From IMG/VR virus record IMGVR_UViG_3300028394_000044, positions 64,001 to 128,000 of that record: a DNA stretch of 64,000 nucleotides. The stretch is one strand, 5' to 3'. This DNA is from a virus. Shown here in pieces: positions 1 through 64,000 of this stretch (within the stretch, counting starts at the first letter, position 1; each line of letters begins with the position of its first letter). The notes under the pieces are model-generated. The model saw nothing but the letters and a program-made list of their open reading frames with translations. It was not told the origin of the DNA and did not search any database. The position numbers were made by a program, and so were the translations under genes.

Positions 1-2
1 AT

Positions 3-395
3 AAAATTCCGACAAACACTTTTCCACCACATAACATTGTCAAAATTGATGACTATAATTACCAGATAGAACTGGCAGTTGCAGGCTTCAAGATTAGTGA
101 TATTGATATTGAGGTTTTAAAGGGTGAATTGACAATTTCGGGTAAAAGAACTGAATTAAGTGATAAGTATACTTATTTGCATCGTGGCATTGGTGCTCGA
201 TCATTTAAGAAGATTGTAAGACTCTCAGATTCTGTAAAAGTTGATGGAGCGACTTTGGAAGACGGAATTCTGACGGTCAAGCTACATAACATCATTCCAG
301 AAGAAAATCAGCCAAAACGCATTCCAATCGTTTCCAGCGGTAATACTCAAGTATTCAATTCTGAATCCGGCAATAAAAAACTATTGCAAGAATAA
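3..395 (+). CDS. hsp20: Small heat shock protein Hsp20 (IbpA-like), 5'-truncated by window edge
   Basis: Frame is open from nt 3: FPPHNIVK..YQIELAVAGF..YLHRGIGARSF..ATLEDGILTV, the alpha-crystallin signature. Confidence 0.93.
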   Translation, partial: KIPTNTFPPHNIVKIDDYNYQIELAVAGFKISDIDIEVLKGELTISGKRTELSDKYTYLHRGIGARSFKKIVRLSDSVKVDGATLEDGILTVKLHNIIPEENQPKRIPIVSSGNTQVFNSESGNKKLLQE

Positions 396-446
396 TTGTT
401 GACTTTTCTACCTTTCCGTGTTATAATAAACATAGAAAGGTAGATT

Positions 447-689
447 ATGAACAATGCTTTTTTGAGAAAATTGGCGTCCGATGACTTGCGTGAGACTTTG
501 ATGTTTTGTGGATTGGTGGATTCTCCAAACTGTAAAACAAAATCAGTTGACAGTAAAGGGAAAACACGATACGTTTTCAATACATATATTGGTGATATTA
601 TCGTTTATGGACATAATTCAATCTATATAAAGGGTAAGAGATTCCCCTCCATGAATCAAGTGAAATATGAATTGATTAAATATTTATGA
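447..689 (+). CDS. Hypothetical protein
   Basis: 80 aa ORF after TTGACT..TATAAT promoter and AAGG RBS. Confidence 0.6.
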   Translation: MNNAFLRKLASDDLRETLMFCGLVDSPNCKTKSVDSKGKTRYVFNTYIGDIIVYGHNSIYIKGKRFPSMNQVKYELIKYL

Positions 690-1606
690 AAATCGCTCTA
701 GCATCGGACGTCCATTTGGAATTTGGACGCCTCGAATTATTTAATGATGAGAACGCGGACGTTCTAGTTTTGTCTGGTGATATTTGCACAGCAAATGATC
801 TAAATGACCGTGATATCCATGGCATTATGGGTGAAAATACACGTAGCAATATGTACCATACATTTTTCCAAGAATGTTCAGAACGTTTTCCTCATGTTGT
901 TTATGTTGCAGGTAACCATGAACATTATAATGGTGACTACGCAATAACTTTGCCAAGATTAAAAGAGAAACTTGGCTACCTAAAAAATCTACACATCCTC
1001 GATAAAGAACATATCGAGTTGGATGGTTATGTTTTTGTTGGTGGTACTTTGTGGACAGATATGAATAAAGAGGATGCTTTAACTTTATATAATATCAAGG
1101 ATATGATGAACGATTTTCGGATTATAAAAAATTCGAATTCAACTGGATCACATAAAGTTCCTATTTACAAAAAAGATTCTGATGGAAATTATTTTAAAAA
1201 TGAAAATGGTTTTAACGTTATTGACCATTACGAATTTGAAACATTTATTCCTAGATTTAATCCAGAAGATGCTGTTAAAGATCATTATAAAATGATGGAT
1301 TATCTAAAAATAATCATTGATACTTTGGGCAAAGACCGTAAATATATTGTATGTGGTCATCATTCTCCCTCCAAACTATCTACTAAACCTCGATATGAAA
1401 AAGAGGTTCTGATGAATGGTGCATATTCTTCCGACTTGTCTGAATTTATTTTGGATCGTCCTTGTATCAAACTGTGGACGCACGGACACACACATCATAT
1501 TTTTGATTATATGATTGGTTCAACTAGAATCGTATGTAATCCTCGTGGTTATGTTGGTTATGAAGTTAATCCTGGCGATTTCAATTTAACATATCTTGAA
1601 GTATGA
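686..1606 (+). CDS. Calcineurin-like metallophosphoesterase
   Basis: Motifs SDVH, SGD, AGNHE, HH, HGHTH. Confidence 0.9.
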   Translation: MKIALASDVHLEFGRLELFNDENADVLVLSGDICTANDLNDRDIHGIMGENTRSNMYHTFFQECSERFPHVVYVAGNHEHYNGDYAITLPRLKEKLGYLKNLHILDKEHIELDGYVFVGGTLWTDMNKEDALTLYNIKDMMNDFRIIKNSNSTGSHKVPIYKKDSDGNYFKNENGFNVIDHYEFETFIPRFNPEDAVKDHYKMMDYLKIIIDTLGKDRKYIVCGHHSPSKLSTKPRYEKEVLMNGAYSSDLSEFILDRPCIKLWTHGHTHHIFDYMIGSTRIVCNPRGYVGYEVNPGDFNLTYLEV

Positions 1607-1998
1607 TTGATTGTTTAATTATGGGTGATAGTATTGCTGTTGGTGTTTCACAACAACGACCCGAATGTAGTGTTCAGGCTGTTGTTGGTATCACCAGCAA
1701 AAAATGGAATATCACATACAACGGACAAAAACATGAAGCTAAGACTGCAATTATTAGTCTTAGTACGAATGACTTTTCTAGTATTGACACACGAAGAGAA
1801 CTTACTGATTTGCGTAAACAGGTTATTGCTGAGAAAGTTTTTTGGGTAATGCCTGCAAGATTCAATGGGGTGTTTCATATTGTACAAACAATCGCTAGTG
1901 AGAACGGAGATAAATTCTTAATTTCCGCACATCTTTCTCCTGATGGTATACATCCAACAACTAAAGGATATCGCCTTCTTGCGGAACAAACCAAATGA
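1603..1998 (+). CDS. SGNH/GDSL hydrolase-like protein
   Basis: GDSIA block I, STND block III, DGIHP block V. Confidence 0.8.
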   Translation: MIDCLIMGDSIAVGVSQQRPECSVQAVVGITSKKWNITYNGQKHEAKTAIISLSTNDFSSIDTRRELTDLRKQVIAEKVFWVMPARFNGVFHIVQTIASENGDKFLISAHLSPDGIHPTTKGYRLLAEQTK

Positions 1999-2426
1999 AA
2001 GAAAAGTTTATTGAAGCATACATGCAAATTGCGGAGACATTTGCAGAACTAAGTTCCGCACGTAGATTACATGTTGGTGCAATTGTGGTAAAAGATGACC
2101 GCATCATCTCTATTGGTTATAATGGTATGCCAAGCGGTTGGGATAACAACTGTGAAGAAGAACTTAAATGGCCCAATGGTGAAATTAGATATTTAAAATC
2201 CAAACCAGAAGTACTCCATGCTGAAACGAATGCAATTGCTAAATTAGCTAGGTCTACAGAATCTGGATTGGGAGCTAGTCTTTTTGTTACTCATGCGCCG
2301 TGTTTAGACTGTGCTAAGTTGGTGTATCAGTCTGGCATCAATTCTGTGTATTACCGAGAATCTTATCGTTCCGATGATGGGATTAATTTTTTATTAAAAG
2401 CTGGAGTAGGAGTAAGTAAATTATGA
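1995..2426 (+). CDS. cd: dCMP deaminase
   Basis: GYNG, HAE and PCLDC zinc-binding motifs. Confidence 0.93.
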   Translation: MKEKFIEAYMQIAETFAELSSARRLHVGAIVVKDDRIISIGYNGMPSGWDNNCEEELKWPNGEIRYLKSKPEVLHAETNAIAKLARSTESGLGASLFVTHAPCLDCAKLVYQSGINSVYYRESYRSDDGINFLLKAGVGVSKL

Positions 2427-2761
2427 ATGTGCGTAGAAATTTTTTAAAGGGTGCAGGTATTATCTCTGCATTTGTTGTGGGTGCAGCATCTTATAAACAA
2501 GTGCAAGAAATTGCTGAAGCAAATCGAGATATTAGTCACTTAGCACCACCTGAAGGCGCAACAACACTACAGATTACTGGTAACTATGGTAAAACTGTGG
2601 CGCCATTTATCACTACAAATGCTACAAATGGATATGGAATGTATTCATTTGCGCCCATGTATTCTACACCAACAAACTCTGTTACTATGACTGTTGGTAA
2701 AGATGATCGTCTATGGATTAAAATTAATGAGGAGTGGAAACGTGTCGCAATTGAAGGATAA
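2423..2761 (+). CDS. Protein with twin-arginine (Tat) signal-like N-terminus
   Basis: MNVRRNFLKG followed by a hydrophobic stretch. Confidence 0.6.
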   Translation: MNVRRNFLKGAGIISAFVVGAASYKQVQEIAEANRDISHLAPPEGATTLQITGNYGKTVAPFITTNATNGYGMYSFAPMYSTPTNSVTMTVGKDDRLWIKINEEWKRVAIEG

Positions 2762-3269
2762 AAACTATATTGGTAATGTTGTTGAAATTTGTGAAAATGG
2801 TGATGCCATTTTAGAACTTCCTGACGATTTATTATCTGAAATGGGCTGGGGTGAAGGCACCAGATTAAACATTGAAAATAAAAATGGAGGAATAATTTTG
2901 TCTGAGTTGAAAACTGAAATGAATAAAGACGTAAATACTTTTATTGAAGCGTGTGACCAAGTTTCTTCACCCGAGAACGTTAGTCTCTACAGAAATCTTA
3001 TTAATGAAGAGTACTGGGAATTTCAAAATGCATTGAAAGCCAAAGATGATGTGGAACAACTTGATGCATGTATGGACATGATTTGGGTTATTCTGGGTTA
3101 TTGTAAAATGAAAGGTTTTGATGTTGATGGAGCATGGGCAGAAGTTGCACGAAGTAACTTAGCCAAAATTAATTCTGAAACAGGCAAAGTTATCAAGCGC
3201 AATGACGGCAAAGTTTTAAAACCTGAAGGATGGACGCCTCCAGTACTTGACACTTTCGTTCAAAAGTGA
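2742..3269 (+). CDS. AbrB/MazE-like domain fused to MazG-like (PRA-PH type) NTP pyrophosphohydrolase
   Basis: GTG start after GAGGAG; N-term LELPDDLLSEMGWGEGTRLNI; C-term LINEEYWE..DACMD..EVARSN..DGKVLKPEGW. Confidence 0.75.
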   Translation: MSQLKDKNYIGNVVEICENGDAILELPDDLLSEMGWGEGTRLNIENKNGGIILSELKTEMNKDVNTFIEACDQVSSPENVSLYRNLINEEYWEFQNALKAKDDVEQLDACMDMIWVILGYCKMKGFDVDGAWAEVARSNLAKINSETGKVIKRNDGKVLKPEGWTPPVLDTFVQK

Positions 3270-3280
3270 TACAATACATT

Positions 3281-3556
3281 ATGAACGATGATACACGGGA
3301 AATACTTTTAATACTCCAAGAAGAATGTGCTGAAGTTAGTCAAGCCATCAGCAAATGTTTCCGATTTGGACCTGATCAAATTAAACCTGGCAAAGAACAA
3401 ACTAACATTCAACACCTTCAAGAAGAACTTGGTGATGTACTAGCCATGATTGACTTGTTGGTAAAGAAAAATGTTGGTGTAGAAACCGTTGGCCTCTTAA
3501 ATGCCAAAGTACAAAAAATTGAAAAACTTAAACAATGGAGCAATATCGCACTATGA
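3281..3556 (+). CDS. MazG-like NTP pyrophosphohydrolase
   Basis: LQEECAEV..K..RFG..EELGDVL motif. Confidence 0.8.
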   Translation: MNDDTREILLILQEECAEVSQAISKCFRFGPDQIKPGKEQTNIQHLQEELGDVLAMIDLLVKKNVGVETVGLLNAKVQKIEKLKQWSNIAL

Positions 3557-3783
3557 ATCCTTCTAAAATTGCATTCCTGTTGGCTCAGAAAATGAACCTG
3601 CGGGCCTATAAATATGACTTGTTTCTACGGGAGTACGATAACGTAGTAGAGTTGGTCGGTTTGGTAAACGACCCAACACAAAACATGGAAGATTTCCGTG
3701 GTCGTGAAATGCTTTTCCCTAAGAAATGGGTAACGCTTAAGACCTTCTTTGCGGAAGAAAAAGTTGAAAGGTTGCTGGCATGA
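3553..3783 (+). CDS. Hypothetical protein
   Basis: Coupled ORF with ATGA overlap to next gene. Confidence 0.6.
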   Translation: MNPSKIAFLLAQKMNLRAYKYDLFLREYDNVVELVGLVNDPTQNMEDFRGREMLFPKKWVTLKTFFAEEKVERLLA

Positions 3784-4079
3784 AGCTAAGACTCATTACA
3801 TTTAAAACTAACCAGACAGTTCTAGGTAATGTATCTGGAGAAAATCCTGCATTTATTTTTATGGAAAAACCTGTACAGGTCATTGTACAGCCAACCAAAG
3901 ATGGTCCAATGATGGGATTCTCTCCTTTCTTAGAATACTCTGAAGAATTCAATACGGGTATTAACTTTAAAGTTGAAGACATTCTATGCGTTACAACTCC
4001 CGTTACTGAACTTCAAAATCAGTACAGCCAAATGTTTGGATCTGGCATTCAAATCGCGTCATCTATTCCAAAATATTAA
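3780..4079 (+). CDS. Conserved T4-like phage protein upstream of DNA polymerase (Sm-like fold suspected)
   Basis: Ends Y..MFGSGIQIAS; abuts polymerase start. Confidence 0.6.
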   Translation: MKLRLITFKTNQTVLGNVSGENPAFIFMEKPVQVIVQPTKDGPMMGFSPFLEYSEEFNTGINFKVEDILCVTTPVTELQNQYSQMFGSGIQIASSIPKY

Positions 4080-6625
4080 TGAATAACTTTTACACAAGTG
4101 TTATTTGTGTAGGTAACAACATCCTTTATCGTGGTGTTGAAAACGGTCGGCGTGTTAAGCTAAAGATTGGCTACACGCCGACTATGTTTTTGCCTGCTCA
4201 AAAAACTACAGCATGGAAGAACCTTCAAGGTGAATCACTTGAAGAGATTAAACTCGGCTCGATCCGTGAATGTAGAGATTTTATTAAACGTTACGAGGAA
4301 GTAGACAACTTTAAAATCTATGGAAATACACGCTATGAATATGCCTATATTGCTGATGAGTTTAAAGGAATGGTCGAATGGGACCAAAGCAAAATCCGAA
4401 TCGGTATCATTGATATTGAGGTTGGTTCAGAAAATGGCTTTCCTGACCCATACAAAGCAAGTGAACCAATCACCGCAATTGCGCTCAAAATCTTAGATGG
4501 TGCAATGATTGTTTATGGTTGTGGAGATTTCAATAACTATGATGACAACGTAACCTATGTTAAATGCCGTGATGAATATGATCTATGTAAAAAGTTTCTT
4601 ACAGATTGGTATGAAAATACACCCGACATTATAACTGGTTGGAATACAAAGTTTTTTGATATTCCATACTTAGTTAATCGTTTTGAAAAGATTGTTGGCT
4701 CTGATGAGATGAAGAAGTTATCTCCTTGGGGTATCATTAACGAACGTAAGACAAACATTCACGGCCGTGAAATGATTGCTTATGAGATTTATGGTCTTGC
4801 ATCATTAGACTATATTGAACTGTATAAGTGGTATGCGCCCGGCGGTAAATCACAAGAATCATACCGATTGGATAACATTGCTAACGTTGAGTTGGGTGAA
4901 AGTAAACTATCTTATGATGAGTTTGATAACCTACACCAATTATATCGACTGAATTACCAAAAGTTTATTGAATATAACATCAAAGACGTTGAGTTGATTG
5001 TTAAACTTGAAGGTAAGTTAAAGTTGATTGAATTGGCTTTGACTCTTGCATATGATACAAAATCTAATTATGAAGATGTGTTTGCACAGACCCGAATGTG
5101 GGATGCTATCATTTATGGTTACTTGTTAGAAAGAAACATCGTTGTTCCTCCACGTGAAATCAGTGATAAAGATGGTTGTTTTGAAGGCGCTTATGTTAAA
5201 GAACCACAAGTTGGTCTACATGATTGGGTTGCCTCGTTTGACTTGAATTCGCTATACCCGCATTTGATGATGCAATACAATATTTCTCCTGAGACATTGA
5301 TTGATCCGAGCAAGTACACTCCAGAGATGCGGCAGATTATATCTAATGGAGTAACCGTTGATAAATTGTTGTTTAAGTCACTTAATCTATCAAATATGAG
5401 TGGTGTGACTTTAACTCCTAATGGTCAATTCTTTCGAACTGATATACAGGGCTTCGTGCCTAAGATGCTGGAAGAGATGTACAATGACCGTAAGAAATTT
5501 AAGAAGATGATGCTTGTCGCCAAACAAGACTATGAAAATGAAAAAGATGCAGTCAAACGAATCGAACTTGAAAATAGAATTGCTAGGTATGACAACTTGC
5601 AGTTGGCTAAGAAAGTTTCTTTGAATTCTGCATATGGTGCCATGGGTTCACAATACTTCCGATTTTATGACTTACGTATTGCTCTTGCTGTTACTTCTGC
5701 TGGTCAATTATCTATTCGTTGGATTGAAAATAAATTGAACGGCTATATGAACAAGTTACTTGGTTCATCCGATATTGATTATGTGATTGCATCAGATACA
5801 GATTCTATTTACTTACGTTTATCTGAATTGGTGAACAAAGTTTATGGTGTTGATGGTGTTGTAAAAATGTCAACTCAAAAAGTTATTGAATTTATGGACA
5901 GAGTTTGTGAAGACAAATTACAACCATTTATTGATAGGTCTTATGAAGAATTGGCTAATTATGTGAATGCCTTTGACCAGAAGATGCAAATGAAACGTGA
6001 AGGTCTTTCTAATAAAGGTATCTGGACAGCTAAGAAAAGATACATTCTAAACGTTTATAATAATGAAGGAGTTCAGTATAATGAGCCTCACTTGAAAGTT
6101 ATGGGTTTAGAGATGGTTAAATCTTCCACTCCTTCTGCTATTAGAGTAAAAATGAAAGAGTCTATTCGTCTTATGGTGACTGGTACCGAAGATGATGTTC
6201 AGAAATTTATCTTTGATTTTCGTGAACAGTTTAAGAAATTACCTCCTGAAGAAATTTCTTTTCCGCGTTCAGTTAATGGTTTAAATACATATTCTAATTC
6301 ATCAAGCATTTATATCAAGGGTACTCCTATACATGTGAAGGGTGCTTTAATATATAATTATTTGCTGAAGAAGCATAATTTAGATAAAAAGTATCCTATG
6401 ATTCAAGAAGGTGAGAAGTTGAAATTCACTTACTTGAAACAGCCTAATCTTTTGAATGATACTGTAATTTCTTATCCTTCACGATTGCCAACAGAATTTG
6501 GTCTCGATGACTATATCGATTATGATTTACAATTTAATAAAGCATTCTTAGATCCAATTAAAATTATTCTTGATTGCATGAATTGGCAAGCTGAAAAAAC
6601 AAACTCCTTAGATGATTTCTTCTAA
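4079..6625 (+). CDS. 43: Family B DNA polymerase (T4 gp43)
   Basis: DIEV exonuclease, SFDLNSLYP, KVSLNSAYG, ASDTDS motifs; C-terminal SLDDFF clamp-binding peptide. Confidence 0.99.
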   Translation: MNNFYTSVICVGNNILYRGVENGRRVKLKIGYTPTMFLPAQKTTAWKNLQGESLEEIKLGSIRECRDFIKRYEEVDNFKIYGNTRYEYAYIADEFKGMVEWDQSKIRIGIIDIEVGSENGFPDPYKASEPITAIALKILDGAMIVYGCGDFNNYDDNVTYVKCRDEYDLCKKFLTDWYENTPDIITGWNTKFFDIPYLVNRFEKIVGSDEMKKLSPWGIINERKTNIHGREMIAYEIYGLASLDYIELYKWYAPGGKSQESYRLDNIANVELGESKLSYDEFDNLHQLYRLNYQKFIEYNIKDVELIVKLEGKLKLIELALTLAYDTKSNYEDVFAQTRMWDAIIYGYLLERNIVVPPREISDKDGCFEGAYVKEPQVGLHDWVASFDLNSLYPHLMMQYNISPETLIDPSKYTPEMRQIISNGVTVDKLLFKSLNLSNMSGVTLTPNGQFFRTDIQGFVPKMLEEMYNDRKKFKKMMLVAKQDYENEKDAVKRIELENRIARYDNLQLAKKVSLNSAYGAMGSQYFRFYDLRIALAVTSAGQLSIRWIENKLNGYMNKLLGSSDIDYVIASDTDSIYLRLSELVNKVYGVDGVVKMSTQKVIEFMDRVCEDKLQPFIDRSYEELANYVNAFDQKMQMKREGLSNKGIWTAKKRYILNVYNNEGVQYNEPHLKVMGLEMVKSSTPSAIRVKMKESIRLMVTGTEDDVQKFIFDFREQFKKLPPEEISFPRSVNGLNTYSNSSSIYIKGTPIHVKGALIYNYLLKKHNLDKKYPMIQEGEKLKFTYLKQPNLLNDTVISYPSRLPTEFGLDDYIDYDLQFNKAFLDPIKIILDCMNWQAEKTNSLDDFF

Positions 6626-6659
6626 TATGACACACATACAATATACATGAAAGGTTATT

Positions 6660-7712
6660 ATGAGCTTACTGGACAAAATTAAAAAGAACTCTACAATTAA
6701 AGATTCCGCAATTCTTTCAAAGTCTAAGTTTTTCAATGAGAAGGATATGATTTCAACATCTATTCCTATGATTAACGTAGCATTATCAGGAAGACTTGAT
6801 GGTGGTCTAACACCAGGACTTACCATGTGGGCAGGTCCTTCTAAACACTTTAAGACTGCGTTTAGCTTGTTGATGGCTAAATCTTACATGGAGAAATATC
6901 CAGAATCTGTATTGTTGTTTTATGATTCTGAATTTGGTACTCCAAAATCATACTTTGAGACTTTCAACATTGATATGGAGAGAGTTTTACATACTCCATT
7001 AACCGATATTGAACAGTTGAAGTTTGATATTATGAAACAACTAGAAGGTATTGACCGTAGCGACCGAGTAATGATTTTGGTTGATTCTATTGGTAACTTG
7101 GCTTCTAAGAAAGAAGTAGAAGATGCACTTGAAGGTAAGTCTGTTGCTGATATGTCACGTGCAAAACAAGTAAAGAGTTTATTCCGTATGGTTACTCCAC
7201 ATCTATCACTTAAAGATATTCCAATGGTGGTTGTTAACCATACATATAAAACAATGGAATTATATTCAAAAGATGTTGTTGGTGGTGGAACAGGTTCTTA
7301 TTACTCTGCTGATAATATTTTCATCTTGGGTCGCCAACAAGAAAAAGAAGGTACCGAAATTATTGGTTATAACTTTATTATCAACGTTGAGAAATCTCGT
7401 TATGTTAAAGAGAAGTCTAAGATTCCTGTTAATGTATTGTTTGATGGCGGCATTAGCAAATATTCTGGTTTGATGGATGTAGCACTCGAAGGTAAATTTG
7501 TTACTAAGCCTAGCAATGGTTGGTATGCTAAAGTTGATCAATCAACTGGTGAAGTTGGTGAAAAATATCGCCTTACTGATACACTGAGTCCTGAATTCTG
7601 GAACGATTTGCTGGCTGATAATGGATTTAAAGAATATGTGAGAAAAAAATATGAAATCGCTTATGGAAACATTATGGGAACTTCTGAAGTTTTGGAAGAA
7701 GTCGAAGAATAA
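6660..7712 (+). CDS. uvsX: RecA-like recombinase UvsX
   Basis: AGPSKHFKT Walker A, YDSEFG, DSIGNLASKKE, GGTG. Confidence 0.98.
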   Translation: MSLLDKIKKNSTIKDSAILSKSKFFNEKDMISTSIPMINVALSGRLDGGLTPGLTMWAGPSKHFKTAFSLLMAKSYMEKYPESVLLFYDSEFGTPKSYFETFNIDMERVLHTPLTDIEQLKFDIMKQLEGIDRSDRVMILVDSIGNLASKKEVEDALEGKSVADMSRAKQVKSLFRMVTPHLSLKDIPMVVVNHTYKTMELYSKDVVGGGTGSYYSADNIFILGRQQEKEGTEIIGYNFIINVEKSRYVKEKSKIPVNVLFDGGISKYSGLMDVALEGKFVTKPSNGWYAKVDQSTGEVGEKYRLTDTLSPEFWNDLLADNGFKEYVRKKYEIAYGNIMGTSEVLEEVEE

Positions 7713-8022
7713 ACTTAAAGAAGGTATCGATTTTAAGTTCTACGATTTTGCTGATTCGGACTTGAGGGGTATAGTTTTTCTAACAGGAGAATATGCCGAT
7801 GTTCTATTTTATTATACGAACGCAAGTATTGCTGAAGAAGGCATGGGTGCTAGACTGAAATTCGGCTACCAAGTCGTGAAATCGGGCAAATACACCAGAG
7901 AAGCATTGCAAACAGATGATAAATTTGTTACAATGCTAGGTGACTTGCTAACGGATATTATTTTAATGGATGGTAAATTTGAATCGCCTAGAACTTTCTA
8001 TTCTGAAGAATCTAATCTATAA
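7651..8022 (+). CDS. Hypothetical protein in the T4 gp40 position
   Basis: Between uvsX and 41 as in T4; start codon uncertain. Confidence 0.5.
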   Translation: MKSLMETLWELLKFWKKSKNKLKEGIDFKFYDFADSDLRGIVFLTGEYADVLFYYTNASIAEEGMGARLKFGYQVVKSGKYTREALQTDDKFVTMLGDLLTDIILMDGKFESPRTFYSEESNL

Positions 8023-9379
8023 TGAAGACTATACCCGTAAGGTATTACCCTTCATTCAATCGGAGTATTTTTCAGACAACACCGAAAAAAATGTATTCAA
8101 TGAAATTAAAAACTTCATTGAGACCTACAACAACGTACCAACTTATGAAGCACTGACGATTAATTTCACAGAGAGTAAATCTCACACCGAAGAACAAGTT
8201 CGTGGTGCGATTGAAATTTTGAAAGATATTCGTGCAAACAAAGATGAACCGACTGATGAGAATTGGTTGATAACACAAACAGAAAAGTTTTGTCAAGATA
8301 AAGCAATTTACAATGCCATCATGGAATCAGTTTCCATTCTTGATGACAAGAAGAGTGTGAAAGGAAAAGGCGAAATTCCTAAGATTTTGTCTGATGCACT
8401 TGGTGTATCCTTTGACAATAATATTGGTCACGATTACATTACAGATTTTGAAAGCCGTTATGAATTCTACCACAGAAAAGAAGAACGTGTCCCTTTTGAC
8501 TTGGATTACTTTAACAGAATCACAAAAGGTGGTTTACCTAATAAAACACTCAATATTGCTCTTGCCGGTACTGGTGTGGGAAAAAGTTTGTTTATGTGCC
8601 ACGTGGCTGCTGGTTGTATTGCACAAGGTACTGATGTTCTTTACATTACCATGGAAATGGCTGAAGAAAAAATTGCAGAACGTATAGACGCAAATATGTT
8701 GAATATTCCAATCAATGACCTTCATGTTATTGGTAAAGAAGATTATGTCCGTAGGTTTGAAGCATTACAAAACAAAACTCATGGTAAATTAATTATCAAA
8801 GAATATCCAACTGCAGCCGCATCTTCAATGCACTTTAGAGCATTATTGAATGAGCTTCAATTAAAAAAGAACTTCCGACCAAAAATTATCTTTATAGATT
8901 ATTTGAATATATGTTCATCTTCTCGTATGAAAATGGGTGCAAGTGTTAACTCATACACATATGTCAAGTCGATTGCGGAAGAATTGAGAGGTTTGGCAGT
9001 TGAGTTTAATGTTCCGATTGTATCTGCTACACAAACTACACGGTCTGGCTTCAGTAACTCTGATGTTGGTCTGGAAGATACCAGCGAATCTTTTGGTTTG
9101 CCAGCTACTGCTGATTTTATGTTTGCTTTGATTACTACTGAAGAATTACAACAATTGAATCAGATTATGGTTAAACAGTTGAAAAATAGATACAGTGATC
9201 CAACCATGAACAAGAAATTTGTTATTGGAGTTGACAAATCTAAAATGAGGTTGTATGATGTGGAAGACATAGCACAAAACTTAATCGATTCTGGTCAAGT
9301 TGCGGATGATAAACCTCTGAACACGTTTGGTAATCGTGAGCGTAAATTTATTTCAAAGTTTGATAATGTGCGTGTATAA
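7970..9379 (+). CDS. 41: Replicative DnaB-like helicase (T4 gp41)
   Basis: AGTGVGKS, IIKEYPT, IDYLNIC, SESFGLPATAD, KQLKNRY. Confidence 0.98.
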   Translation: MVNLNRLELSILKNLIYNEDYTRKVLPFIQSEYFSDNTEKNVFNEIKNFIETYNNVPTYEALTINFTESKSHTEEQVRGAIEILKDIRANKDEPTDENWLITQTEKFCQDKAIYNAIMESVSILDDKKSVKGKGEIPKILSDALGVSFDNNIGHDYITDFESRYEFYHRKEERVPFDLDYFNRITKGGLPNKTLNIALAGTGVGKSLFMCHVAAGCIAQGTDVLYITMEMAEEKIAERIDANMLNIPINDLHVIGKEDYVRRFEALQNKTHGKLIIKEYPTAAASSMHFRALLNELQLKKNFRPKIIFIDYLNICSSSRMKMGASVNSYTYVKSIAEELRGLAVEFNVPIVSATQTTRSGFSNSDVGLEDTSESFGLPATADFMFALITTEELQQLNQIMVKQLKNRYSDPTMNKKFVIGVDKSKMRLYDVEDIAQNLIDSGQVADDKPLNTFGNRERKFISKFDNVRV

Positions 9380-9382
9380 ATA
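9375..9382 (+). promoter_or_regulatory. T4-type (gp55) late promoter TATAAATA
   Basis: Exact TATAAATA about 20 nt before the 9403 ORF; CATAAATA variants at 19887 and 26088, exact copy at 55001. Confidence 0.75.
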
Positions 9383-9402
9383 TCTAATAACTGGAGATTT
9401 TT

Positions 9403-10140
9403 ATGGCAGGTGCATTAGCAGAACGACAAGAATCGGGTGTAGTTGAAAAAATTAATAGCGCATTCAAAGCGAACGGTAAAAATCCAATCACTTTAGTTGC
9501 CGGCAAAACTACAATTGTTGGTGTAGTTGGTGCTGAAAAATACACAGGTAGACAAGCTGGTGGTTCAGAACCATATACAGATGTTGTTATTAGCGCCATC
9601 GTCAAAGGTAAAAAGATTGATATTAATTGTTCCCTAAAAGGTGAATCTGCTCCATCTCTAGCAGGAGGCGGTTTAAAAGGTTTAGAACTTGCTGTGCCTG
9701 GTATTGCAAAAAAGTTTATGGAAGCTGCATTTAAAGAATTAACAGGTAGAAAAAAATTGCAAACGGGCGATAAAGTACCTGACGTATTTGGTAAAATTTC
9801 AGATAATGATAAAGTGAAAATTGTTGTTGGAAATAAAGCGATGGGCGGACCTATTGACTATATGTACATTGGTCCTATGAATGTTACTGGTAAATATGAT
9901 AAAAATAGTAACACCTTGACTTTAAACGGAACATTAACTGAAGCTGTAAAATATGCAAAAACCCATGACTTATATTTCCGACTAAGAGCTAGAAGAGAAG
10001 ATCAAAGATTTGATCCTGATTCGAAAGATAGAGATGGAACACCAAAGATTTATGGTGTTTCTCCTTCCCGTGGCGATAGTGCCGGTCGTATTGTTGTTAC
10101 TGACAAAGTGGCCTCAACAGGCGTAATTGTAAAAATATGA
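9403..10140 (+). CDS. Hypothetical protein, possible PD-(D/E)xK nuclease fold
   Basis: AERQE helix, PYTD and CSLK spacing resemble restriction-like nucleases. Confidence 0.45.
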   Translation: MAGALAERQESGVVEKINSAFKANGKNPITLVAGKTTIVGVVGAEKYTGRQAGGSEPYTDVVISAIVKGKKIDINCSLKGESAPSLAGGGLKGLELAVPGIAKKFMEAAFKELTGRKKLQTGDKVPDVFGKISDNDKVKIVVGNKAMGGPIDYMYIGPMNVTGKYDKNSNTLTLNGTLTEAVKYAKTHDLYFRLRARREDQRFDPDSKDRDGTPKIYGVSPSRGDSAGRIVVTDKVASTGVIVKI

Positions 10141-11372
10141 AATTTACCGAATTTTTAACCGAAGGTGTCAAAAAAGAAGGTGCAAATCTTCACTTAGAAC
10201 ACATTGAGGACGAAGTATTAAACCGTGGTGTCTCTGGTGCTAGAGATGCTATTAACTTTTTGCGATCTCTTAGAGATATGTTAGCTGGTCATGCTGATTC
10301 CAAAGTAGCCACAACAACTAAATGGGATGGCGCACCTGCTGTCTTCTGCGGTATCAATCCTGACAATGGTAAGTTCTTTGTCGGTACCAAGGGAGTCTTT
10401 AACGTTAATCCGAAGCTGAATTATACAGATGCGGATATTGATACTAATCATCCAAGTGAAGGTCTAAATGCAAAATTAAAAGTTGCTTTGCGCTATTTGC
10501 CTAAACTTGGTATTGATGGTATTCTTCAGGGCGATATGATGTTTACTAAAGGTGATGTGCAGAAAAAAACAATTGATGGCGTTAAGTACATTATCTTTCA
10601 ACCAAACACTATTGTTTATGCTGTGCCCGAAGATTCTGCACTTGCCAAAACGATGCTATCTGCACAAATGGGTATAGTATTTCATACTTCATACACAGGT
10701 AAGACCTTCTCTGATATGAAGGCTTCTTTTAACATTGATATTAATCACTTAAAGACAACAAAAGATGTTTGGTTCCGAGATGCTTACTTTATTGATGCAT
10801 CAGGCACAGCATCGTTTACTGAGAAAGAGACAAAAGAAGTTACTTATGCACTTTCTGATGCAGGTACACTATTTCAAAAAATCAATTCTATGACACTGAA
10901 TAGAATCAGCACTAACGAAACTTTACTAGTTCAAATTAAAACTTTCAATAATACAAAGGTTCGTGAAGGAAAAGCTATCACTGACACAGTTAAACATACA
11001 CAAGAATTGATTAAGTGGGTTGAAGAGAAGCTGAATAAAGAAATCTTAGCTGCTAAAAAAGAAGACACTAAACTAAAACGTCAAGCTGAGAAGAATGAAA
11101 TCATGCGTTTCTACCGAAACAATAATGGTGAACTCATTAAGATTTTCAATTTGATGAATGACTTAGTGATTGTTAAAAATATGATTGTGAATAAATTGCA
11201 ACAAATGAAGCAAGTAACACATACTTTCTTACAAACTGATGATGGATATAAAATTACCAATCCTGAAGGTTTTGTTGCTGTAGATAAACTATCTGGTGGC
11301 GCTGTTAAATTAATTGATCGTTTAGAATTTGCTCATGCCAATTTTACGGCTGCAAAAAATTGGTCAAAATAA
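10137..11372 (+). CDS. Conserved phage protein with ATP-dependent ligase-like nucleotidyltransferase motifs; putative capsid-targeting N-terminus
   Basis: TTKWDG (motif I), QGD (III), EGFV (IV), VKL (V); starts MKFTEFLTE. Confidence 0.65.
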   Translation: MKFTEFLTEGVKKEGANLHLEHIEDEVLNRGVSGARDAINFLRSLRDMLAGHADSKVATTTKWDGAPAVFCGINPDNGKFFVGTKGVFNVNPKLNYTDADIDTNHPSEGLNAKLKVALRYLPKLGIDGILQGDMMFTKGDVQKKTIDGVKYIIFQPNTIVYAVPEDSALAKTMLSAQMGIVFHTSYTGKTFSDMKASFNIDINHLKTTKDVWFRDAYFIDASGTASFTEKETKEVTYALSDAGTLFQKINSMTLNRISTNETLLVQIKTFNNTKVREGKAITDTVKHTQELIKWVEEKLNKEILAAKKEDTKLKRQAEKNEIMRFYRNNNGELIKIFNLMNDLVIVKNMIVNKLQQMKQVTHTFLQTDDGYKITNPEGFVAVDKLSGGAVKLIDRLEFAHANFTAAKNWSK

Positions 11373-11393
11373 AAAATTAAAGAAGATAAAAAA

Positions 11394-11687
11394 ATGAAAA
11401 AAATAATTCTACTTTTAGCTTTGCTATGTGCAAATTTTGCACATGCTCAACATTGGCATCATGGTTATCACCACGGCGGCGGTTATGGTGGTGGTTGGAA
11501 TTGGGTAGTGCCTGCTATTATTGGTGGCGCCGTTGTTTATGGTGTCACACGACCACCAGAAAGACCAGTTGTAATTGAGCAACAAACTATTATTGCACCA
11601 TATGCACCGCCTGCTGGTTTTCATTGGGAACAAATTGTTGATGCAAACTGTAATTGCAAAAGACTTGTACTGGTACAGAATCAATGA
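11394..11687 (+). CDS. Secreted/membrane Gly-His-Pro-rich protein
   Basis: Signal peptide MKKIILLLALLCANFAHA. Confidence 0.6.
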   Translation: MKKIILLLALLCANFAHAQHWHHGYHHGGGYGGGWNWVVPAIIGGAVVYGVTRPPERPVVIEQQTIIAPYAPPAGFHWEQIVDANCNCKRLVLVQNQ

Positions 11688-11842
11688 TAAAATTCAGAAA
11701 ATTTAAAGCACTACATAATAGTGTGAAAGAAGAAAAAGAGAAGAAGTCTCCTAATTCAGATATTCTTCCTGTCGCTGGTGCCGGACAATGGGGCACAAAC
11801 AAATTGACCAACAAGTATAAGAAAGATACGCCAGGTCAGTAA
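11684..11842 (+). CDS. Small conserved phage protein
   Basis: GAGQWGT..Y.KDTPGQ motif; ATGA-coupled. Confidence 0.55.
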   Translation: MIKFRKFKALHNSVKEEKEKKSPNSDILPVAGAGQWGTNKLTNKYKKDTPGQ

Positions 11843-11866
11843 TTTATAATTTTTTTGGAGTATATT

Positions 11867-12706
11867 ATGAGAGATTTAATTATAGGATGTTCTACTGGTT
11901 ATTCTTGGGACACAATAAAGTATTGGGTTAATTCTATTAACCAATCAGGATTTGAGGGTGAAAAAGCCCTCATTCTTATGAATTGTGATATTCAAACCGC
12001 ACAAAAAGTTGCTGATGCAGGTTTTATTATTATTGGTTTTGGTCAAGACGAACAGGGAAACCTAATCTTCCAGCACGGTAAGATTCCTGTTCACGTAGAG
12101 AGATTTCTACACATCTACAATCATCTTAATGATAACGAATATCGGTACGTTATTACTACCGATGTGAAAGATGTTATCTTTCAGAAAAATCCAATCGAAT
12201 ATATTGAAAGCAATCTACGTGATTGGGATAACTTGCTGTTTGCTTCTGAAAGTATCAAGTACAAAGATGAAGCATGGGGTAATCAGAATCTCTTGGAGAC
12301 TTACGGTCCTTACATTCATGAACGTTTTAAAGACAATGAAATTTACAACGTTGGTGTTTTAGCTGGTCACGGTAAATCTATGCGTGATTTGTGCATTAAC
12401 ATTTTCACTGCGGCTATCAATCGTCCTATTCCAATTTGTGACCAGTCAACATTTAACTTTATGATTTCAATGTCTCCTTATTTGGAGACCAGCAAATATG
12501 CCAAGTCTGAAGATGGATGGGCAGCACAACTCGGCACAACTGGTGATCCAAGCAAAATGAATATTCACTTGCCTTATTTGCTAGAAGCAATTCCAAAAAT
12601 GGAAGGTGATAAGGTACTAACCTCTACCGGCAAAGAGTTTACAATCGTACACCAGTATGATAGAGTGCCTGAATGGCGTAAGATTATTGAGGCAAAATAT
12701 GGTTGA
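11867..12706 (+). CDS. Glycosyltransferase-like protein
   Basis: TDVKDVIFQ DxD motif, N.G, DQ motifs. Confidence 0.7.
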   Translation: MRDLIIGCSTGYSWDTIKYWVNSINQSGFEGEKALILMNCDIQTAQKVADAGFIIIGFGQDEQGNLIFQHGKIPVHVERFLHIYNHLNDNEYRYVITTDVKDVIFQKNPIEYIESNLRDWDNLLFASESIKYKDEAWGNQNLLETYGPYIHERFKDNEIYNVGVLAGHGKSMRDLCINIFTAAINRPIPICDQSTFNFMISMSPYLETSKYAKSEDGWAAQLGTTGDPSKMNIHLPYLLEAIPKMEGDKVLTSTGKEFTIVHQYDRVPEWRKIIEAKYG

Positions 12707-13385
12707 TGGTGTATTTTTTATTAGTTCTGCTTTGAATGTTAAGCAGTTGTCGGTATTTAACAATGAAGAACGTTACAAACAGACGGCAGAAACGATTAAA
12801 AGTATTGACAAGTATTGTCCAAATAATGTAAAATACATGTTCGACACCTCATATGAAGAACCTAATCTTGAGTATATTGATAGTATGCAGAAGATGGGTG
12901 TAGAGTTCTTCTATACTGGTATACATCCCAGTGTTAAAGAGTTTTCTGATAAAGGTCAACGCAGTCTTGCTGAGACTCTTGGCTTTGCAATGATACTCCA
13001 ACACTTTAAGTATAACAAGATTAATTGTAAAAGAATTTACAAAATGTCAGGTAGATACAAATTGAACGATAATTTCATTTTGAATAAAGAAGAGTTCAAA
13101 GATTCGTTTGTATTTTTACCTACAGTAGATTCTTGGATGTCAAAAGATATTCAAGAGATGGCAGGTGTCGATAAGATTTTTGAATTGAGACTTTGGCATA
13201 TGGATGCTAATTTGTTTGATACCTTTTTTGCAGAGTTGCCTAACATCTTTCAGTGTATGGCACAAAACAATATTGATGTTGAACATTCATATTACAAATA
13301 TCTGAATAAGTATAAGTGGACAACAGTAGAACCGATTGGATTGGAAGGTGCAATTGCACCAACAGGAGAAATTATTAATGAGTAA
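12699..13385 (+). CDS. Glycosyltransferase-like protein
   Basis: ERY.QT..TI.SI and K.SGRY motifs; within sugar operon. Confidence 0.55.
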   Translation: MVDGVFFISSALNVKQLSVFNNEERYKQTAETIKSIDKYCPNNVKYMFDTSYEEPNLEYIDSMQKMGVEFFYTGIHPSVKEFSDKGQRSLAETLGFAMILQHFKYNKINCKRIYKMSGRYKLNDNFILNKEEFKDSFVFLPTVDSWMSKDIQEMAGVDKIFELRLWHMDANLFDTFFAELPNIFQCMAQNNIDVEHSYYKYLNKYKWTTVEPIGLEGAIAPTGEIINE

Positions 13386-14412
13386 AAATGTTTTGATTAC
13401 TGGTGGTGCTGGATTTATCGCTCATCATGCTATAGATAAAATGTTGAAAGAAACTGATTGGAATATTATCTGCCTCGACAGGCTTGATATTTCAGGCAAC
13501 TTGAATCGGCTACATGATATGTTACAAGACCATGATCCTGTAATTGTATCTAAGAGGTTGCGGATCATTTTCCATGACCTTCGTGCAGAATTGAATAGTC
13601 AAATTGTTGCTGATATTGGTCACGTTGATATTATTTTGCACCTAGCCGCAGCAAGTCACGTTGACCGTTCTATCACATACCCTATGGAGTTTGTGCAAGA
13701 CAACGTTATTGGTACAGTCAATATGCTCGACTATGCACGTAAGAACTTTCCGACTTTGGATCGTTTTGTTTATTTCTCGACTGATGAAATCTTTGGTGTA
13801 GCACCTCCCGGTGTTAGTTACAAAGAATATGACCGTTACAATAGCACTAATCCATATTCTGCAAGTAAAGCTGCTGCTGAAGAATTCTGTGTTGCTTATG
13901 AGAATACATATAAACTACCAATCGTAGTTACACATACCATGAATGTATTTGGTGAACGTCAACATCCAGAGAAGTTTATTCCTGCAACTATTCAGAAAGT
14001 ACGTGATGGTCAAAAAGTTATCATTCATGCTGATCCTTCTCGTACAAAAGCCGGTACTCGTATGTACATCCATGCTAAAGATGTTGCAGAAGGATTGCTG
14101 TTCATTCTAAATCTAAAAGATTATAAACACACAGGCGATTATGGTCATGCACATTGTCCTAAGTTTAACTTAGTTGGTACTGAAGAGATTGATAACCTGA
14201 CACTCGCACAATTGATTGCTGGTGGTGTTGACAAAGAACTCATTTATGAAATGACTGATTTCCACACTAGCAGACCAGGACACGATTTGCGTTATGCACT
14301 AGATGGTGGTTTATTAAAGAGTCTTGGATGGGAACCTAAAATTAAATTGAGTGAACGAATTAACGAAATGGTTAAATGGTCATTAGAGAACAATCGCTGG
14401 TTAAACAAGTGA
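13378..14412 (+). CDS. rfbB: dTDP-glucose 4,6-dehydratase
   Basis: TGGAGFI, HLAAASHVDRSI, STDE, YSASK, RPGHDLRY. Confidence 0.93.
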   Translation: MSKNVLITGGAGFIAHHAIDKMLKETDWNIICLDRLDISGNLNRLHDMLQDHDPVIVSKRLRIIFHDLRAELNSQIVADIGHVDIILHLAAASHVDRSITYPMEFVQDNVIGTVNMLDYARKNFPTLDRFVYFSTDEIFGVAPPGVSYKEYDRYNSTNPYSASKAAAEEFCVAYENTYKLPIVVTHTMNVFGERQHPEKFIPATIQKVRDGQKVIIHADPSRTKAGTRMYIHAKDVAEGLLFILNLKDYKHTGDYGHAHCPKFNLVGTEEIDNLTLAQLIAGGVDKELIYEMTDFHTSRPGHDLRYALDGGLLKSLGWEPKIKLSERINEMVKWSLENNRWLNK

Positions 14413-14419
14413 GATTATT

Positions 14420-15646
14420 ATGAACTGTGAAATTATTGAATCCTGTATTGCTTGTGGTAGCAATGACCTTGTTCCTGTATTGGACTTAGGTAATCAACCA
14501 CTCGCAAACTCTTACAAGAAAACTGCTGATGAAGTTGAAGAATATTATCCTTTAGCTATCAATCGATGTGAACATTGTTATCATGTACAACTAACTCATC
14601 GTGTCAATCCTGATTTGATGTTTAAAGACTATGCATATGTTTCGGGTACAGCAAAAACTCAGCTAGACTACTTTGAGTGGTTTGCAGATTTTGTATCTGA
14701 AAAATATGGTACTCGTCCAATAAATGCGCTCGATATTGGTTGTAACGATGGCAGTATGTTGAATGCATTTCAGGATAGAGGTGCGGAAACTTATGGTGTT
14801 GATCCTGCTGAGAATTTGTATGCAACTTCATCAGAAAGACATAAAGTTCATTGTGGCTATTTTACTGGCGATGAGTGGTCTGATAAATTTGATGTGATTA
14901 CTTGCATGAATGCATTTGCACATAACTTTGACCAACTTGAATTGTTGAAGAATATCTCTAAGAAGATGCACAAAGACAGTTTATTGTTTGCTACAACTTC
15001 TCAGTGTGATATGATTGTTAATGGTGAATTTGATACAATCTACCATGAACATTTGTCCTTCTACAATATCAAGTCAATTGATGCACTATGCAAGAGAGCA
15101 GGTCTAAATTTGATTGATGTTGAAAAGCATCCAATCCACGGCAACAGCTACATCTTTGTTATCAGCAAATACAAGAAAGCTCCTGCTACAATCAGTAATC
15201 TAATTACACAAGAGCAAGCACTTGGTCTCTATTCTGAATCGACATATTCTACTTATGCGGAAGATTGCTATAAAAACGTGAAGTTATTCAAAACTGTTAT
15301 TGAAAATGCAAGTGAGCAAGGAAAAGTTATTGTTGGTTATGGTGCACCTGCCAAAGGTAATACATTAATGAACTTTGCTGGTATTGGTCCAGATTTTATT
15401 ATTGATGACAATCCATTGAAGCAAGGTTTGTTTGCCCCTGGTGTAAACGTTCCAATCTATGGTTCCAATTATCTCGACAAATATGTAAACGATAAAGGTT
15501 TAGTTTTTATTCCTCTAGCTTGGAATTTCTTCAATGAAATTAAAAGTAAGATTAAATCTAAAAGACCTAATGGTGAAGACTATTTTATAAAATATTTTCC
15601 AACCTTTGTAGTCGAAAATCCTGAAGTAGCGCATCATCCTGTATGA
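14420..15646 (+). CDS. NDP-hexose C-methyltransferase
   Basis: CxxC..CxxC zinc domain, DIGCNDG, FDTIYHEH, GYGAPAKGNT, PLAWNF. Confidence 0.9.
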   Translation: MNCEIIESCIACGSNDLVPVLDLGNQPLANSYKKTADEVEEYYPLAINRCEHCYHVQLTHRVNPDLMFKDYAYVSGTAKTQLDYFEWFADFVSEKYGTRPINALDIGCNDGSMLNAFQDRGAETYGVDPAENLYATSSERHKVHCGYFTGDEWSDKFDVITCMNAFAHNFDQLELLKNISKKMHKDSLLFATTSQCDMIVNGEFDTIYHEHLSFYNIKSIDALCKRAGLNLIDVEKHPIHGNSYIFVISKYKKAPATISNLITQEQALGLYSESTYSTYAEDCYKNVKLFKTVIENASEQGKVIVGYGAPAKGNTLMNFAGIGPDFIIDDNPLKQGLFAPGVNVPIYGSNYLDKYVNDKGLVFIPLAWNFFNEIKSKIKSKRPNGEDYFIKYFPTFVVENPEVAHHPV

Positions 15647-16338
15647 AAATAGGTTTTGCTTTTTACGGTATCACTCATGGTACTGATAAGAAAACTGGTT
15701 ACACAAGAGACTTTCGAGAGTGTTGGGATAACATCCAAACGCTTCTGATTGATCCTTTCAAAGAACTTGGACATGAAACTATAAATTATGCTTCCACATA
15801 TCCGTTTGGAGATTTGGAAGTACGTGATGAATTTTATCGATTAGTTGCACCAAAGAAGGTAATCTATCCAGACTTTGAAGGTTCAAATGCATTCACTGCT
15901 AAATCTGCACTGCATGAAGTACTCATCGGAGAAGAATTAGATGCGGTAATCTTCACTCGTTTTGACATTTTATTTCACGATAAGATTGCTATTCATACTC
16001 AAATCGACTATAATAAGGTCAATGTTTTATTTCCTGAAGACCCTAATTGGTGGGCAAGTCATAGATTTGTTTGTGATTGTTTCTACATTTGGAACCACAA
16101 ATTTAGTCCTCTAGTTAAAGACGCTATGCGTGAGACATATGGTTGGCCAAGAGGCACTGAATATCCTGATACACATGGTATTCTGAACTTTTTGGTACCT
16201 AAAATTGGTACTGAGAATGTGAATTTTCTAGACACCGAATGTCAGATAAGTAACGTAAACAAATATTATACACTATGCAGACCGGATGTTCCAGACCATC
16301 CAATGAAGCATTCTTATGTGAAAGCGAAATATGGCTAA
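15643..16338 (+). CDS. Glycan-related hypothetical protein
   Basis: TRFD motif; coupled within sugar operon. Confidence 0.5.
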   Translation: MKIGFAFYGITHGTDKKTGYTRDFRECWDNIQTLLIDPFKELGHETINYASTYPFGDLEVRDEFYRLVAPKKVIYPDFEGSNAFTAKSALHEVLIGEELDAVIFTRFDILFHDKIAIHTQIDYNKVNVLFPEDPNWWASHRFVCDCFYIWNHKFSPLVKDAMRETYGWPRGTEYPDTHGILNFLVPKIGTENVNFLDTECQISNVNKYYTLCRPDVPDHPMKHSYVKAKYG

Positions 16339-17077
16339 GAATTTGATTATTTGTCCTGTTGGCATGGCGATGCCACACGATACTAGGTGGAAAGAAGAAG
16401 ACCATTGGAGATGGACTCACAATGAACGCAACTATGAAACACTCGTAGTTGTCTACAATGATTTTGAGCCTGAGCCAGGTTCATATGACCATATTCTAAG
16501 AATGAAAGGTCACAAATGGCAAATCGTTCAAGAAGTTGCGAAATCTTTTCCCATTGAAGACTATGAATATATTGGTTGTGTTGATGATGATTTGATTACA
16601 GGTTATCAAGACTTCAATACAGGTCTATCACTTGCTCACCATTTTAATTTCCAATACTGGCAGTTGTCTATGCCATTAGACTCTAGTTTGATTTACCAAT
16701 GCTTGTTCAATGATCCCACTTGCCATTTTTCTGAAACAAACTTCATTGAGATGGGTTCTTGTTTCTTTACACTAGAGAAGTTCAAGTTTCTAATGGAGTT
16801 TATTGGTCACTGGCCATTAGTAATTGCATGGGGAATAGACAAGACATTCTATGACTTGTTCCAATGTCCAGCAAACGTAGTTCATTGTGCCCAAATTCAT
16901 CAACCAATTCGTGATAGTTACTATGATAAAACTGAAGCTATGATGGAAATGAATGATTACTTGAATTTCAGATACCCATCTATTTTACGTGACCACTATA
17001 ATCGCAAGTCCAATTTTGTTGACCAACAACAAACCTTAAAGAAATTTATTTTAAATGTTGAAACTAGTAATACTTGA
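16331..17077 (+). CDS. GT-A-like protein (DUF707-like)
   Basis: DDD, ETNFIE, WGID motifs. Confidence 0.6.
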   Translation: MAKNLIICPVGMAMPHDTRWKEEDHWRWTHNERNYETLVVVYNDFEPEPGSYDHILRMKGHKWQIVQEVAKSFPIEDYEYIGCVDDDLITGYQDFNTGLSLAHHFNFQYWQLSMPLDSSLIYQCLFNDPTCHFSETNFIEMGSCFFTLEKFKFLMEFIGHWPLVIAWGIDKTFYDLFQCPANVVHCAQIHQPIRDSYYDKTEAMMEMNDYLNFRYPSILRDHYNRKSNFVDQQQTLKKFILNVETSNT

Positions 17078-17588
17078 TGTTGATGGTGTTCTTACTGATG
17101 GTAAGAAATATTATGATCGTGATGGAGCTGTCCGCCTAAAAACTTTCTGTGATAAAGATTGGACTGCTATCAAGCGTTTCAAAGCACTAGGAATTAAAGT
17201 TATCTTTTTAACTGGTGACCCATTCAACGTAACGATTGCTGAGAATAGAAATATTGATGTGATTGTCAATCGTCAGAATGGTACACACCGCGATAAATCA
17301 GACTATCTGCACGAAATTTGCCAAGAATATAATGTAGATGCAAAAGAGATTGTATTTGCTGGTGATGATATTTTTGATTATCATTTAATGGAATTGGTTG
17401 GTAAAGCATATTGTCCTACAGATTCGCCGCTTGAAATTAAATCTGTTGCTATACCTATTGCCAAAGGTGGAGAAAACTTTGTAATGCATATGTTTGACCA
17501 CTTAGAGATGATGGGAGAAATTGTGGTTGGTAATTTTTCAGACCATCTAGCTAAAGTTTATGAGTTGGATTTATTGGAGAAATTCTGA
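17055..17588 (+). CDS. KdsC-like HAD phosphatase
   Basis: DVDGVLTDG and GDDIFD motifs. Confidence 0.85.
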   Translation: MLKLVILDVDGVLTDGKKYYDRDGAVRLKTFCDKDWTAIKRFKALGIKVIFLTGDPFNVTIAENRNIDVIVNRQNGTHRDKSDYLHEICQEYNVDAKEIVFAGDDIFDYHLMELVGKAYCPTDSPLEIKSVAIPIAKGGENFVMHMFDHLEMMGEIVVGNFSDHLAKVYELDLLEKF

Positions 17589-18262
17589 TGAAAGATATTA
17601 CAATATACGGTCACCTAATTGGTGATACAGTAATGGATGGTGATTATGTTCTACCTCAAATTGGTGGCATGGCGAATGTATGGAGAGCATTATCTGATAT
17701 TGATATTAATTTAAATCTAGCACTCTCACCTACTGCTTACGGACAAGCAACAATTAAAGTATACCGAGATACCTGCACACGAGAATCTTTTGCTAATCTC
17801 AATGAATTGTCATTTGAACCGCATATACAAGAAAGTAAAATTTCACATGTGATGTATATTAATGAGTTGCCTAATACTAGATTCATGCATTACTTGGATG
17901 GTATAATTACTGCTGATACTTGTAAAGGTGAAAAATTTCTGAATAAGTATTTACTTGGAAAGATTGATTATTTGTTTGTTGCAGATGAAGATTGCCAAGA
18001 CTTGAATACATTACTAGCATACATAAAAGGTACAGTGATTTTACATTCTTCAACTGGAAGCAAAGTTTATCCACAAGATAAAGCACCTTGGTGTTTTGAT
18101 ATACCAGAAAGTCTGATTGTCAAAAATGCTAATGTTCTAGGAGCAGGTGATATTTTTGCTGCTAGTTTTCTTTATGGTATTCATAGAGGTATGGAAACTG
18201 AAGGTTGCATATCTTATGCACACTATAAAACGTCTGAATTGATTAGAAAATATAATGAATAA
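17588..18262 (+). CDS. PfkB-family carbohydrate kinase
   Basis: GGMANV and NVLGAGDIFAA signatures. Confidence 0.8.
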   Translation: MKDITIYGHLIGDTVMDGDYVLPQIGGMANVWRALSDIDINLNLALSPTAYGQATIKVYRDTCTRESFANLNELSFEPHIQESKISHVMYINELPNTRFMHYLDGIITADTCKGEKFLNKYLLGKIDYLFVADEDCQDLNTLLAYIKGTVILHSSTGSKVYPQDKAPWCFDIPESLIVKNANVLGAGDIFAASFLYGIHRGMETEGCISYAHYKTSELIRKYNE

Positions 18263-19442
18263 TTTTAAAAAATATAATTTATTGTTGCCAATTGCTGGCA
18301 AAGCACAGAGATTCTTGGATGCTGGTTATATGATGCCAAAGCCTTTAATTCTAGCAAGAGATAAACATGTAATTGATTGGTCTATGGAATCAATAGATTA
18401 TTCTGAATGTAATCTAATATTCATTGTTCGTCTGGATCATATTTACAATTTTAATATTGATAAGATTCTCAAACAAAAGTTTGGTGAAGATATTTCTATT
18501 GTAACTGTAGATCATGTAACCCGTGGTGCATTGGAAACTTGTACTCTTGCAAAAGAATACATTGACAATGATTTACCACTGTACATCTATACACCAGATG
18601 TTTACTTTGAGGAAATGTATAATAAAAAAACAGGAATTAAATTCTCACCCAATTCTATCCAAGGATGTGATGGATTTCTTTTAACCTTTTTAGCTAATAG
18701 TCCAGACCATAGTTATTGTGAGACTGATGATTTTGGTTTTGTTTCACGTGTAGTAGAAAAAGAAGTTATCAGCCAACACGCTAACGTTGGTCTTTACCAA
18801 TTCGGTACAGGTAAGATGTTTCTGAAGTATGCTCAAGAAGCAATTGATAACAACATGCTAGTAAAAGGTGAATTCTATATTGCTCCAATCTACAATCTAA
18901 TGATTCGTGATGGTTTAAAAGTTACATCCAAAGATACAGAAAAAATGCACATTCTAGGTACACCCGCTACCTTTGAATTCTTCTGTAAGAGAGTTTTGCC
19001 ACGATTCGGTGACAAACCAATCGCTATTGCCGCAGACCATTCTGGGTATGAATTGAAAGAAATTTGTAAAAAATTATTGGATGTATATGAGATTCCTTAT
19101 ATTGATGTTGGTACTTACGTAAATAAATCATGTGATTATTTTGATTATGTCAGCCAATCGGCTCAACTAGTTGCTGATGGTCATTGTGATCATGCAATTT
19201 CGTTTTGTAGAACGGGTCAAGGTGTAAATATTGCAGCCAATCACTGTGCGCCATTCATTTCAGCATTATGTTTTGATGACTTCACTACACAAATGGCTGT
19301 TGAACATAATTGTGCAAACCACTTTGCCGTACCTTCTAAATATGTAAGCGCAACAGAAATGGAAAAAATGATTCTCACTTGGTTGAGTGCAACATTTGAC
19401 GGAGGCAGACATTTTACCCGGCTAAACAAGGTTCTACAATGA
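18255..19442 (+). CDS. Sugar nucleotidyltransferase fused to ribose-5-phosphate isomerase B
   Basis: PIAGKAQRF..PKPLI N-term; AADHSG, CRTGQG, HNCAN, FDGGRH C-term. Confidence 0.85.
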   Translation: MNNFKKYNLLLPIAGKAQRFLDAGYMMPKPLILARDKHVIDWSMESIDYSECNLIFIVRLDHIYNFNIDKILKQKFGEDISIVTVDHVTRGALETCTLAKEYIDNDLPLYIYTPDVYFEEMYNKKTGIKFSPNSIQGCDGFLLTFLANSPDHSYCETDDFGFVSRVVEKEVISQHANVGLYQFGTGKMFLKYAQEAIDNNMLVKGEFYIAPIYNLMIRDGLKVTSKDTEKMHILGTPATFEFFCKRVLPRFGDKPIAIAADHSGYELKEICKKLLDVYEIPYIDVGTYVNKSCDYFDYVSQSAQLVADGHCDHAISFCRTGQGVNIAANHCAPFISALCFDDFTTQMAVEHNCANHFAVPSKYVSATEMEKMILTWLSATFDGGRHFTRLNKVLQ

Positions 19443-19891
19443 TTTTAATTTCTCATCGAGGCAATACTGAAGGCCCTAATATTCTATTAGAAAATACACC
19501 TAATTACATTCAGTCCGCAATCGACAGACAGTATATGGTTGAAGTTGATATATGGAAAAAAGATGATGTTTATTATATCGGTCACGATGCAAGTACAATG
19601 AATCCTGTTGACATTAATTGGCTAATTGATCGCCGGCAATGGCTCTGGATTCATTGTAAAAATAGAGAAGCATTAGACTCAATTTTAAGATTAAATCTTC
19701 ATTGTTTTTGGCACAATGAAGATTCTTATACCATGACAAGCAAAGGATACGTTTGGTGTTATCCTGGTCAACCTGCAGTGGGTTGGTTATCTGTAGCAGT
19801 CATGCCAGAAAAAAGAATTGATTTAAAAGACTTTAAATCGAATGAATATTTTGCTGTTTGTAGTGACTTTGTGAGTTTGCTAAATACATAA
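19439..19891 (+). CDS. Glycerophosphodiester phosphodiesterase-like protein
   Basis: ISHRGN, ENTP, VEVD, GHD, HCKN. Confidence 0.75.
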   Translation: MILISHRGNTEGPNILLENTPNYIQSAIDRQYMVEVDIWKKDDVYYIGHDASTMNPVDINWLIDRRQWLWIHCKNREALDSILRLNLHCFWHNEDSYTMTSKGYVWCYPGQPAVGWLSVAVMPEKRIDLKDFKSNEYFAVCSDFVSLLNT

Positions 19892-19929
19892 ATAATATGT
19901 AAAACTAACTTGCTGTAGAGGCATAAAAT

Positions 19930-22257
19930 ATGGATTTCAAGTCGTTTCTAGACGAACAAGCGCAAAAACATGCGGTCCTTGCTTTTGGACGTATGAACCC
20001 ACCAACAACTGGTCATGCAAAGTTAGTTGATAAGGTCAAAGAAGTTGCTAAAGAAGTGGGTGGAACACATCACGTAGTTCTATCTCACAGCCAAGATGTT
20101 AGTAAGAATCCACTATCAGCCGAACAAAAGCTGAAACATGCACACAGATTCTTTCCAGATACCAATCTGAGCACCTCGGATAAAGAACATCCAACATTCT
20201 TACAACACGCAGCCAAATTACATAAAACTGGTGTCACACACTTACATATGGTTGCAGGTTCCGATCGGGTTGGCGAATATGAAAAGAAACTAGCACAATA
20301 CAATGGCACACACAAAGGTGCTTTGTATAATTTCAAAAAAATCACAGTTCATTCTGCCGGAGAACGTGATCCTGATGCCGAAGGCACAGAAGGTATGTCT
20401 GCATCCAAGATGCGTGAACATGCTAAAAATAACAACCTAAAAGACTTTAAAAAAGGTGTTCCGTCCCATGTTTCACATGAACATGCTAAGGAATTGATGC
20501 AGGATGTTCGTAAAGGGATGAATGTTAAAGAAGATTTTAATTCAATCATCTTTAATATACTGACCGAAGGTGTGCATGATAAGAGTATTTTTAAAGCAGT
20601 TTTTCTATCCGGTGGACCAGGTTCAGGTAAAGATTATATCCTCGACAACACATTAGCTGGTCATGGATTGGTAGAAATCAACTCTGATAAAGCATTAGAG
20701 TTCTTGATGGATAAGAACAATCTTGATAAGAAGATGCCAGAGTCCGAAAAAGATATTCGCAACATCGTTCGTGGTAAAGCGAAAGATATGACAGAACTGA
20801 AACAACACCTTGCATTGTTAGGACGTAATGGTCTTATTATCAATGGTACAGGTGATGATCCAGCTAAGTATACAAAAATTAAAAAGAATCTAGAGTCTAT
20901 TGGCTATGAAACTATGATGGTTTCAGTTAATACAAAAGATGAAGTTTCTTCACAAAGAAATATTGAGCGTGGTCAACGTGGCGGTCGTACAGTACCTGAA
21001 GATATTCGTAAAGAAAAATGGGATGCTGTAAACAATGCCAGACCTGAAATGGCAAAGTTGTTTGGTCACAATTACTATGAGATTGATAACTCTGAAGACT
21101 TACGTTCAGCGAAGCCAGATGTTGTCAAAGCTAAAAAAGACGAAATGTTGAACATTTTCAAAAAAGTTCAAGAATTTGTTAAAACAGCACCTAAGAACAA
21201 TGAAGCTAAACAATGGGTTGCTGGCGAATTGAGTAAGAAAGATACATTACCAATCGATAAGAAAGGTGCAGAGTATTCTGGTCCTGCACCCGATGATGCT
21301 GCTCAAACTGAAGCAACCAGACTTGGTTTACAATATTATGGTTTTGGTCGTTACGGAAAAAATAGTAAAGTTACTCACCACTCTGTACATGGTAAATTGG
21401 TGCAAGATCCAACACATGCAGAACAACAAAAAGTTGCAGCCAAAGCTGCAAAAGTCAAACCAAATTTGGGTAGTGGTTCACCTGCATCCAAAAAAGTTTC
21501 TGAAAGTATCAATGAAGAATTTGAGAAACTTATAAGTGAAGTTGGAACTATTCATAATGGAAATTATGATGGTCCAAAAACTGCAAAAGGTCCTGAAGGA
21601 CATACATATACTGCAACGGCTGGAAAGCCAAGAGTTTATGCAATACGTAATTCGGCAGCTAAAGACGCACACCGTATGAATGGTGAAGTTATTAAGACCG
21701 AAAAAGGTTACATGGTTAAATTAAAGGAGAATAAACATGTTGAAATTTCTAAAGAGCTTTTGGAGCAAAAAACAATCAGTATCAGCACCAGTGGTGACAC
21801 CGGAGCCAGTCAAGGTACCAGAACCGGTGGAAGCAGTAAAGCCACCAGTGGTGACACCTACACCTGCACCAGAACCAGTGGTGGAAACACCATTAGTGAA
21901 GACGCCGGATGTGGATGTGACTCCTGCCAAACAACCGGCAGCCGCTATGACACCAGCCCCAAAGAAAAAAAGAAACTCTACCTCTCGCAAGCCAAAGACA
22001 AACTCGCCAAAAAAGTAAAAGAGTCTATCGACCAAGGTATTGAAACTGGAATGTCCATGGCAGCCGGAGGTGAATCCGGTAGCCGTGACATGGGTGAGAA
22101 ATTGAGTAAAAAAGGTAAGGCTATACCTTTCACTAAAGATTCACTCAAAGAAATGGGTGGAGATGAAACTACCGCATCTATTGGTGACCAAAAAGAAGAT
22201 GAGTTGAAGAAACAAGGTATTAGTTTAATTTCATTTAAAAAGAGAAACTACACATGA
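19930..22257 (+). CDS. HIGH-type cytidylyltransferase-like domain plus P-loop (zeta-toxin-like) kinase, multi-domain protein
   Basis: FGRMNPPTTGH, AGSDR, MSASKMR; then GGPGSGKD, INSD, NGTG. Confidence 0.85.
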   Translation: MDFKSFLDEQAQKHAVLAFGRMNPPTTGHAKLVDKVKEVAKEVGGTHHVVLSHSQDVSKNPLSAEQKLKHAHRFFPDTNLSTSDKEHPTFLQHAAKLHKTGVTHLHMVAGSDRVGEYEKKLAQYNGTHKGALYNFKKITVHSAGERDPDAEGTEGMSASKMREHAKNNNLKDFKKGVPSHVSHEHAKELMQDVRKGMNVKEDFNSIIFNILTEGVHDKSIFKAVFLSGGPGSGKDYILDNTLAGHGLVEINSDKALEFLMDKNNLDKKMPESEKDIRNIVRGKAKDMTELKQHLALLGRNGLIINGTGDDPAKYTKIKKNLESIGYETMMVSVNTKDEVSSQRNIERGQRGGRTVPEDIRKEKWDAVNNARPEMAKLFGHNYYEIDNSEDLRSAKPDVVKAKKDEMLNIFKKVQEFVKTAPKNNEAKQWVAGELSKKDTLPIDKKGAEYSGPAPDDAAQTEATRLGLQYYGFGRYGKNSKVTHHSVHGKLVQDPTHAEQQKVAAKAAKVKPNLGSGSPASKKVSESINEEFEKLISEVGTIHNGNYDGPKTAKGPEGHTYTATAGKPRVYAIRNSAAKDAHRMNGEVIKTEKGYMVKLKENKHVEISKELLEQKTISISTSGDTGASQGTRTGGSSKATSGDTYTCTRTSGGNTISEDAGCGCDSCQTTGSRYDTSPKEKKKLYLSQAKDKLAKKVKESIDQGIETGMSMAAGGESGSRDMGEKLSKKGKAIPFTKDSLKEMGGDETTASIGDQKEDELKKQGISLISFKKRNYT
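21737..22018 (+). CDS. Overprinted Pro/Lys-rich protein in the +1 frame of the 775-aa gene
   Basis: AAGGAG RBS just upstream of ATG; 93 aa open frame. Confidence 0.55.
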   Translation: MLKFLKSFWSKKQSVSAPVVTPEPVKVPEPVEAVKPPVVTPTPAPEPVVETPLVKTPDVDVTPAKQPAAAMTPAPKKKRNSTSRKPKTNSPKK

Positions 22258-22550
22258 AATCATTCATTTCTTTTATTACTGAAGGTTCTCCTGCTTGGCA
22301 ACGCAAAGAAGGTAAAAATCCTGAAGGTGGATTAAACCGTAAAGGTATTGCTTCTTATCGTTCCGAACATCCAGGGTCTAAACTCTCAATGGCTGTTACA
22401 ACTAAGCCCTCAGAATTAAAACCTGGCTCTAAAGCTGCTAATCGTAGAAAATCGTTCTGTGCTAGAATGGGTGGTGTTGATGGACCAATGGAGAAACCAA
22501 ATGGTGAACCAACACGTAAAGCACTAGCATTAAGAAAATGGAATTGCTAA
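22254..22550 (+). CDS. Conserved basic phage protein, putative internal head protein
   Basis: SPAWQRKEGKNPEGGLN..RRKSFCARM..ALRKWNC; starts MKSFISFITE. Confidence 0.75.
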   Translation: MKSFISFITEGSPAWQRKEGKNPEGGLNRKGIASYRSEHPGSKLSMAVTTKPSELKPGSKAANRRKSFCARMGGVDGPMEKPNGEPTRKALALRKWNC

Positions 22551-22576
22551 TTTAAAATAACAAAAAAGGAAAAAAC

Positions 22577-23818
22577 ATGTTTCAAGACAAATCATTACTC
22601 GCAGTTGCCGAAGCTGTTAAAAAAGTTTGGGCGGAAGGCTTAACAGATAAGCAAAAAAAGATTGATAAAAATCACAATAATAAAATTGATGGTCAAGACT
22701 TGGCTATTTTGCGTAAAGAAGGTTGGGATGATATGATGAAGGCCGTTAAAGATAGAGCGGCTCCACAACCAAATGGTGGTGCAGGTAAGAAGCAAGGTTC
22801 TGCTTACGGTGGTTCTAAGCAAAAAGATGAAAAGCCTTTGAAAGAAGAAGATGCATACAGCAAAGATCGCTATGCAGTTAAAGATGGTAAAGCTATGAAA
22901 GATAATCCTACACACAAGGGTCATCCTGACTATGCAGATAAGCCACATCACGTTTGGGCTACAAGTCCTGAAGAAGCGATGAAAAAAAAGAAGACTGTTA
23001 AAGAAGAAGCATCACAAGCTGAATTCACTGCTGAATTGAAGAAAGCTCAAGCAAAAGCTCAAGGCAAAGAAAAAGCTGATGTTGCAAAGCCTGCTGTGCA
23101 AGCTGTGCAAAATGAACAGACACACACGCAAATAGAAGTATTTAACTTGAATGACGCTAATGGTGTTAAGCGTTCAGTTATTGATTTGGAAGAAGCTAAA
23201 TCTGGTTACGATTTGTATCACTCAATGTATTCTGGTGCAGTTCAACATGGATTAGCTCATCACGAAAAAAGTGGTTTGACAGTTGATCCTGATGATTATC
23301 ATGATAAAGTAACTGTTGGTCCAAAAAAACCTTCAGAAGGTAAAACTGTTAGTCACAATATTAAAGCAACAAATGCTAAAGGTGAATCACATATGATTCA
23401 TATGCAAGTCCACAATAAAGGTGGAAATAAACCTTACGAATTGAATACTTATTCTAGCAAAGTTCCAAAAAAACAAGTTAAAGAAGAACATACTGGTCTA
23501 CATCCAGATGCACAAAAAGTATTGAAGCATATTAAGCCGGAACATCAATCTAAGTATCATGCCGATCTAACACCAAAAACATACAAGGGTGATTATGCTG
23601 ATAGATCAGCAATCCTTGATGCTGCTGAAAGAGCAGGTCATTTAAAAGAAGAAGTTGAGCAAATTGATGAACGTCATTTAACTTCTGCTGAATCTGAAAA
23701 AATGGAAAAGAATGTTAAGTCTATGAAAAAAGGTTTATCTGGTTTTAAAGAACGTTATGGCAAAGATGCTAAATCTGTGATGTATGCGACGGCAACAAAA
23801 CAGGCCAAGGGAGAGTGA
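22577..23818 (+). CDS. Modular Lys/Glu-rich putative internal virion protein
   Basis: Recurrent (L/V/I)xE sites, EF-hand-like DKNHNNKIDGQD, C-term VMYATATKQAK. Confidence 0.6.
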   Translation: MFQDKSLLAVAEAVKKVWAEGLTDKQKKIDKNHNNKIDGQDLAILRKEGWDDMMKAVKDRAAPQPNGGAGKKQGSAYGGSKQKDEKPLKEEDAYSKDRYAVKDGKAMKDNPTHKGHPDYADKPHHVWATSPEEAMKKKKTVKEEASQAEFTAELKKAQAKAQGKEKADVAKPAVQAVQNEQTHTQIEVFNLNDANGVKRSVIDLEEAKSGYDLYHSMYSGAVQHGLAHHEKSGLTVDPDDYHDKVTVGPKKPSEGKTVSHNIKATNAKGESHMIHMQVHNKGGNKPYELNTYSSKVPKKQVKEEHTGLHPDAQKVLKHIKPEHQSKYHADLTPKTYKGDYADRSAILDAAERAGHLKEEVEQIDERHLTSAESEKMEKNVKSMKKGLSGFKERYGKDAKSVMYATATKQAKGE

Positions 23819-23819
23819 A

Positions 23820-26084
23820 ATGAGAAGTTTCAAGCAGATTGCAAGTCTTGTCCGAGGTGAGGACATTTCGGAAGAGGGTAAAAAGTCTCTCGGAACAGGA
23901 TGGATGCTGAAGGCTGATCCAAAATTGGGAAAAGCCGTCAAAGATAAGATCGACCTTACTAAAAAACGTCAAGCAACTTATGGTGATAAATCGGCTGGCA
24001 AGTCCATCAAAGAAGATATTTCACTTGATGAAGTAATGTTCAAAAAAAGTCCTTATGGTAGAACTGCGGCAAGTCAACAACGAGCTAAAGATTTGCTGAA
24101 CCCTCCAAAAGAATCAACCGAAACTAAAGCGGATGAAAAGAAAGAGGTTAAAGAAGCTGTTAAGCAACCAACAGGTAAATTGAAAGATGCCTGCTGGACT
24201 GGTTACACTGCTGTTGGTACAAAAATGAAGAACGGTAGAGAAGTTCCTAATTGTGTACCAGTCAAAGAAGATTTTGAGCAACTTGACGAAATGCCAGGTG
24301 CTAACATGGATACACGGGCTGTACATTCTCACCTAAAGAAAAAAGGTTGGTCTTTAAGTCGTACTTCTGGTGGGCATGATGTATTCACCCATCCTAATGC
24401 GGCTCATCATATTCCAGTTCCTCGTCACCGCCAGTTAAAAGCACCTCTGATTAAAGGTATTTTAAAATCCTCTCAGATTAGTGAAGAAACTAAAGATGTT
24501 GGTGAATATGACTATGAAGGTCAAATGGCTCGTACACAATTACAAACAACATTGCGTAATTGTGAAGATTTACTTGGAATGATTAACGATAATGATAATA
24601 TGCCTGAGTGGGTACAATCTAAGATAACCTTAGCTCAAGACTATATCACAACTGTTAGAGATTATCTACAATCAAAAGAGGAACTCGGTGAAGAAGTTGA
24701 TCCTGCACATAAAAAGATTCTAGATAAAGCGAAAACCAGTACACCTAAATCACCTAAAGGTGAATATGATCGCAAGGTTGAAAAGTATCTGAAGAAAAAG
24801 CATGGCATGAAAGAAGAAGTTGAGCAGATTGATGAGTTGTCTAAGAAAACTCTTGGCTCGTATGTCAATAAAGCACTGGACAGCGCAAGAGAAATGCCTG
24901 GCTCTGGCACGAATGCTGAAGCCAGCAAAAAGTCAAAACGTTTCGCTTCTGTTTCTGCGGCTGCATATCGCACACAAGGTCTTGCGCCAAGAAAAGGCAC
25001 TGATATGTTTAAAAAGTACAAAGCTGAAAGTGTTGTGGCGGAAGGCTCATTAGAAGAAGATAAATATGATAAAATGCTAAGAGATTTGGTGAAGGCAAGA
25101 CCTGACTTAAATAAAAAATATGCCAAAGATGTTAAAAGGTCAAAAGATATTGAAAGTGGCAAAGAGTTAAACAAACTTGTTAAAAAGAATCCTGGTGTAT
25201 TGAAAACACACAGTGATGCTGTAAAGAGAGATAAGAAACTAGGTATGGCGGAAGGCCTATCAGAAATGGACAAATCACAAACTCCGCCAGGACGAGACGG
25301 TCACGTAAGTCATGGCACATACGGTTCTAGAGACAAGAAAGATCCGGATGCTGGTAAGAAACAAGTCTACGGCAAAATGGAGCGCCCTGAAAAAACAACC
25401 AAAACGGCATCGGATATTCTTAACAAAGCATTTAATAAAGGTGTGGCAGAAGCTGTGACATATGAGCCAAGTCCGGGTGCTCGTCCAAATAACGCTGGAC
25501 ATACGCTTGTTGGTTTCTCATTTCATTCCGATAACACAAAACATGCTAACATTATGAAGCATGGTGAGACTGGTAAGTATTATGCTGCAGGTGGCAGTTC
25601 TTCACATCCCGTTAAAAGTACCACATTTCACGATACACCCGAAGATGCTGTTAAAAGCAAAAAGTCTTATGTTAAAGAAGAAGTTGGTCAAGCAACAAAT
25701 TCAAATGAAAATCCAAACAAGGGTCGTTTCATGTCTGCACCAGCTAAAAAAGTAATGAAGCCATCACCTATGGTAACTTCAGAGCAATCTGCTTCTGATA
25801 TTGGTCAACCACAAAGAGAAATTCCTCTTGATACAGCTAAAACTGACCACTCCACCGCTATGAAGATAGCTAAGTTGGCTGCACGTAGACAAGCAGGAAT
25901 CAAAGAGGACATGGAAGCAGACAACTCACTAGGTAAAAATGATACTCTTGCTAAACAAAGCCTTAGCAGAACTGCTGGCATTACAAAAGACCTTGCACTT
26001 ACTGGCAAGAATAAAGAAAATGTGAAGAATAAGGAAAAGTTCGAGCCTGAACCAGAACTATCTTCACAAATCGTTAAACCTTAA
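23820..26084 (+). CDS. Modular putative internal virion polyprotein containing a HicA-like domain
   Basis: Modules CWTGY..VPNCVP, HicA (GW..RTSGGH..F.HP..VP.H), EGQMA..PEWVQSKIT.A.DY, DELSKKTLGSY separated by xKEE/xDE/xAEG. Confidence 0.65.
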   Translation: MRSFKQIASLVRGEDISEEGKKSLGTGWMLKADPKLGKAVKDKIDLTKKRQATYGDKSAGKSIKEDISLDEVMFKKSPYGRTAASQQRAKDLLNPPKESTETKADEKKEVKEAVKQPTGKLKDACWTGYTAVGTKMKNGREVPNCVPVKEDFEQLDEMPGANMDTRAVHSHLKKKGWSLSRTSGGHDVFTHPNAAHHIPVPRHRQLKAPLIKGILKSSQISEETKDVGEYDYEGQMARTQLQTTLRNCEDLLGMINDNDNMPEWVQSKITLAQDYITTVRDYLQSKEELGEEVDPAHKKILDKAKTSTPKSPKGEYDRKVEKYLKKKHGMKEEVEQIDELSKKTLGSYVNKALDSAREMPGSGTNAEASKKSKRFASVSAAAYRTQGLAPRKGTDMFKKYKAESVVAEGSLEEDKYDKMLRDLVKARPDLNKKYAKDVKRSKDIESGKELNKLVKKNPGVLKTHSDAVKRDKKLGMAEGLSEMDKSQTPPGRDGHVSHGTYGSRDKKDPDAGKKQVYGKMERPEKTTKTASDILNKAFNKGVAEAVTYEPSPGARPNNAGHTLVGFSFHSDNTKHANIMKHGETGKYYAAGGSSSHPVKSTTFHDTPEDAVKSKKSYVKEEVGQATNSNENPNKGRFMSAPAKKVMKPSPMVTSEQSASDIGQPQREIPLDTAKTDHSTAMKIAKLAARRQAGIKEDMEADNSLGKNDTLAKQSLSRTAGITKDLALTGKNKENVKNKEKFEPEPELSSQIVKP

Positions 26085-26120
26085 TTTCATAAATAGAATA
26101 ATAACAAAAGGAGACACTAA

Positions 26121-26684
26121 ATGTCACTATGGTCCGTTTCAGATTCAAGCAATGCCGCACCTAAATTTGCAGGTGTTGATGTAAGTATTGGTGCCAGCGC
26201 AACTGGTTCATCATTGTTTGGTAACACACAAATTGCCGCATTCCAGACTACTAAAAATATCACTGTTGGTGTTTTTGGTGTAGGTACAACTGAACAAGGT
26301 GTATCCGCTTCATCAAATATACATCCACAACATGCTGGTTGGGTTCTGGTTAAAAGTGGCACTGGCCCAGTTGTTAGCATTACAGCTAACGCATCGGCAG
26401 TTGCAACTAATACTTACTTGACTTTCACAGGTACAACAGGTTCTACTACTGCCAACGCAACTGTGACAGTTAATACTGCTGGTTATATCCAATCAGTTAC
26501 TGTTAACTCTGGTGGTAACTACTTGAGAGCACCTGCTATTACTCAAGTTGGTAACGCTAACTTCACAATCACCATGGGTGGTCGTGCTGGTCGTGTACAA
26601 ACAGAAACTCTTGTTGCTATGGCATCTATTGGCACACAAGGTGTTGCTGATGCAAGCGACAATGCTACTTTCCCAAATAGCTAA
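26121..26684 (+). CDS. Putative virion structural protein
   Basis: MSLWS.., HAGWVL, GRAGRVQTETLVAM; Thr/Gly-rich; after late promoter. Confidence 0.65.
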   Translation: MSLWSVSDSSNAAPKFAGVDVSIGASATGSSLFGNTQIAAFQTTKNITVGVFGVGTTEQGVSASSNIHPQHAGWVLVKSGTGPVVSITANASAVATNTYLTFTGTTGSTTANATVTVNTAGYIQSVTVNSGGNYLRAPAITQVGNANFTITMGGRAGRVQTETLVAMASIGTQGVADASDNATFPNS

Positions 26685-27070
26685 TGATTGATTTTAAATT
26701 ATTCTTGAGTGAAGAATTGGAAGACTCTGAAGTTAATTTGGTGTCTTCCTACAACAGTCAAGAACTAAATGATAGTTTGTTCAGAGATTTGAGTAGTCCT
26801 TTTCTTTCTGTACAAGCTGGATTTTCTTACTTAAGAAAAACTTTATTTTCTTATGGTATAGATATTCCACCTGTGTTTGATTTGGATCCAGAAGGTGACG
26901 AAATGTTGTTGGATGTTTCCGGGTATGGTGCAGAGCAGTCATCAATATTGTATGTTTTATATTCTCTAACCGATGATGGTTATTATGATTTCTATGCTGA
27001 ACTCACTGATGAGTCTGGTGCGGATGAATTGCTGAAATCTGGTACAGAGGAGCAAGAAGAAGAAGTTTAA
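26684..27070 (+). CDS. Acidic hypothetical protein
   Basis: Coupled ORF; starts MIDFKLFLSE. Confidence 0.6.
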   Translation: MIDFKLFLSEELEDSEVNLVSSYNSQELNDSLFRDLSSPFLSVQAGFSYLRKTLFSYGIDIPPVFDLDPEGDEMLLDVSGYGAEQSSILYVLYSLTDDGYYDFYAELTDESGADELLKSGTEEQEEEV

Positions 27071-27462
27071 TGTCCTTTGATGATTTGACCAGTGAAAATA
27101 TTTTAATTTATGCAATGAAGGCTTATGATAGACCAGATTGCATAATGAGTGAATTTAAAGAGGACATGAAACGGTTCAATTACTTAAAAAGATTGTTTCG
27201 TAAATATCGCAAGTTGGGTGAAATTAAAGATCGATTGGTCATAAATCACTTAGTTGTTCTGTATAATGTTTTTGGTGTTGAAGTTGCAACTCGTTTGCTT
27301 TTTTATAAAGTATCAGAAGAAGATCATATCACATTAAAAACGTACCTTCTATTCTTGAATTATATGCCAAGTGTTATACCAAAAATTAATGGAAAAGATA
27401 TATTATCTTCCGATATTGCTGTCGATATGAATATAGCTGAAGTATTGAGGCAAATTAAATGA
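27070..27462 (+). CDS. Conserved T4-like phage protein
   Basis: YAMKAY..EF.ED.KRF.YLKRL..RL..NH..LYNVFG motif. Confidence 0.7.
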   Translation: MSFDDLTSENILIYAMKAYDRPDCIMSEFKEDMKRFNYLKRLFRKYRKLGEIKDRLVINHLVVLYNVFGVEVATRLLFYKVSEEDHITLKTYLLFLNYMPSVIPKINGKDILSSDIAVDMNIAEVLRQIK

Positions 27463-27833
27463 ACGAATATATTATTCAAAAGAGAGGATTTCAAGTGCAT
27501 ATGCATGAAGACGGTGAAGCTCCAATGAATTCTGTTGGTTCTGGTAACGTAGCGGGTATTGGTATTAATAATCCAAAACTTTCAGACCAAGCGCAGCCTG
27601 GTGTTAAACGTAAAAAGTTTGCAGGCTCAACGGTATTTAAAGTACCAACTAAATCTTTTGTTATGGCTAAAATGCTTAAACGCAAATACGCACGATTTGA
27701 ATCTTACCTTGGTGATCCAGTTGTTTCTAAAGAAATTTCTGAATTTGCTAATTCTAATTGGAAAGAAGGTATTGTTTTAGAAGATGAACAAACTGGTGCA
27801 ATGATGTATGTTCGTTATGGCAAAGGAAAATAA
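27459..27833 (+). CDS. Hypothetical protein
   Basis: Coupled ORF. Confidence 0.6.
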   Translation: MNEYIIQKRGFQVHMHEDGEAPMNSVGSGNVAGIGINNPKLSDQAQPGVKRKKFAGSTVFKVPTKSFVMAKMLKRKYARFESYLGDPVVSKEISEFANSNWKEGIVLEDEQTGAMMYVRYGKGK

Positions 27834-28279
27834 TGTGGATATTAAAATTTCTTCCTGACTGGATTTTCCACGCAGTGTTTTTTTTGGGGTTAATTGGGCT
27901 TGTAGCAACATATTTGCTCAAACTAATTCCAATTCCATTTCTCTACGTCTACAAAACTCCCATACAATTAATCTCTATCGCATGTATCGTTATTGGCGTA
28001 TACATGGCTGGCGCTATTGCTAATGAAGATGCATGGAATGCTAGAGTTGCTGAGTTACAAATAAAGGTAGCAGAAGCAGAAGCCAAATCTACACAGGTTA
28101 ACACAGAGGTTGTTGAGAAAGTTGTTAATCGCACTCAAGTGATTAAAGAAAAAGGTGATGAAGTCATCAAGTATGTAGAAACAGAAGTTGTCAAATATGA
28201 CACTAAATTTTTACCGGGTGGTCAATGTGAAATGCCTAAAGAATTTATTATAGCATTGAATAAAGCGGCTTTACCATGA
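27833..28279 (+). CDS. Rz-like inner-membrane spanin
   Basis: N-terminal TM helices, coiled coil, C-terminal Cys; precedes lipoprotein and endolysin. Confidence 0.65.
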   Translation: MWILKFLPDWIFHAVFFLGLIGLVATYLLKLIPIPFLYVYKTPIQLISIACIVIGVYMAGAIANEDAWNARVAELQIKVAEAEAKSTQVNTEVVEKVVNRTQVIKEKGDEVIKYVETEVVKYDTKFLPGGQCEMPKEFIIALNKAALP

Positions 28280-28533
28280 GATATATAATTTTAACTCTAT
28301 TATTGACAGGTTGTGCAAGCACTACAGTTCCAGTAACTGTTCCTTTTCCACAAGCACCACAAGTATTGATGCAAAGATGCCCACCTTTAAAACTGATGCC
28401 CGAGGATGCTAAATTGAGTGATGTTGCTCGGGTTATTACTGAAAATTATACTTTATATTATAATTGTGCTATCAAAAATGATGCGTGGATTGAGTGGTTT
28501 GATAAACAAAAACAAATTTATGGAGACTTCTAA
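28276..28533 (+). CDS. Rz1-like outer-membrane spanin lipoprotein
   Basis: Lipobox LTGC, Pro-rich, two further Cys. Confidence 0.7.
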   Translation: MRYIILTLLLTGCASTTVPVTVPFPQAPQVLMQRCPPLKLMPEDAKLSDVARVITENYTLYYNCAIKNDAWIEWFDKQKQIYGDF

Positions 28534-29156
28534 TGGAATTATCAAAAGAACAATTAAAACAATTGTTACCTAAAAATCCGTATATTGACCATTGGTACGA
28601 TGCTCTGTCCAAATTACTACCCGATTACGAAATCAATACGCGCCAGCGTATAGCTGCATTTGTTGCACAATGTTCTCATGAATCTGGTGGTTTTACCGCA
28701 CTAAAAGAAAATTTAAATTACAAAGCACAAACGCTTCGTAAGATTTTTCCAAAGTATTTTCCTACTGATGCTCTTGCTAATGAATATGTAAACAAGCCTA
28801 ATAAACAAGAAGCTATTGCTAACAAAGTTTATGCTAATCGCATGGGTAATGGCAATGAAGCCTCGGGTGATGGATACAAATATTGTGGTCGCGGTTTAAT
28901 TCAATTAACGGGTAAAGAAAACTATTCATGGTTTGCAGCATCTTTAGAAATTTCAGTTGAAGACGCTGCGGAATATTTACAAACATTTGAAGGTGCTGCA
29001 CAGTCTGCATGTTGGTTTTGGGAAACAAATAACCTCAATCAGTGGGCAGACAAGGGTGATATTGTCACTCTAACTAAACGTATTAATGGTGGTACTATTG
29101 GTCTTGAGGACCGCATTAAACACTATGAACATGCGCTACATGTATTAGGAGCATAA
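28533..29156 (+). CDS. GH19 (chitinase-like) endolysin
   Basis: AQCSHES, ENLNY, GRGLIQLTG, TKRINGG..GLEDR. Confidence 0.92.
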   Translation: MELSKEQLKQLLPKNPYIDHWYDALSKLLPDYEINTRQRIAAFVAQCSHESGGFTALKENLNYKAQTLRKIFPKYFPTDALANEYVNKPNKQEAIANKVYANRMGNGNEASGDGYKYCGRGLIQLTGKENYSWFAASLEISVEDAAEYLQTFEGAAQSACWFWETNNLNQWADKGDIVTLTKRINGGTIGLEDRIKHYEHALHVLGA

Positions 29157-29157
29157 T

Positions 29158-29463
29158 ATGTACGATGATAAAAAATTATTTAAATTGTTGGCTTTTTTAA
29201 TTATTTTACCTGTAACTTTGGCTATATTTGGTGGAGATAAATTTCGTTATCCATGTCAAAATCCAGATAATTGGGATAAAAAAATATGTCAAAAACCAGC
29301 ATGTGATGTGACCAGAAGTTGTCCTGAACATATTTTTAAAGGACAACACGACCCTAGATTAGGAATTCAAGATGATAAAGCGATTAATAACAATTCTACA
29401 ACTTCATTTTCCGGTTCTAAACCAGATGCATGTAATGGACAAGGAGCAACCTGTGCAAAATAA
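29158..29463 (+). CDS. Membrane-anchored Cys-rich protein
   Basis: TM helix then FRYPCQ.P.NW..CQKP.C. Confidence 0.6.
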   Translation: MYDDKKLFKLLAFLIILPVTLAIFGGDKFRYPCQNPDNWDKKICQKPACDVTRSCPEHIFKGQHDPRLGIQDDKAINNNSTTSFSGSKPDACNGQGATCAK

Positions 29464-29917
29464 TAATATTTTTATATATTCAGACGAACAATTAATGTCT
29501 CGTCTAAAATTCTTCATTGGTGTATGTCTAGCAACTACACTAACTGGTATCGTATTTGTTGTTCTGTATTCAATTATTTTTGTTACACAACCATTGAATG
29601 CCATCAGTCCGATTGACCAAAAATTCTTTGAATTAATCATTCCTATTGCTACATTTTTAACAGGTACATTATCGGGCATCATGTTGTCGGGTGGTACAAA
29701 GGAAGAAAATGAAGCTAAATTGGCGGCAATGAAAATGGCTGGTGAAAATCAAGCGCAGGCAGCTAAAGCTGTACCATTCACACCACCTTCAGCGCCTGTG
29801 CCTGCAGCAGTTTTTGTACCTCAAGCAACTACTGATTTTGGTTCATTTAATGCCGCACCTATCACAGGTTTTGGTGGTAAATTAGCACCACCTCCAGCAC
29901 CACAGCCTGAAAAATGA
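29453..29917 (+). CDS. Two-TM membrane protein, holin candidate
   Basis: GTG start after AAGGAG; two hydrophobic helices; Pro-rich tail. Confidence 0.55.
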   Translation: MQNNNIFIYSDEQLMSRLKFFIGVCLATTLTGIVFVVLYSIIFVTQPLNAISPIDQKFFELIIPIATFLTGTLSGIMLSGGTKEENEAKLAAMKMAGENQAQAAKAVPFTPPSAPVPAAVFVPQATTDFGSFNAAPITGFGGKLAPPPAPQPEK

Positions 29918-30147
29918 TGAACGGATTGTTGCAAGACGGACATAATGGTTCTCTTAGTAGTAAGAGAGTCATTACTTTTCTTGCATTCATACTATGTGGC
30001 ATATCTTTTATTGCTAATTTATTTTGGAACTTTAAAATAGAAGCTCACATGTATGATGGTATGATATACTTGACCATGGCAGGTCTTGGATTTACTGTAA
30101 CAGAAAAATTTGCAACTATAAATAAAACAAATTCATTGGAGAAATAA
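29914..30147 (+). CDS. Small two-TM membrane protein
   Basis: SSKRV motif and two hydrophobic segments. Confidence 0.6.
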   Translation: MMNGLLQDGHNGSLSSKRVITFLAFILCGISFIANLFWNFKIEAHMYDGMIYLTMAGLGFTVTEKFATINKTNSLEK

Positions 30148-30148
30148 C

Positions 30149-30340
30149 ATGTCTGTCGTATTTAAAACCCTAGTGATTGCACTTTTTCTGTCTATTGGTA
30201 CTTTTGCTGTAGCTGAAATTAAAACTCAAAAGTCTTGTATAACTCAAAAAGATCCTAAAAATGGAAAAGAAAAAGAAGTATGCAAAACAATCAAGGTTCA
30301 CAAGAAATTGGAAGGAACAAAAGTTCCTGACAAAAAATAA
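30149..30340 (+). CDS. Small secreted basic protein
   Basis: Signal peptide, C..C..K.HKKLEGT. Confidence 0.55.
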   Translation: MSVVFKTLVIALFLSIGTFAVAEIKTQKSCITQKDPKNGKEKEVCKTIKVHKKLEGTKVPDKK

Positions 30341-30777
30341 TGGCTGATATAAATGATAATATTCAAATGAAGGTTGATGTTGGCGTCCTGAAAACGCAGG
30401 TCGCATCGATTACCAATTTGTGTGATAAAATGGATAAAGTTATTGAAAAATTAATAGATAACCATGACCGTATGGTTGAACAGATTTACACGGACATGGA
30501 AAAAAGAAAATCGGACACAATAATTGATATTAAAGAGATGCATTCTCGCATCACCACTATTGACAGAAGCCTATCTGATAAGATAGAATTGACAGAACGC
30601 CGTATTATGGAAGAAATTAAATCTCTCCGTGAAGATATTAGTGAACACAATAAAAGAGGAGATGACGAATTTAAAAAAATTCTTGAATGGAAATGGATGG
30701 CAGCTGGAGGTATAGTTGCCCTTGCTTGGATATTATCAAATGTAAAATTTGAGGCAATTAGTAAACTTTTTGGTTGA
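30340..30777 (+). CDS. Coiled-coil protein with C-terminal TM
   Basis: Heptad pattern, LEWKWMAAGG TM. Confidence 0.6.
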   Translation: MADINDNIQMKVDVGVLKTQVASITNLCDKMDKVIEKLIDNHDRMVEQIYTDMEKRKSDTIIDIKEMHSRITTIDRSLSDKIELTERRIMEEIKSLREDISEHNKRGDDEFKKILEWKWMAAGGIVALAWILSNVKFEAISKLFG

Positions 30778-30809
30778 CAATTCATGAAAAAGGTATATAA
30801 TGATTGAAT

Positions 30810-31841
30810 ATGTCACTTCCTACAGACCTCAAATTTATTCTTCTAGTCTCACCTAAATTCGAAAAATTTCAGCGTAAATCTGATTACCTCTTCAATGTGA
30901 GGTGCCCGATCTGCGGAGATTCGCAGAAAAATAAATCTAAAATGCGCGGCTACATTTACCGCAAAGGTAATGATCTATTTTACCGCTGTCACAATTGTGG
31001 CGCAGGAATGGGTATCGGCAATCTTCTCAAACACATGGATGGTTCTCTACATAGAGAATATATCCTTGAGCGTTACAAAACTGGCGAAATCAATACCAGC
31101 AACAATAAAACTCACATGTTTGATATACCAGCACCTCGATTCGGCAAGGTTGATATACCCACATACGAAAATGCAGAACGGTGTGATATGTTACCAGATG
31201 AACACTTCTGTAAAAAATACATAAAAGCCCGTCAAATACCAGAGTGGGCATTCAAAAAGTTATATTTCACAGCTAACTTTAAAAAGTTTTGTGATGAAAT
31301 TAATCCAAGTCATGGAAAAGAAGAACTTACACAAGACGCTAGGTTAATCATTCCTTTTTATGATGAATACAATTCTCTAATTGGTGTCTCTGGCAGAGCA
31401 TTAGTTATAGCAGACTATAAGTTGCGGTATATCAAAATAAAAGCAAATGATAATATAAAAAAGCTAATCTATGGAATAGATCGTATAGATACTACTCTGG
31501 CTGTAAAAATTGTTGAGGGTGAAATTGATTCTCTATTTTTGACCAATGCTATTGCATCGGGAGATTCCAGTTTATCAATAACCGCTGATGCTATTACAGC
31601 AAAAGAAAAAATATTAATTTTTGACAATGAGCCTAGAAATAAAGAAATTGTCAAATTGATGAGTAATGCTATCCTAGATGGTCGTAACATTGTTATTTGG
31701 CCTAATACTGTAGAAGGTAAAGATATCAATGAAATGGTGTTGAATGGCTTTTCATGTGACGAAATTGAAAGTATCATAAGTAATAACACATTCAAGGGTA
31801 TTGAAGCACAAATCAATTATAATTATTGGAAAAAAGTATAA
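30810..31841 (+). CDS. 61: DNA primase (T4 gp61)
   Basis: RCPICGDS..CHNC zinc finger, VEGEIDS, DNEPRN, KDINEM TOPRIM. Confidence 0.97.
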   Translation: MSLPTDLKFILLVSPKFEKFQRKSDYLFNVRCPICGDSQKNKSKMRGYIYRKGNDLFYRCHNCGAGMGIGNLLKHMDGSLHREYILERYKTGEINTSNNKTHMFDIPAPRFGKVDIPTYENAERCDMLPDEHFCKKYIKARQIPEWAFKKLYFTANFKKFCDEINPSHGKEELTQDARLIIPFYDEYNSLIGVSGRALVIADYKLRYIKIKANDNIKKLIYGIDRIDTTLAVKIVEGEIDSLFLTNAIASGDSSLSITADAITAKEKILIFDNEPRNKEIVKLMSNAILDGRNIVIWPNTVEGKDINEMVLNGFSCDEIESIISNNTFKGIEAQINYNYWKKV

Positions 31842-31842
31842 A

Positions 31843-32514
31843 ATGAAAGTAAAATTGATTAGTTCTAGCAAATCTTCAAGAGAGATGCATAGTGAGGGAA
31901 TGTATGATGTTCAAGACCTTATTGCGTTTTGTGCAAGGGTTTCAAACCCAAGCAACCAATTCAATACAGAGACTGCTGAGAAGCTGATTCGCTATTTGAT
32001 TAAGCACCAGCATTGGTCACCACTTGAAATGGTTTCAGCATGTTTGGAGATTGAAACCACCCGAGATATTGCAAGACAAATTCTCCGTCACCGTTCTTTT
32101 AGTTTCCAAGAGTTTAGCCAACGATATGCAGATCCAACTAAAGATTTGGATTTTGTTATTCGTGAGGCTAGGCTACAGGATACAAAGAACAGACAGAATA
32201 GTATTGTGACTGATGATGTAGTGTTGCAAGTATGGTGGAATGCGAAACAGCAATTTATTATTAATTATGTGAAAGAAACCTATGCTGAGGCAATGGCTAA
32301 AGGTATGGCTAAAGAACAAGCAAGGGTAATTTTACCAGAAGGTAATACTGTATCTCGCCTATACATGAATGGAACACTGCGTAGTTGGATCCATTTCATT
32401 GAGTTGCGTAGTGCTAATGGAACACAACAAGAACACAGAGAAGTTGCACGTGAGTGTGCAAGAGTCATTGCGGAGATTTTCCCAATGGCAGACGAATTCG
32501 TAGAAAAACAATAA
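31843..32514 (+). CDS. thyX: Flavin-dependent thymidylate synthase
   Basis: RHRSFSFQEFSQRY, EQAR..LP, Q.EHR. Confidence 0.97.
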   Translation: MKVKLISSSKSSREMHSEGMYDVQDLIAFCARVSNPSNQFNTETAEKLIRYLIKHQHWSPLEMVSACLEIETTRDIARQILRHRSFSFQEFSQRYADPTKDLDFVIREARLQDTKNRQNSIVTDDVVLQVWWNAKQQFIINYVKETYAEAMAKGMAKEQARVILPEGNTVSRLYMNGTLRSWIHFIELRSANGTQQEHREVARECARVIAEIFPMADEFVEKQ

Positions 32515-32526
32515 ACTGGAGTTAAA

Positions 32527-34326
32527 ATGGAAAATATCGTACATGATATTGTGGTAGATTATTCGCGTGATAAATTATTTGATGAATTGGGTAGAATGCG
32601 TTTAAAAGAAAGTTACATGAAAGATGAAGAAATATCTCCACAAGAAAGATTTGCTTTCGTTTCTAAAACCTTCGGGAGCAATCAAGAACATTCTCAACGT
32701 TTATATGAGTATTCTTCTAAGCATTGGCTATCATATTCTACTCCCATTCTTTCTTTTGGTCGTAGCAAGCGGGGCTTACCTATTTCTTGCTTTCTACCAT
32801 ATCTCCACGATAGTGCAGAAGGTTTGGTCAATTGCCTTTCAGAGGTAAATTGGCTAAGTATGTTAGGAGGAGGAATTGGAATTGGACTTGGTATTCGATC
32901 TGCTGACGATAAGTCTACTGGTATTATGCCTCATCTTCGGACATATGATGCGTCAAGCCTCGCATACCGTCAAGGTCGTACTCGCCGTGGTTCTTATGCC
33001 GCTTATCTTGATATTAGTCATCCAGACATACCTATCTTTTTGGAGATGAGAAAGCCAACGGGTGATCCAAACATGAGAGCGATGAATTTACATCATGGAA
33101 TTAATATTACTGATGATTTCATGCAATTGATTGAAAAGTCTATGATAAACCCGATGGCTGATGATACGTGGCAATTCAAAGACCCACATAATGGTGAAGT
33201 TCGTGATACTTGTTCAGCCCGTGATCTGTGGCAACAGATACTTGAAATGCGTATGCATACGGGTGAACCCTACATCCATTTTATTGATACTAGCAATCGA
33301 ATGATGCCTCAGTATCAAAAAGATTTGGGTCTAAAAATTAACCAATCCAATTTGTGCAGTGAAATTATTTTGCCCACCAACAAAGACCGCACTGCGGTGT
33401 GTTGTTTATCCTCGGTTAATTTAGAATACTATGATGAATGGAAAAATGATCCATTATTTCTACGTGACATTGCAGAAATGTTGGACAATGTATTGCAGTA
33501 TTTTATCGACCATGCAGAAGATAATATTTCTAGAGCAAAATTCAGCGCAACACAAGAACGTAGTATTGGCGTTGGTGCATTAGGTTTTCATGCTGCATTA
33601 CAAAAAAGAGGTATTGCATTTGAAGGTGTTATGGCTAAAGTGACCAACAATCAAATGTTCAAACACATTAGAACTAAACTAAATGAAGCTAATTTAGAGT
33701 TGGGGGCTGAAAGAGGTTCTCCAGCAGATTGCGTGGGCACAGGATTACGTTTTGCTCATGTCATGGCTATTGCTCCTAATGCATCATCCTCTATCATTAT
33801 GGGCAATACCAGTCCCTCTATTGAACCATATCGGGCCAATGCATATCGTCAAGATACACTCTCGGGATCACACCTGACTAAGAATAAATGGCTTGATAGA
33901 ATCATACAAAAAGAAGCTGAAAATCACAAAGAAATCTGGTGGTCAGATGAAGTTTGGTCTTCAATCATTGCAAACGATGGTTCAGTTCAACATTTAACTT
34001 GGCTATCAGATATTGACAAAGAGGTGTTTAAAACTTCAATGGAAATTGACCAGCGTTGGATAATTGAACATGCGGCAGATCGTCAACAATATGTTGACCA
34101 AGCACAGTCATTGAATGTATTTTTCCGACCTGATGCTAACATTAAATATCTACATGCAGTTCATTTTCTTGCATGGAAAAAAGGTTTAAAAACATTATAC
34201 TATTGCCGTTCCGAAAAGTTAGCTAAGGCTGACAAGGTATCTAAACGGATTGAGCGTGAAGTTATAAAAGAACTGGATATGTCATTGATTGTTCAGGGTA
34301 ACGAATGTTTGGCTTGCGAAGGTTAA
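32527..34326 (+). CDS. nrdA: Class I ribonucleotide reductase alpha subunit (no ATP cone)
   Basis: PISCF, SNLCSE, AIAPNASSS, KTLYY, C-terminal CLAC. Confidence 0.97.
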   Translation: MENIVHDIVVDYSRDKLFDELGRMRLKESYMKDEEISPQERFAFVSKTFGSNQEHSQRLYEYSSKHWLSYSTPILSFGRSKRGLPISCFLPYLHDSAEGLVNCLSEVNWLSMLGGGIGIGLGIRSADDKSTGIMPHLRTYDASSLAYRQGRTRRGSYAAYLDISHPDIPIFLEMRKPTGDPNMRAMNLHHGINITDDFMQLIEKSMINPMADDTWQFKDPHNGEVRDTCSARDLWQQILEMRMHTGEPYIHFIDTSNRMMPQYQKDLGLKINQSNLCSEIILPTNKDRTAVCCLSSVNLEYYDEWKNDPLFLRDIAEMLDNVLQYFIDHAEDNISRAKFSATQERSIGVGALGFHAALQKRGIAFEGVMAKVTNNQMFKHIRTKLNEANLELGAERGSPADCVGTGLRFAHVMAIAPNASSSIIMGNTSPSIEPYRANAYRQDTLSGSHLTKNKWLDRIIQKEAENHKEIWWSDEVWSSIIANDGSVQHLTWLSDIDKEVFKTSMEIDQRWIIEHAADRQQYVDQAQSLNVFFRPDANIKYLHAVHFLAWKKGLKTLYYCRSEKLAKADKVSKRIEREVIKELDMSLIVQGNECLACEG

Positions 34327-34457
34327 TGGAAAAAAATATCAAAGCAAGAATCTCATAAACCATATGTTTGGTGGATTATGCGTATAATTGAAATGATAAC
34401 GTGTTTACATATCATAGCGGGTGTTTGGAGACATTGGTAAAAAATTTAAGAAATAAA

Positions 34458-35114
34458 ATGAAAACTATAGCATTATTCCAAGACGATAGAAATAAAGAAT
34501 CAATATCTTGTGGGGATGGTGTGATTGAAGCACTATCTTCACATTATAATATCAAAATATTTAAGAAAGAAGAATGTACATTGGAAACATTTGAGAATGT
34601 TGATATGCTGGTATTTCCAGGAGGTGTTGGTGATGCTGATGATTATTTTCATATGTTTCCCAGAAAAAGAGCAAATGCAATAGTTGAATTTATTGAAAAA
34701 GGTGGTGCATATCTTGGCATATGCGTGGGTGCTTATTGGGCTGGTCCAGATTATTTTGATATACTAAAAGGTGCTGAACCTGTACAATATATAAAAAGAC
34801 CAACCGCAGACATTACGAGAAGTTTTAATATTGCGGCTCATTGTATATGGGAAGGAGAAGAAGAACAAATATTCTTTCGTGATGGTTGTACATTTGTAGG
34901 AGACCTTAGTCATTCAGAAATAGTAAGCACATATTTTAATAGAGAACCAATGTGTATTGTTCAAGGTAAGATTGGTGTGATGGGTGCATGTTTAGATTCG
35001 TTAGAGTGGTGGTATGATAACAAAAAATTAAAACAATACTGGCATGAAGGTAGGCACCACAAATTGCTTTTAGATTTTGTAGACAAATTAATTAATTATA
35101 AAGAAAGTAGATAA
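34458..35114 (+). CDS. Class I glutamine-amidotransferase-like (BPL_N-like) protein
   Basis: FPGG.GD and YLGICVGAYWA nucleophile elbow. Confidence 0.7.
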   Translation: MKTIALFQDDRNKESISCGDGVIEALSSHYNIKIFKKEECTLETFENVDMLVFPGGVGDADDYFHMFPRKRANAIVEFIEKGGAYLGICVGAYWAGPDYFDILKGAEPVQYIKRPTADITRSFNIAAHCIWEGEEEQIFFRDGCTFVGDLSHSEIVSTYFNREPMCIVQGKIGVMGACLDSLEWWYDNKKLKQYWHEGRHHKLLLDFVDKLINYKESR

Positions 35115-35118
35115 AGAA

Positions 35119-35559
35119 ATGGAAAAAATAATAACAACAATCCTATTGGCACTGTGTATCGCACCAGTATTTGCCCAAAAAGAAAAAAGTGGTGTAACTT
35201 ATGATGTGGTATTGACAAGGGTTATAGATGGTGATACCGTAGCGTTTCAAGCCAGCTGGTTACCTGATCCATTGAAGAAGGAACTAAGCCTTCGTGTCTT
35301 TGGTGTTGACACTCCAGAAAAAGGATTCCGTGCAAAATGTCCAAGTGAAGATGCCCGCGGTCAAGCTGCATCCACTTTCACTAAAGCACAAATTAATGCA
35401 TCACAGAAAAAACAGATTATCTTAATGGATTGGGACAAGTATGGTGGACGAGTATTGGGTGACTTGATACTTGATGGTAAGAGTTTAAGACAAATGTTAA
35501 TAGCAAATGGTTTTGCCCGTGAATATTACGGTGAAGCCAAAACTTCATGGTGCGAATAA
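35119..35559 (+). CDS. Secreted thermonuclease (SNase family)
   Basis: Signal peptide, VIDGDT, GVDTPE, DKYGGR. Confidence 0.9.
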   Translation: MEKIITTILLALCIAPVFAQKEKSGVTYDVVLTRVIDGDTVAFQASWLPDPLKKELSLRVFGVDTPEKGFRAKCPSEDARGQAASTFTKAQINASQKKQIILMDWDKYGGRVLGDLILDGKSLRQMLIANGFAREYYGEAKTSWCE

Positions 35560-35560
35560 T

Positions 35561-36553
35561 ATGATTAAAAAAATAGCTTCTAAATTAACCGATGACAGAG
35601 ATGCATTTAAGCCTTTCAATTATCCATGGGCATATGATGCATGGTTAAAACATGAACAAAGTCATTGGTTACACACTGAAGTGCCGATGCTTGAAGACGT
35701 TAAAGATTGGAAGAAACGCCTAACAGTTGAAGAGAAACAATTCTTAACCCATATCTTTCGATTCTTCACACAAGGTGATATTGATGTAGCCGGTGGTTAT
35801 GTTAACAACTATCTTCCTTACTTTCCACAGCCTGAAGTTAGAATGATGTTGTTAGGTTTTGCAGCTAGAGAAGCATTACACGTAGCAGCTTATTCACACT
35901 TGATTGAAACTCTCGGTTTGCCTGAGACCATGTACAATGAATTCTTATCATACCAAGAAATGAAAGATAAGCACGATTATGTAATGGACATATCAGATAA
36001 AAATGGCACCAAAGAAAACACAGCCCGTCATATTGCAGTTTTTAGCGCATTCACTGAAGGTATGCAGTTGTTCTCTTCATTCATTATGTTGTTAAACTTC
36101 CCACGCCATGGCAAGATGAAAGGTATGGGTCAGATTGTTACTTGGTCTATCGTTGATGAAACAATGCACGCCGAGAATATGATGAAGTTGTTTAAAACTT
36201 ACATCAATGAAAATCAGGAAATATGGACTGATGATTTGAAGAGTTCAATTTACACTATTGCTGAGAAAATGGTAGCACTTGAAGATAAATTTATTGATCT
36301 AGCATTTGGTATTAATGAAGGTGAAAACCTAACAAAAGAGGACGTGAAAAAATATATTCGGTATATTGCAGATCGTAGGCTGATTGGTTTGGGCATGAAG
36401 GGCATTTTTAAAGTCAAACGTAATCCATTGCCATGGGTTGAAGAAATGATTAATGCACCGACACACACAAACTTTTTTGAGAACCGAGCTACAGATTATG
36501 CAAAAGGTGCATTGTCTGGCACATGGGGTGATGTTTGGGGTAAAGCTGCATAA
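35561..36553 (+). CDS. nrdB: Ribonucleotide reductase beta subunit
   Basis: REALH..AY, EG..LFSSF, DETMH, NFFENRATDY. Confidence 0.97.
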   Translation: MIKKIASKLTDDRDAFKPFNYPWAYDAWLKHEQSHWLHTEVPMLEDVKDWKKRLTVEEKQFLTHIFRFFTQGDIDVAGGYVNNYLPYFPQPEVRMMLLGFAAREALHVAAYSHLIETLGLPETMYNEFLSYQEMKDKHDYVMDISDKNGTKENTARHIAVFSAFTEGMQLFSSFIMLLNFPRHGKMKGMGQIVTWSIVDETMHAENMMKLFKTYINENQEIWTDDLKSSIYTIAEKMVALEDKFIDLAFGINEGENLTKEDVKKYIRYIADRRLIGLGMKGIFKVKRNPLPWVEEMINAPTHTNFFENRATDYAKGALSGTWGDVWGKAA

Positions 36554-36630
36554 CGGCAAACATCCAATATTCTATTGACATTTGACAGAAAGAGAGCTAT
36601 AATAAGTTCTCTTTCTTATTGGAACATACC

Positions 36631-36819
36631 ATGATTAAAATTACATTTATTTTCTTATTGATTCTTTTTGCCGTAGTATTCAGCCCACTCATATCAATTT
36701 GGTCATTGAATACAATATTCACAACAAATATTGCATATACCTTTGAAACTTGGGCAGCTACAGTTTGGTTGACTATATTAATTTTTGGTCGAATTAGCAT
36801 GAAAACCAATGAAAAGTAA
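36631..36819 (+). CDS. Small membrane protein
   Basis: Two hydrophobic segments, IWSLNT.F motif. Confidence 0.55.
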   Translation: MIKITFIFLLILFAVVFSPLISIWSLNTIFTTNIAYTFETWAATVWLTILIFGRISMKTNEK

Positions 36820-37087
36820 AAAACTAACAGAATTAGCCAAACAAGCAGGCTTTGTTTTCTGGGAAGAAGATGAAGGTGCACCTTGGCATGACGAGACTGA
36901 TATCGATTGGTCTAGCGACTACACCAAAGAGGTTGAACGATTATATGGTATCATCTTGCTTGAAATATTAAAAACAATCGATGAGACAAATGTAAATTCC
37001 GTAGTATTTACATCATATGATGTTGACGTATGCAAGTATGTCAAGAATTTGATACGTAAGAACGTTGCTCAAAAATTTGGAGAATAA
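36809..37087 (+). CDS. Hypothetical protein
   Basis: ELAKQAGF..IDWS motif, related to the MNERIKEL family. Confidence 0.55.
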   Translation: MKSKKLTELAKQAGFVFWEEDEGAPWHDETDIDWSSDYTKEVERLYGIILLEILKTIDETNVNSVVFTSYDVDVCKYVKNLIRKNVAQKFGE

Positions 37088-37453
37088 CAATGAGACTAAT
37101 TGATTTAATCCATTCATTTAACACAAAGGAAAATTAAAATGGCAGACGAAAAAGAAAAAACATCTAAAGCAAAAGCTGTGCAAATTGCAACAGCAACCAC
37201 CAATACAGGTCAAGTTGTATTGTTTGCATTGCTTGATGATGGAACAATTCAGTCAATTCGACCAATGGCAGAGGAATCGGATTGGGTTGTAGTTAAAAAA
37301 GTAAAATGAACAAAACTCTAGTTGCATTTGGTGTTTTGTTGTATAATCTTGCCATTGTAGCCGGCACCGCATATATGTGTGCCGAATATGATTGGTCGCC
37401 TTGGACTTTTTTAGCTACATGGGTTTTTCTTATTACTTTTAAAGAGGATACGG

Positions 37454-37756
37454 ATGATAAACATTGATACTGATAGAATAGATTTTTCGATCAAACACTA
37501 TGCTATTGGTGGTAAAATGCTCATTGGTAAATATGAGTTAGCTTCAAACGAATTTGAAAACTTTAAATTTGAACCAAAATTAGTTGATTATATTAAAGAA
37601 AAACTAGCATACGAGTTGGCTAAAAAAATGATTGAAGATAGACTGATCGGATTCACCGAGTATAAAAATATAAGTACAGATTCATCAACAATAGCCTTTC
37701 GTTGCTACTTAGCCCCCGATGACCAAATCAAAATATTAAGGGCATATAATGTTTAG
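37454..37756 (+). CDS. Hypothetical protein
   Basis: ORF with GAGG RBS. Confidence 0.55.
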   Translation: MINIDTDRIDFSIKHYAIGGKMLIGKYELASNEFENFKFEPKLVDYIKEKLAYELAKKMIEDRLIGFTEYKNISTDSSTIAFRCYLAPDDQIKILRAYNV

Positions 37757-38306
37757 TAAAGCAGACAATGCTGAAATTTTATCAGTCAAAGCATTGATAA
37801 AAATTAAACTGAATACTGCATTAAAATCTTTGCCGCCAGAATTGAGTAAATTTATAAGTGATTTTGGTATCGTTTCAGGTGGTATTTCAGCATCAATTAT
37901 TCATAATGAAAAAGTCAATGATATTGATATATACCTCAAAACTGAAAAAGCTATCGATACCTTTAATCAAGCGATTTTACACGATTCGGTTAAGGATCAT
38001 ATTTCTGATGTAGATGAAAATTATAGTAATGTCTTGGTAAAAGGTAAAATGGTTACATCATGTGCAGTTACTTTTGGCTGTAATATACAAGTTATTACCA
38101 TGTATGCATCAATTGCAAGAACAACTTTTGATTTTATTCATACGATGCCATACTATGATATTTCAATGGATACATATTTTATCTCGCGGGCTGAATATGA
38201 TTCTATTATTAGTAAAAAACTAATTGCAAATCCAAATGGGACAACCACACCAAAAAGAATAAAGAAATTCATAGACAGAGGATGGTCATATGATGAAAAC
38301 CAGTGA
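37749..38306 (+). CDS. Pol-beta-type nucleotidyltransferase (CCA/poly(A)-polymerase head-like)
   Basis: SGG.SAS..DIDIY, FDFIH, R..KF..RGW. Confidence 0.65.
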   Translation: MFSKADNAEILSVKALIKIKLNTALKSLPPELSKFISDFGIVSGGISASIIHNEKVNDIDIYLKTEKAIDTFNQAILHDSVKDHISDVDENYSNVLVKGKMVTSCAVTFGCNIQVITMYASIARTTFDFIHTMPYYDISMDTYFISRAEYDSIISKKLIANPNGTTTPKRIKKFIDRGWSYDENQ

Positions 38307-38418
38307 ATAAAAATAGAGCCGGCATTCTAGTAAATACTAGTGTTTATACTTAGTTTTTATTGCATTGCAGCATATATAATGTTATACTTATGCTCACTAA
38401 AGAGGTCACTATAATTTT

Positions 38419-38562
38419 ATGTTAAAAAAACTAATCGAACTATTCAAACCAAAATCTTTCCACTGCCAAATGGAAGAGTATATCAATTCAAAAAATCCAA
38501 CGTGTGAAGCTGATGTTGAACGACTGATGCGCCAATACACATTAAGAAGAGGTTCTCTATGA
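38419..38562 (+). CDS. Small DUF3563-like protein (not in ORF track)
   Basis: MLKKLIELF..MEEYINSKNPTCEADVERLMRQY. Confidence 0.5.
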   Translation: MLKKLIELFKPKSFHCQMEEYINSKNPTCEADVERLMRQYTLRRGSL

Positions 38563-38630
38563 TTGAAATACTCCGTGAAATTTTAGAACTAATGAAAAAC
38601 CAACCAATCGCTTACCAATAAGGATAAACA

Positions 38631-38858
38631 ATGACAAATTTTACCGACACAACCAAAATCTCCGACCTTGCACTAGCTATGATTACAGCTAATGACTCTG
38701 CTACAAAATCATATATTTCCGCACTGAACCAATTTGTAGGTTCTGAATATGCTACATATACGTATGGACTAACCTACATAGCATCAGAAATTACAAAAAA
38801 TGCAAGAAAAATCGTTGAAGAATTCGCTACTCTTGCGCCAGCAGGAATTAAAGGCTAA
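38631..38858 (+). CDS. Small Ala/Thr-rich helical protein (phasin-like?)
   Basis: AAGGA RBS; amphipathic composition. Confidence 0.45.
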   Translation: MTNFTDTTKISDLALAMITANDSATKSYISALNQFVGSEYATYTYGLTYIASEITKNARKIVEEFATLAPAGIKG

Positions 38859-39055
38859 TACAAAATATCATAGACCTGTTGTAAGAAACGGGTGGATCAT
38901 ACAATTCTCAGTGTATAAAGACTCTGAGATTTTATTGTTTATGACCTCTCGATATACAGGTCAAACGATAGTTAGATTTTTCAGTGATGAAGATCCTGCT
39001 GTGAAGTTTATCAATATGCTGATGCATAGAGACTCAACAACAATTCAACGAATTT

Positions 39056-39078
39056 AACCCACATTCAGTGGGTTTTTT
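39056..39078 (+). terminator. Intrinsic terminator
   Basis: AACCCAC-attca-GTGGGTT followed by T run. Confidence 0.75.
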
Positions 39079-39335
39079 CATTATTGCCTGACATAAATCT
39101 ATTTTTGGTGTATAATACATTAAGGAGCAAACTATGAGCATAATCCTATCGTGTCTACATGAAGTTGAAAACACATATGATGGACATACAATCATTACTA
39201 AAAATTATGATCGTAAGAGTAGGCGAGCTATATCTTACATGAGTGTATGCACAAAGTGTAAATTGCAATATGTAACGGATGATGCAATTTTTGCCAATGA
39301 AGATGAAGCTATTAACTGGATGTTTGGAGAATAAT

Positions 39336-39581
39336 ATGACAGTATTTGAATTGATTGAACGATTGAAAGAACTTGACCAAGAAGCTATGGTCGTAGTAAA
39401 TGGCTACGAAGGTGGCGTAAACGAGGTCAAATATGCTACTGAATCAGAATTAGCATTGGATGTTAACACCGCTTGGTACTATGGCAAACACGAACTGGTG
39501 AGCCACAGTTACGAAGATATGAGTGAGTACAAAAAAATAAACTCGGTGCATCTTGGTGGACTTGGTGGATTAAGTGACTAA
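39336..39581 (+). CDS. Hypothetical protein
   Basis: MTV.ELIE.L..GYEGG phage motif. Confidence 0.6.
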   Translation: MTVFELIERLKELDQEAMVVVNGYEGGVNEVKYATESELALDVNTAWYYGKHELVSHSYEDMSEYKKINSVHLGGLGGLSD

Positions 39582-39759
39582 TTATGGATCATAAACAATA
39601 TATCAATTTTGAAGACTGGTTTGATGAACTTGAAAGTTATAGCATGAGGTCAGAAAGATTCTTTGAAAGCCTTGGTCAATTTAAAGAAGGCCAATTATAC
39701 CAAAGAAACTTAATCTTGTGGTTAGAATCAGCATTCCAAGCTGGAAGAGAAAGCAAATA

Positions 39760-40335
39760 ATGTTTGTATTTGATGTTGAGACCTTAGGTAAAAGGTCAAG
39801 TTCCGTGATATTATCCATGGCCGCTGTATATTTTAATCCAGATGAGAAGCCGGATCACATCCAGCTAAGACAAAACTCCTTCTTTATCAAGTTTGATGTA
39901 CAAGACCAAATTAAGAGATTAAACCGTGAGGTAGGTAAATCCACCATAGATTGGTGGGCTAAACAATGCGAGAATGTCAAAAACAAATCATTTAAACCAT
40001 CATCCAATGACGTACCATTTGAAACTGGGCATGAATTAATGCGTGAATGGGCTAAGTCAAAGAACGACAACAAATGTTGGGTATGGGCTAGAGGTAATCT
40101 AGATCAATTAGTGTTGGATGATATAGAAGAACAATTAGAGATAGAACCAATATGGGAATACAATCGTTGGAGAGATGTGAGAACAGCAGTAGATTTCCTG
40201 TATGGAACAACAACAGGCTACACCGAAGTCCACCATCCAGTATTTGATTCAAAGCTACATATAACGAAACACAATCCAGTAGATGATTGTATTTTTGATG
40301 CTATGATGTTAATGTATGGGAACAAAAATGAATGA
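39760..40335 (+). CDS. DEDD 3'-5' exonuclease (DexA-like)
   Basis: FDVETLG, WARG..D, RDVRT, HNP.DD. Confidence 0.85.
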   Translation: MFVFDVETLGKRSSSVILSMAAVYFNPDEKPDHIQLRQNSFFIKFDVQDQIKRLNREVGKSTIDWWAKQCENVKNKSFKPSSNDVPFETGHELMREWAKSKNDNKCWVWARGNLDQLVLDDIEEQLEIEPIWEYNRWRDVRTAVDFLYGTTTGYTEVHHPVFDSKLHITKHNPVDDCIFDAMMLMYGNKNE

Positions 40336-40524
40336 ACAAACCAAAGCCAAACTGTATGAGTTAGTAGAGTACTATATCAATGGAAAAGTCCAAGAATTCC
40401 ATAGTACCTCATATTCCAGTATAACATTTAAGAACAATAGATTCCAAGAGCTACAAAAAGAACATAGTGACCTGATGAACATGGTAGATTCTATTGAGTA
40501 AATGGGTATAATAATCTAAAATAG

Positions 40525-40556
40525 TGTGGATAAGCTGTGGATAAGTAAGTACTCAC
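40525..40556. promoter_or_regulatory. Two tandem DnaA boxes followed by an SlmA-site-like palindrome
   Basis: TGTGGATAA at 40525 and 40536; GTAAGTACTCAC at 40545. Confidence 0.55.
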
Positions 40557-40590
40557 TAACTTGTGAACGCACTACTGAGGATTTTGCACT

Positions 40591-40905
40591 ATGAAACAAT
40601 GCCCACGATGTGGTGTTGAACACCAAAAAAGAGGTCCGTTTTGTAGCCAATCTTGCGGTAATGTCCGAGAACAACCAGCGGAGCTACGACAAGCAAAAAG
40701 CGAAAAGCTGAGAGCCTATCATGCATCACCGGAAGGTGCAGCCACGCGGTCGATATCCAGCGATTTTGCATCACGCCTTAATAAGAACAGAGCATTAGAA
40801 AGGGCTGGCGAATACGTTTTGACCGATCCAGACTGGATGCTAGACGTTCCGCTATCAGTTGACCAGATGCATACATATGACGATGATGATAACTCATGGT
40901 TATAG
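40591..40905 (+). CDS. Zinc-finger hypothetical protein
   Basis: CPRC..FCSQSC. Confidence 0.6.
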   Translation: MKQCPRCGVEHQKRGPFCSQSCGNVREQPAELRQAKSEKLRAYHASPEGAATRSISSDFASRLNKNRALERAGEYVLTDPDWMLDVPLSVDQMHTYDDDDNSWL

Positions 40906-40932
40906 GGCGATCAAAGCCCTCAAAGGATATGC

Positions 40933-41085
40933 ATGAAAACACTAAAGAACCATTGCGAGAATTGCGAAAGCACCTATAAAATCGTATATGATGAAGAAAC
41001 GATAACAGACGAACCACACTTTTGTCCAGTATGTGCTGAGTACATAACTGAAGATAGTGAGGACACGGATGAATTGGACCTATAG
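40933..41085 (+). CDS. Small zinc-ribbon protein (not in ORF track)
   Basis: CENC..FCPVC, acidic tail, AAGGA RBS. Confidence 0.6.
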   Translation: MKTLKNHCENCESTYKIVYDEETITDEPHFCPVCAEYITEDSEDTDELDL

Positions 41086-41470
41086 AGGCACAGAGATAAC
41101 GCCAGAGGTCATTGGAGATTCATATGGATTCGTATACATCATAACCAATCTTAAGACCAATCGCCGATACATTGGTCGAAAGTATTTTACTAAAGCTGGT
41201 TACAAGACAGTAAAGGGTAAGAGAAAGAAGATTAGACTTTCCTCTGGATGGGAATCCTACTATGGATCCAATAAAGTATTGCTAGAAGACGTTGCTACAC
41301 TTGGTGCAGACTATTTTGATAGGGAAATTATTCACCTGTGCCGTAACCGGTCAGAGTGTTCCTACTGGGAAACGCATTACATCTTCCAGTATGAAGCCTT
41401 ACTAAGTGACAGATGGTACAATGAGTGGTGCTCATGTAAAGTGATGAAGCGGAACTTGGTGCCTAAGTAA
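41069..41470 (+). CDS. GIY-YIG endonuclease (Seg/EndoII-like)
   Basis: GFVY.ITN..YIGRK, Y.GS, YN. Confidence 0.85.
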   Translation: MNWTYRGTEITPEVIGDSYGFVYIITNLKTNRRYIGRKYFTKAGYKTVKGKRKKIRLSSGWESYYGSNKVLLEDVATLGADYFDREIIHLCRNRSECSYWETHYIFQYEALLSDRWYNEWCSCKVMKRNLVPK

Positions 41471-41687
41471 ATTCTTGGTTTTTTCTTGTTATAAATCAAC
41501 AACTTACAGCCGGGTTTTTCAGGAGTTTGCTGTTATTGCATGGGCATGTAGGGTAGAAGCTAGGCTGTGGCTTAACCTGCATTGGAGCAAGGCATTTGGT
41601 AGACGCCCACTCCCACCGTCCACCCCCACACTGTTCGACCATTCTATTATACCAGGTTCTAGGTAATTGTCAAGTACAGTAAAAGTA

Positions 41688-41843
41688 CTACACGGAGTTC
41701 CACTTATCACAATAGTATTTGGCATCCCGACGAAGGTCAAAGGCATCCGTCACGAAGTCTCCGTCCATGACATACCACACCACCTTTTCTAGACCGGTCT
41801 TGGTCATGGTGTAGGCTCGTTTGATGGTATATTTTGGCGTCAT
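41688..41843 (-). CDS. Small early protein, leaderless (not in ORF track)
   Basis: 51 aa ORF 6 nt downstream of minus-strand TTGACA-17-TATAAT. Confidence 0.55.
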   Translation of the reverse strand: MTPKYTIKRAYTMTKTGLEKVVWYVMDGDFVTDAFDLRRDAKYYCDKWNSV

Positions 41844-41897
41844 GAGTTAATTATACCATAGATACCGTGCGGTGTCAAGTCAGAAGAAAGTTCTCTT

Positions 41898-42284
41898 TTA
41901 CCACAAGACGTGGTTATCGCCCCATTCCCTTATGTGAGCACCTCGTTCCCTCATTGAATCGATGGTTTCATCCGCTTCCTTATCCAGAAGGTCTTTAATA
42001 TAATTGACCTCAGCATAGGATAATTCGAACCATTCGCCTTTAATTTTCCTCTTAGAGTAATTCTTATGTAAATACAATTCAACGTCATATGGTTCTGGAA
42101 TTTGAGGTGAGATATATTCTATACCCAACTGCACCCAATTTCCAGTATTCAAAGTTGACAGGCGTTTGGCTACACCTTTATTGCTTTTGGAGACACCAAT
42201 TTTGAATGGCCATGTTCCAGTTCCACTAGTCCAATCTTTGTGAGGTTTGATAGGTCCAATTAAGTATACGTGTCCAATGGCCAT
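41898..42284 (-). CDS. T5orf172/MUG113-type GIY-YIG protein
   Basis: GHVYLI..KIGVS..RL..LNTGN..E..LH..GEWF. Confidence 0.8.
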   Translation of the reverse strand: MAIGHVYLIGPIKPHKDWTSGTGTWPFKIGVSKSNKGVAKRLSTLNTGNWVQLGIEYISPQIPEPYDVELYLHKNYSKRKIKGEWFELSYAEVNYIKDLLDKEADETIDSMRERGAHIREWGDNHVLW

Positions 42285-42285
42285 A

Positions 42286-42450
42286 TCACTCCGACCAGTC
42301 GGAGATATACTCCTCAATGTTTTCAATCTCTGCACGAAGTACCTCAGGAGAAACCTTCTCCAATAGCTTTAGGATATCCGCTAGAGCATCTCCTAGGTCC
42401 ATATCATACTGGTCTACCATATCAAGGTATTGTTGGGCTAATGTTTTCAT
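42286..42450 (-). CDS. Small acidic protein (not in ORF track)
   Basis: 54 aa MKTLAQQYLD.. with GGAG RBS. Confidence 0.55.
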   Translation of the reverse strand: MKTLAQQYLDMVDQYDMDLGDALADILKLLEKVSPEVLRAEIENIEEYISDWSE

Positions 42451-42832
42451 ACAGTCTCCATAAGTTCATCATTGTCCACCAGAAGGGAGGTTGCAGGCTC
42501 AGTGCGCCATGGACACCAAAGCGTCTTGGTATGGTTCTATTATACCAGGTTTTTGGCAATTGTCAATAGGCAATCATTCAAATAGTTGCAAAAAAACAAC
42601 TTGACAACTTTGGACATACCAATTATAATCCATGTGTTGGGTGTTTAAATGATATTTTGTAGTAAATGGTTCTCAGTAATTTTACTATGGTATTCGTTGA
42701 CACATTGGTAAAACTCTGGTATAATAGAGACATGATGAAACGAATTACTGAACTTTTTCAAGCCGCTGTAGTTGCGGTGGTGATGTTTTCACCTCTTTTT
42801 TACTACATTCTTTTTCAGATGGAACCTTAATT

Positions 42833-43081
42833 ATGCGAACTAAAAGACTCTTTGTTGGTCTTAGGAACTCCCAGCGGATCCGAGTGATTATGGATGGTAT
42901 AGGTTTTTATACCACCGTAGCCGGTACCAATGAACTTCCGTTTGTGAACCAACGGTTAGCTATCCAAATGAGCCTTATTCAGATTGGTAAAGAAAATATA
43001 AGTGGACTTGGCACCACTTATAATTACTATGATGAAAAAATGGTATATAAAAGTATTCAAGTACAGGTGAATTTAGTATGA
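42833..43081 (+). CDS. Hypothetical early protein
   Basis: ORF downstream of early promoters. Confidence 0.55.
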   Translation: MRTKRLFVGLRNSQRIRVIMDGIGFYTTVAGTNELPFVNQRLAIQMSLIQIGKENISGLGTTYNYYDEKMVYKSIQVQVNLV

Positions 43082-43254
43082 AAAATAACGATTTAGCCAA
43101 ACGGATTGGTCTTGCGGAAGACATTTTATATGAAGTTTGCTTGGAGATTGATGACCAAGCTACTGAGGAGCAATCCCGACTGATTGAGGAAGCTAAAGAA
43201 GCACTGGAAAATCTCTATTTTTCTCTCCGAGACTTAAAAATAGTCTAAAAACAC

Positions 43255-43282
43255 TTGACAATTACCCGGAATCGTGTATAAT
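43255..43282 (+). promoter_or_regulatory. Strong sigma70 early promoter (repeated family)
   Basis: TTGACA-16-TATAAT; related copies at 43829, 44123, 44710, 45466, 48930, 61051. Confidence 0.85.
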
Positions 43283-43314
43283 AGAATCTTAGACAGTAAA
43301 GAAAAGGTTAGAAA

Positions 43315-43587
43315 ATGTCAGAACTTACAGAATACACACTGGAAATCTACAAAGCAGATAAACGTACCAAAGAAGGTAAACGTTTGGTTGCAAAACAAGA
43401 CTTTGCTCCTAGTACTAAAGCGTATATTAATATTGTAGCCGATGGTAAGCGTAAGTTGGGTTTCAGTGTTGAAGTGTTTGAGACCTTTGTTACCCGTAAA
43501 AATATTATGTCTGGTAAAGAGTTTCAGGAACGCTATGATACTCCGTATTACTGCTCTCCGTCCAGTGAATCTTTTTGGTCAATGTAA
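43315..43587 (+). CDS. Hypothetical early protein
   Basis: D.RTK.G and TP..CSPSSE..WSM motifs. Confidence 0.65.
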   Translation: MSELTEYTLEIYKADKRTKEGKRLVAKQDFAPSTKAYINIVADGKRKLGFSVEVFETFVTRKNIMSGKEFQERYDTPYYCSPSSESFWSM

Positions 43588-43597
43588 AGTTTTACAA

Positions 43598-43822
43598 ATG
43601 AAATCAAAAATCTTTATTGTTCAACGTGACAACGACAAGTATTTTAAGCAGAAACTGCCTACATGGCGCAATGGTTTCTGTGAAATCGTCCGGAATGTCA
43701 CTATTGAAAAGGACCCGCACGATATTTACCAAGATGGTGAATGGGGTTACATCACGGTCTATGGCCGTAAGATTTATGTCACACGGGCAGGCACTGAATT
43801 TGCATTTGAAATTCGTGGCTAA
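43598..43822 (+). CDS. Hypothetical early protein
   Basis: ORF between promoter cassettes. Confidence 0.5.
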   Translation: MKSKIFIVQRDNDKYFKQKLPTWRNGFCEIVRNVTIEKDPHDIYQDGEWGYITVYGRKIYVTRAGTEFAFEIRG

Positions 43823-43876
43823 AAAGACTTGACAAGTACCCGGAATCGTGTATAATAGAGCCATAGAGAGAAAAAA

Positions 43877-44095
43877 ATGAACGATTTAAATTCTATTTCA
43901 GTTGCTGATATGATGGCTGCCTTGGCTCGTTTGCCTGCGGATGCACGTTTGGTGGTTACTCATTCCGGTTATTACTGCTATGATGACTTTGCAGATATTT
44001 ACGCACCTACTCCAGTGGATGCTAACGGTGACCGTGTTATGTATCCAGCGGATGCAGTTGCTTGGTCTATCGGTCATTCTCATCAGTCTTATTAA
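43877..44095 (+). CDS. Hypothetical early protein
   Basis: Follows promoter cassette. Confidence 0.6.
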   Translation: MNDLNSISVADMMAALARLPADARLVVTHSGYYCYDDFADIYAPTPVDANGDRVMYPADAVAWSIGHSHQSY

Positions 44096-44180
44096 TACCT
44101 GACTAAACCGGTCAGGTATTTCTTGCCATGGGTACGGAATCGTGTATAATAGAGCCATAGATTAGAGAAAAGGTTAGAAA

Positions 44181-44381
44181 ATGTCATTCGAGAAAAATGT
44201 CCTGGAAGTTGTAGGTAATACTGTCGGTATTGAAGTTTTTGCTAAATTTGAGTACGGTACTTTGTTCGTTGAGTGTACACCGCGTGAAGCCTCTAAGATT
44301 GAAACTGCATTGCTCAAAGTGGTTAATTGTGGTGTTATCGTTTCACCTGTTGCTGGTGAATTTGCTTTTGATTTTACCTAA
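44181..44381 (+). CDS. Hypothetical early protein
   Basis: Follows promoter cassette; ends EFAFDF. Confidence 0.6.
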   Translation: MSFEKNVLEVVGNTVGIEVFAKFEYGTLFVECTPREASKIETALLKVVNCGVIVSPVAGEFAFDFT

Positions 44382-44877
44382 GGAATAAAATGTCCGTTAT
44401 GTCTGACCTCTACATCCAGATTCAGGAAATGCTTGAATCTGATGAAAGTTTTTATTACATCTCCAAAAAACTTGACATTCCGGTGTCATGGGTCCTGCAA
44501 GTAAACCAAGATATGCAGGAAGATTATGTCCAAGATTAAATCTCAATTTGTAACTTCCGATGGTGTTAAAATCACCATTTATAAGCCTTCTGGACCTAGA
44601 GCTGGTGAAAAGACTTGGCGTAATAATAAGTACTCAGTTTATAACCTAGGTGCTCAAGCATGTAAGACTGGGCGGCGTAGCGTTTTTGCAACACCCGGTT
44701 AAATAATTGTTGACTATTTCCCGGGAACGTGTATAATAGGTACTGTTGAGTTGATAAATTGTTTGGAGTTTTTATGTTGACCTTTGTTTTGTGTGTTTTT
44801 ACTGTTTGTGTCTTGGCTGGCGCTTTTGTTGGTGGTTCAGTCAAAACTTTGGGTTAATTTTTACACAGGAGAATAAA

Positions 44878-45072
44878 ATGTCCTACTATTTTGCTATGTT
44901 TACTGATGCTGGTAATGCGGCTGTTTTAGATGTGTGCGTTTATGCTAAGACCAATGGTCTAAGTTGGAATAATGTCTGTGACCAATTAGAGGATTTGTCG
45001 AGACTTGAAGGTTTTGGTGAAGCTACGGATACAGAAGTCCGTGAATGTGTTTGGTTATATCTTGGCTACTAA
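44878..45072 (+). CDS. Hypothetical early protein
   Basis: AGGAG RBS; MFTD.GN..EA.DT.VRE motif. Confidence 0.6.
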   Translation: MSYYFAMFTDAGNAAVLDVCVYAKTNGLSWNNVCDQLEDLSRLEGFGEATDTEVRECVWLYLGY

Positions 45073-45089
45073 GATAAGAGGACTCAAAA

Positions 45090-45464
45090 ATGACTACAGA
45101 ATTGAAATCTTGGGATAAGTTGACAGTGTTGGAACAGGCTCATTATACCTATTGGGAAATGCACAAGGATGCATACGGTTTCCGTCCCCGTGGTATTGAT
45201 ACTTCAACTTGGACCTTGGCCGAGTTTGAGGCTGAGTTCGTAGTCCTTGGCCAAGCTATTGAAGCTGGAGAAAAGGCTCGTCTAGAAGAAGAATCTCGTG
45301 CTATTGTGGAGTTTGAAAACCGTGTTACAAATTTAATGCACCCCGGTACTAACCGTGAGCGTGTTATTTCATGGTTGATGGATGCTGAAAGTGCTAACGG
45401 AGATTTTGAGTACTTTTGTTTCACACAGGGTTTACCCTATCAATACTTTCATAAGGTAGCATAA
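45090..45464 (+). CDS. Hypothetical early protein
   Basis: HKDAYGFRPR motif. Confidence 0.65.
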   Translation: MTTELKSWDKLTVLEQAHYTYWEMHKDAYGFRPRGIDTSTWTLAEFEAEFVVLGQAIEAGEKARLEEESRAIVEFENRVTNLMHPGTNRERVISWLMDAESANGDFEYFCFTQGLPYQYFHKVA

Positions 45465-45525
45465 CTTGCCAATAAATGGGTATTGTGCTATAATAGAATC
45501 ATAGATTAGAGAAAAAGGAATTAAG

Positions 45526-45855
45526 ATGCTTACAGATACAGACTTTCCTGCGGTACATGCTACTGCATCCATGGCCGCTAGAAAAACAACCGAAGACTTT
45601 TTAGCAAAAAATGGTGACCGTGATTGTTGCGGTTTTGCTTGGGTTAATGTGTACAAAGTGCGATCCAATAGCAAATTGGGTAAGGCTCTGGTAAAAGTTG
45701 GATTTTCAAAATCCTATGAAGGCGGTTTACAGTTGTGGAATCCAAGCGGTTCATTTACACAATGCATCACTGCTAAAGAGGAAGGCGCTAGAGCATATGC
45801 CTCCGAGTTGCGAAAATATGGTATTGAAGCCTATGCTGGTTCAAGAATGGATTAA
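45526..45855 (+). CDS. Hypothetical early protein
   Basis: CGFAWV..KE.GA.AYA..SRMD motif. Confidence 0.65.
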   Translation: MLTDTDFPAVHATASMAARKTTEDFLAKNGDRDCCGFAWVNVYKVRSNSKLGKALVKVGFSKSYEGGLQLWNPSGSFTQCITAKEEGARAYASELRKYGIEAYAGSRMD

Positions 45856-45894
45856 ATTATACAGTATGTTTAACCTGTTATAAGAAAGATCCAG

Positions 45895-46716
45895 ATGAAC
45901 GAACGAATTGAAGAACTTGCCATACAGTCTGGTTTACCAACTGCACTTGATTATCACCAAAAACGATACGAGAAGTTCGCCCACCTGTTGATGCGTGAAA
46001 TTATGAGAGTTCAAGTCTCGTATCAAACAGGCATGGACTTAGAGAATAAAAAAATGGATAACCCAGCAAGAGAATTGACTTGGGCAGTGATTGAACATTT
46101 CGGAGTTGAAGAATGAACAAGCGTAAAATCACCACCCGAGTTATCCTTGACGGTGTTGTGGATAATACCTTTACACAGATGCGACAGGTTTACGTTGACG
46201 ATAAAGGTGAGTATGTAAATTGCGACCGCAATCGGTATCACATTACTAATGATAGTTTTGACATTGTTTATACTACTGGTCGAGCATTTACATTCGCAGA
46301 AGTGTTAAAGGATTTGGTATGAACGAACGAATTAAAGAACTGGCTGAACAAGTGGATAAAGAGTTCAATAGTCCTTATGACAGGCATAAAGCGATTGAAA
46401 GATTCGCCCAGTTGATTGTTCGGGAATGTGCCCTTACTGCTGGTTTGATGGAACGTGAAGGTCGCATGGGTATTGGAGCACAAATATTAGATAATTTCGG
46501 AGTTGAAGAATGAACGAACGAATTAAAGAACTTGCTGAACAGGCTACTACTTACATTGAGCCAACATCAAACAGTGGTGAAGGTTGGATCTTTGATAAAG
46601 AAAAGTTCGCCGAGTTGATTGTGAAAGAAACGATGCAAGTTGTTGCTAACCAATTGCCAAGCAATCAATATCTTGATGTGGCACATGCAGTAATAGAACA
46701 TTACAAGGAACATTGA
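45895..46716 (+). repeat. Cluster of MNERI(K/E)ELA paralogous small ORFs (45895, 46319, 46510) with shared junction sequence
   Basis: ATGAACGAACGAATT repeated three times; TT(C/T)GGAGTTGAAGAATGA ending at 46116, 46513 and 46854. Confidence 0.8.
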
Positions 46717-47035
46717 TGTTACTTGAAATTCTAGGATTTGTTATTGGAGTGATTGGTTTGCTTTTGCTTTTCCGTTGGGTAGACCGGGTTAGAACCGATC
46801 CTTTAGATTACCCTCAAGATTATTATTAAGAAACATTTTGGAGTTGAAGAATGATTGAATTAGATGATGAAATTGCTGATGGTATCACTAAGGCTTCCTT
46901 GAAGTGGCACCGAGACAATACAAAAGATATGGTGGAAAAACATCAAAGAGGTGAGTATGTCCATCCTGATGATGTTGTTTATAATATTGAGTTGCTAAGA
47001 GCATTGAATGTGGTTCTAGCGTATTTTGGAGAAAA

Positions 47036-48046
47036 ATGATGCGTAAAATGGCTACTCTACGGAAGATTGATGCATTGCTGCCTATTGAAGGAGCTGATGC
47101 TATTGAGGCTGCTGTTGTTGGTGGCTGGAAAGTTGTAGTTAAAAAAGGTGAGTTTACAGTCGGTGATTTGGCTGTGTACTGTGAAATCGATTCTTGGATT
47201 CCTACTGAATTGGCTCCATTCCTCTCTAAAGGTAAAGAACCGCGAGAGTATGAGGGTATTAAAGGCGAAAGGCTCAAAACGGTTAAACTCCGTGGTCAAT
47301 TGTCACAAGGTCTATTGCTGAATCTTGATAATGTTTTACAGGATACTAATTCGTTCCAAGAAGGTGATGATGTTTCCGAAGTATTGAATATTGTGAAGTG
47401 GGACCGCCCTATGCCAGCACAATTAGCTGGCATGGCTAAAGGTAACTTTCCATCATTGATTCCTAAGACGGATCAGGAACGTGTTCAAAACTTGACTAAG
47501 GAAATTGAAGCGGCTAAATCATTGCGGTTCGAGGTGACTGAAAAGCTGGAAGGCTCTTCTATGACCGTATACATGATTGATGGCGAATTCGGTGTTTGCT
47601 CACGTAATATGGACTTGAAGCGGGATGAAAATAACTCATTCTGGAAAGTTGCTATTCGTGATAACATTGAATTGAAGATTCGTTCTATGGACATGGACAA
47701 TGTTGCTATTCAAGGTGAATTGATTGGTCCTGGTATTCAAGGCAATATCTATAAACTAGACTCACTGGAATTCTATGTTTTTGATATGTACAGCATTAAA
47801 GCTGGTCAGTACATTTCTCCAAAGATGCGGGAATATTATGCGAATCAACTTAGGATGAAACATGTTCCAGTGTTGATGGTGAACGAAGACCTTGGTACTG
47901 GTTCTATTGATGAACTTCTACAGTGGGCGGAAGGTAAATCTAAGTTGAACCCTAAACAGGAACGTGAAGGTATCGTTTTTAAACAGGTTGATGGTGGAAT
48001 GACTTTTAAAGCTATTTCAAACAAGTACCTTCTTGGAGAAAAGTGA
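47036..48046 (+). CDS. RNA ligase, DRB0094 family
   Basis: N-term OB domain (GADAIE..EIDS..LRGQLSQG), PKTDQER, EKLEGSS, QGE, EGIVFK, FKAIS. Confidence 0.92.
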   Translation: MMRKMATLRKIDALLPIEGADAIEAAVVGGWKVVVKKGEFTVGDLAVYCEIDSWIPTELAPFLSKGKEPREYEGIKGERLKTVKLRGQLSQGLLLNLDNVLQDTNSFQEGDDVSEVLNIVKWDRPMPAQLAGMAKGNFPSLIPKTDQERVQNLTKEIEAAKSLRFEVTEKLEGSSMTVYMIDGEFGVCSRNMDLKRDENNSFWKVAIRDNIELKIRSMDMDNVAIQGELIGPGIQGNIYKLDSLEFYVFDMYSIKAGQYISPKMREYYANQLRMKHVPVLMVNEDLGTGSIDELLQWAEGKSKLNPKQEREGIVFKQVDGGMTFKAISNKYLLGEK

Positions 48047-48118
48047 TAATACTTGACCGGAGAGTGTGAATACTTTTTACTGACTTGACAACTGGCGTGG
48101 TTGTGTTAAACTGTACCT

Positions 48119-48340
48119 ATGTTGAAAGTTATTGAGTTTGTTGGTGTTTTTTGTGGTATTCTTGGGTCATTCTTGGTGGCTCGGGGAGTACTTTCCATTG
48201 GTTTCTGTCTTTTCTTGGTCTCTTCTGTAGCATTATGTTACTCAGCTATTAAGCAAAAGAATTGGAATTTAACATTGTTGCAAAGTGCATTCTTATTTTC
48301 GAATGTACTTGGTGTTTCTAATTATGTTTTTGGAATTTAA
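48119..48340 (+). CDS. Small three-TM membrane protein
   Basis: Hydrophobic throughout; leaderless start. Confidence 0.6.
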   Translation: MLKVIEFVGVFCGILGSFLVARGVLSIGFCLFLVSSVALCYSAIKQKNWNLTLLQSAFLFSNVLGVSNYVFGI

Positions 48341-48342
48341 TC

Positions 48343-48897
48343 ATGTTTAAAATTGAAACTCTGAAGGTAAAAGGTAGTGTTGCGGATTTTCTTACTGAAA
48401 TTCAAAATATTATGGGTATGAAATATCTTGGTTCTGGTATTAATGGTCGTGCATTTGCAGTTGATAATACAGAAATTATCAAAGTTTTTTATAAAGATGA
48501 TGCATATCGATATTTCATTAAGAAATTATCAAAATTAAAACAAGAAAATAGTTTTGCACCACGTATCAACTATGTCTTGAAATTAAAAGGTAATTTTGAA
48601 ACCTGCTACATGGTTTCTATGGAACGTTTATTAGGTGTTAATGAATTGAAGAAACCAGAACGTGAGAAATTTTATGAATTTCAGCGTTTTATTGAGAGAT
48701 ATATTAGTGATGATTTGCCTTTTCCTAAAAAAATTATTGATCCAATCTTTCCAAAAGAATTGATTGATATTCTTGAGATTATCGAGACTGGTACAAAAAA
48801 ACTTCGTTTTGCTTGTGATTTACATGCAGGTAATGTAATGGTCCGTGCAAATGGTGATTATGTTATTACCGATCCTATGGTTGGTGATTACGATTGA
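48343..48897 (+). CDS. Protein-kinase-like fold protein
   Basis: LGSGING Gly loop, IIK, MERL hinge, DLHAGN catalytic loop, DP. Confidence 0.75.
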   Translation: MFKIETLKVKGSVADFLTEIQNIMGMKYLGSGINGRAFAVDNTEIIKVFYKDDAYRYFIKKLSKLKQENSFAPRINYVLKLKGNFETCYMVSMERLLGVNELKKPEREKFYEFQRFIERYISDDLPFPKKIIDPIFPKELIDILEIIETGTKKLRFACDLHAGNVMVRANGDYVITDPMVGDYD

Positions 48898-48986
48898 TGT
48901 TGTATTTGTGCAACAATGCAAAAAAGTTGTTGACATGTTGGCTGGAACGTGTATAATAGATTATGTTGAGTTGAAAAGGAATTGAT

Positions 48987-49238
48987 ATGACTGTTTATTG
49001 CCTCTGGTCTTCTGGTTACAGCGTTTCCGCTTCTTTAGCGGTTTCTATTGTGAAGGAATCTGATAAAGCTATTCAGTTCCAGGTTCTGGACAATGAAAAA
49101 TGTCTCTTCTGGTTGCCTAAAAAAGCGGTGAAGTTTGATACGAAAACTGAAGGTGTCATAAATCTGGCTTCTTGGTTTGCAAAAGATTCGTTTTTAGCTT
49201 CTATGTTCAATCGGTACGGCAATCACTACAAAAGGTAA
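48987..49238 (+). CDS. Hypothetical protein
   Basis: ESDKAI..WLPK motif after promoter. Confidence 0.6.
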   Translation: MTVYCLWSSGYSVSASLAVSIVKESDKAIQFQVLDNEKCLFWLPKKAVKFDTKTEGVINLASWFAKDSFLASMFNRYGNHYKR

Positions 49239-49239
49239 T

Positions 49240-49458
49240 ATGATTCGCAAAAAAAACATTCATAGAGGTCCATTGATTATTGATTTGACTGGACCTGAAG
49301 GTAATGCATATTGTCTTATGGGTTATGCAACAAAATTTTCTAGGCAACTAGGGCTTGATTCTGAGTCTATCATTGATGAAATGAAGTCTGGCGACTATGA
49401 AAACTTAATTAAGGTTTTTGATAGTTATTTTGGTAATTATGTTATTTTGGAGAAGTGA
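49240..49458 (+). CDS. Hypothetical protein
   Basis: IDLTGPEGNAY..M.SGDYENL motif. Confidence 0.65.
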   Translation: MIRKKNIHRGPLIIDLTGPEGNAYCLMGYATKFSRQLGLDSESIIDEMKSGDYENLIKVFDSYFGNYVILEK

Positions 49459-49460
49459 AA

Positions 49461-49838
49461 ATGGGTACTCGTTCTTTGACTTTTGTGTATGATGATTTGT
49501 CTCCTGTTATGTGTATGTACCGTCAATTTGATGGTTATCCTTCAGGTCATGGTCGTGAGCTTGCTACATTCTTGACTGGTTTTGATGCTATCGTAAATGG
49601 TATTCCTGTTGGTGATAAACGTAAAATCGCCAATGGTATGGGTTGCCTTGCTGCTCAATTGGTTGGTAATTTTAAAGTTGGAGTTGGTGGTTTTTATTTG
49701 TATCCTACCGATACCACTGATGTTGGTGAGGAATATGTGTATCACTTGTACTCCGATAAAATTGTCGTGAAAGATGGTGATGGTGCAAAACTGTTCACTG
49801 GTACTTGGTCCGAGTTTTCTAAATACTGCCAAGAATAA
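49461..49838 (+). CDS. Hypothetical protein
   Basis: MGTRS..Y...DGYP.GHG..NGMGCLAAQ motif. Confidence 0.65.
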   Translation: MGTRSLTFVYDDLSPVMCMYRQFDGYPSGHGRELATFLTGFDAIVNGIPVGDKRKIANGMGCLAAQLVGNFKVGVGGFYLYPTDTTDVGEEYVYHLYSDKIVVKDGDGAKLFTGTWSEFSKYCQE

Positions 49839-49968
49839 TATATGTGGCTAAAACTTAAAATTTTATGTTGGAAAATGTCAATACAATCCGTTCTCATAGA
49901 GTGGATTGTGCTTGTGGCATTAGGAATATTGTTGCTAACTGCAATTGCAATTTGATTGGAAAAACTAA

Positions 49969-50169
49969 ATGGCATATATTGACGTTGATTTATCTGAATT
50001 CAGTGATGAAGAATTGATGGAAGAATTAGAAGACCGGGGTTTATATGAATCTAAAGGCATAAACGTGTCAGAATTGGTTGATAAAATTTATCAACTACGT
50101 AGATTAGGAAAAAACTTCGATAAAGAATTGGACCTATTGCTTTATGATATGACGGGTCACACTCTATAA
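49969..50169 (+). CDS. Hypothetical protein
   Basis: DVDL.EF.DEEL..EL..RG. Confidence 0.55.
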   Translation: MAYIDVDLSEFSDEELMEELEDRGLYESKGINVSELVDKIYQLRRLGKNFDKELDLLLYDMTGHTL

Positions 50170-50178
50170 GGATTAAAA

Positions 50179-50316
50179 ATGTTTAAGCCGAGGAATTTCA
50201 TAGCAAAAGATTTACGCACACCAAAATATCGAATGCGGGTAATTCCTTTGGCAAAAATGTATGACAGAAAAAAAGAAGTTGCTAAATTCATTCGAGAATT
50301 AAAAGATGGAAACTAA
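50179..50316 (+). CDS. Small basic ArfA-like protein (not in ORF track)
   Basis: RNFIAKDLRTPKYRMRV..YDRK, AAGGA RBS. Confidence 0.5.
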   Translation: MFKPRNFIAKDLRTPKYRMRVIPLAKMYDRKKEVAKFIRELKDGN

Positions 50317-50665
50317 AATGCAAGATTATGATGGCATGATGTTTCTGCCTATGGATACTGATAATGAAGATGAGGATGCGCTTGAGTTTAAGTTCATTAC
50401 ATTCAATGAAGATTTTGGTAAAAAGATAGAGGGTAATACTCTTGGTGAAAAATATCACGTGGCATTTTTTAAATGTGATGATGAAGGTGAATATACCTTC
50501 GATGAAACGTTTGAGGCTATCTTTATGGATCCTGTAGAGTATGCTAAAACATTTGTTGGTATGAATCTAGCCGGCACATTTATCAAAAAACGCGAAAAAA
50601 CAACGGAATGGTTTAAAAATTACTTGCAAGGTATCTTAGATACGTGTAAAATACAGAATGTTTAA
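50306..50665 (+). CDS. Acidic hypothetical protein
   Basis: 119 aa ORF. Confidence 0.55.
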   Translation: METKMQDYDGMMFLPMDTDNEDEDALEFKFITFNEDFGKKIEGNTLGEKYHVAFFKCDDEGEYTFDETFEAIFMDPVEYAKTFVGMNLAGTFIKKREKTTEWFKNYLQGILDTCKIQNV

Positions 50666-50678
50666 TGAAAGGATTATT

Positions 50679-50969
50679 ATGAATGTTTTTTCTGATGGTG
50701 TGAATGATGTTGCTGGTCGTGAATGGTTAATTGGTGCATTGACAAAAGGCACTTTGACTGTCAAGTTTGTAAAATTGGATGGTACAGTTCGGAGTATGAC
50801 TTGTACTTTGGATCCTGCTTTACTTCCGAAATCTGTGAACACAGAAAAACCTAAAGTTGAACGAAAGAAATCACCAGATGTTCTTGCTGTGTATGATACG
50901 ATTGAACAGGGTTGGCGATCATTTCGTTGGGATTCGGTTGAGTCTGTAATTTTTGATTCTAATAATTAA
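50679..50969 (+). CDS. WYL-like/SH3 beta-barrel phage protein
   Basis: VKFVK.DGT.R.M.CTL..WRSFR.D. Confidence 0.7.
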   Translation: MNVFSDGVNDVAGREWLIGALTKGTLTVKFVKLDGTVRSMTCTLDPALLPKSVNTEKPKVERKKSPDVLAVYDTIEQGWRSFRWDSVESVIFDSNN

Positions 50970-50986
50970 ATTTTAAAAGGTAAAAA

Positions 50987-51274
50987 ATGAAATATATTGT
51001 GGAAACTTTGAGTTTGTTTAAGCTGTATCATGTAGTAGAAGCCGAAAATGAGGCTGATGCTATGTTGATTGCAGAAAATGCTGATGATAATTATCAAGAC
51101 TGGCTTGGTATTACTAAATGTGACATTGAAGAATGTACGGATATTAGACTTGAGAAATTAAAAGGTAAAGAATATTTTTTTGACGGTGTTTCCTTTATCA
51201 ATGATGAAGGTTTTATTGCATATAAACATGCTGACGGAAATACTCGTACCATCGATAGTGTTAAAGTAAAGTAA
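50987..51274 (+). CDS. Hypothetical protein
   Basis: MKYIVET..VVEAE motif. Confidence 0.6.
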   Translation: MKYIVETLSLFKLYHVVEAENEADAMLIAENADDNYQDWLGITKCDIEECTDIRLEKLKGKEYFFDGVSFINDEGFIAYKHADGNTRTIDSVKVK

Positions 51275-51329
51275 AAAATATTTTCAAAAAGTCTATTGCC
51301 AAAAGAAAAAAAGCATATATACTAGTACT

Positions 51330-51455
51330 ATGATGAATAAACATTCCTTTAAACAACCAACGCGAATTAATTCGTGGTTAGCCAACTATTGCCTTGAGGA
51401 TTCAAGAGTAATTGGTGAAAGTGGAAAAGGGGTTAGTGAAGGTCGAGACAACTAA
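51330..51455 (+). CDS. Putative leader peptide (41 aa) of tRNA-array attenuator
   Basis: ATG 6 nt after TATACT -10; all 20 amino acids within 29 codons; overlaps antiterminator arm. Confidence 0.65.
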   Translation: MMNKHSFKQPTRINSWLANYCLEDSRVIGESGKGVSEGRDN

Positions 51456-51476
51456 AAGAAGTCTAAACTAATTTGC

Positions 51477-51510
51477 AAACCCCTAGAATCCAAAGTTCTA
51501 GGGGTTTTTT
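51477..51510 (+). terminator. Intrinsic terminator (attenuator candidate)
   Basis: AAACCCCTAGAA-tccaaag-TTCTAGGGGTTT plus T run. Confidence 0.9.
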
Positions 51511-51549
51511 CTTATGTGTTGTTTTTTTACAGCATATTAGAAAAAAGAG

Positions 51550-51606
51550 TTGACAGTTGCATCGCCATCTGTTACAATGAGGTAGTTCTTTAAAAATTTG
51601 TAGAGT
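51550..51606 (+). promoter_or_regulatory. sigma70 promoter plus boxA-like element
   Basis: TTGACA-17-TACAAT then GTTCTTTAAAAATTTGTAGAGT. Confidence 0.7.
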
Positions 51607-51613
51607 AATATTT

Positions 51614-51688
51614 ACCCGGTTAGCCAAGCGGAAAGGCAATGGACTTTGACTCCATGATGCGTAGGTTCGATCCCTCCACCGGGTGCCA
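51614..51688 (+). tRNA. tRNA-Gln(TTG)
   Basis: Cloverleaf, ATGGA-ctTTGac-TCCAT, CCA. Confidence 0.9.
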
Positions 51689-51726
51689 TATTAAAATTCA
51701 TTTAATGAGTGAGTTTCAGTATGTCT

Positions 51727-51818
51727 GGAAAGTAATGCAGGTGGGTTGGTCCGCCGACCAGCCTTGAAAACTGGGTTCTCAGAAATGGGATGGGGTTCGA
51801 CTCCTCTGCTTTCCGCCA
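51727..51818 (+). tRNA. tRNA-Ser(TGA), atypical D-arm
   Basis: ctTGAaa loop, long variable arm, GGTTCGA, GCCA. Confidence 0.8.
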
Positions 51819-51838
51819 ATTTTTAAGGAGTGAATTAT

Positions 51839-52219
51839 ATGTTGTGTGTAAATTTTGAATCCCTATTAGGGAAAGTTTTAAAAGAAGTTGATGTTGATAA
51901 TGATAACATCAAATTTGTTACTGTTGATGGTGAAGTGTACAACATGTACCATGACCAAGATTGTTGCGAGTCTGTTTCAGTTGAGTCCGTTGTTGGTGAT
52001 GTTCAAGACCTGATCGGTGTTCCATTGCTTGTTGCTGAAGAGTCATCGAGCAATGAAAATCCAGAAGGTGCTGAAGTGCCAAATTACCAAGATTCGTTCA
52101 CATGGACATTCTACAAGCTAGCCACTATCAAAGGTTATGTTGACATTCGTTGGTATGGTGAGTCTAATGGCTACTATTCCGAAAGCGTTTCATTGCATAA
52201 AGTGGTAAAAGGAGTTTGA
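51839..52219 (+). CDS. Hypothetical protein within tRNA array
   Basis: H.QDCCE, TWTFY, RW.G.SNGYYSE. Confidence 0.7.
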   Translation: MLCVNFESLLGKVLKEVDVDNDNIKFVTVDGEVYNMYHDQDCCESVSVESVVGDVQDLIGVPLLVAEESSSNENPEGAEVPNYQDSFTWTFYKLATIKGYVDIRWYGESNGYYSESVSLHKVVKGV

Positions 52220-52220
52220 T

Positions 52221-52784
52221 ATGCCATCAGTATTTCTCGTAAGTGACACACACTTTGGTCATGCCGGTGTATGTCGTTTCACAGATTCTAAAACAAATGA
52301 AAAGATTAGACCATGGACGGATCCAAATGAAATGGATGAAGAAATGGTCAAACGTTGGAATGAAACCGTTGGTCCAAAAGATAAAGTGTATCATCTGGGT
52401 GACGTTGTTATTAACCGTAAATCACTTAGCATTATGCATAGGCTGAATGGTGACAAAGTTCTCATCCGAGGTAACCATGATATTTTTCGTGATGATGAAT
52501 ATCGAGTACACTTTCGGGAACTCCGTGCATATCACGTAATGAACGGAATGATTCTTTCTCATATTCCACTTCACCCTGAAAGTCTTGGTCGATTTGGAGT
52601 TAACATTCATGGACACCTTCATACAGGACGTGTTATGAAGGATGAAAAGATTGATACAAGGTACCATTGTGTATGTGTAGAACAAACTGATTTTACTCCT
52701 ATTCTTTTTGAAAATGTTATCAAACGAATCAAAGAAGAAGGTGGTGAAGTAGGATTTAGGAACGGTAACGGTCCTACAATGTAA
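52221..52784 (+). CDS. Calcineurin-like phosphoesterase
   Basis: SDTHFGH, HLGD, GNHD, SH.P, HGHLH. Confidence 0.9.
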   Translation: MPSVFLVSDTHFGHAGVCRFTDSKTNEKIRPWTDPNEMDEEMVKRWNETVGPKDKVYHLGDVVINRKSLSIMHRLNGDKVLIRGNHDIFRDDEYRVHFRELRAYHVMNGMILSHIPLHPESLGRFGVNIHGHLHTGRVMKDEKIDTRYHCVCVEQTDFTPILFENVIKRIKEEGGEVGFRNGNGPTM

Positions 52785-52787
52785 TTT

Positions 52788-52877
52788 GGAGAGTGGGCAG
52801 GACGGTAATGCAGTAGATTGCTAATCTATAGACTATAGTAATATGGTCACAGGGTTCGACTCCCTGACTCTCCACCA
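52788..52877 (+). tRNA. tRNA-Ser(GCT)
   Basis: ttGCTaa loop, long variable arm, CCA. Confidence 0.9.
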
Positions 52878-52883
52878 AAAAAT

Positions 52884-52959
52884 GTAGGTGTGACCCGAAA
52901 GGCTAGGGAACAGATTGCAAATCTGTTTTATGCAGGTTCGATTCCTGTCACCTACTCCA
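52884..52959 (+). tRNA. tRNA-Cys(GCA)
   Basis: ttGCAaa loop, U73, CCA. Confidence 0.9.
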
Positions 52960-52991
52960 GTTGTTAAAAAACAACAACATGCAAATAGATG

Positions 52992-53067
52992 TTGACAAAA
53001 CCTCTGGTTGTGTTATACTCTATTCATGAGTTGAGAAATCAACATGTTCTTTAAAAATTTGTAGAGT
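52992..53067 (+). promoter_or_regulatory. sigma70 promoter plus second boxA-like element
   Basis: TTGACA-16-TATACT; GTTCTTTAAAAATTTGTAGAGT at 53046. Confidence 0.7.
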
Positions 53068-53074
53068 TTAATTT

Positions 53075-53149
53075 ACTCCGTTCGTCTATCGGTTAGGACA
53101 CCGGGTTTTCAACCCGATAAGACCAGTTCGATTCTGGTACGGAGTACCA
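53075..53149 (+). tRNA. tRNA-Glu(TTC)
   Basis: ttTTCaa loop, CCA. Confidence 0.9.
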
Positions 53150-53266
53150 TATTAAAACATATTACAGGTTGGGCAGTATTCGCGGTGCTGCTATTTGGGT
53201 ATTATGAACTAGATAATTACTAGCATCGATACTAAGATACGTAGTATGTTTTAATATGGTAGAAAT

Positions 53267-53341
53267 GCCTTGGTAGCTTAATGGTAAAGCAGGCGACTCA
53301 TAATCGCTTGAGTGGGAGTTCAATTCTCTCTCAAGGCACCA
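53267..53341 (+). tRNA. tRNA-Ile2(CAT)
   Basis: GGCGACTCATAATCGCT anticodon arm as in ileX. Confidence 0.8.
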
Positions 53342-53347
53342 AGATTC

Positions 53348-53422
53348 GGGGGTATAACTTAACGGCTAAAGTATCTGGCTTTTAACCAGGTAATCCGAGT
53401 TCGATTCTCGGTACCCCTACCA
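53348..53422 (+). tRNA. tRNA-Lys(TTT)
   Basis: ctTTTaa loop, CCA. Confidence 0.9.
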
Positions 53423-53433
53423 AAACAATTTTA

Positions 53434-53515
53434 GGAGATGATGCTCTAATGGTAGGGCAGCGGACTGTAACTCCGTGGCTTCGGCAAGTAGGTTCGATTC
53501 CTACCATCTCCACCA
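53434..53515 (+). tRNA. tRNA-Tyr(GTA)
   Basis: ctGTAac loop, variable arm, CCA. Confidence 0.9.
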
Positions 53516-53588
53516 AGCCGAACAGTGTAGCAATACACTCAATGTTTGTTAGTTTTAATGGGTACGTATAGAAACTATCACAAATTTA

Positions 53589-53663
53589 GGTGCGTTCATA
53601 TAATGGTCATTATCTCGGATTGTCTATCCGAAGACGGGGGTTCGATTCCCCCACGCATCGCCA
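53589..53663 (+). tRNA. tRNA-Asp(GTC)
   Basis: ttGTCta loop, GCCA. Confidence 0.9.
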
Positions 53664-53754
53664 ATTTTGTGGCAAGGAAAGTAAAAGGAGAATGGGCAAC
53701 GAAAAGGATTTGAAGCCTTTAGTGGATACCTCACCTGCCATAAATTTTTATTAT

Positions 53755-53830
53755 TCCCCAATAGCTCAGTTGGTAGAGCGTTCCGCTGTTAACGGAAATG
53801 TCGGTGGGTCGGAGCCATCTTGGGGAGCCA
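53755..53830 (+). tRNA. tRNA-Asn(GTT), non-canonical T-loop
   Basis: ctGTTaa loop; T-loop GTCGGAG. Confidence 0.85.
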
Positions 53831-53833
53831 AAT

Positions 53834-54044
53834 TTTGTAAGTGTCAGCAAGTGAAGTCACGCTATTCAGTATTCTTCAAAGGTACTGTATAGTAGAAGGT
53901 TTTGGGTTCAACTCCCACCCGCGGGGAACTGCGGAGGTCTGTAAAGGAGACAAACTGGATGAATCCCAAGTGACGTACCGAGTCCCGGCCGGCTTAATTA
54001 CACGGGTGAATGGTTGCTATAACGATGGGGCAACAACTTACAAA
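53834..54044 (+). ncRNA. Structured ~210-nt ncRNA of unknown family
   Basis: Closing stem TTTGTAAGT/ACTTACAAA, multiple internal hairpins, GC-rich, between tRNAs. Confidence 0.6.
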
Positions 54045-54053
54045 TTCAACATT

Positions 54054-54129
54054 GCCCCGGTGACGGAATGGTATACGTGTTGGTCTTAGAAACCAAATTT
54101 TAGGAGTTCGAGTCTCCTCTGGGGCACCA
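54054..54129 (+). tRNA. tRNA-Leu(TAG), short variable arm
   Basis: ctTAGaa loop, CCA. Confidence 0.88.
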
Positions 54130-54184
54130 AATATCGCCGTGACTGGTGGCGTACAATGAGATAAGTAATCAGTTAACCAAATTT

Positions 54185-54259
54185 GGGCTGTTAGTGATAA
54201 TGGTAGCACAGTGGCTTTGCAAGCCTCGGGCAGGAGTTCGATTCTCCTACGGTCCACCA
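54185..54259 (+). tRNA. tRNA-Ala(TGC)
   Basis: ttTGCaa loop, G3:U70, CCA. Confidence 0.9.
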
Positions 54260-54265
54260 AATTTA

Positions 54266-54340
54266 GCTCTTAAAGCATTGCTGGCGATGCACGGGTCTTG
54301 TAAGCCTGAGAATACAGTTCGATTCTGTATGAGAGCACCA
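54266..54340 (+). tRNA. tRNA-Thr(TGT)
   Basis: ctTGTaa loop, CCA. Confidence 0.9.
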
Positions 54341-54347
54341 AGTTTTT

Positions 54348-54421
54348 CTCCGATTAGTGAAATGGCATCACCCGTGGTTTGGGACCATGAAGCGCAAGTT
54401 CGATTCTTGCATCGGAGACCA
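54348..54421 (+). tRNA. tRNA-Pro(TGG)
   Basis: ttTGGga loop, CCA. Confidence 0.9.
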
Positions 54422-54429
54422 GTTTTTAT

Positions 54430-54500
54430 TGCGGGTATTCAGGGTATCGGTAAGTCTCATAAGCTCTACCTAGTGGGTTCGAATCCCACACCCGCTACCA
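54430..54500 (+). tRNA. Initiator-like tRNA-Met(CAT) with degenerate D-arm
   Basis: 1:72 mismatch, GCGGG acceptor, ctCATaa, canonical T-arm, 71 nt. Confidence 0.7.
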
Positions 54501-54505
54501 GTTTT

Positions 54506-54580
54506 GGTGATATAGTTCAATGGTAGAACACCACCTTCATACGGTGACTGTTGGGAGTTCAAGTCTCTCTATCACCACCA
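54506..54580 (+). tRNA. tRNA-Met(CAT)
   Basis: ttCATac loop, CCA. Confidence 0.8.
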
Positions 54581-54585
54581 AATAT

Positions 54586-54663
54586 GCGTCCTTAGTTCAA
54601 CTGGATAGAGCACCGGGCTACGAACCCGTGAGGTTGGGAGTTCGAATCTCTCAGGACGCACCA
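54586..54663 (+). tRNA. tRNA-Arg(ACG)
   Basis: ctACGaa loop, CCA. Confidence 0.9.
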
Positions 54664-54664
54664 A

Positions 54665-54890
54665 GACCCGTCAGAGTAACGTCTGGCTACTGTGACACGC
54701 AGGAAGTGAAGTGAGTTCGTTACTCAAGTGTGGTACTACTCTTACCGAAGTAGCGTTGGCAATACGAGAATTCTTTTTGGTTGGGAAGCGGGTGGAAGGT
54801 GTGTGTTACAAGGCGTTGAACCGAACGGGGAGCCGAAGTAACAACGGTGCGAGCTGACACACTAAATTACCGCCGCAGAAAGAAAGCATT
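54665..54890 (+). ncRNA. Structured ~225-nt ncRNA of unknown family
   Basis: GC-rich spacer between tRNAs with several complementary segments and no credible ORF. Confidence 0.5.
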
Positions 54891-54892
54891 AT

Positions 54893-54968
54893 ACCCTAAT
54901 AGCTCAGCGGTAGCAGCACCGTCTTGATAAGGCGTAGGTCGGTGGTTCGAATCCACCTTAGGGTACCA
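54893..54968 (+). tRNA. tRNA-Ile(GAT)
   Basis: ttGATaa loop, CCA. Confidence 0.9.
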
Positions 54969-55025
54969 GATTGCACAGTAGTTCTCAAGACTGATGTTAT
55001 TATAAATATCCATAAAGGAGATTGT

Positions 55026-55376
55026 ATGAAGACAATTACATCAGGAAAAAACTACCAAGGATTATTAAAGTTTAATAAGAGTAGAAAATTTCCAACAGAA
55101 GATATTCTTGTTGAAAACTCAAGTTATGCTAGACATAACTTAAAAAGAAGAATATTGGAAGAAAAATTAATTCAATATAAATGTGCATGTTGTAATCTTG
55201 ATAATGAATGGAATGATAAGCCAATTGTTTTACAATTGGATCATATTAACGGTGTAAACAATGACCATAGATTGGAAAATTTAAGGTTTCTTTGTCCAAA
55301 TTGCCATTCACAACAAGACACATATGCAGCTAAAAATAGGTTTAATCCGAAAAGAAAACCTAAAAAATATGTATAA
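55026..55376 (+). CDS. HNH homing endonuclease in tRNA array
   Basis: CACC..LQLDHING..N..LENLRFLCPNCH; own TATAAATA promoter at 55001 and AAGGAG RBS. Confidence 0.9.
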   Translation: MKTITSGKNYQGLLKFNKSRKFPTEDILVENSSYARHNLKRRILEEKLIQYKCACCNLDNEWNDKPIVLQLDHINGVNNDHRLENLRFLCPNCHSQQDTYAAKNRFNPKRKPKKYV

Positions 55377-55377
55377 A

Positions 55378-55451
55378 ATCTCCGTAGTGTAATGGCAGCA
55401 TAAGGATCTCCAAAATCTTTGGTGGGAGTTCGAATCTCTCCGGGGATGCCA
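55378..55451 (+). tRNA. tRNA-Trp(CCA)
   Basis: ctCCAaa loop, GCCA. Confidence 0.9.
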
Positions 55452-55471
55452 AGTTTTTAAAGGTTATCAAT

Positions 55472-55960
55472 ATGAAAAAATTCGATATAAACGAAGTCAA
55501 AGAATTCCTTGCAAAACAAGGACCAAACACCAAAGTATATCTTGGTGCTGACTCTGAAAGAATCAGAGTGAATGAAGTTTGGTATGCTGACTACGCTTTA
55601 GCTGTTGTAGTTCATATTGATGGATGTCATGGCTGTAAGATTTTTGGTTTTGTTGACCGTGAATTAGATTACGACCATAAGAAAAGTAAACCTGCTATGC
55701 GTCTAATGACAGAAGTGTATAAGGTTTCGGAATTGTTTCAATCATTACAAGATGTGTTGGAAGATTATCATGTTGAAGTCCATTTGGATTTAAATAAATC
55801 AGATGAGTTCGGTAGTTCTTGTGTTGTTCAGCAAGCGATTGGTTATATCAAAGGTACATGTAACATGACACCAATGGTTAAACCTGATGCGCCTGCGGCT
55901 TCATTCTGTGCAGATCGTTTAAAACGGATTTTAGCAGAACAAGAATTAGCGACTACATAA
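55472..55960 (+). CDS. RNase H-like YkuK/DUF458 family protein
   Basis: YLGADS, RLM.EV, EVHLD.N, KP.A.AAS..AD. Confidence 0.8.
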   Translation: MKKFDINEVKEFLAKQGPNTKVYLGADSERIRVNEVWYADYALAVVVHIDGCHGCKIFGFVDRELDYDHKKSKPAMRLMTEVYKVSELFQSLQDVLEDYHVEVHLDLNKSDEFGSSCVVQQAIGYIKGTCNMTPMVKPDAPAASFCADRLKRILAEQELATT

Positions 55961-55966
55961 TATTAT

Positions 55967-56040
55967 GCGGGATTAGTTTAGTGGTAAAACGTCATCCTTC
56001 CAAGTTGAAGTTGCGAGTTCGATTCTCGCATCCCGCTCCA
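55967..56040 (+). tRNA. tRNA-Gly(TCC)
   Basis: ctTCCaa loop, TCCA. Confidence 0.9.
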
Positions 56041-56120
56041 TATACAAACACATTTTGATGCCTATAAGATTGTAGATTTGATCGCCTACGATACGGTGCG
56101 TGATGAGTGTGTTTCTATAT

Positions 56121-56194
56121 GCGGGTATGATGTAAAGGTAGCCTGTGACCTTGCCAAGGTTAGTGTGAGAGTTCGATTCTCTCTACCCGCTCCA
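56121..56194 (+). tRNA. tRNA-Gly(GCC)
   Basis: ttGCCaa loop, TCCA. Confidence 0.9.
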
Positions 56195-56215
56195 ATCAAT
56201 TAAAGGTGGTTCATT

Positions 56216-56824
56216 ATGGTTATTGTTCCTGTTTTTGCAACAAATATTTTTATGACAGAGTTAAAACCTGAAGACTATGAATTGGTCCAGGAAGAATTGC
56301 AAAGAGTGTATGATGATAATACACAAAATAAATTATTTAATGATCCGTGGAATAACGGACGTATGAGATTAAGTCACAATGCATTTGAAGGTGATATTAT
56401 AAAAAAATATGACCTCAAAAATTTCAAACGAGTTCTGACTGATGCTGTTGCTTTCTTAAATGAAGATGGTAAAGTTAGAGCGTTTAATGTTGTGAATTCT
56501 TGGATGACAAGCCTGAAAAAAGGCATGTATGCTCATAATCATCAACATATTGCCCCGTATGGTTCGCATATTTCTGGTGTCTATTACTTTAAAACGGCAG
56601 AAGACGATTCACCAATTGTTTTTGAGAATCCAAATTTGTCTAATGTTTGTTTTAGTCCAGCATTAGGTTCTGAAGAAACACTATCATGTAAACCTATTCA
56701 AGGACACTTGCTGATGTTCCCATCTTGGTTGAGACACTATATTGAAACTCAACTTGATGACCGAGAAAGAGTTAGTGTTTCTTTTACTTTAGGTCTAGAA
56801 AATCCATATCTCGATAAATGGTAA
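56216..56824 (+). CDS. 2OG-Fe(II) oxygenase (TIGR02466-like)
   Basis: H.H, ISGVYY, FPSWL.H, R.SVSF. Confidence 0.85.
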   Translation: MVIVPVFATNIFMTELKPEDYELVQEELQRVYDDNTQNKLFNDPWNNGRMRLSHNAFEGDIIKKYDLKNFKRVLTDAVAFLNEDGKVRAFNVVNSWMTSLKKGMYAHNHQHIAPYGSHISGVYYFKTAEDDSPIVFENPNLSNVCFSPALGSEETLSCKPIQGHLLMFPSWLRHYIETQLDDRERVSVSFTLGLENPYLDKW

Positions 56825-56828
56825 TTAT

Positions 56829-56903
56829 GGAGTTGTTAGTTTAGTGGTAAAACCGCGGGTTGTGATTCCGCTATCACGGGTTCGATTCCCGTACTTCTCC
56901 CCA
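56829..56903 (+). tRNA. tRNA-His(GTG)
   Basis: G-1:C73, ttGTGat loop. Confidence 0.88.
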
Positions 56904-56906
56904 AGC

Positions 56907-56981
56907 GCCTTGTTAACTCAGCGGTAGAGTGTCTCCCTTACAAGGAGAAGGTCGGCGGTTCGATCCCGTCACAAGGTACCA
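56907..56981 (+). tRNA. tRNA-Val(TAC)
   Basis: ctTACaa loop, CCA. Confidence 0.9.
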
Positions 56982-56985
56982 ATTT

Positions 56986-57059
56986 GCTCCCATAGTACAG
57001 TGATAGTACACGCCCTTGGTACGGGTGAGACCTGAGTTTGATTCTCGGTGAGAGCACCA
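56986..57059 (+). tRNA. tRNA-Thr(GGT)
   Basis: ttGGTac loop, CCA. Confidence 0.85.
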
Positions 57060-57064
57060 ATTTA

Positions 57065-57140
57065 GCAACTTTAGCTGATGTGGTCATAGCGGTGGTCTGA
57101 AGAACCATTGAAGTAGGTTCGATTCCTACAGGTTGCACCA
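57065..57140 (+). tRNA. tRNA-Phe(GAA)
   Basis: ctGAAga loop, CCA. Confidence 0.9.
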
Positions 57141-57147
57141 AAATTCT

Positions 57148-57223
57148 GCGGATATAGCGCAAAGGTAGAGGCAAGGGACTTAAAATCCCTCAAGTCTGGG
57201 TTCGAATCCCAGTATCCGCACCA
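57148..57223 (+). tRNA. tRNA-Leu(TAA), short variable arm
   Basis: ctTAAaa loop, CCA. Confidence 0.88.
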
Positions 57224-57226
57224 TAT

Positions 57227-57303
57227 GCCCTTGTAGCCCAATTGGTAGAGGCAATGGATTCAAAATCCATTCAGTGTCGGTTCGAATCTGACCAAGGGTA
57301 CCA
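57227..57303 (+). tRNA. tRNA-Leu(CAA), short variable arm
   Basis: ttCAAaa loop, CCA. Confidence 0.88.
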
Positions 57304-57309
57304 CACAAT

Positions 57310-57384
57310 GTCTCTATAGTTCAACGGACAGAATAGGGACCTCCTAAGTCCCGGATACAGGTTCGATTCCTGTTGGAGACACCA
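57310..57384 (+). tRNA. tRNA-Arg(CCT)
   Basis: ctCCTaa loop, CCA. Confidence 0.9.
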
Positions 57385-57429
57385 AATGGTAAACATGTAA
57401 ATAATATATTAACTCTACAAATTTTTTAT

Positions 57430-57504
57430 CTGGCGTTCGTTCAATGGATAGGACAAGATTCTTCTAAAGTCTTTATAGAGGTTCGATTCCTCTACGCCGG
57501 ACCA
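57430..57504 (+). tRNA. tRNA-Arg(TCT)
   Basis: ctTCTaa loop, CCA. Confidence 0.9.
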
Positions 57505-58193
57505 CCAATATAATATTTTTTTAAAACGGCATCAACTAAACTATCGATACTGTTTACGATTTGCACGCCATTACATTCGACTTCTCTAATCGCTAATGGT
57601 ATCTCTGTGCAACCTAATACAATAGATTTTGCACCACGCTCTATTAAACTTTGTATTACAATCATCAATATTGAATGTGCTTGATCTATATTTCCACCCT
57701 TGATTAAATCTATTGCATGTTGAACTAGTGTGTCCATTTCTACTATAGAAGGCACAATACAATCCCATCCAAATTTATTCAACATGTATTGATACAACCC
57801 GAATTCGATTGTGCTTTGGGTTCCTATAATTCCTATGGTTGTATTACTGATGCCTATGGAATTTAATGTATCTGCAACACTATCTACAATGTGTATAATG
57901 GGAACCTCTAATTTAATTAGTTCCTGATACCAAAAATGTGCGGTGTTACATGGTATGACTATTAAATCACAACCTGTAAATTTCAATGCTTGTACACCTT
58001 CTATCAAGTAGGGTAATGGCTCATCATTGCCTTTTCGCATACTTGTGCTACGGTCTGGAATTCTTGGTTCATTCCAAAGAACAAATGGAATATGATCTTG
58101 ATCTTTATTAGCAGGAGTTTTTTTAATTAATCTAGTTATAAACTCTGCACTTGCTGCTGGACCCATTCCACCCAAAACTCCCAACTTTTTCAT
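57492..58193 (-). CDS. Aspartate/glutamate racemase (RacX/YgeA-like)
   Basis: GVLGGMGP, DQDH, PCNTAH, LGCTE (both catalytic Cys). Confidence 0.93.
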   Translation of the reverse strand: MKKLGVLGGMGPAASAEFITRLIKKTPANKDQDHIPFVLWNEPRIPDRSTSMRKGNDEPLPYLIEGVQALKFTGCDLIVIPCNTAHFWYQELIKLEVPIIHIVDSVADTLNSIGISNTTIGIIGTQSTIEFGLYQYMLNKFGWDCIVPSIVEMDTLVQHAIDLIKGGNIDQAHSILMIVIQSLIERGAKSIVLGCTEIPLAIREVECNGVQIVNSIDSLVDAVLKKYYIGGPA

Positions 58194-58258
58194 AACAGTA
58201 CAACCAGTAAAATAATTATTATGATGACACAGAATATAACAGAAGGAAGTCTCATCAT
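58190..58258 (-). CDS. 22-aa hydrophobic micropeptide (not in ORF track)
   Basis: MMRLPSVIFCVIIIIILLVVLL; ATGA overlaps at both ends. Confidence 0.55.
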   Translation of the reverse strand: MMRLPSVIFCVIIIIILLVVLL

Positions 58259-58863
58259 TTTTTAAATAATAAACTACTAGCAACATGCATCACAGCTTGC
58301 TCATTAGCAACCTCATCTGGGTCAGGTTTTGATTTCCATCCAACTGAAATTTGTCCAATAAATGTACCGGGTTCCGCAGGTACACTTATACGACACATAT
58401 ATTTTACGCCTCTTTCAACATAAACGAATCCCATAAAACTTTGAGGTGTTAGGTAATCTTGACATGGTACTTTTCCTGACATCATTGAAATCACATCATT
58501 ATTATTGTCGTAATTTTTAGTCAGTAGACCAACATCTGTGCCATAGTAATCTTTTTCAATTCCACCGCTGCGAGTAGTAAAATAAACTAGCTTGCGCGTG
58601 TTTAATATTGTATTGACTTGAAATACTGCAATCAATTCCGCTTGGCTATATTTCAATATAAAATTTGAGGCTTTTTCATACTCTCCGTTCATATGCGGTA
58701 ATGCTTTTTCGGCACGATAACTTGCCATAAATGCATCTTTTTCGGAATATAAAAACCAACCACCGAATCCAAATACACATAAAATTATAACCGCAAATAG
58801 GCGAAATGGACTCTCGCCTATCCAAGTCAATAAACTAAGAAGTATTTCCTTAGCTTTGTCCAC
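58255..58863 (-). CDS. Single-TM protein with periplasmic domain, T4 T-holin-like architecture
   Basis: Short N-term, one TM, ~160 aa C-domain with two Cys and YMCRISVP..FIGQISVGW. Confidence 0.5.
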   Translation of the reverse strand: MDKAKEILLSLLTWIGESPFRLFAVIILCVFGFGGWFLYSEKDAFMASYRAEKALPHMNGEYEKASNFILKYSQAELIAVFQVNTILNTRKLVYFTTRSGGIEKDYYGTDVGLLTKNYDNNNDVISMMSGKVPCQDYLTPQSFMGFVYVERGVKYMCRISVPAEPGTFIGQISVGWKSKPDPDEVANEQAVMHVASSLLFKK

Positions 58864-60124
58864 CGATAGCTACCTCTTTATCACAGACAAATGCTGTTAC
58901 TGCAATATTACCGTGTACATGACTTGCTGTGCGAATCATATCCATTAATGGATCAACTGCAATTAGCAAAACTAATACAGCTTCACTTGGTAGTTTTAAC
59001 AAGTCACAAACAACTGCCACGGTTGCAACAGTAAGGATACCTGTTGTACCTGCACTTGCCAAACCAGCCAATATACTACCAAACAGTACTACTAACAATC
59101 CCACAGCACCTAATGGTGAATCATAAATGTTAGCAATAAACACTGTAGCAATCGCATAATAAACAATACTGCCAATTCTGTTGACTGTAAAACTCAGCGG
59201 AACAGTTAGTTCAACACCACCTTTGTCAAAATGCAATCTGTGTAATGCTTCCTGTGCGTATGGAATACAAGCTAATGAACTGCGTGAACTAATAGCAACA
59301 ATCAATGTTTCTTTAGTTTCTTTAATAACAGTCATCAAACTCAACCCACTACGCATCCATATTACCACAGTACCTGCAATAACCACTAATACTCCACCAA
59401 CAAACTGTTGAAATACAAAATCAAACATGGTCATAAAGATGCCCACCCCAACTTTGCCAACTTGACTGCTAATCATTGCTAACAATGCGAATGGTAAGAA
59501 GTAGTTTAGGAATTTAAAGATACTGATACTTGCCTGTTGAACACTCTTTAATACTTCAACCAACATACGTTGACCTTCTGTTTGTAAATGCCCTAATGCA
59601 ACACCAAAAATTAAACAGAAGATAACAATCTTCAAACTCTCACCATTGTTTAGTGTGTTGAAAATGTTTTCTGGAATAAATTTCTCTGCCATCTTACCTG
59701 CACTGATTGGAGGTGATGTTGGCATTGGCTCATGTAACGTGATGTTTAAATCAGTTCCTGTGTCCTTGTTGTTCACTAGTACACCAAATTCTGTTTTCTT
59801 TTGCGGAGTCATTTCTGTGCCTGTAACCAACACAGTTCCTACACCAATGACCGCGGCTAAGAACATACTTCCTATAAATCCAATAATAATTTTACGTATC
59901 AGTGTTTCACTACCTTCTTTTTGTAATAGTCCTATAATACCAACTAGAATAGTTGCCAACAAGAATGGTAGCACAACTACTTTTAATAAACTGATGTAGA
60001 TACTACCAATGCTGTCAAGGTTCATACTAAACTCAGGGGTATAAACTCCACCAAGAATACCCAGTACAATTGAACCAAGAATAGTCCACGGACTAGTTAA
60101 GAAGGTTTTCAAGTGGGAGATCAT
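58850..60124 (-). CDS. Dicarboxylate/amino-acid:cation symporter (DAACS, GltP-like)
   Basis: IP.NIF, SSRSSLACIP, PL..TVN, D...DMIRTA; multi-TM. Confidence 0.92.
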   Translation of the reverse strand: MISHLKTFLTSPWTILGSIVLGILGGVYTPEFSMNLDSIGSIYISLLKVVVLPFLLATILVGIIGLLQKEGSETLIRKIIIGFIGSMFLAAVIGVGTVLVTGTEMTPQKKTEFGVLVNNKDTGTDLNITLHEPMPTSPPISAGKMAEKFIPENIFNTLNNGESLKIVIFCLIFGVALGHLQTEGQRMLVEVLKSVQQASISIFKFLNYFLPFALLAMISSQVGKVGVGIFMTMFDFVFQQFVGGVLVVIAGTVVIWMRSGLSLMTVIKETKETLIVAISSRSSLACIPYAQEALHRLHFDKGGVELTVPLSFTVNRIGSIVYYAIATVFIANIYDSPLGAVGLLVVLFGSILAGLASAGTTGILTVATVAVVCDLLKLPSEAVLVLLIAVDPLMDMIRTASHVHGNIAVTAFVCDKEVAIGGQS

Positions 60125-60948
60125 TTTTTATCCTTTTTCTCTGCTTTATATCTGTCCATCAACTTTTTAGTGTCAATGTTGTTATATTCATTTCTAATAA
60201 CATAATTAACCATACTTAGCAATTGAATTGCTTTTGGATTAACTGCCACTGCAATATAGTCCACACTGTCAGAAATTGTAATTGTCTTGGTGCTGATTGC
60301 AGCATCTGGCTTTTCAAAACTAATTTTCTTAATTTCAAACTCGTCACGGTAAGCAGCAGCAATATCTCCACGTGTGACTCTATCAATGATTACATCCCAC
60401 TTTTCTTCAGGAAGAAATGTTGCATTAGGAAAATTAATTCGTGCAAATGTATCATAGCTGGAGTTTTTGATGAAACTTATTTTTCCATTGAAATCACGAA
60501 TCACTTGATATGTTTCTTTACCCTGACTGTTTTGACTGAGCCATAACCTGTTGATAATTAAACTCTGTCTTAGTTTGATATACGGCTCACTAAATCTAAC
60601 AACTTGTAAACGCGGACCAGTTACGGATAATTTACTAACCGCAATGTCTGCTCTACCGTCTCTAACTTGTTCCACAACCTCAGCAAAACTTTCTGCATCT
60701 CGTCTAAACTGAACAGGAACTCCAAGTAATACACCAATTCGTTGTGCAATTTCAACGTCAAGACCATGAATGTTATCTCCTTCTCCTGAAAAGAAAGGAG
60801 GAACATCTTTTTTGGTCATTGCCACAATAAGAACATTGGCTTTCTTAATTGCAGCGATATCTGGTGGCAAAGGAATAGTTGATGTGGGTAATTGTGCATA
60901 CGTAGCCGCAATAAACAACAAAGCCAACAAAGCAAATAATTTTTTCAT
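60121..60948 (-). CDS. Periplasmic amino-acid-binding protein (SBP family 3)
   Basis: Signal peptide, PPF, GLDVEIA, G.ADIAVS.LSVT..R...V.FS.PY. Confidence 0.9.
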   Translation of the reverse strand: MKKLFALLALLFIAATYAQLPTSTIPLPPDIAAIKKANVLIVAMTKKDVPPFFSGEGDNIHGLDVEIAQRIGVLLGVPVQFRRDAESFAEVVEQVRDGRADIAVSKLSVTGPRLQVVRFSEPYIKLRQSLIINRLWLSQNSQGKETYQVIRDFNGKISFIKNSSYDTFARINFPNATFLPEEKWDVIIDRVTRGDIAAAYRDEFEIKKISFEKPDAAISTKTITISDSVDYIAVAVNPKAIQLLSMVNYVIRNEYNNIDTKKLMDRYKAEKKDKK

Positions 60949-60999
60949 TGAAAATTTCCATTAAACTTGATAAAATTGATAAAATTATCATATTTTTAG

Positions 61000-61007
61000 T
61001 ATTTATA
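61000..61007 (-). promoter_or_regulatory. T4-type late promoter driving the minus-strand operon
   Basis: TATTTATA on + = TATAAATA on -, 52 nt before the SBP start. Confidence 0.7.
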
Positions 61008-61110
61008 TTCCAAATACTTGACCAAAAATGTTGAGAACTTTTTTCTTATATTGACATTCTTGCAAATTTCTGTATAATAGGTCTTGTTGATTGATTGAAA
61101 AGGATTTAAA

Positions 61111-61521
61111 ATGGCTTATATGAACCAAGAACGCAAAGCTAAAATTAAAGCGATGCTGGACAAAAACCTCAAAGGCACCGGCGTTAAATTTTCGTTGCGT
61201 TGCACCTCTCTTTCTATTACTTGTACAATTAAATCAGCACCAATTGATTTGATTGCTAATAGTAATGAAACTTGCTCCAAAGATTTCTATCAAGTAGCCC
61301 GTGGGTTTAAACCAAATACGACTGCATATGAACAAGTAAATCAGTATCATTATAAAAATCATTTTTCTGGTGAAGCACTAGATATTATGAATCGAATCGT
61401 AAAATCAATGTATGCCGCTGATTATTATGATAATTCGGATGCAATGACTGATTATTTTGATACTGCATACTATGTAAATATTCAAATTGGTCAATGGGAT
61501 AAACCTTTTATTGTAAAATGA
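61111..61521 (+). CDS. Hypothetical early protein
   Basis: MAYMNQE..YD.SD..TDYF..YY..IG.W; follows TTGACA-16-TATAAT. Confidence 0.7.
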   Translation: MAYMNQERKAKIKAMLDKNLKGTGVKFSLRCTSLSITCTIKSAPIDLIANSNETCSKDFYQVARGFKPNTTAYEQVNQYHYKNHFSGEALDIMNRIVKSMYAADYYDNSDAMTDYFDTAYYVNIQIGQWDKPFIVK

Positions 61522-61781
61522 AAAGATGCATAGTTATTGCCGATAACCAAATTGTCGGCATCTTTATCGTTTTTGCTTGTGCCGAAATTTATGCCAGAGG
61601 CTTAAAAAACACTTGCATTGAAATTGTAGATATGTTATAATGGACTTATGATGAAAAATATTGAAACACTCCAAGATTTGTATGAAGATTCGCCAGCCTC
61701 TCCCGAGTTGACCGATGGTGAATTGTTAGCTATGGCTAAATATTATGGGTATGAGGATGAACCAGAATGTGAGTTTGGATA

Positions 61782-62072
61782 ATGCGCGGAATTTATATAC
61801 TAATGACTAGTGACGGTTTTCGTGTTGCTGGTATGGACAACTATGAAGATTTGTATGACGGTTATGCATGTGATATGAAACGTTACATCAATACTGAGGT
61901 ATTAACAAAAACTTTTAATGATTGTGTGCCTTTATTAGAACTTGATGCCCGTGAAGTAGCAAACAATATGGCAAAAGCCTACCGCGAATTACCTGATGGC
62001 ATTCGCACCGTAGTAACCTACCGTAATTATTCTTTTGAGGATTTAAAAAATGGCTCGGCTTCCAAAAATTGA
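61782..62072 (+). CDS. Hypothetical protein
   Basis: 96 aa ORF. Confidence 0.55.
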   Translation: MRGIYILMTSDGFRVAGMDNYEDLYDGYACDMKRYINTEVLTKTFNDCVPLLELDAREVANNMAKAYRELPDGIRTVVTYRNYSFEDLKNGSASKN

Positions 62073-63096
62073 AGAACCAAAATTTGTTGGTGAAATGTCC
62101 AATATTAATTTTATGAATGCATTAAATTGGTATCATCAAAATTTTGAGAACAAAGATGCCCAAAATTTTATTTTAGAATATGCCAAGAAAAATAAAATTT
62201 CTGGTCGCATTAATACTTCCGGCAGTTATTTAACTCTCGGTTGGATTTGTCGTCTTTTGACTAATGGAAATAACATTGGTGAAAAAGGCAATTTATTTAT
62301 TACTAACCAATTAAAACAAGTATTGGTGGCTGAAGTACAGGCACCAACTGTTGTTACTGAAACAGTACCGACAATTTCAATCCAAGAACGTTTGCGTGAA
62401 AAGATTGGTGAAATTGCCGGAGAGTTAGAAGGCGCCATAGATGAGTATATTGAAAGTGATTTTAAGATTGAAAAATCGCCAATGGCTTTGATGCAAGAAA
62501 AAGCCAAAGGTATGCACGCCGCCAAATTAATTGAAATTTTCAGAAAACGCCGTATAGAATTTGATGAAGTCCTGAATACGGATGACAAACAAATAAAAGA
62601 AGGCTATAGTAATTTCACAAGACCTCAATTAAAAAAATTGATTGCTTATTGTGATAGTATTATTCTAGATGCAATGAAAATTGCAGGCGAAGCAAAGATT
62701 AATCGTAAGCCACGTAAAGTTAAGAAAAAAACACCCGAACAATTGGTGTCTAAAATGCTTTACTTGGATAAATTTGATGAGTTGAAATTGCAGTCGATTC
62801 CAGCTAAACAAATAATTGGTGCTACGCAACTTTGGGTGTACAATACCAAATACAAAAAACTTGGTGTTTATATTGCTGAGGATGCCGGTGGATTTACCGT
62901 AAAAGGTTCATGTTTGCTTAATTACAGTGAATCAAAATCCGTACAAAAAGCAATACGTAAACCTGCGGAGATTTTACCTGAAGCCATGAAAGCTGGCAAG
63001 ATTGTTCTCCGTAATTTACTTGGTAAACTTACCACCAAAGAATCTTTGTTGGGTGGTCGTATCAATCGAGATACAATCCTTCTCCGTGTGTTATAA
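62050..63096 (+). CDS. Conserved T4-like phage protein of unknown function
   Basis: ALNWY, IQERL, EGY, LWVYNTK..KL, GRIN..TILL motifs. Confidence 0.7.
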   Translation: MARLPKIEEPKFVGEMSNINFMNALNWYHQNFENKDAQNFILEYAKKNKISGRINTSGSYLTLGWICRLLTNGNNIGEKGNLFITNQLKQVLVAEVQAPTVVTETVPTISIQERLREKIGEIAGELEGAIDEYIESDFKIEKSPMALMQEKAKGMHAAKLIEIFRKRRIEFDEVLNTDDKQIKEGYSNFTRPQLKKLIAYCDSIILDAMKIAGEAKINRKPRKVKKKTPEQLVSKMLYLDKFDELKLQSIPAKQIIGATQLWVYNTKYKKLGVYIAEDAGGFTVKGSCLLNYSESKSVQKAIRKPAEILPEAMKAGKIVLRNLLGKLTTKESLLGGRINRDTILLRVL

Positions 63097-63135
63097 TTGC
63101 CTACATTTTATACCTACCTGTGTTATACTTAACTT

Positions 63136-63975
63136 ATGATAATTTTTGATTTTAACCAGGTTGTAATTGCCAACCTCATGGAGCAAATTGGTTCCAGTAA
63201 AAATGCAGTTGAAGAATCATTGGTTCGCCATATGGTTCTCAATACAATTCGGGCTAATGTTCGTAAATTTCGAGAATATGGTGAGGTTATTATTGCATGT
63301 GATAGTAAAAATTACTGGCGCCGTGAAGTATTTCCTGCTTATAAAGGATCACGTAAGAAAAATCGTGATGCATCAGGACATAATTGGTCATCTATTTTCG
63401 ATTGTATGTCCAAGATTCGTGAAGAGTTAAAAGTTAATTCACCATATAAAGTAATTGAAATTTATGGTGCCGAAGCTGATGACGTTATTGGTGTACTTAC
63501 TCAAACATATTGTCAACGAGAGAAGATTATGATTCTTTCAAGTGATAAAGATTTTGTTCAGCTACAAACCAATTCAAATGTTTTTCAATATTCTCCAAGT
63601 ATGAAAAAGAATATTGGGACAGATGATGCCAAAAAACAACTTCTTGAATTGATTATTCGTGGAGATAGTGGTGATGGTGTTCCTAATGTATTATCGCCAG
63701 ATAATTGTTTGATAGAAGGCATTCGGCAAAAACCTATTACTGAGAAGGCTATGAATACTATTATGGAACAAGTCCATGGTGAAATGTCGGAAAGTCTCAA
63801 ACGCAATTGGTCACGCAATAAACAGTTGATTGATCTTTCATGCATTCCAAAAAATCTTTCCAAAAGCATCATAGATACATACGTAGAGATGAAGCCAGCT
63901 AATCGCCAACAATTTATGAATTATATGATTATAAATAAGCTAACAAATTTATTGGCTGTTATTGATGAATTTTAA
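63136..63975 (+). CDS. rnh: T4 RNase H (5'-3' exonuclease)
   Basis: D.NQ, YWRR..FP.YK..R, EADD, SSDKDF, GD.GDGVPN. Confidence 0.96.
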   Translation: MIIFDFNQVVIANLMEQIGSSKNAVEESLVRHMVLNTIRANVRKFREYGEVIIACDSKNYWRREVFPAYKGSRKKNRDASGHNWSSIFDCMSKIREELKVNSPYKVIEIYGAEADDVIGVLTQTYCQREKIMILSSDKDFVQLQTNSNVFQYSPSMKKNIGTDDAKKQLLELIIRGDSGDGVPNVLSPDNCLIEGIRQKPITEKAMNTIMEQVHGEMSESLKRNWSRNKQLIDLSCIPKNLSKSIIDTYVEMKPANRQQFMNYMIINKLTNLLAVIDEF

Positions 63976-64000
63976 AATGGAAATATATGAATAATTTAAT

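Follow-up and report, generated by a model that had tools for sequence, protein, structure and literature searches.

Among the leader-peptide attenuators of enterobacteria, thrL (Thr/Ile) and ilvL of ilvGMEDA (Ile/Val/Leu) are multivalent; trpL, hisL, leuL and pheL are further members of this group. Leader-peptide control also governs an aminoacyl-tRNA synthetase operon, pheST of E. coli, through the pheM attenuator. T-box riboswitches bind uncharged tRNA via a specifier codon and the T-box motif, without translation. The purpose of phage tRNA genes, and the way in which their timing and dosage are set, are still debated; the reasons currently put forward for their carriage are compensation of codon usage, substitution for host tRNAs as these decay, and evasion of defences that cleave tRNA. 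A further relevant system is the leaderless polycysteine short ORFs of mycobacteria, on which a stalled ribosome frees a ribosome-binding site (Canestrari et al., bioRxiv 10.1101/834739). A full-text literature search found no description of attenuation of tRNA arrays. Our results suggest that a short cassette at the head of a phage tRNA region is likely to be a ribosome-mediated transcription attenuator.

The window analysed here is a stretch of 64,000 nucleotides (bases 64001-128000 of a 162,299-base virus record); its products include a DNA polymerase of family B, a DnaB-like helicase, a ribonucleotide reductase and an RNA ligase. The cassette and the tRNA array behind it lie on the plus strand. 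A consensus scan found a sigma-70-like promoter, P1 (TTGCCA-16-TATACT, 51296-51323, 10 of 12 matches), with its -35 hexamer at 51296-51301, a 16-nt spacer and its -10 hexamer at 51318-51323; both hexamers are kept in the relatives L001 and L083. Six nucleotides, AGTACT, separate the -10 hexamer from an ATG at 51330, the usual +1 position. This ATG opens a 41-codon ORF (51330-51455), evident from the sequence and the ORF listing and kept in all relatives, which is probably leaderless. Its first 29 codons already include all 20 amino acids and sample about 23 of the approximately 27 anticodon species of the downstream array. Each amino acid is used one to five times, there are no runs of any codon kind within 51330-51455, and synonymous codons are varied (Ser TCC/TCG/TCA/AGT, Gly GGT/GGA/GGG, Arg CGA/AGA, Leu TTA/CTT). 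RNAalifold on eight relatives places a hairpin, CGCGAA-TTAA-TTCGTG (51361-51376), within the ORF; two of its pairs are changed on both sides, L093 having GAC/GTC for GAA/TTC, and speculatively it may serve as an RNA polymerase pause site.

Leader codons 33-37 form the 5' arm of the antiterminator (51428-51440), delineated by duplex energy, the minimum-energy fold and family comparison. Twelve of its 13 positions, two through G-U pairs, can pair with a 3' arm at 51472-51484, which overlaps the 5' arm of an intrinsic terminator (51477-51510) detected by a terminator scan. The terminator consists of a 13-bp stem, a 5-nt loop and a T-run, with stem pairs spanning 51477-51507 and the T-run ending at 51510; no other strong terminator is present where the tRNA region begins. 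The two predicted pairings are mutually exclusive: the duplex of 51428-51440 with 51470-51484 (-15.0 kcal/mol, z = -2.1 versus shuffles) sequesters 9 of the 13 terminator-arm bases, and the terminator hairpin has an energy of -18.1 kcal/mol. When 51325-51520 was folded, the antiterminator was present in the minimum-energy structure and the terminator in the centroid. Beyond the terminator a consensus scan found a second promoter, P2 (TTGACA-17-TACAAT with TG, 51550-51578), which is nearer consensus than P1 and probably the stronger of the two. The tRNA array itself runs from 51614, the start of the first tRNA, to 57504 and comprises 27 tRNAs called by ARAGORN and one tRNA-Ser-like gene found with Rfam. 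An earlier note on this DNA had placed P1, the ATG, the 41-codon ORF with its 20 amino acids and varied codons, and the 12-of-13 pairing at the coordinates that we obtain; it had counted 29 tRNAs for an array which, at 27-28 genes, does cover all 20 amino acids as it had stated.

The cassette resembles the enterobacterial leaders in its combination of a promoter, a short ORF with codons matched to the product, an intrinsic terminator and a competing antiterminator, and by analogy the position of the ribosome would choose between the structures. In this respect it would work like the multivalent leaders of the thr and ilv operons. However, the targets here are tRNAs rather than biosynthetic enzymes, and each of the 20 amino acids appears only once or at a few positions, whereas the enterobacterial leaders use runs of one to three kinds. 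Two trp-type features, region 1 and the codon runs, are missing, and the mRNA, unlike those of the enterobacterial leaders, is probably leaderless. We found no sequence or Rfam relationship between the cassette and these leaders. The pheST/pheM system shares with the cassette the control of a component of the translation apparatus by the decoding speed of its own cognate codons, but it involves one amino acid and a protein-coding target as opposed to a whole tRNA set and up to 20 amino acids. Similarly, the polycysteine ORFs are leaderless sensory short ORFs at the 5' end of an operon from which a stalled ribosome remodels the downstream RNA; they sense one amino acid and act on translation, whereas the cassette has all amino acids and an intrinsic terminator before non-coding genes. 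The likeness to T-box riboswitches lies in terminator readthrough tied to tRNA status and in translation-related targets, but the cassette has no T-box motifs or Rfam match and does have a conserved ORF. A search of 51000-58000 against Rfam at E <= 1 returned tRNAs only, plus a chance-level match of NsiR1 to the terminator (E = 0.41).

The presence of all 20 amino acids in so short a peptide is improbable given the amino-acid frequencies of this phage, with a chance of 1.2e-4 for 29 codons, a value that stands before multiple testing, and 7.7e-3 for 41 codons. Three of the 110 six-frame ORFs of 35-50 codons within the window also reach 20 amino acids, so coverage in the window alone is suggestive only, and the significance has to be carried by comparative data. 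Relatives in IMG/VR were reached by three routes, namely through flanking genes, through the terminator motif alone and through the whole tRNA regions of five related contigs. A promoter, short ORF, antiterminator and terminator stand directly upstream of tRNA arrays at approximately 30 distinct loci. As these family members are homologous and were mostly found via the shared terminator motif, they are not fully independent. Start codons were set by our own rules at some loci (GTG in L036, L134 and L144; an internal ATG in L161). Three loci that met the automatic rule (L025, L135 and L151) were excluded after inspection as probable non-members, having ordinary composition and a weak or absent antiterminator. 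All 20 amino acids occur in 32-46 codons in 12 leaders (that of the window and L083, L093, L097, L106, L005, L016, L036, L127, L134, L144 and L155), and 19 occur in three further leaders. The relatives' arrays that were fully fetched carry 19-20 amino acids. By BLOSUM62 global alignment, leader peptides of homologous loci are 17-56% identical, and 17-40% in pairs outside three subfamilies. The homologous loci do, then, keep both the ORF and its 20-amino-acid coverage while the peptide diverges. For instance, L083 has lost Phe and Asp at the positions used in the leader of the window and has regained them elsewhere in the peptide. When residues shared with a relative were held fixed and the others redrawn, the chance of keeping 20 of 20 was 0.003-0.4 per lineage. 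As a control we took 159 short ORFs from the same position before 354 control terminators: the z score for distinct residues had a mean of +2.5 for leaders versus -0.7 for these ORFs (Mann-Whitney 1e-10), none of which reached z >= 2.

The leader frame is open in every relative, at 21-50 codons, with indels in frame, and substitutions between related leaders show a mild third-position excess (71/75/114 at codon positions 1/2/3). At least eight relatives, including L093, L097, L106, L005 and L222, share the layout of a -10 hexamer, six nucleotides and an ATG; this promoter spacing indicates that the leader transcript probably has a leaderless start. Other relatives have a purine-rich 5' UTR of approximately 35 nt before the leader. 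The closest relative, L081, is 93.7% identical to the window over the leader ORF, 100% over the terminator and 98-100% from the terminator onward; the leader evolves faster than its surroundings and yet keeps its coverage. Identity to L081 rises in steps, from 83% in the upstream gene (50987-51274) through 94% in the leader to 98-100% from the terminator on, which suggests a recombination boundary at the cassette. Among GenBank phages, a DNA search with 50900-51900 gave matches to tRNA-Gln only and no close relative, and the 95-aa upstream protein had no match. The best cultured relative by its phosphoesterase gene, Synechococcus phage BUCT-ZZ01 (59% identity), was considered as a model for the cassette and set aside because there are no tRNAs near that gene.

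Judged from pairing energies across the family, the antiterminator is real. The best duplex between the 3' end of the ORF and the 5' arm of the terminator has a mean energy of -17.0 kcal/mol (z = -3.7) in 29 leaders and of -7.1 kcal/mol (z = -0.14) in 361 terminators without tRNAs (P = 2e-18), with z <= -2 in 28 of the 29 leaders versus 5% of the controls. The arms also co-vary, which had been proposed as a check in the earlier note: swapped arms pair less stably than cognate ones, by 5 kcal/mol (permutation P < 5e-5), and in L083 one G-C to A-T change is joint in the antiterminator arm, the terminator 5' arm and the terminator 3' arm. No member of the family has a weaker antiterminator than the window, with the z score of -2.1 and the -15.0 versus -18.1 kcal/mol given above. 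Across the family the arm ends between 8 nt past the stop codon and 21 nt before it, and at most 16 nt before it except in L216, so that a terminating ribosome could reach it. In most relatives the stop codon is at -8 to +4 nt relative to the arm, and a terminating ribosome would be expected to mask the arm fully. The stop codon in the window lies 11 nt beyond the arm and masking would therefore be partial; the 5' half of the arm would be just outside a ribosome parked at the stop codon. A trp-style region 1 or anti-antiterminator was sought in 22 leaders, and no upstream partner for the arm was found beyond chance (mean z = -0.08). One candidate, a 7-bp helix of 51377-51383 with the arm suggested by RNAalifold, was rejected as weak and rich in G-U pairs. 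The lack of a region 1 and of a 1:2 hairpin predicts readthrough, not super-attenuation, for a leader that is not translated. The cassette should, on these structural predictions, behave as a three-segment switch in which readthrough is the default and completed translation leads to termination.

The composition of each leader follows its own array. Relatives with partial arrays provide the clearest case, and 13 such arrays were compared, including three blocks of a 149-kb phage and four blocks of a 288-kb phage. The leader cores are enriched for the amino acids of their own array (Fisher P = 3e-27), the array amino acids present in the array's own leader amounting to 12.74 of 13, and none of 50,000 permutations of leaders among these arrays reached the observed match. 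In the 149-kb phage, the block for G, I, Q, R, V and M has the distinctive leader run IISRIIGQGQGQVI, the block for P, N, D, A and Y has ANINIANNYP..NPDYD, and the block for S, F, M, R and W has SRSSRSRSWSSRSSS; leader composition is likewise block-specific in the four blocks of the 288-kb phage. Every tRNA block in these phages has its own leader written in its own amino acids (L241, L242 and L245 on the 149-kb contig G006; L246, L247 and L249 on the 288-kb contig G010). Unlike the leader in the window, those of partial arrays have codon clusters, such as SRSSRSRSWSSRSSS or IIRMRIIR. As a purely descriptive count, 85 of 102 relevant leader codons are readable by the anticodons of their own array under strict wobble. 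For instance, AGA is the only Arg codon used where tRNA-Arg(TCT) is in the array, and three Ser tRNAs divide the Ser codons between them. There are exceptions: L134 combines a 20-amino-acid leader with only six tRNAs within 4 kb, G and Q are missing in L171, and the leader of L205 has no Cys. The leaders of the multi-block phages match either an uncultured 636-kb phage record only or nothing, and a segment of G010 is 100% identical to that record, LR756504.1. At L244 (G006:C1:61800-66000), ARAGORN calls tRNAs with the anticodon cta (amber suppressor-like) and with four-base anticodons cgca, which hints at suppressor or frameshift tRNAs in the 149-kb phage.

These compositions are best understood if each leader is taken as a roster of the array behind it, and the 20-amino-acid leader before a 20-amino-acid array in the window is the limiting case of this rule. 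The quantity sensed is more likely to be decoding rate or tRNA supply than amino-acid starvation, because the leaders of partial arrays shrink to their own array. The earlier note had read the geometry as that of ribosome-mediated attenuation, which the family antiterminator, the co-varying arms and the match between leader and array all support, and had proposed a general sensor of translation stress. The sequence comparisons favour such a sensor, in a form refined from starvation as such to decoding rate or tRNA supply, and all the computational checks put forward in that note gave results in line with its reading.

We envisage that transcription from P1 would begin with the A of the ATG, so that the mRNA would be leaderless, and that a ribosome would translate the 41-codon leader while RNA polymerase advances to the terminator. 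If decoding is fast, the ribosome at the end of the ORF would cover 51428-51440, the 13-bp terminator would form and transcription would stop at about 51510. If the ribosome is delayed in the first 29 or so codons, or never loaded, 51428-51440 could pair with 51472-51484, sequestering the base of the terminator stem, and the polymerase would enter the tRNA array. As codons 1-29 hold every amino acid and about 23 of the approximately 27 anticodon species, slow decoding of almost any codon class should raise transcription of the tRNAs. The outcome would be a negative feedback loop matching tRNA supply to demand, and the phage would probably make more tRNA whenever any codon is read slowly. Sensitivity to a mild shortage may be low, since no amino acid forms runs and each is present only one to five times. 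In this lineage P2 would drive the array independently of the attenuator; because it is downstream of the terminator and nearer consensus, the attenuator may control only part of array transcription here. This caveat, raised in the earlier note, is real for the lineage of the window, and P2 is present in the relatives of approximately 160 kb, but it does not extend to the whole family: there is no promoter between the terminator and the first tRNA in L103-L105, L084, L087, L088, L134, L171 and L184. The first tRNA of relatives without a second promoter begins 6-40 nt after the T-run, and there, with no promoter intervening, the terminator would gate the array directly.

Several other explanations of the cassette have to be weighed against attenuation by a translating ribosome. 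An unlikely one is an RNA switch that acts independently of translation, as a leader binding a protein, a small molecule or, in T-box fashion, a tRNA, or as an sRNA released at the terminator, with the open frame as a by-product. The alternative structures do exist whatever the translation status, there is a conserved hairpin inside the ORF, and released attenuator RNAs can act in trans elsewhere (e.g., rnTrpL; PMC6614838). Against such a switch, no Rfam family, whether T-box, leader or other, matched the leader at E <= 1; every relative retains an open frame, 21-50 codons long and with in-frame indels; the ATG is at a fixed distance from the -10 hexamer or behind a purine-rich spacer; and it is the amino acids of the leaders, not sequence motifs, that track the tRNA sets. 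The same tracking is left unexplained if the ORF is an ordinary small gene with a functional 41-residue peptide, whose hairpin terminates either the gene itself or an upstream operon and whose amino-acid diversity is incidental. We consider this quite unlikely. Peptide motifs within subfamilies (KQPTRI.SWLA.YCLE in the leaders of the window, L083 and L093; (E/D)YRS..NW elsewhere), the mild excess of third-position substitutions and the second promoter behind the terminator would all fit an ordinary gene. However, such a gene would account neither for the conserved, co-varying pairing of the 3' end of the ORF with the 5' arm of the terminator nor for coverage of 20 amino acids at 17-40% identity, and the ORF diverges faster than the flanking terminator (93.7% versus 100%).

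It is also conceivable, if very unlikely in our judgement, that the cassette depends on translation but obeys another logic, the ribosome blocking Rho or RNase, or serving only to synchronise with the polymerase, so that stalling lowers expression of the array. The direction of regulation is read from geometry only, and occlusion by the ribosome would be partial in the window, with its stop codon 11 nt beyond the arm. Nevertheless, the stop codon of most relatives falls inside the arm or immediately behind it (-8 to +4 nt), which is the classical layout in which finished translation terminates transcription, and no anti-antiterminator is present. Barely credible, finally, is a spurious ORF that happens to stand between a promoter-like site and the terminator of an upstream operon. 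The region has no excess of promoter-like sites (37 observed versus 30.8 expected), and the 3 of 110 small ORFs in the window with 20 amino acids show that such coverage does arise; all of the comparative results speak strongly against chance, namely coverage, the antiterminator and the match between leaders and arrays. Ribosome-mediated attenuation is thus the reading that we prefer.

Other features of the tRNA region and its surroundings were also observed. A tRNA-like gene at 51727-51814 on the plus strand was not called by ARAGORN; its Rfam score of 33 bits, as tRNA-Sec-like, falls below the threshold. Judged by eye, it is a tRNA-Ser that has the anticodon TGA, an extended variable arm and an anticodon stem closed by a C-A mismatch, and it would be a reader of the TCA and TCG codons of the leader. 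Directly before the first tRNA is a 21-nt motif, GTTCTTTAAAAATTTGTAGAG (51585-51605, plus strand), which is present also in relatives. It has two exact copies in the window (the other at 53046-53066) and none in shuffles, and both are a few bases 3' of a sigma-70-like promoter and about 8 nt 5' of a tRNA. Variants of this motif, CTCTTTAAAAATTT, were found before the first tRNAs in relatives, and it may be a processing or leader signal of tRNA transcripts. Right after the array, the minus strand carries the gene (58850-60124) for a protein of the sodium:dicarboxylate symporter family (PF00375, E = 8e-65); it is an unusual phage cargo and is accompanied by same-strand ORFs at 57492-58286 and 60121-60948. 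Elsewhere in the window, two large multidomain proteins are encoded at 19930-22257 and 23784-26084, one of 775 aa with cytidylyltransferase-like and Zeta-toxin/AAA_33 kinase-like domains and one of 766 aa with an internal HicA toxin domain. An RNA ligase gene (PF09414 plus a PHA02142 OB-fold; 47036-48046) is situated 3 kb upstream of the array. The ligase may repair tRNAs against anticodon nucleases. It is the sole hint of a link between the cassette and anticodon nucleases such as PrrC and PARIS, and that link is speculation.

We put forward a wider proposal, tentatively and with considerable doubt. A leader holding 20 amino acids could act as a decoding test strip that detects the loss of any tRNA species, including loss by anticodon-nuclease cleavage or by decay after host shut-off, and that replies within seconds with the full set of phage tRNAs. 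Such a circuit would be both an inducible, self-limiting counter-defence and a homeostatic device, and it might be general to tRNA-bearing phages, each leader being the roster of its own array.

If the proposed mechanism is true, ribosome-mediated attenuation, which is known for amino-acid and synthetase genes, would apply to non-coding genes as well and would include a sensor for the full set of 20 amino acids. Annotators would gain a rule for spotting functional mini-ORFs in phage tRNA regions, and synthetic biology a compact sensor of general translation capacity. If the leader reports decoding speed for the tRNAs behind it, phage tRNA expression would be demand-controlled, and ideas on the role of phage tRNAs would become testable by simple reporter and in vitro assays.
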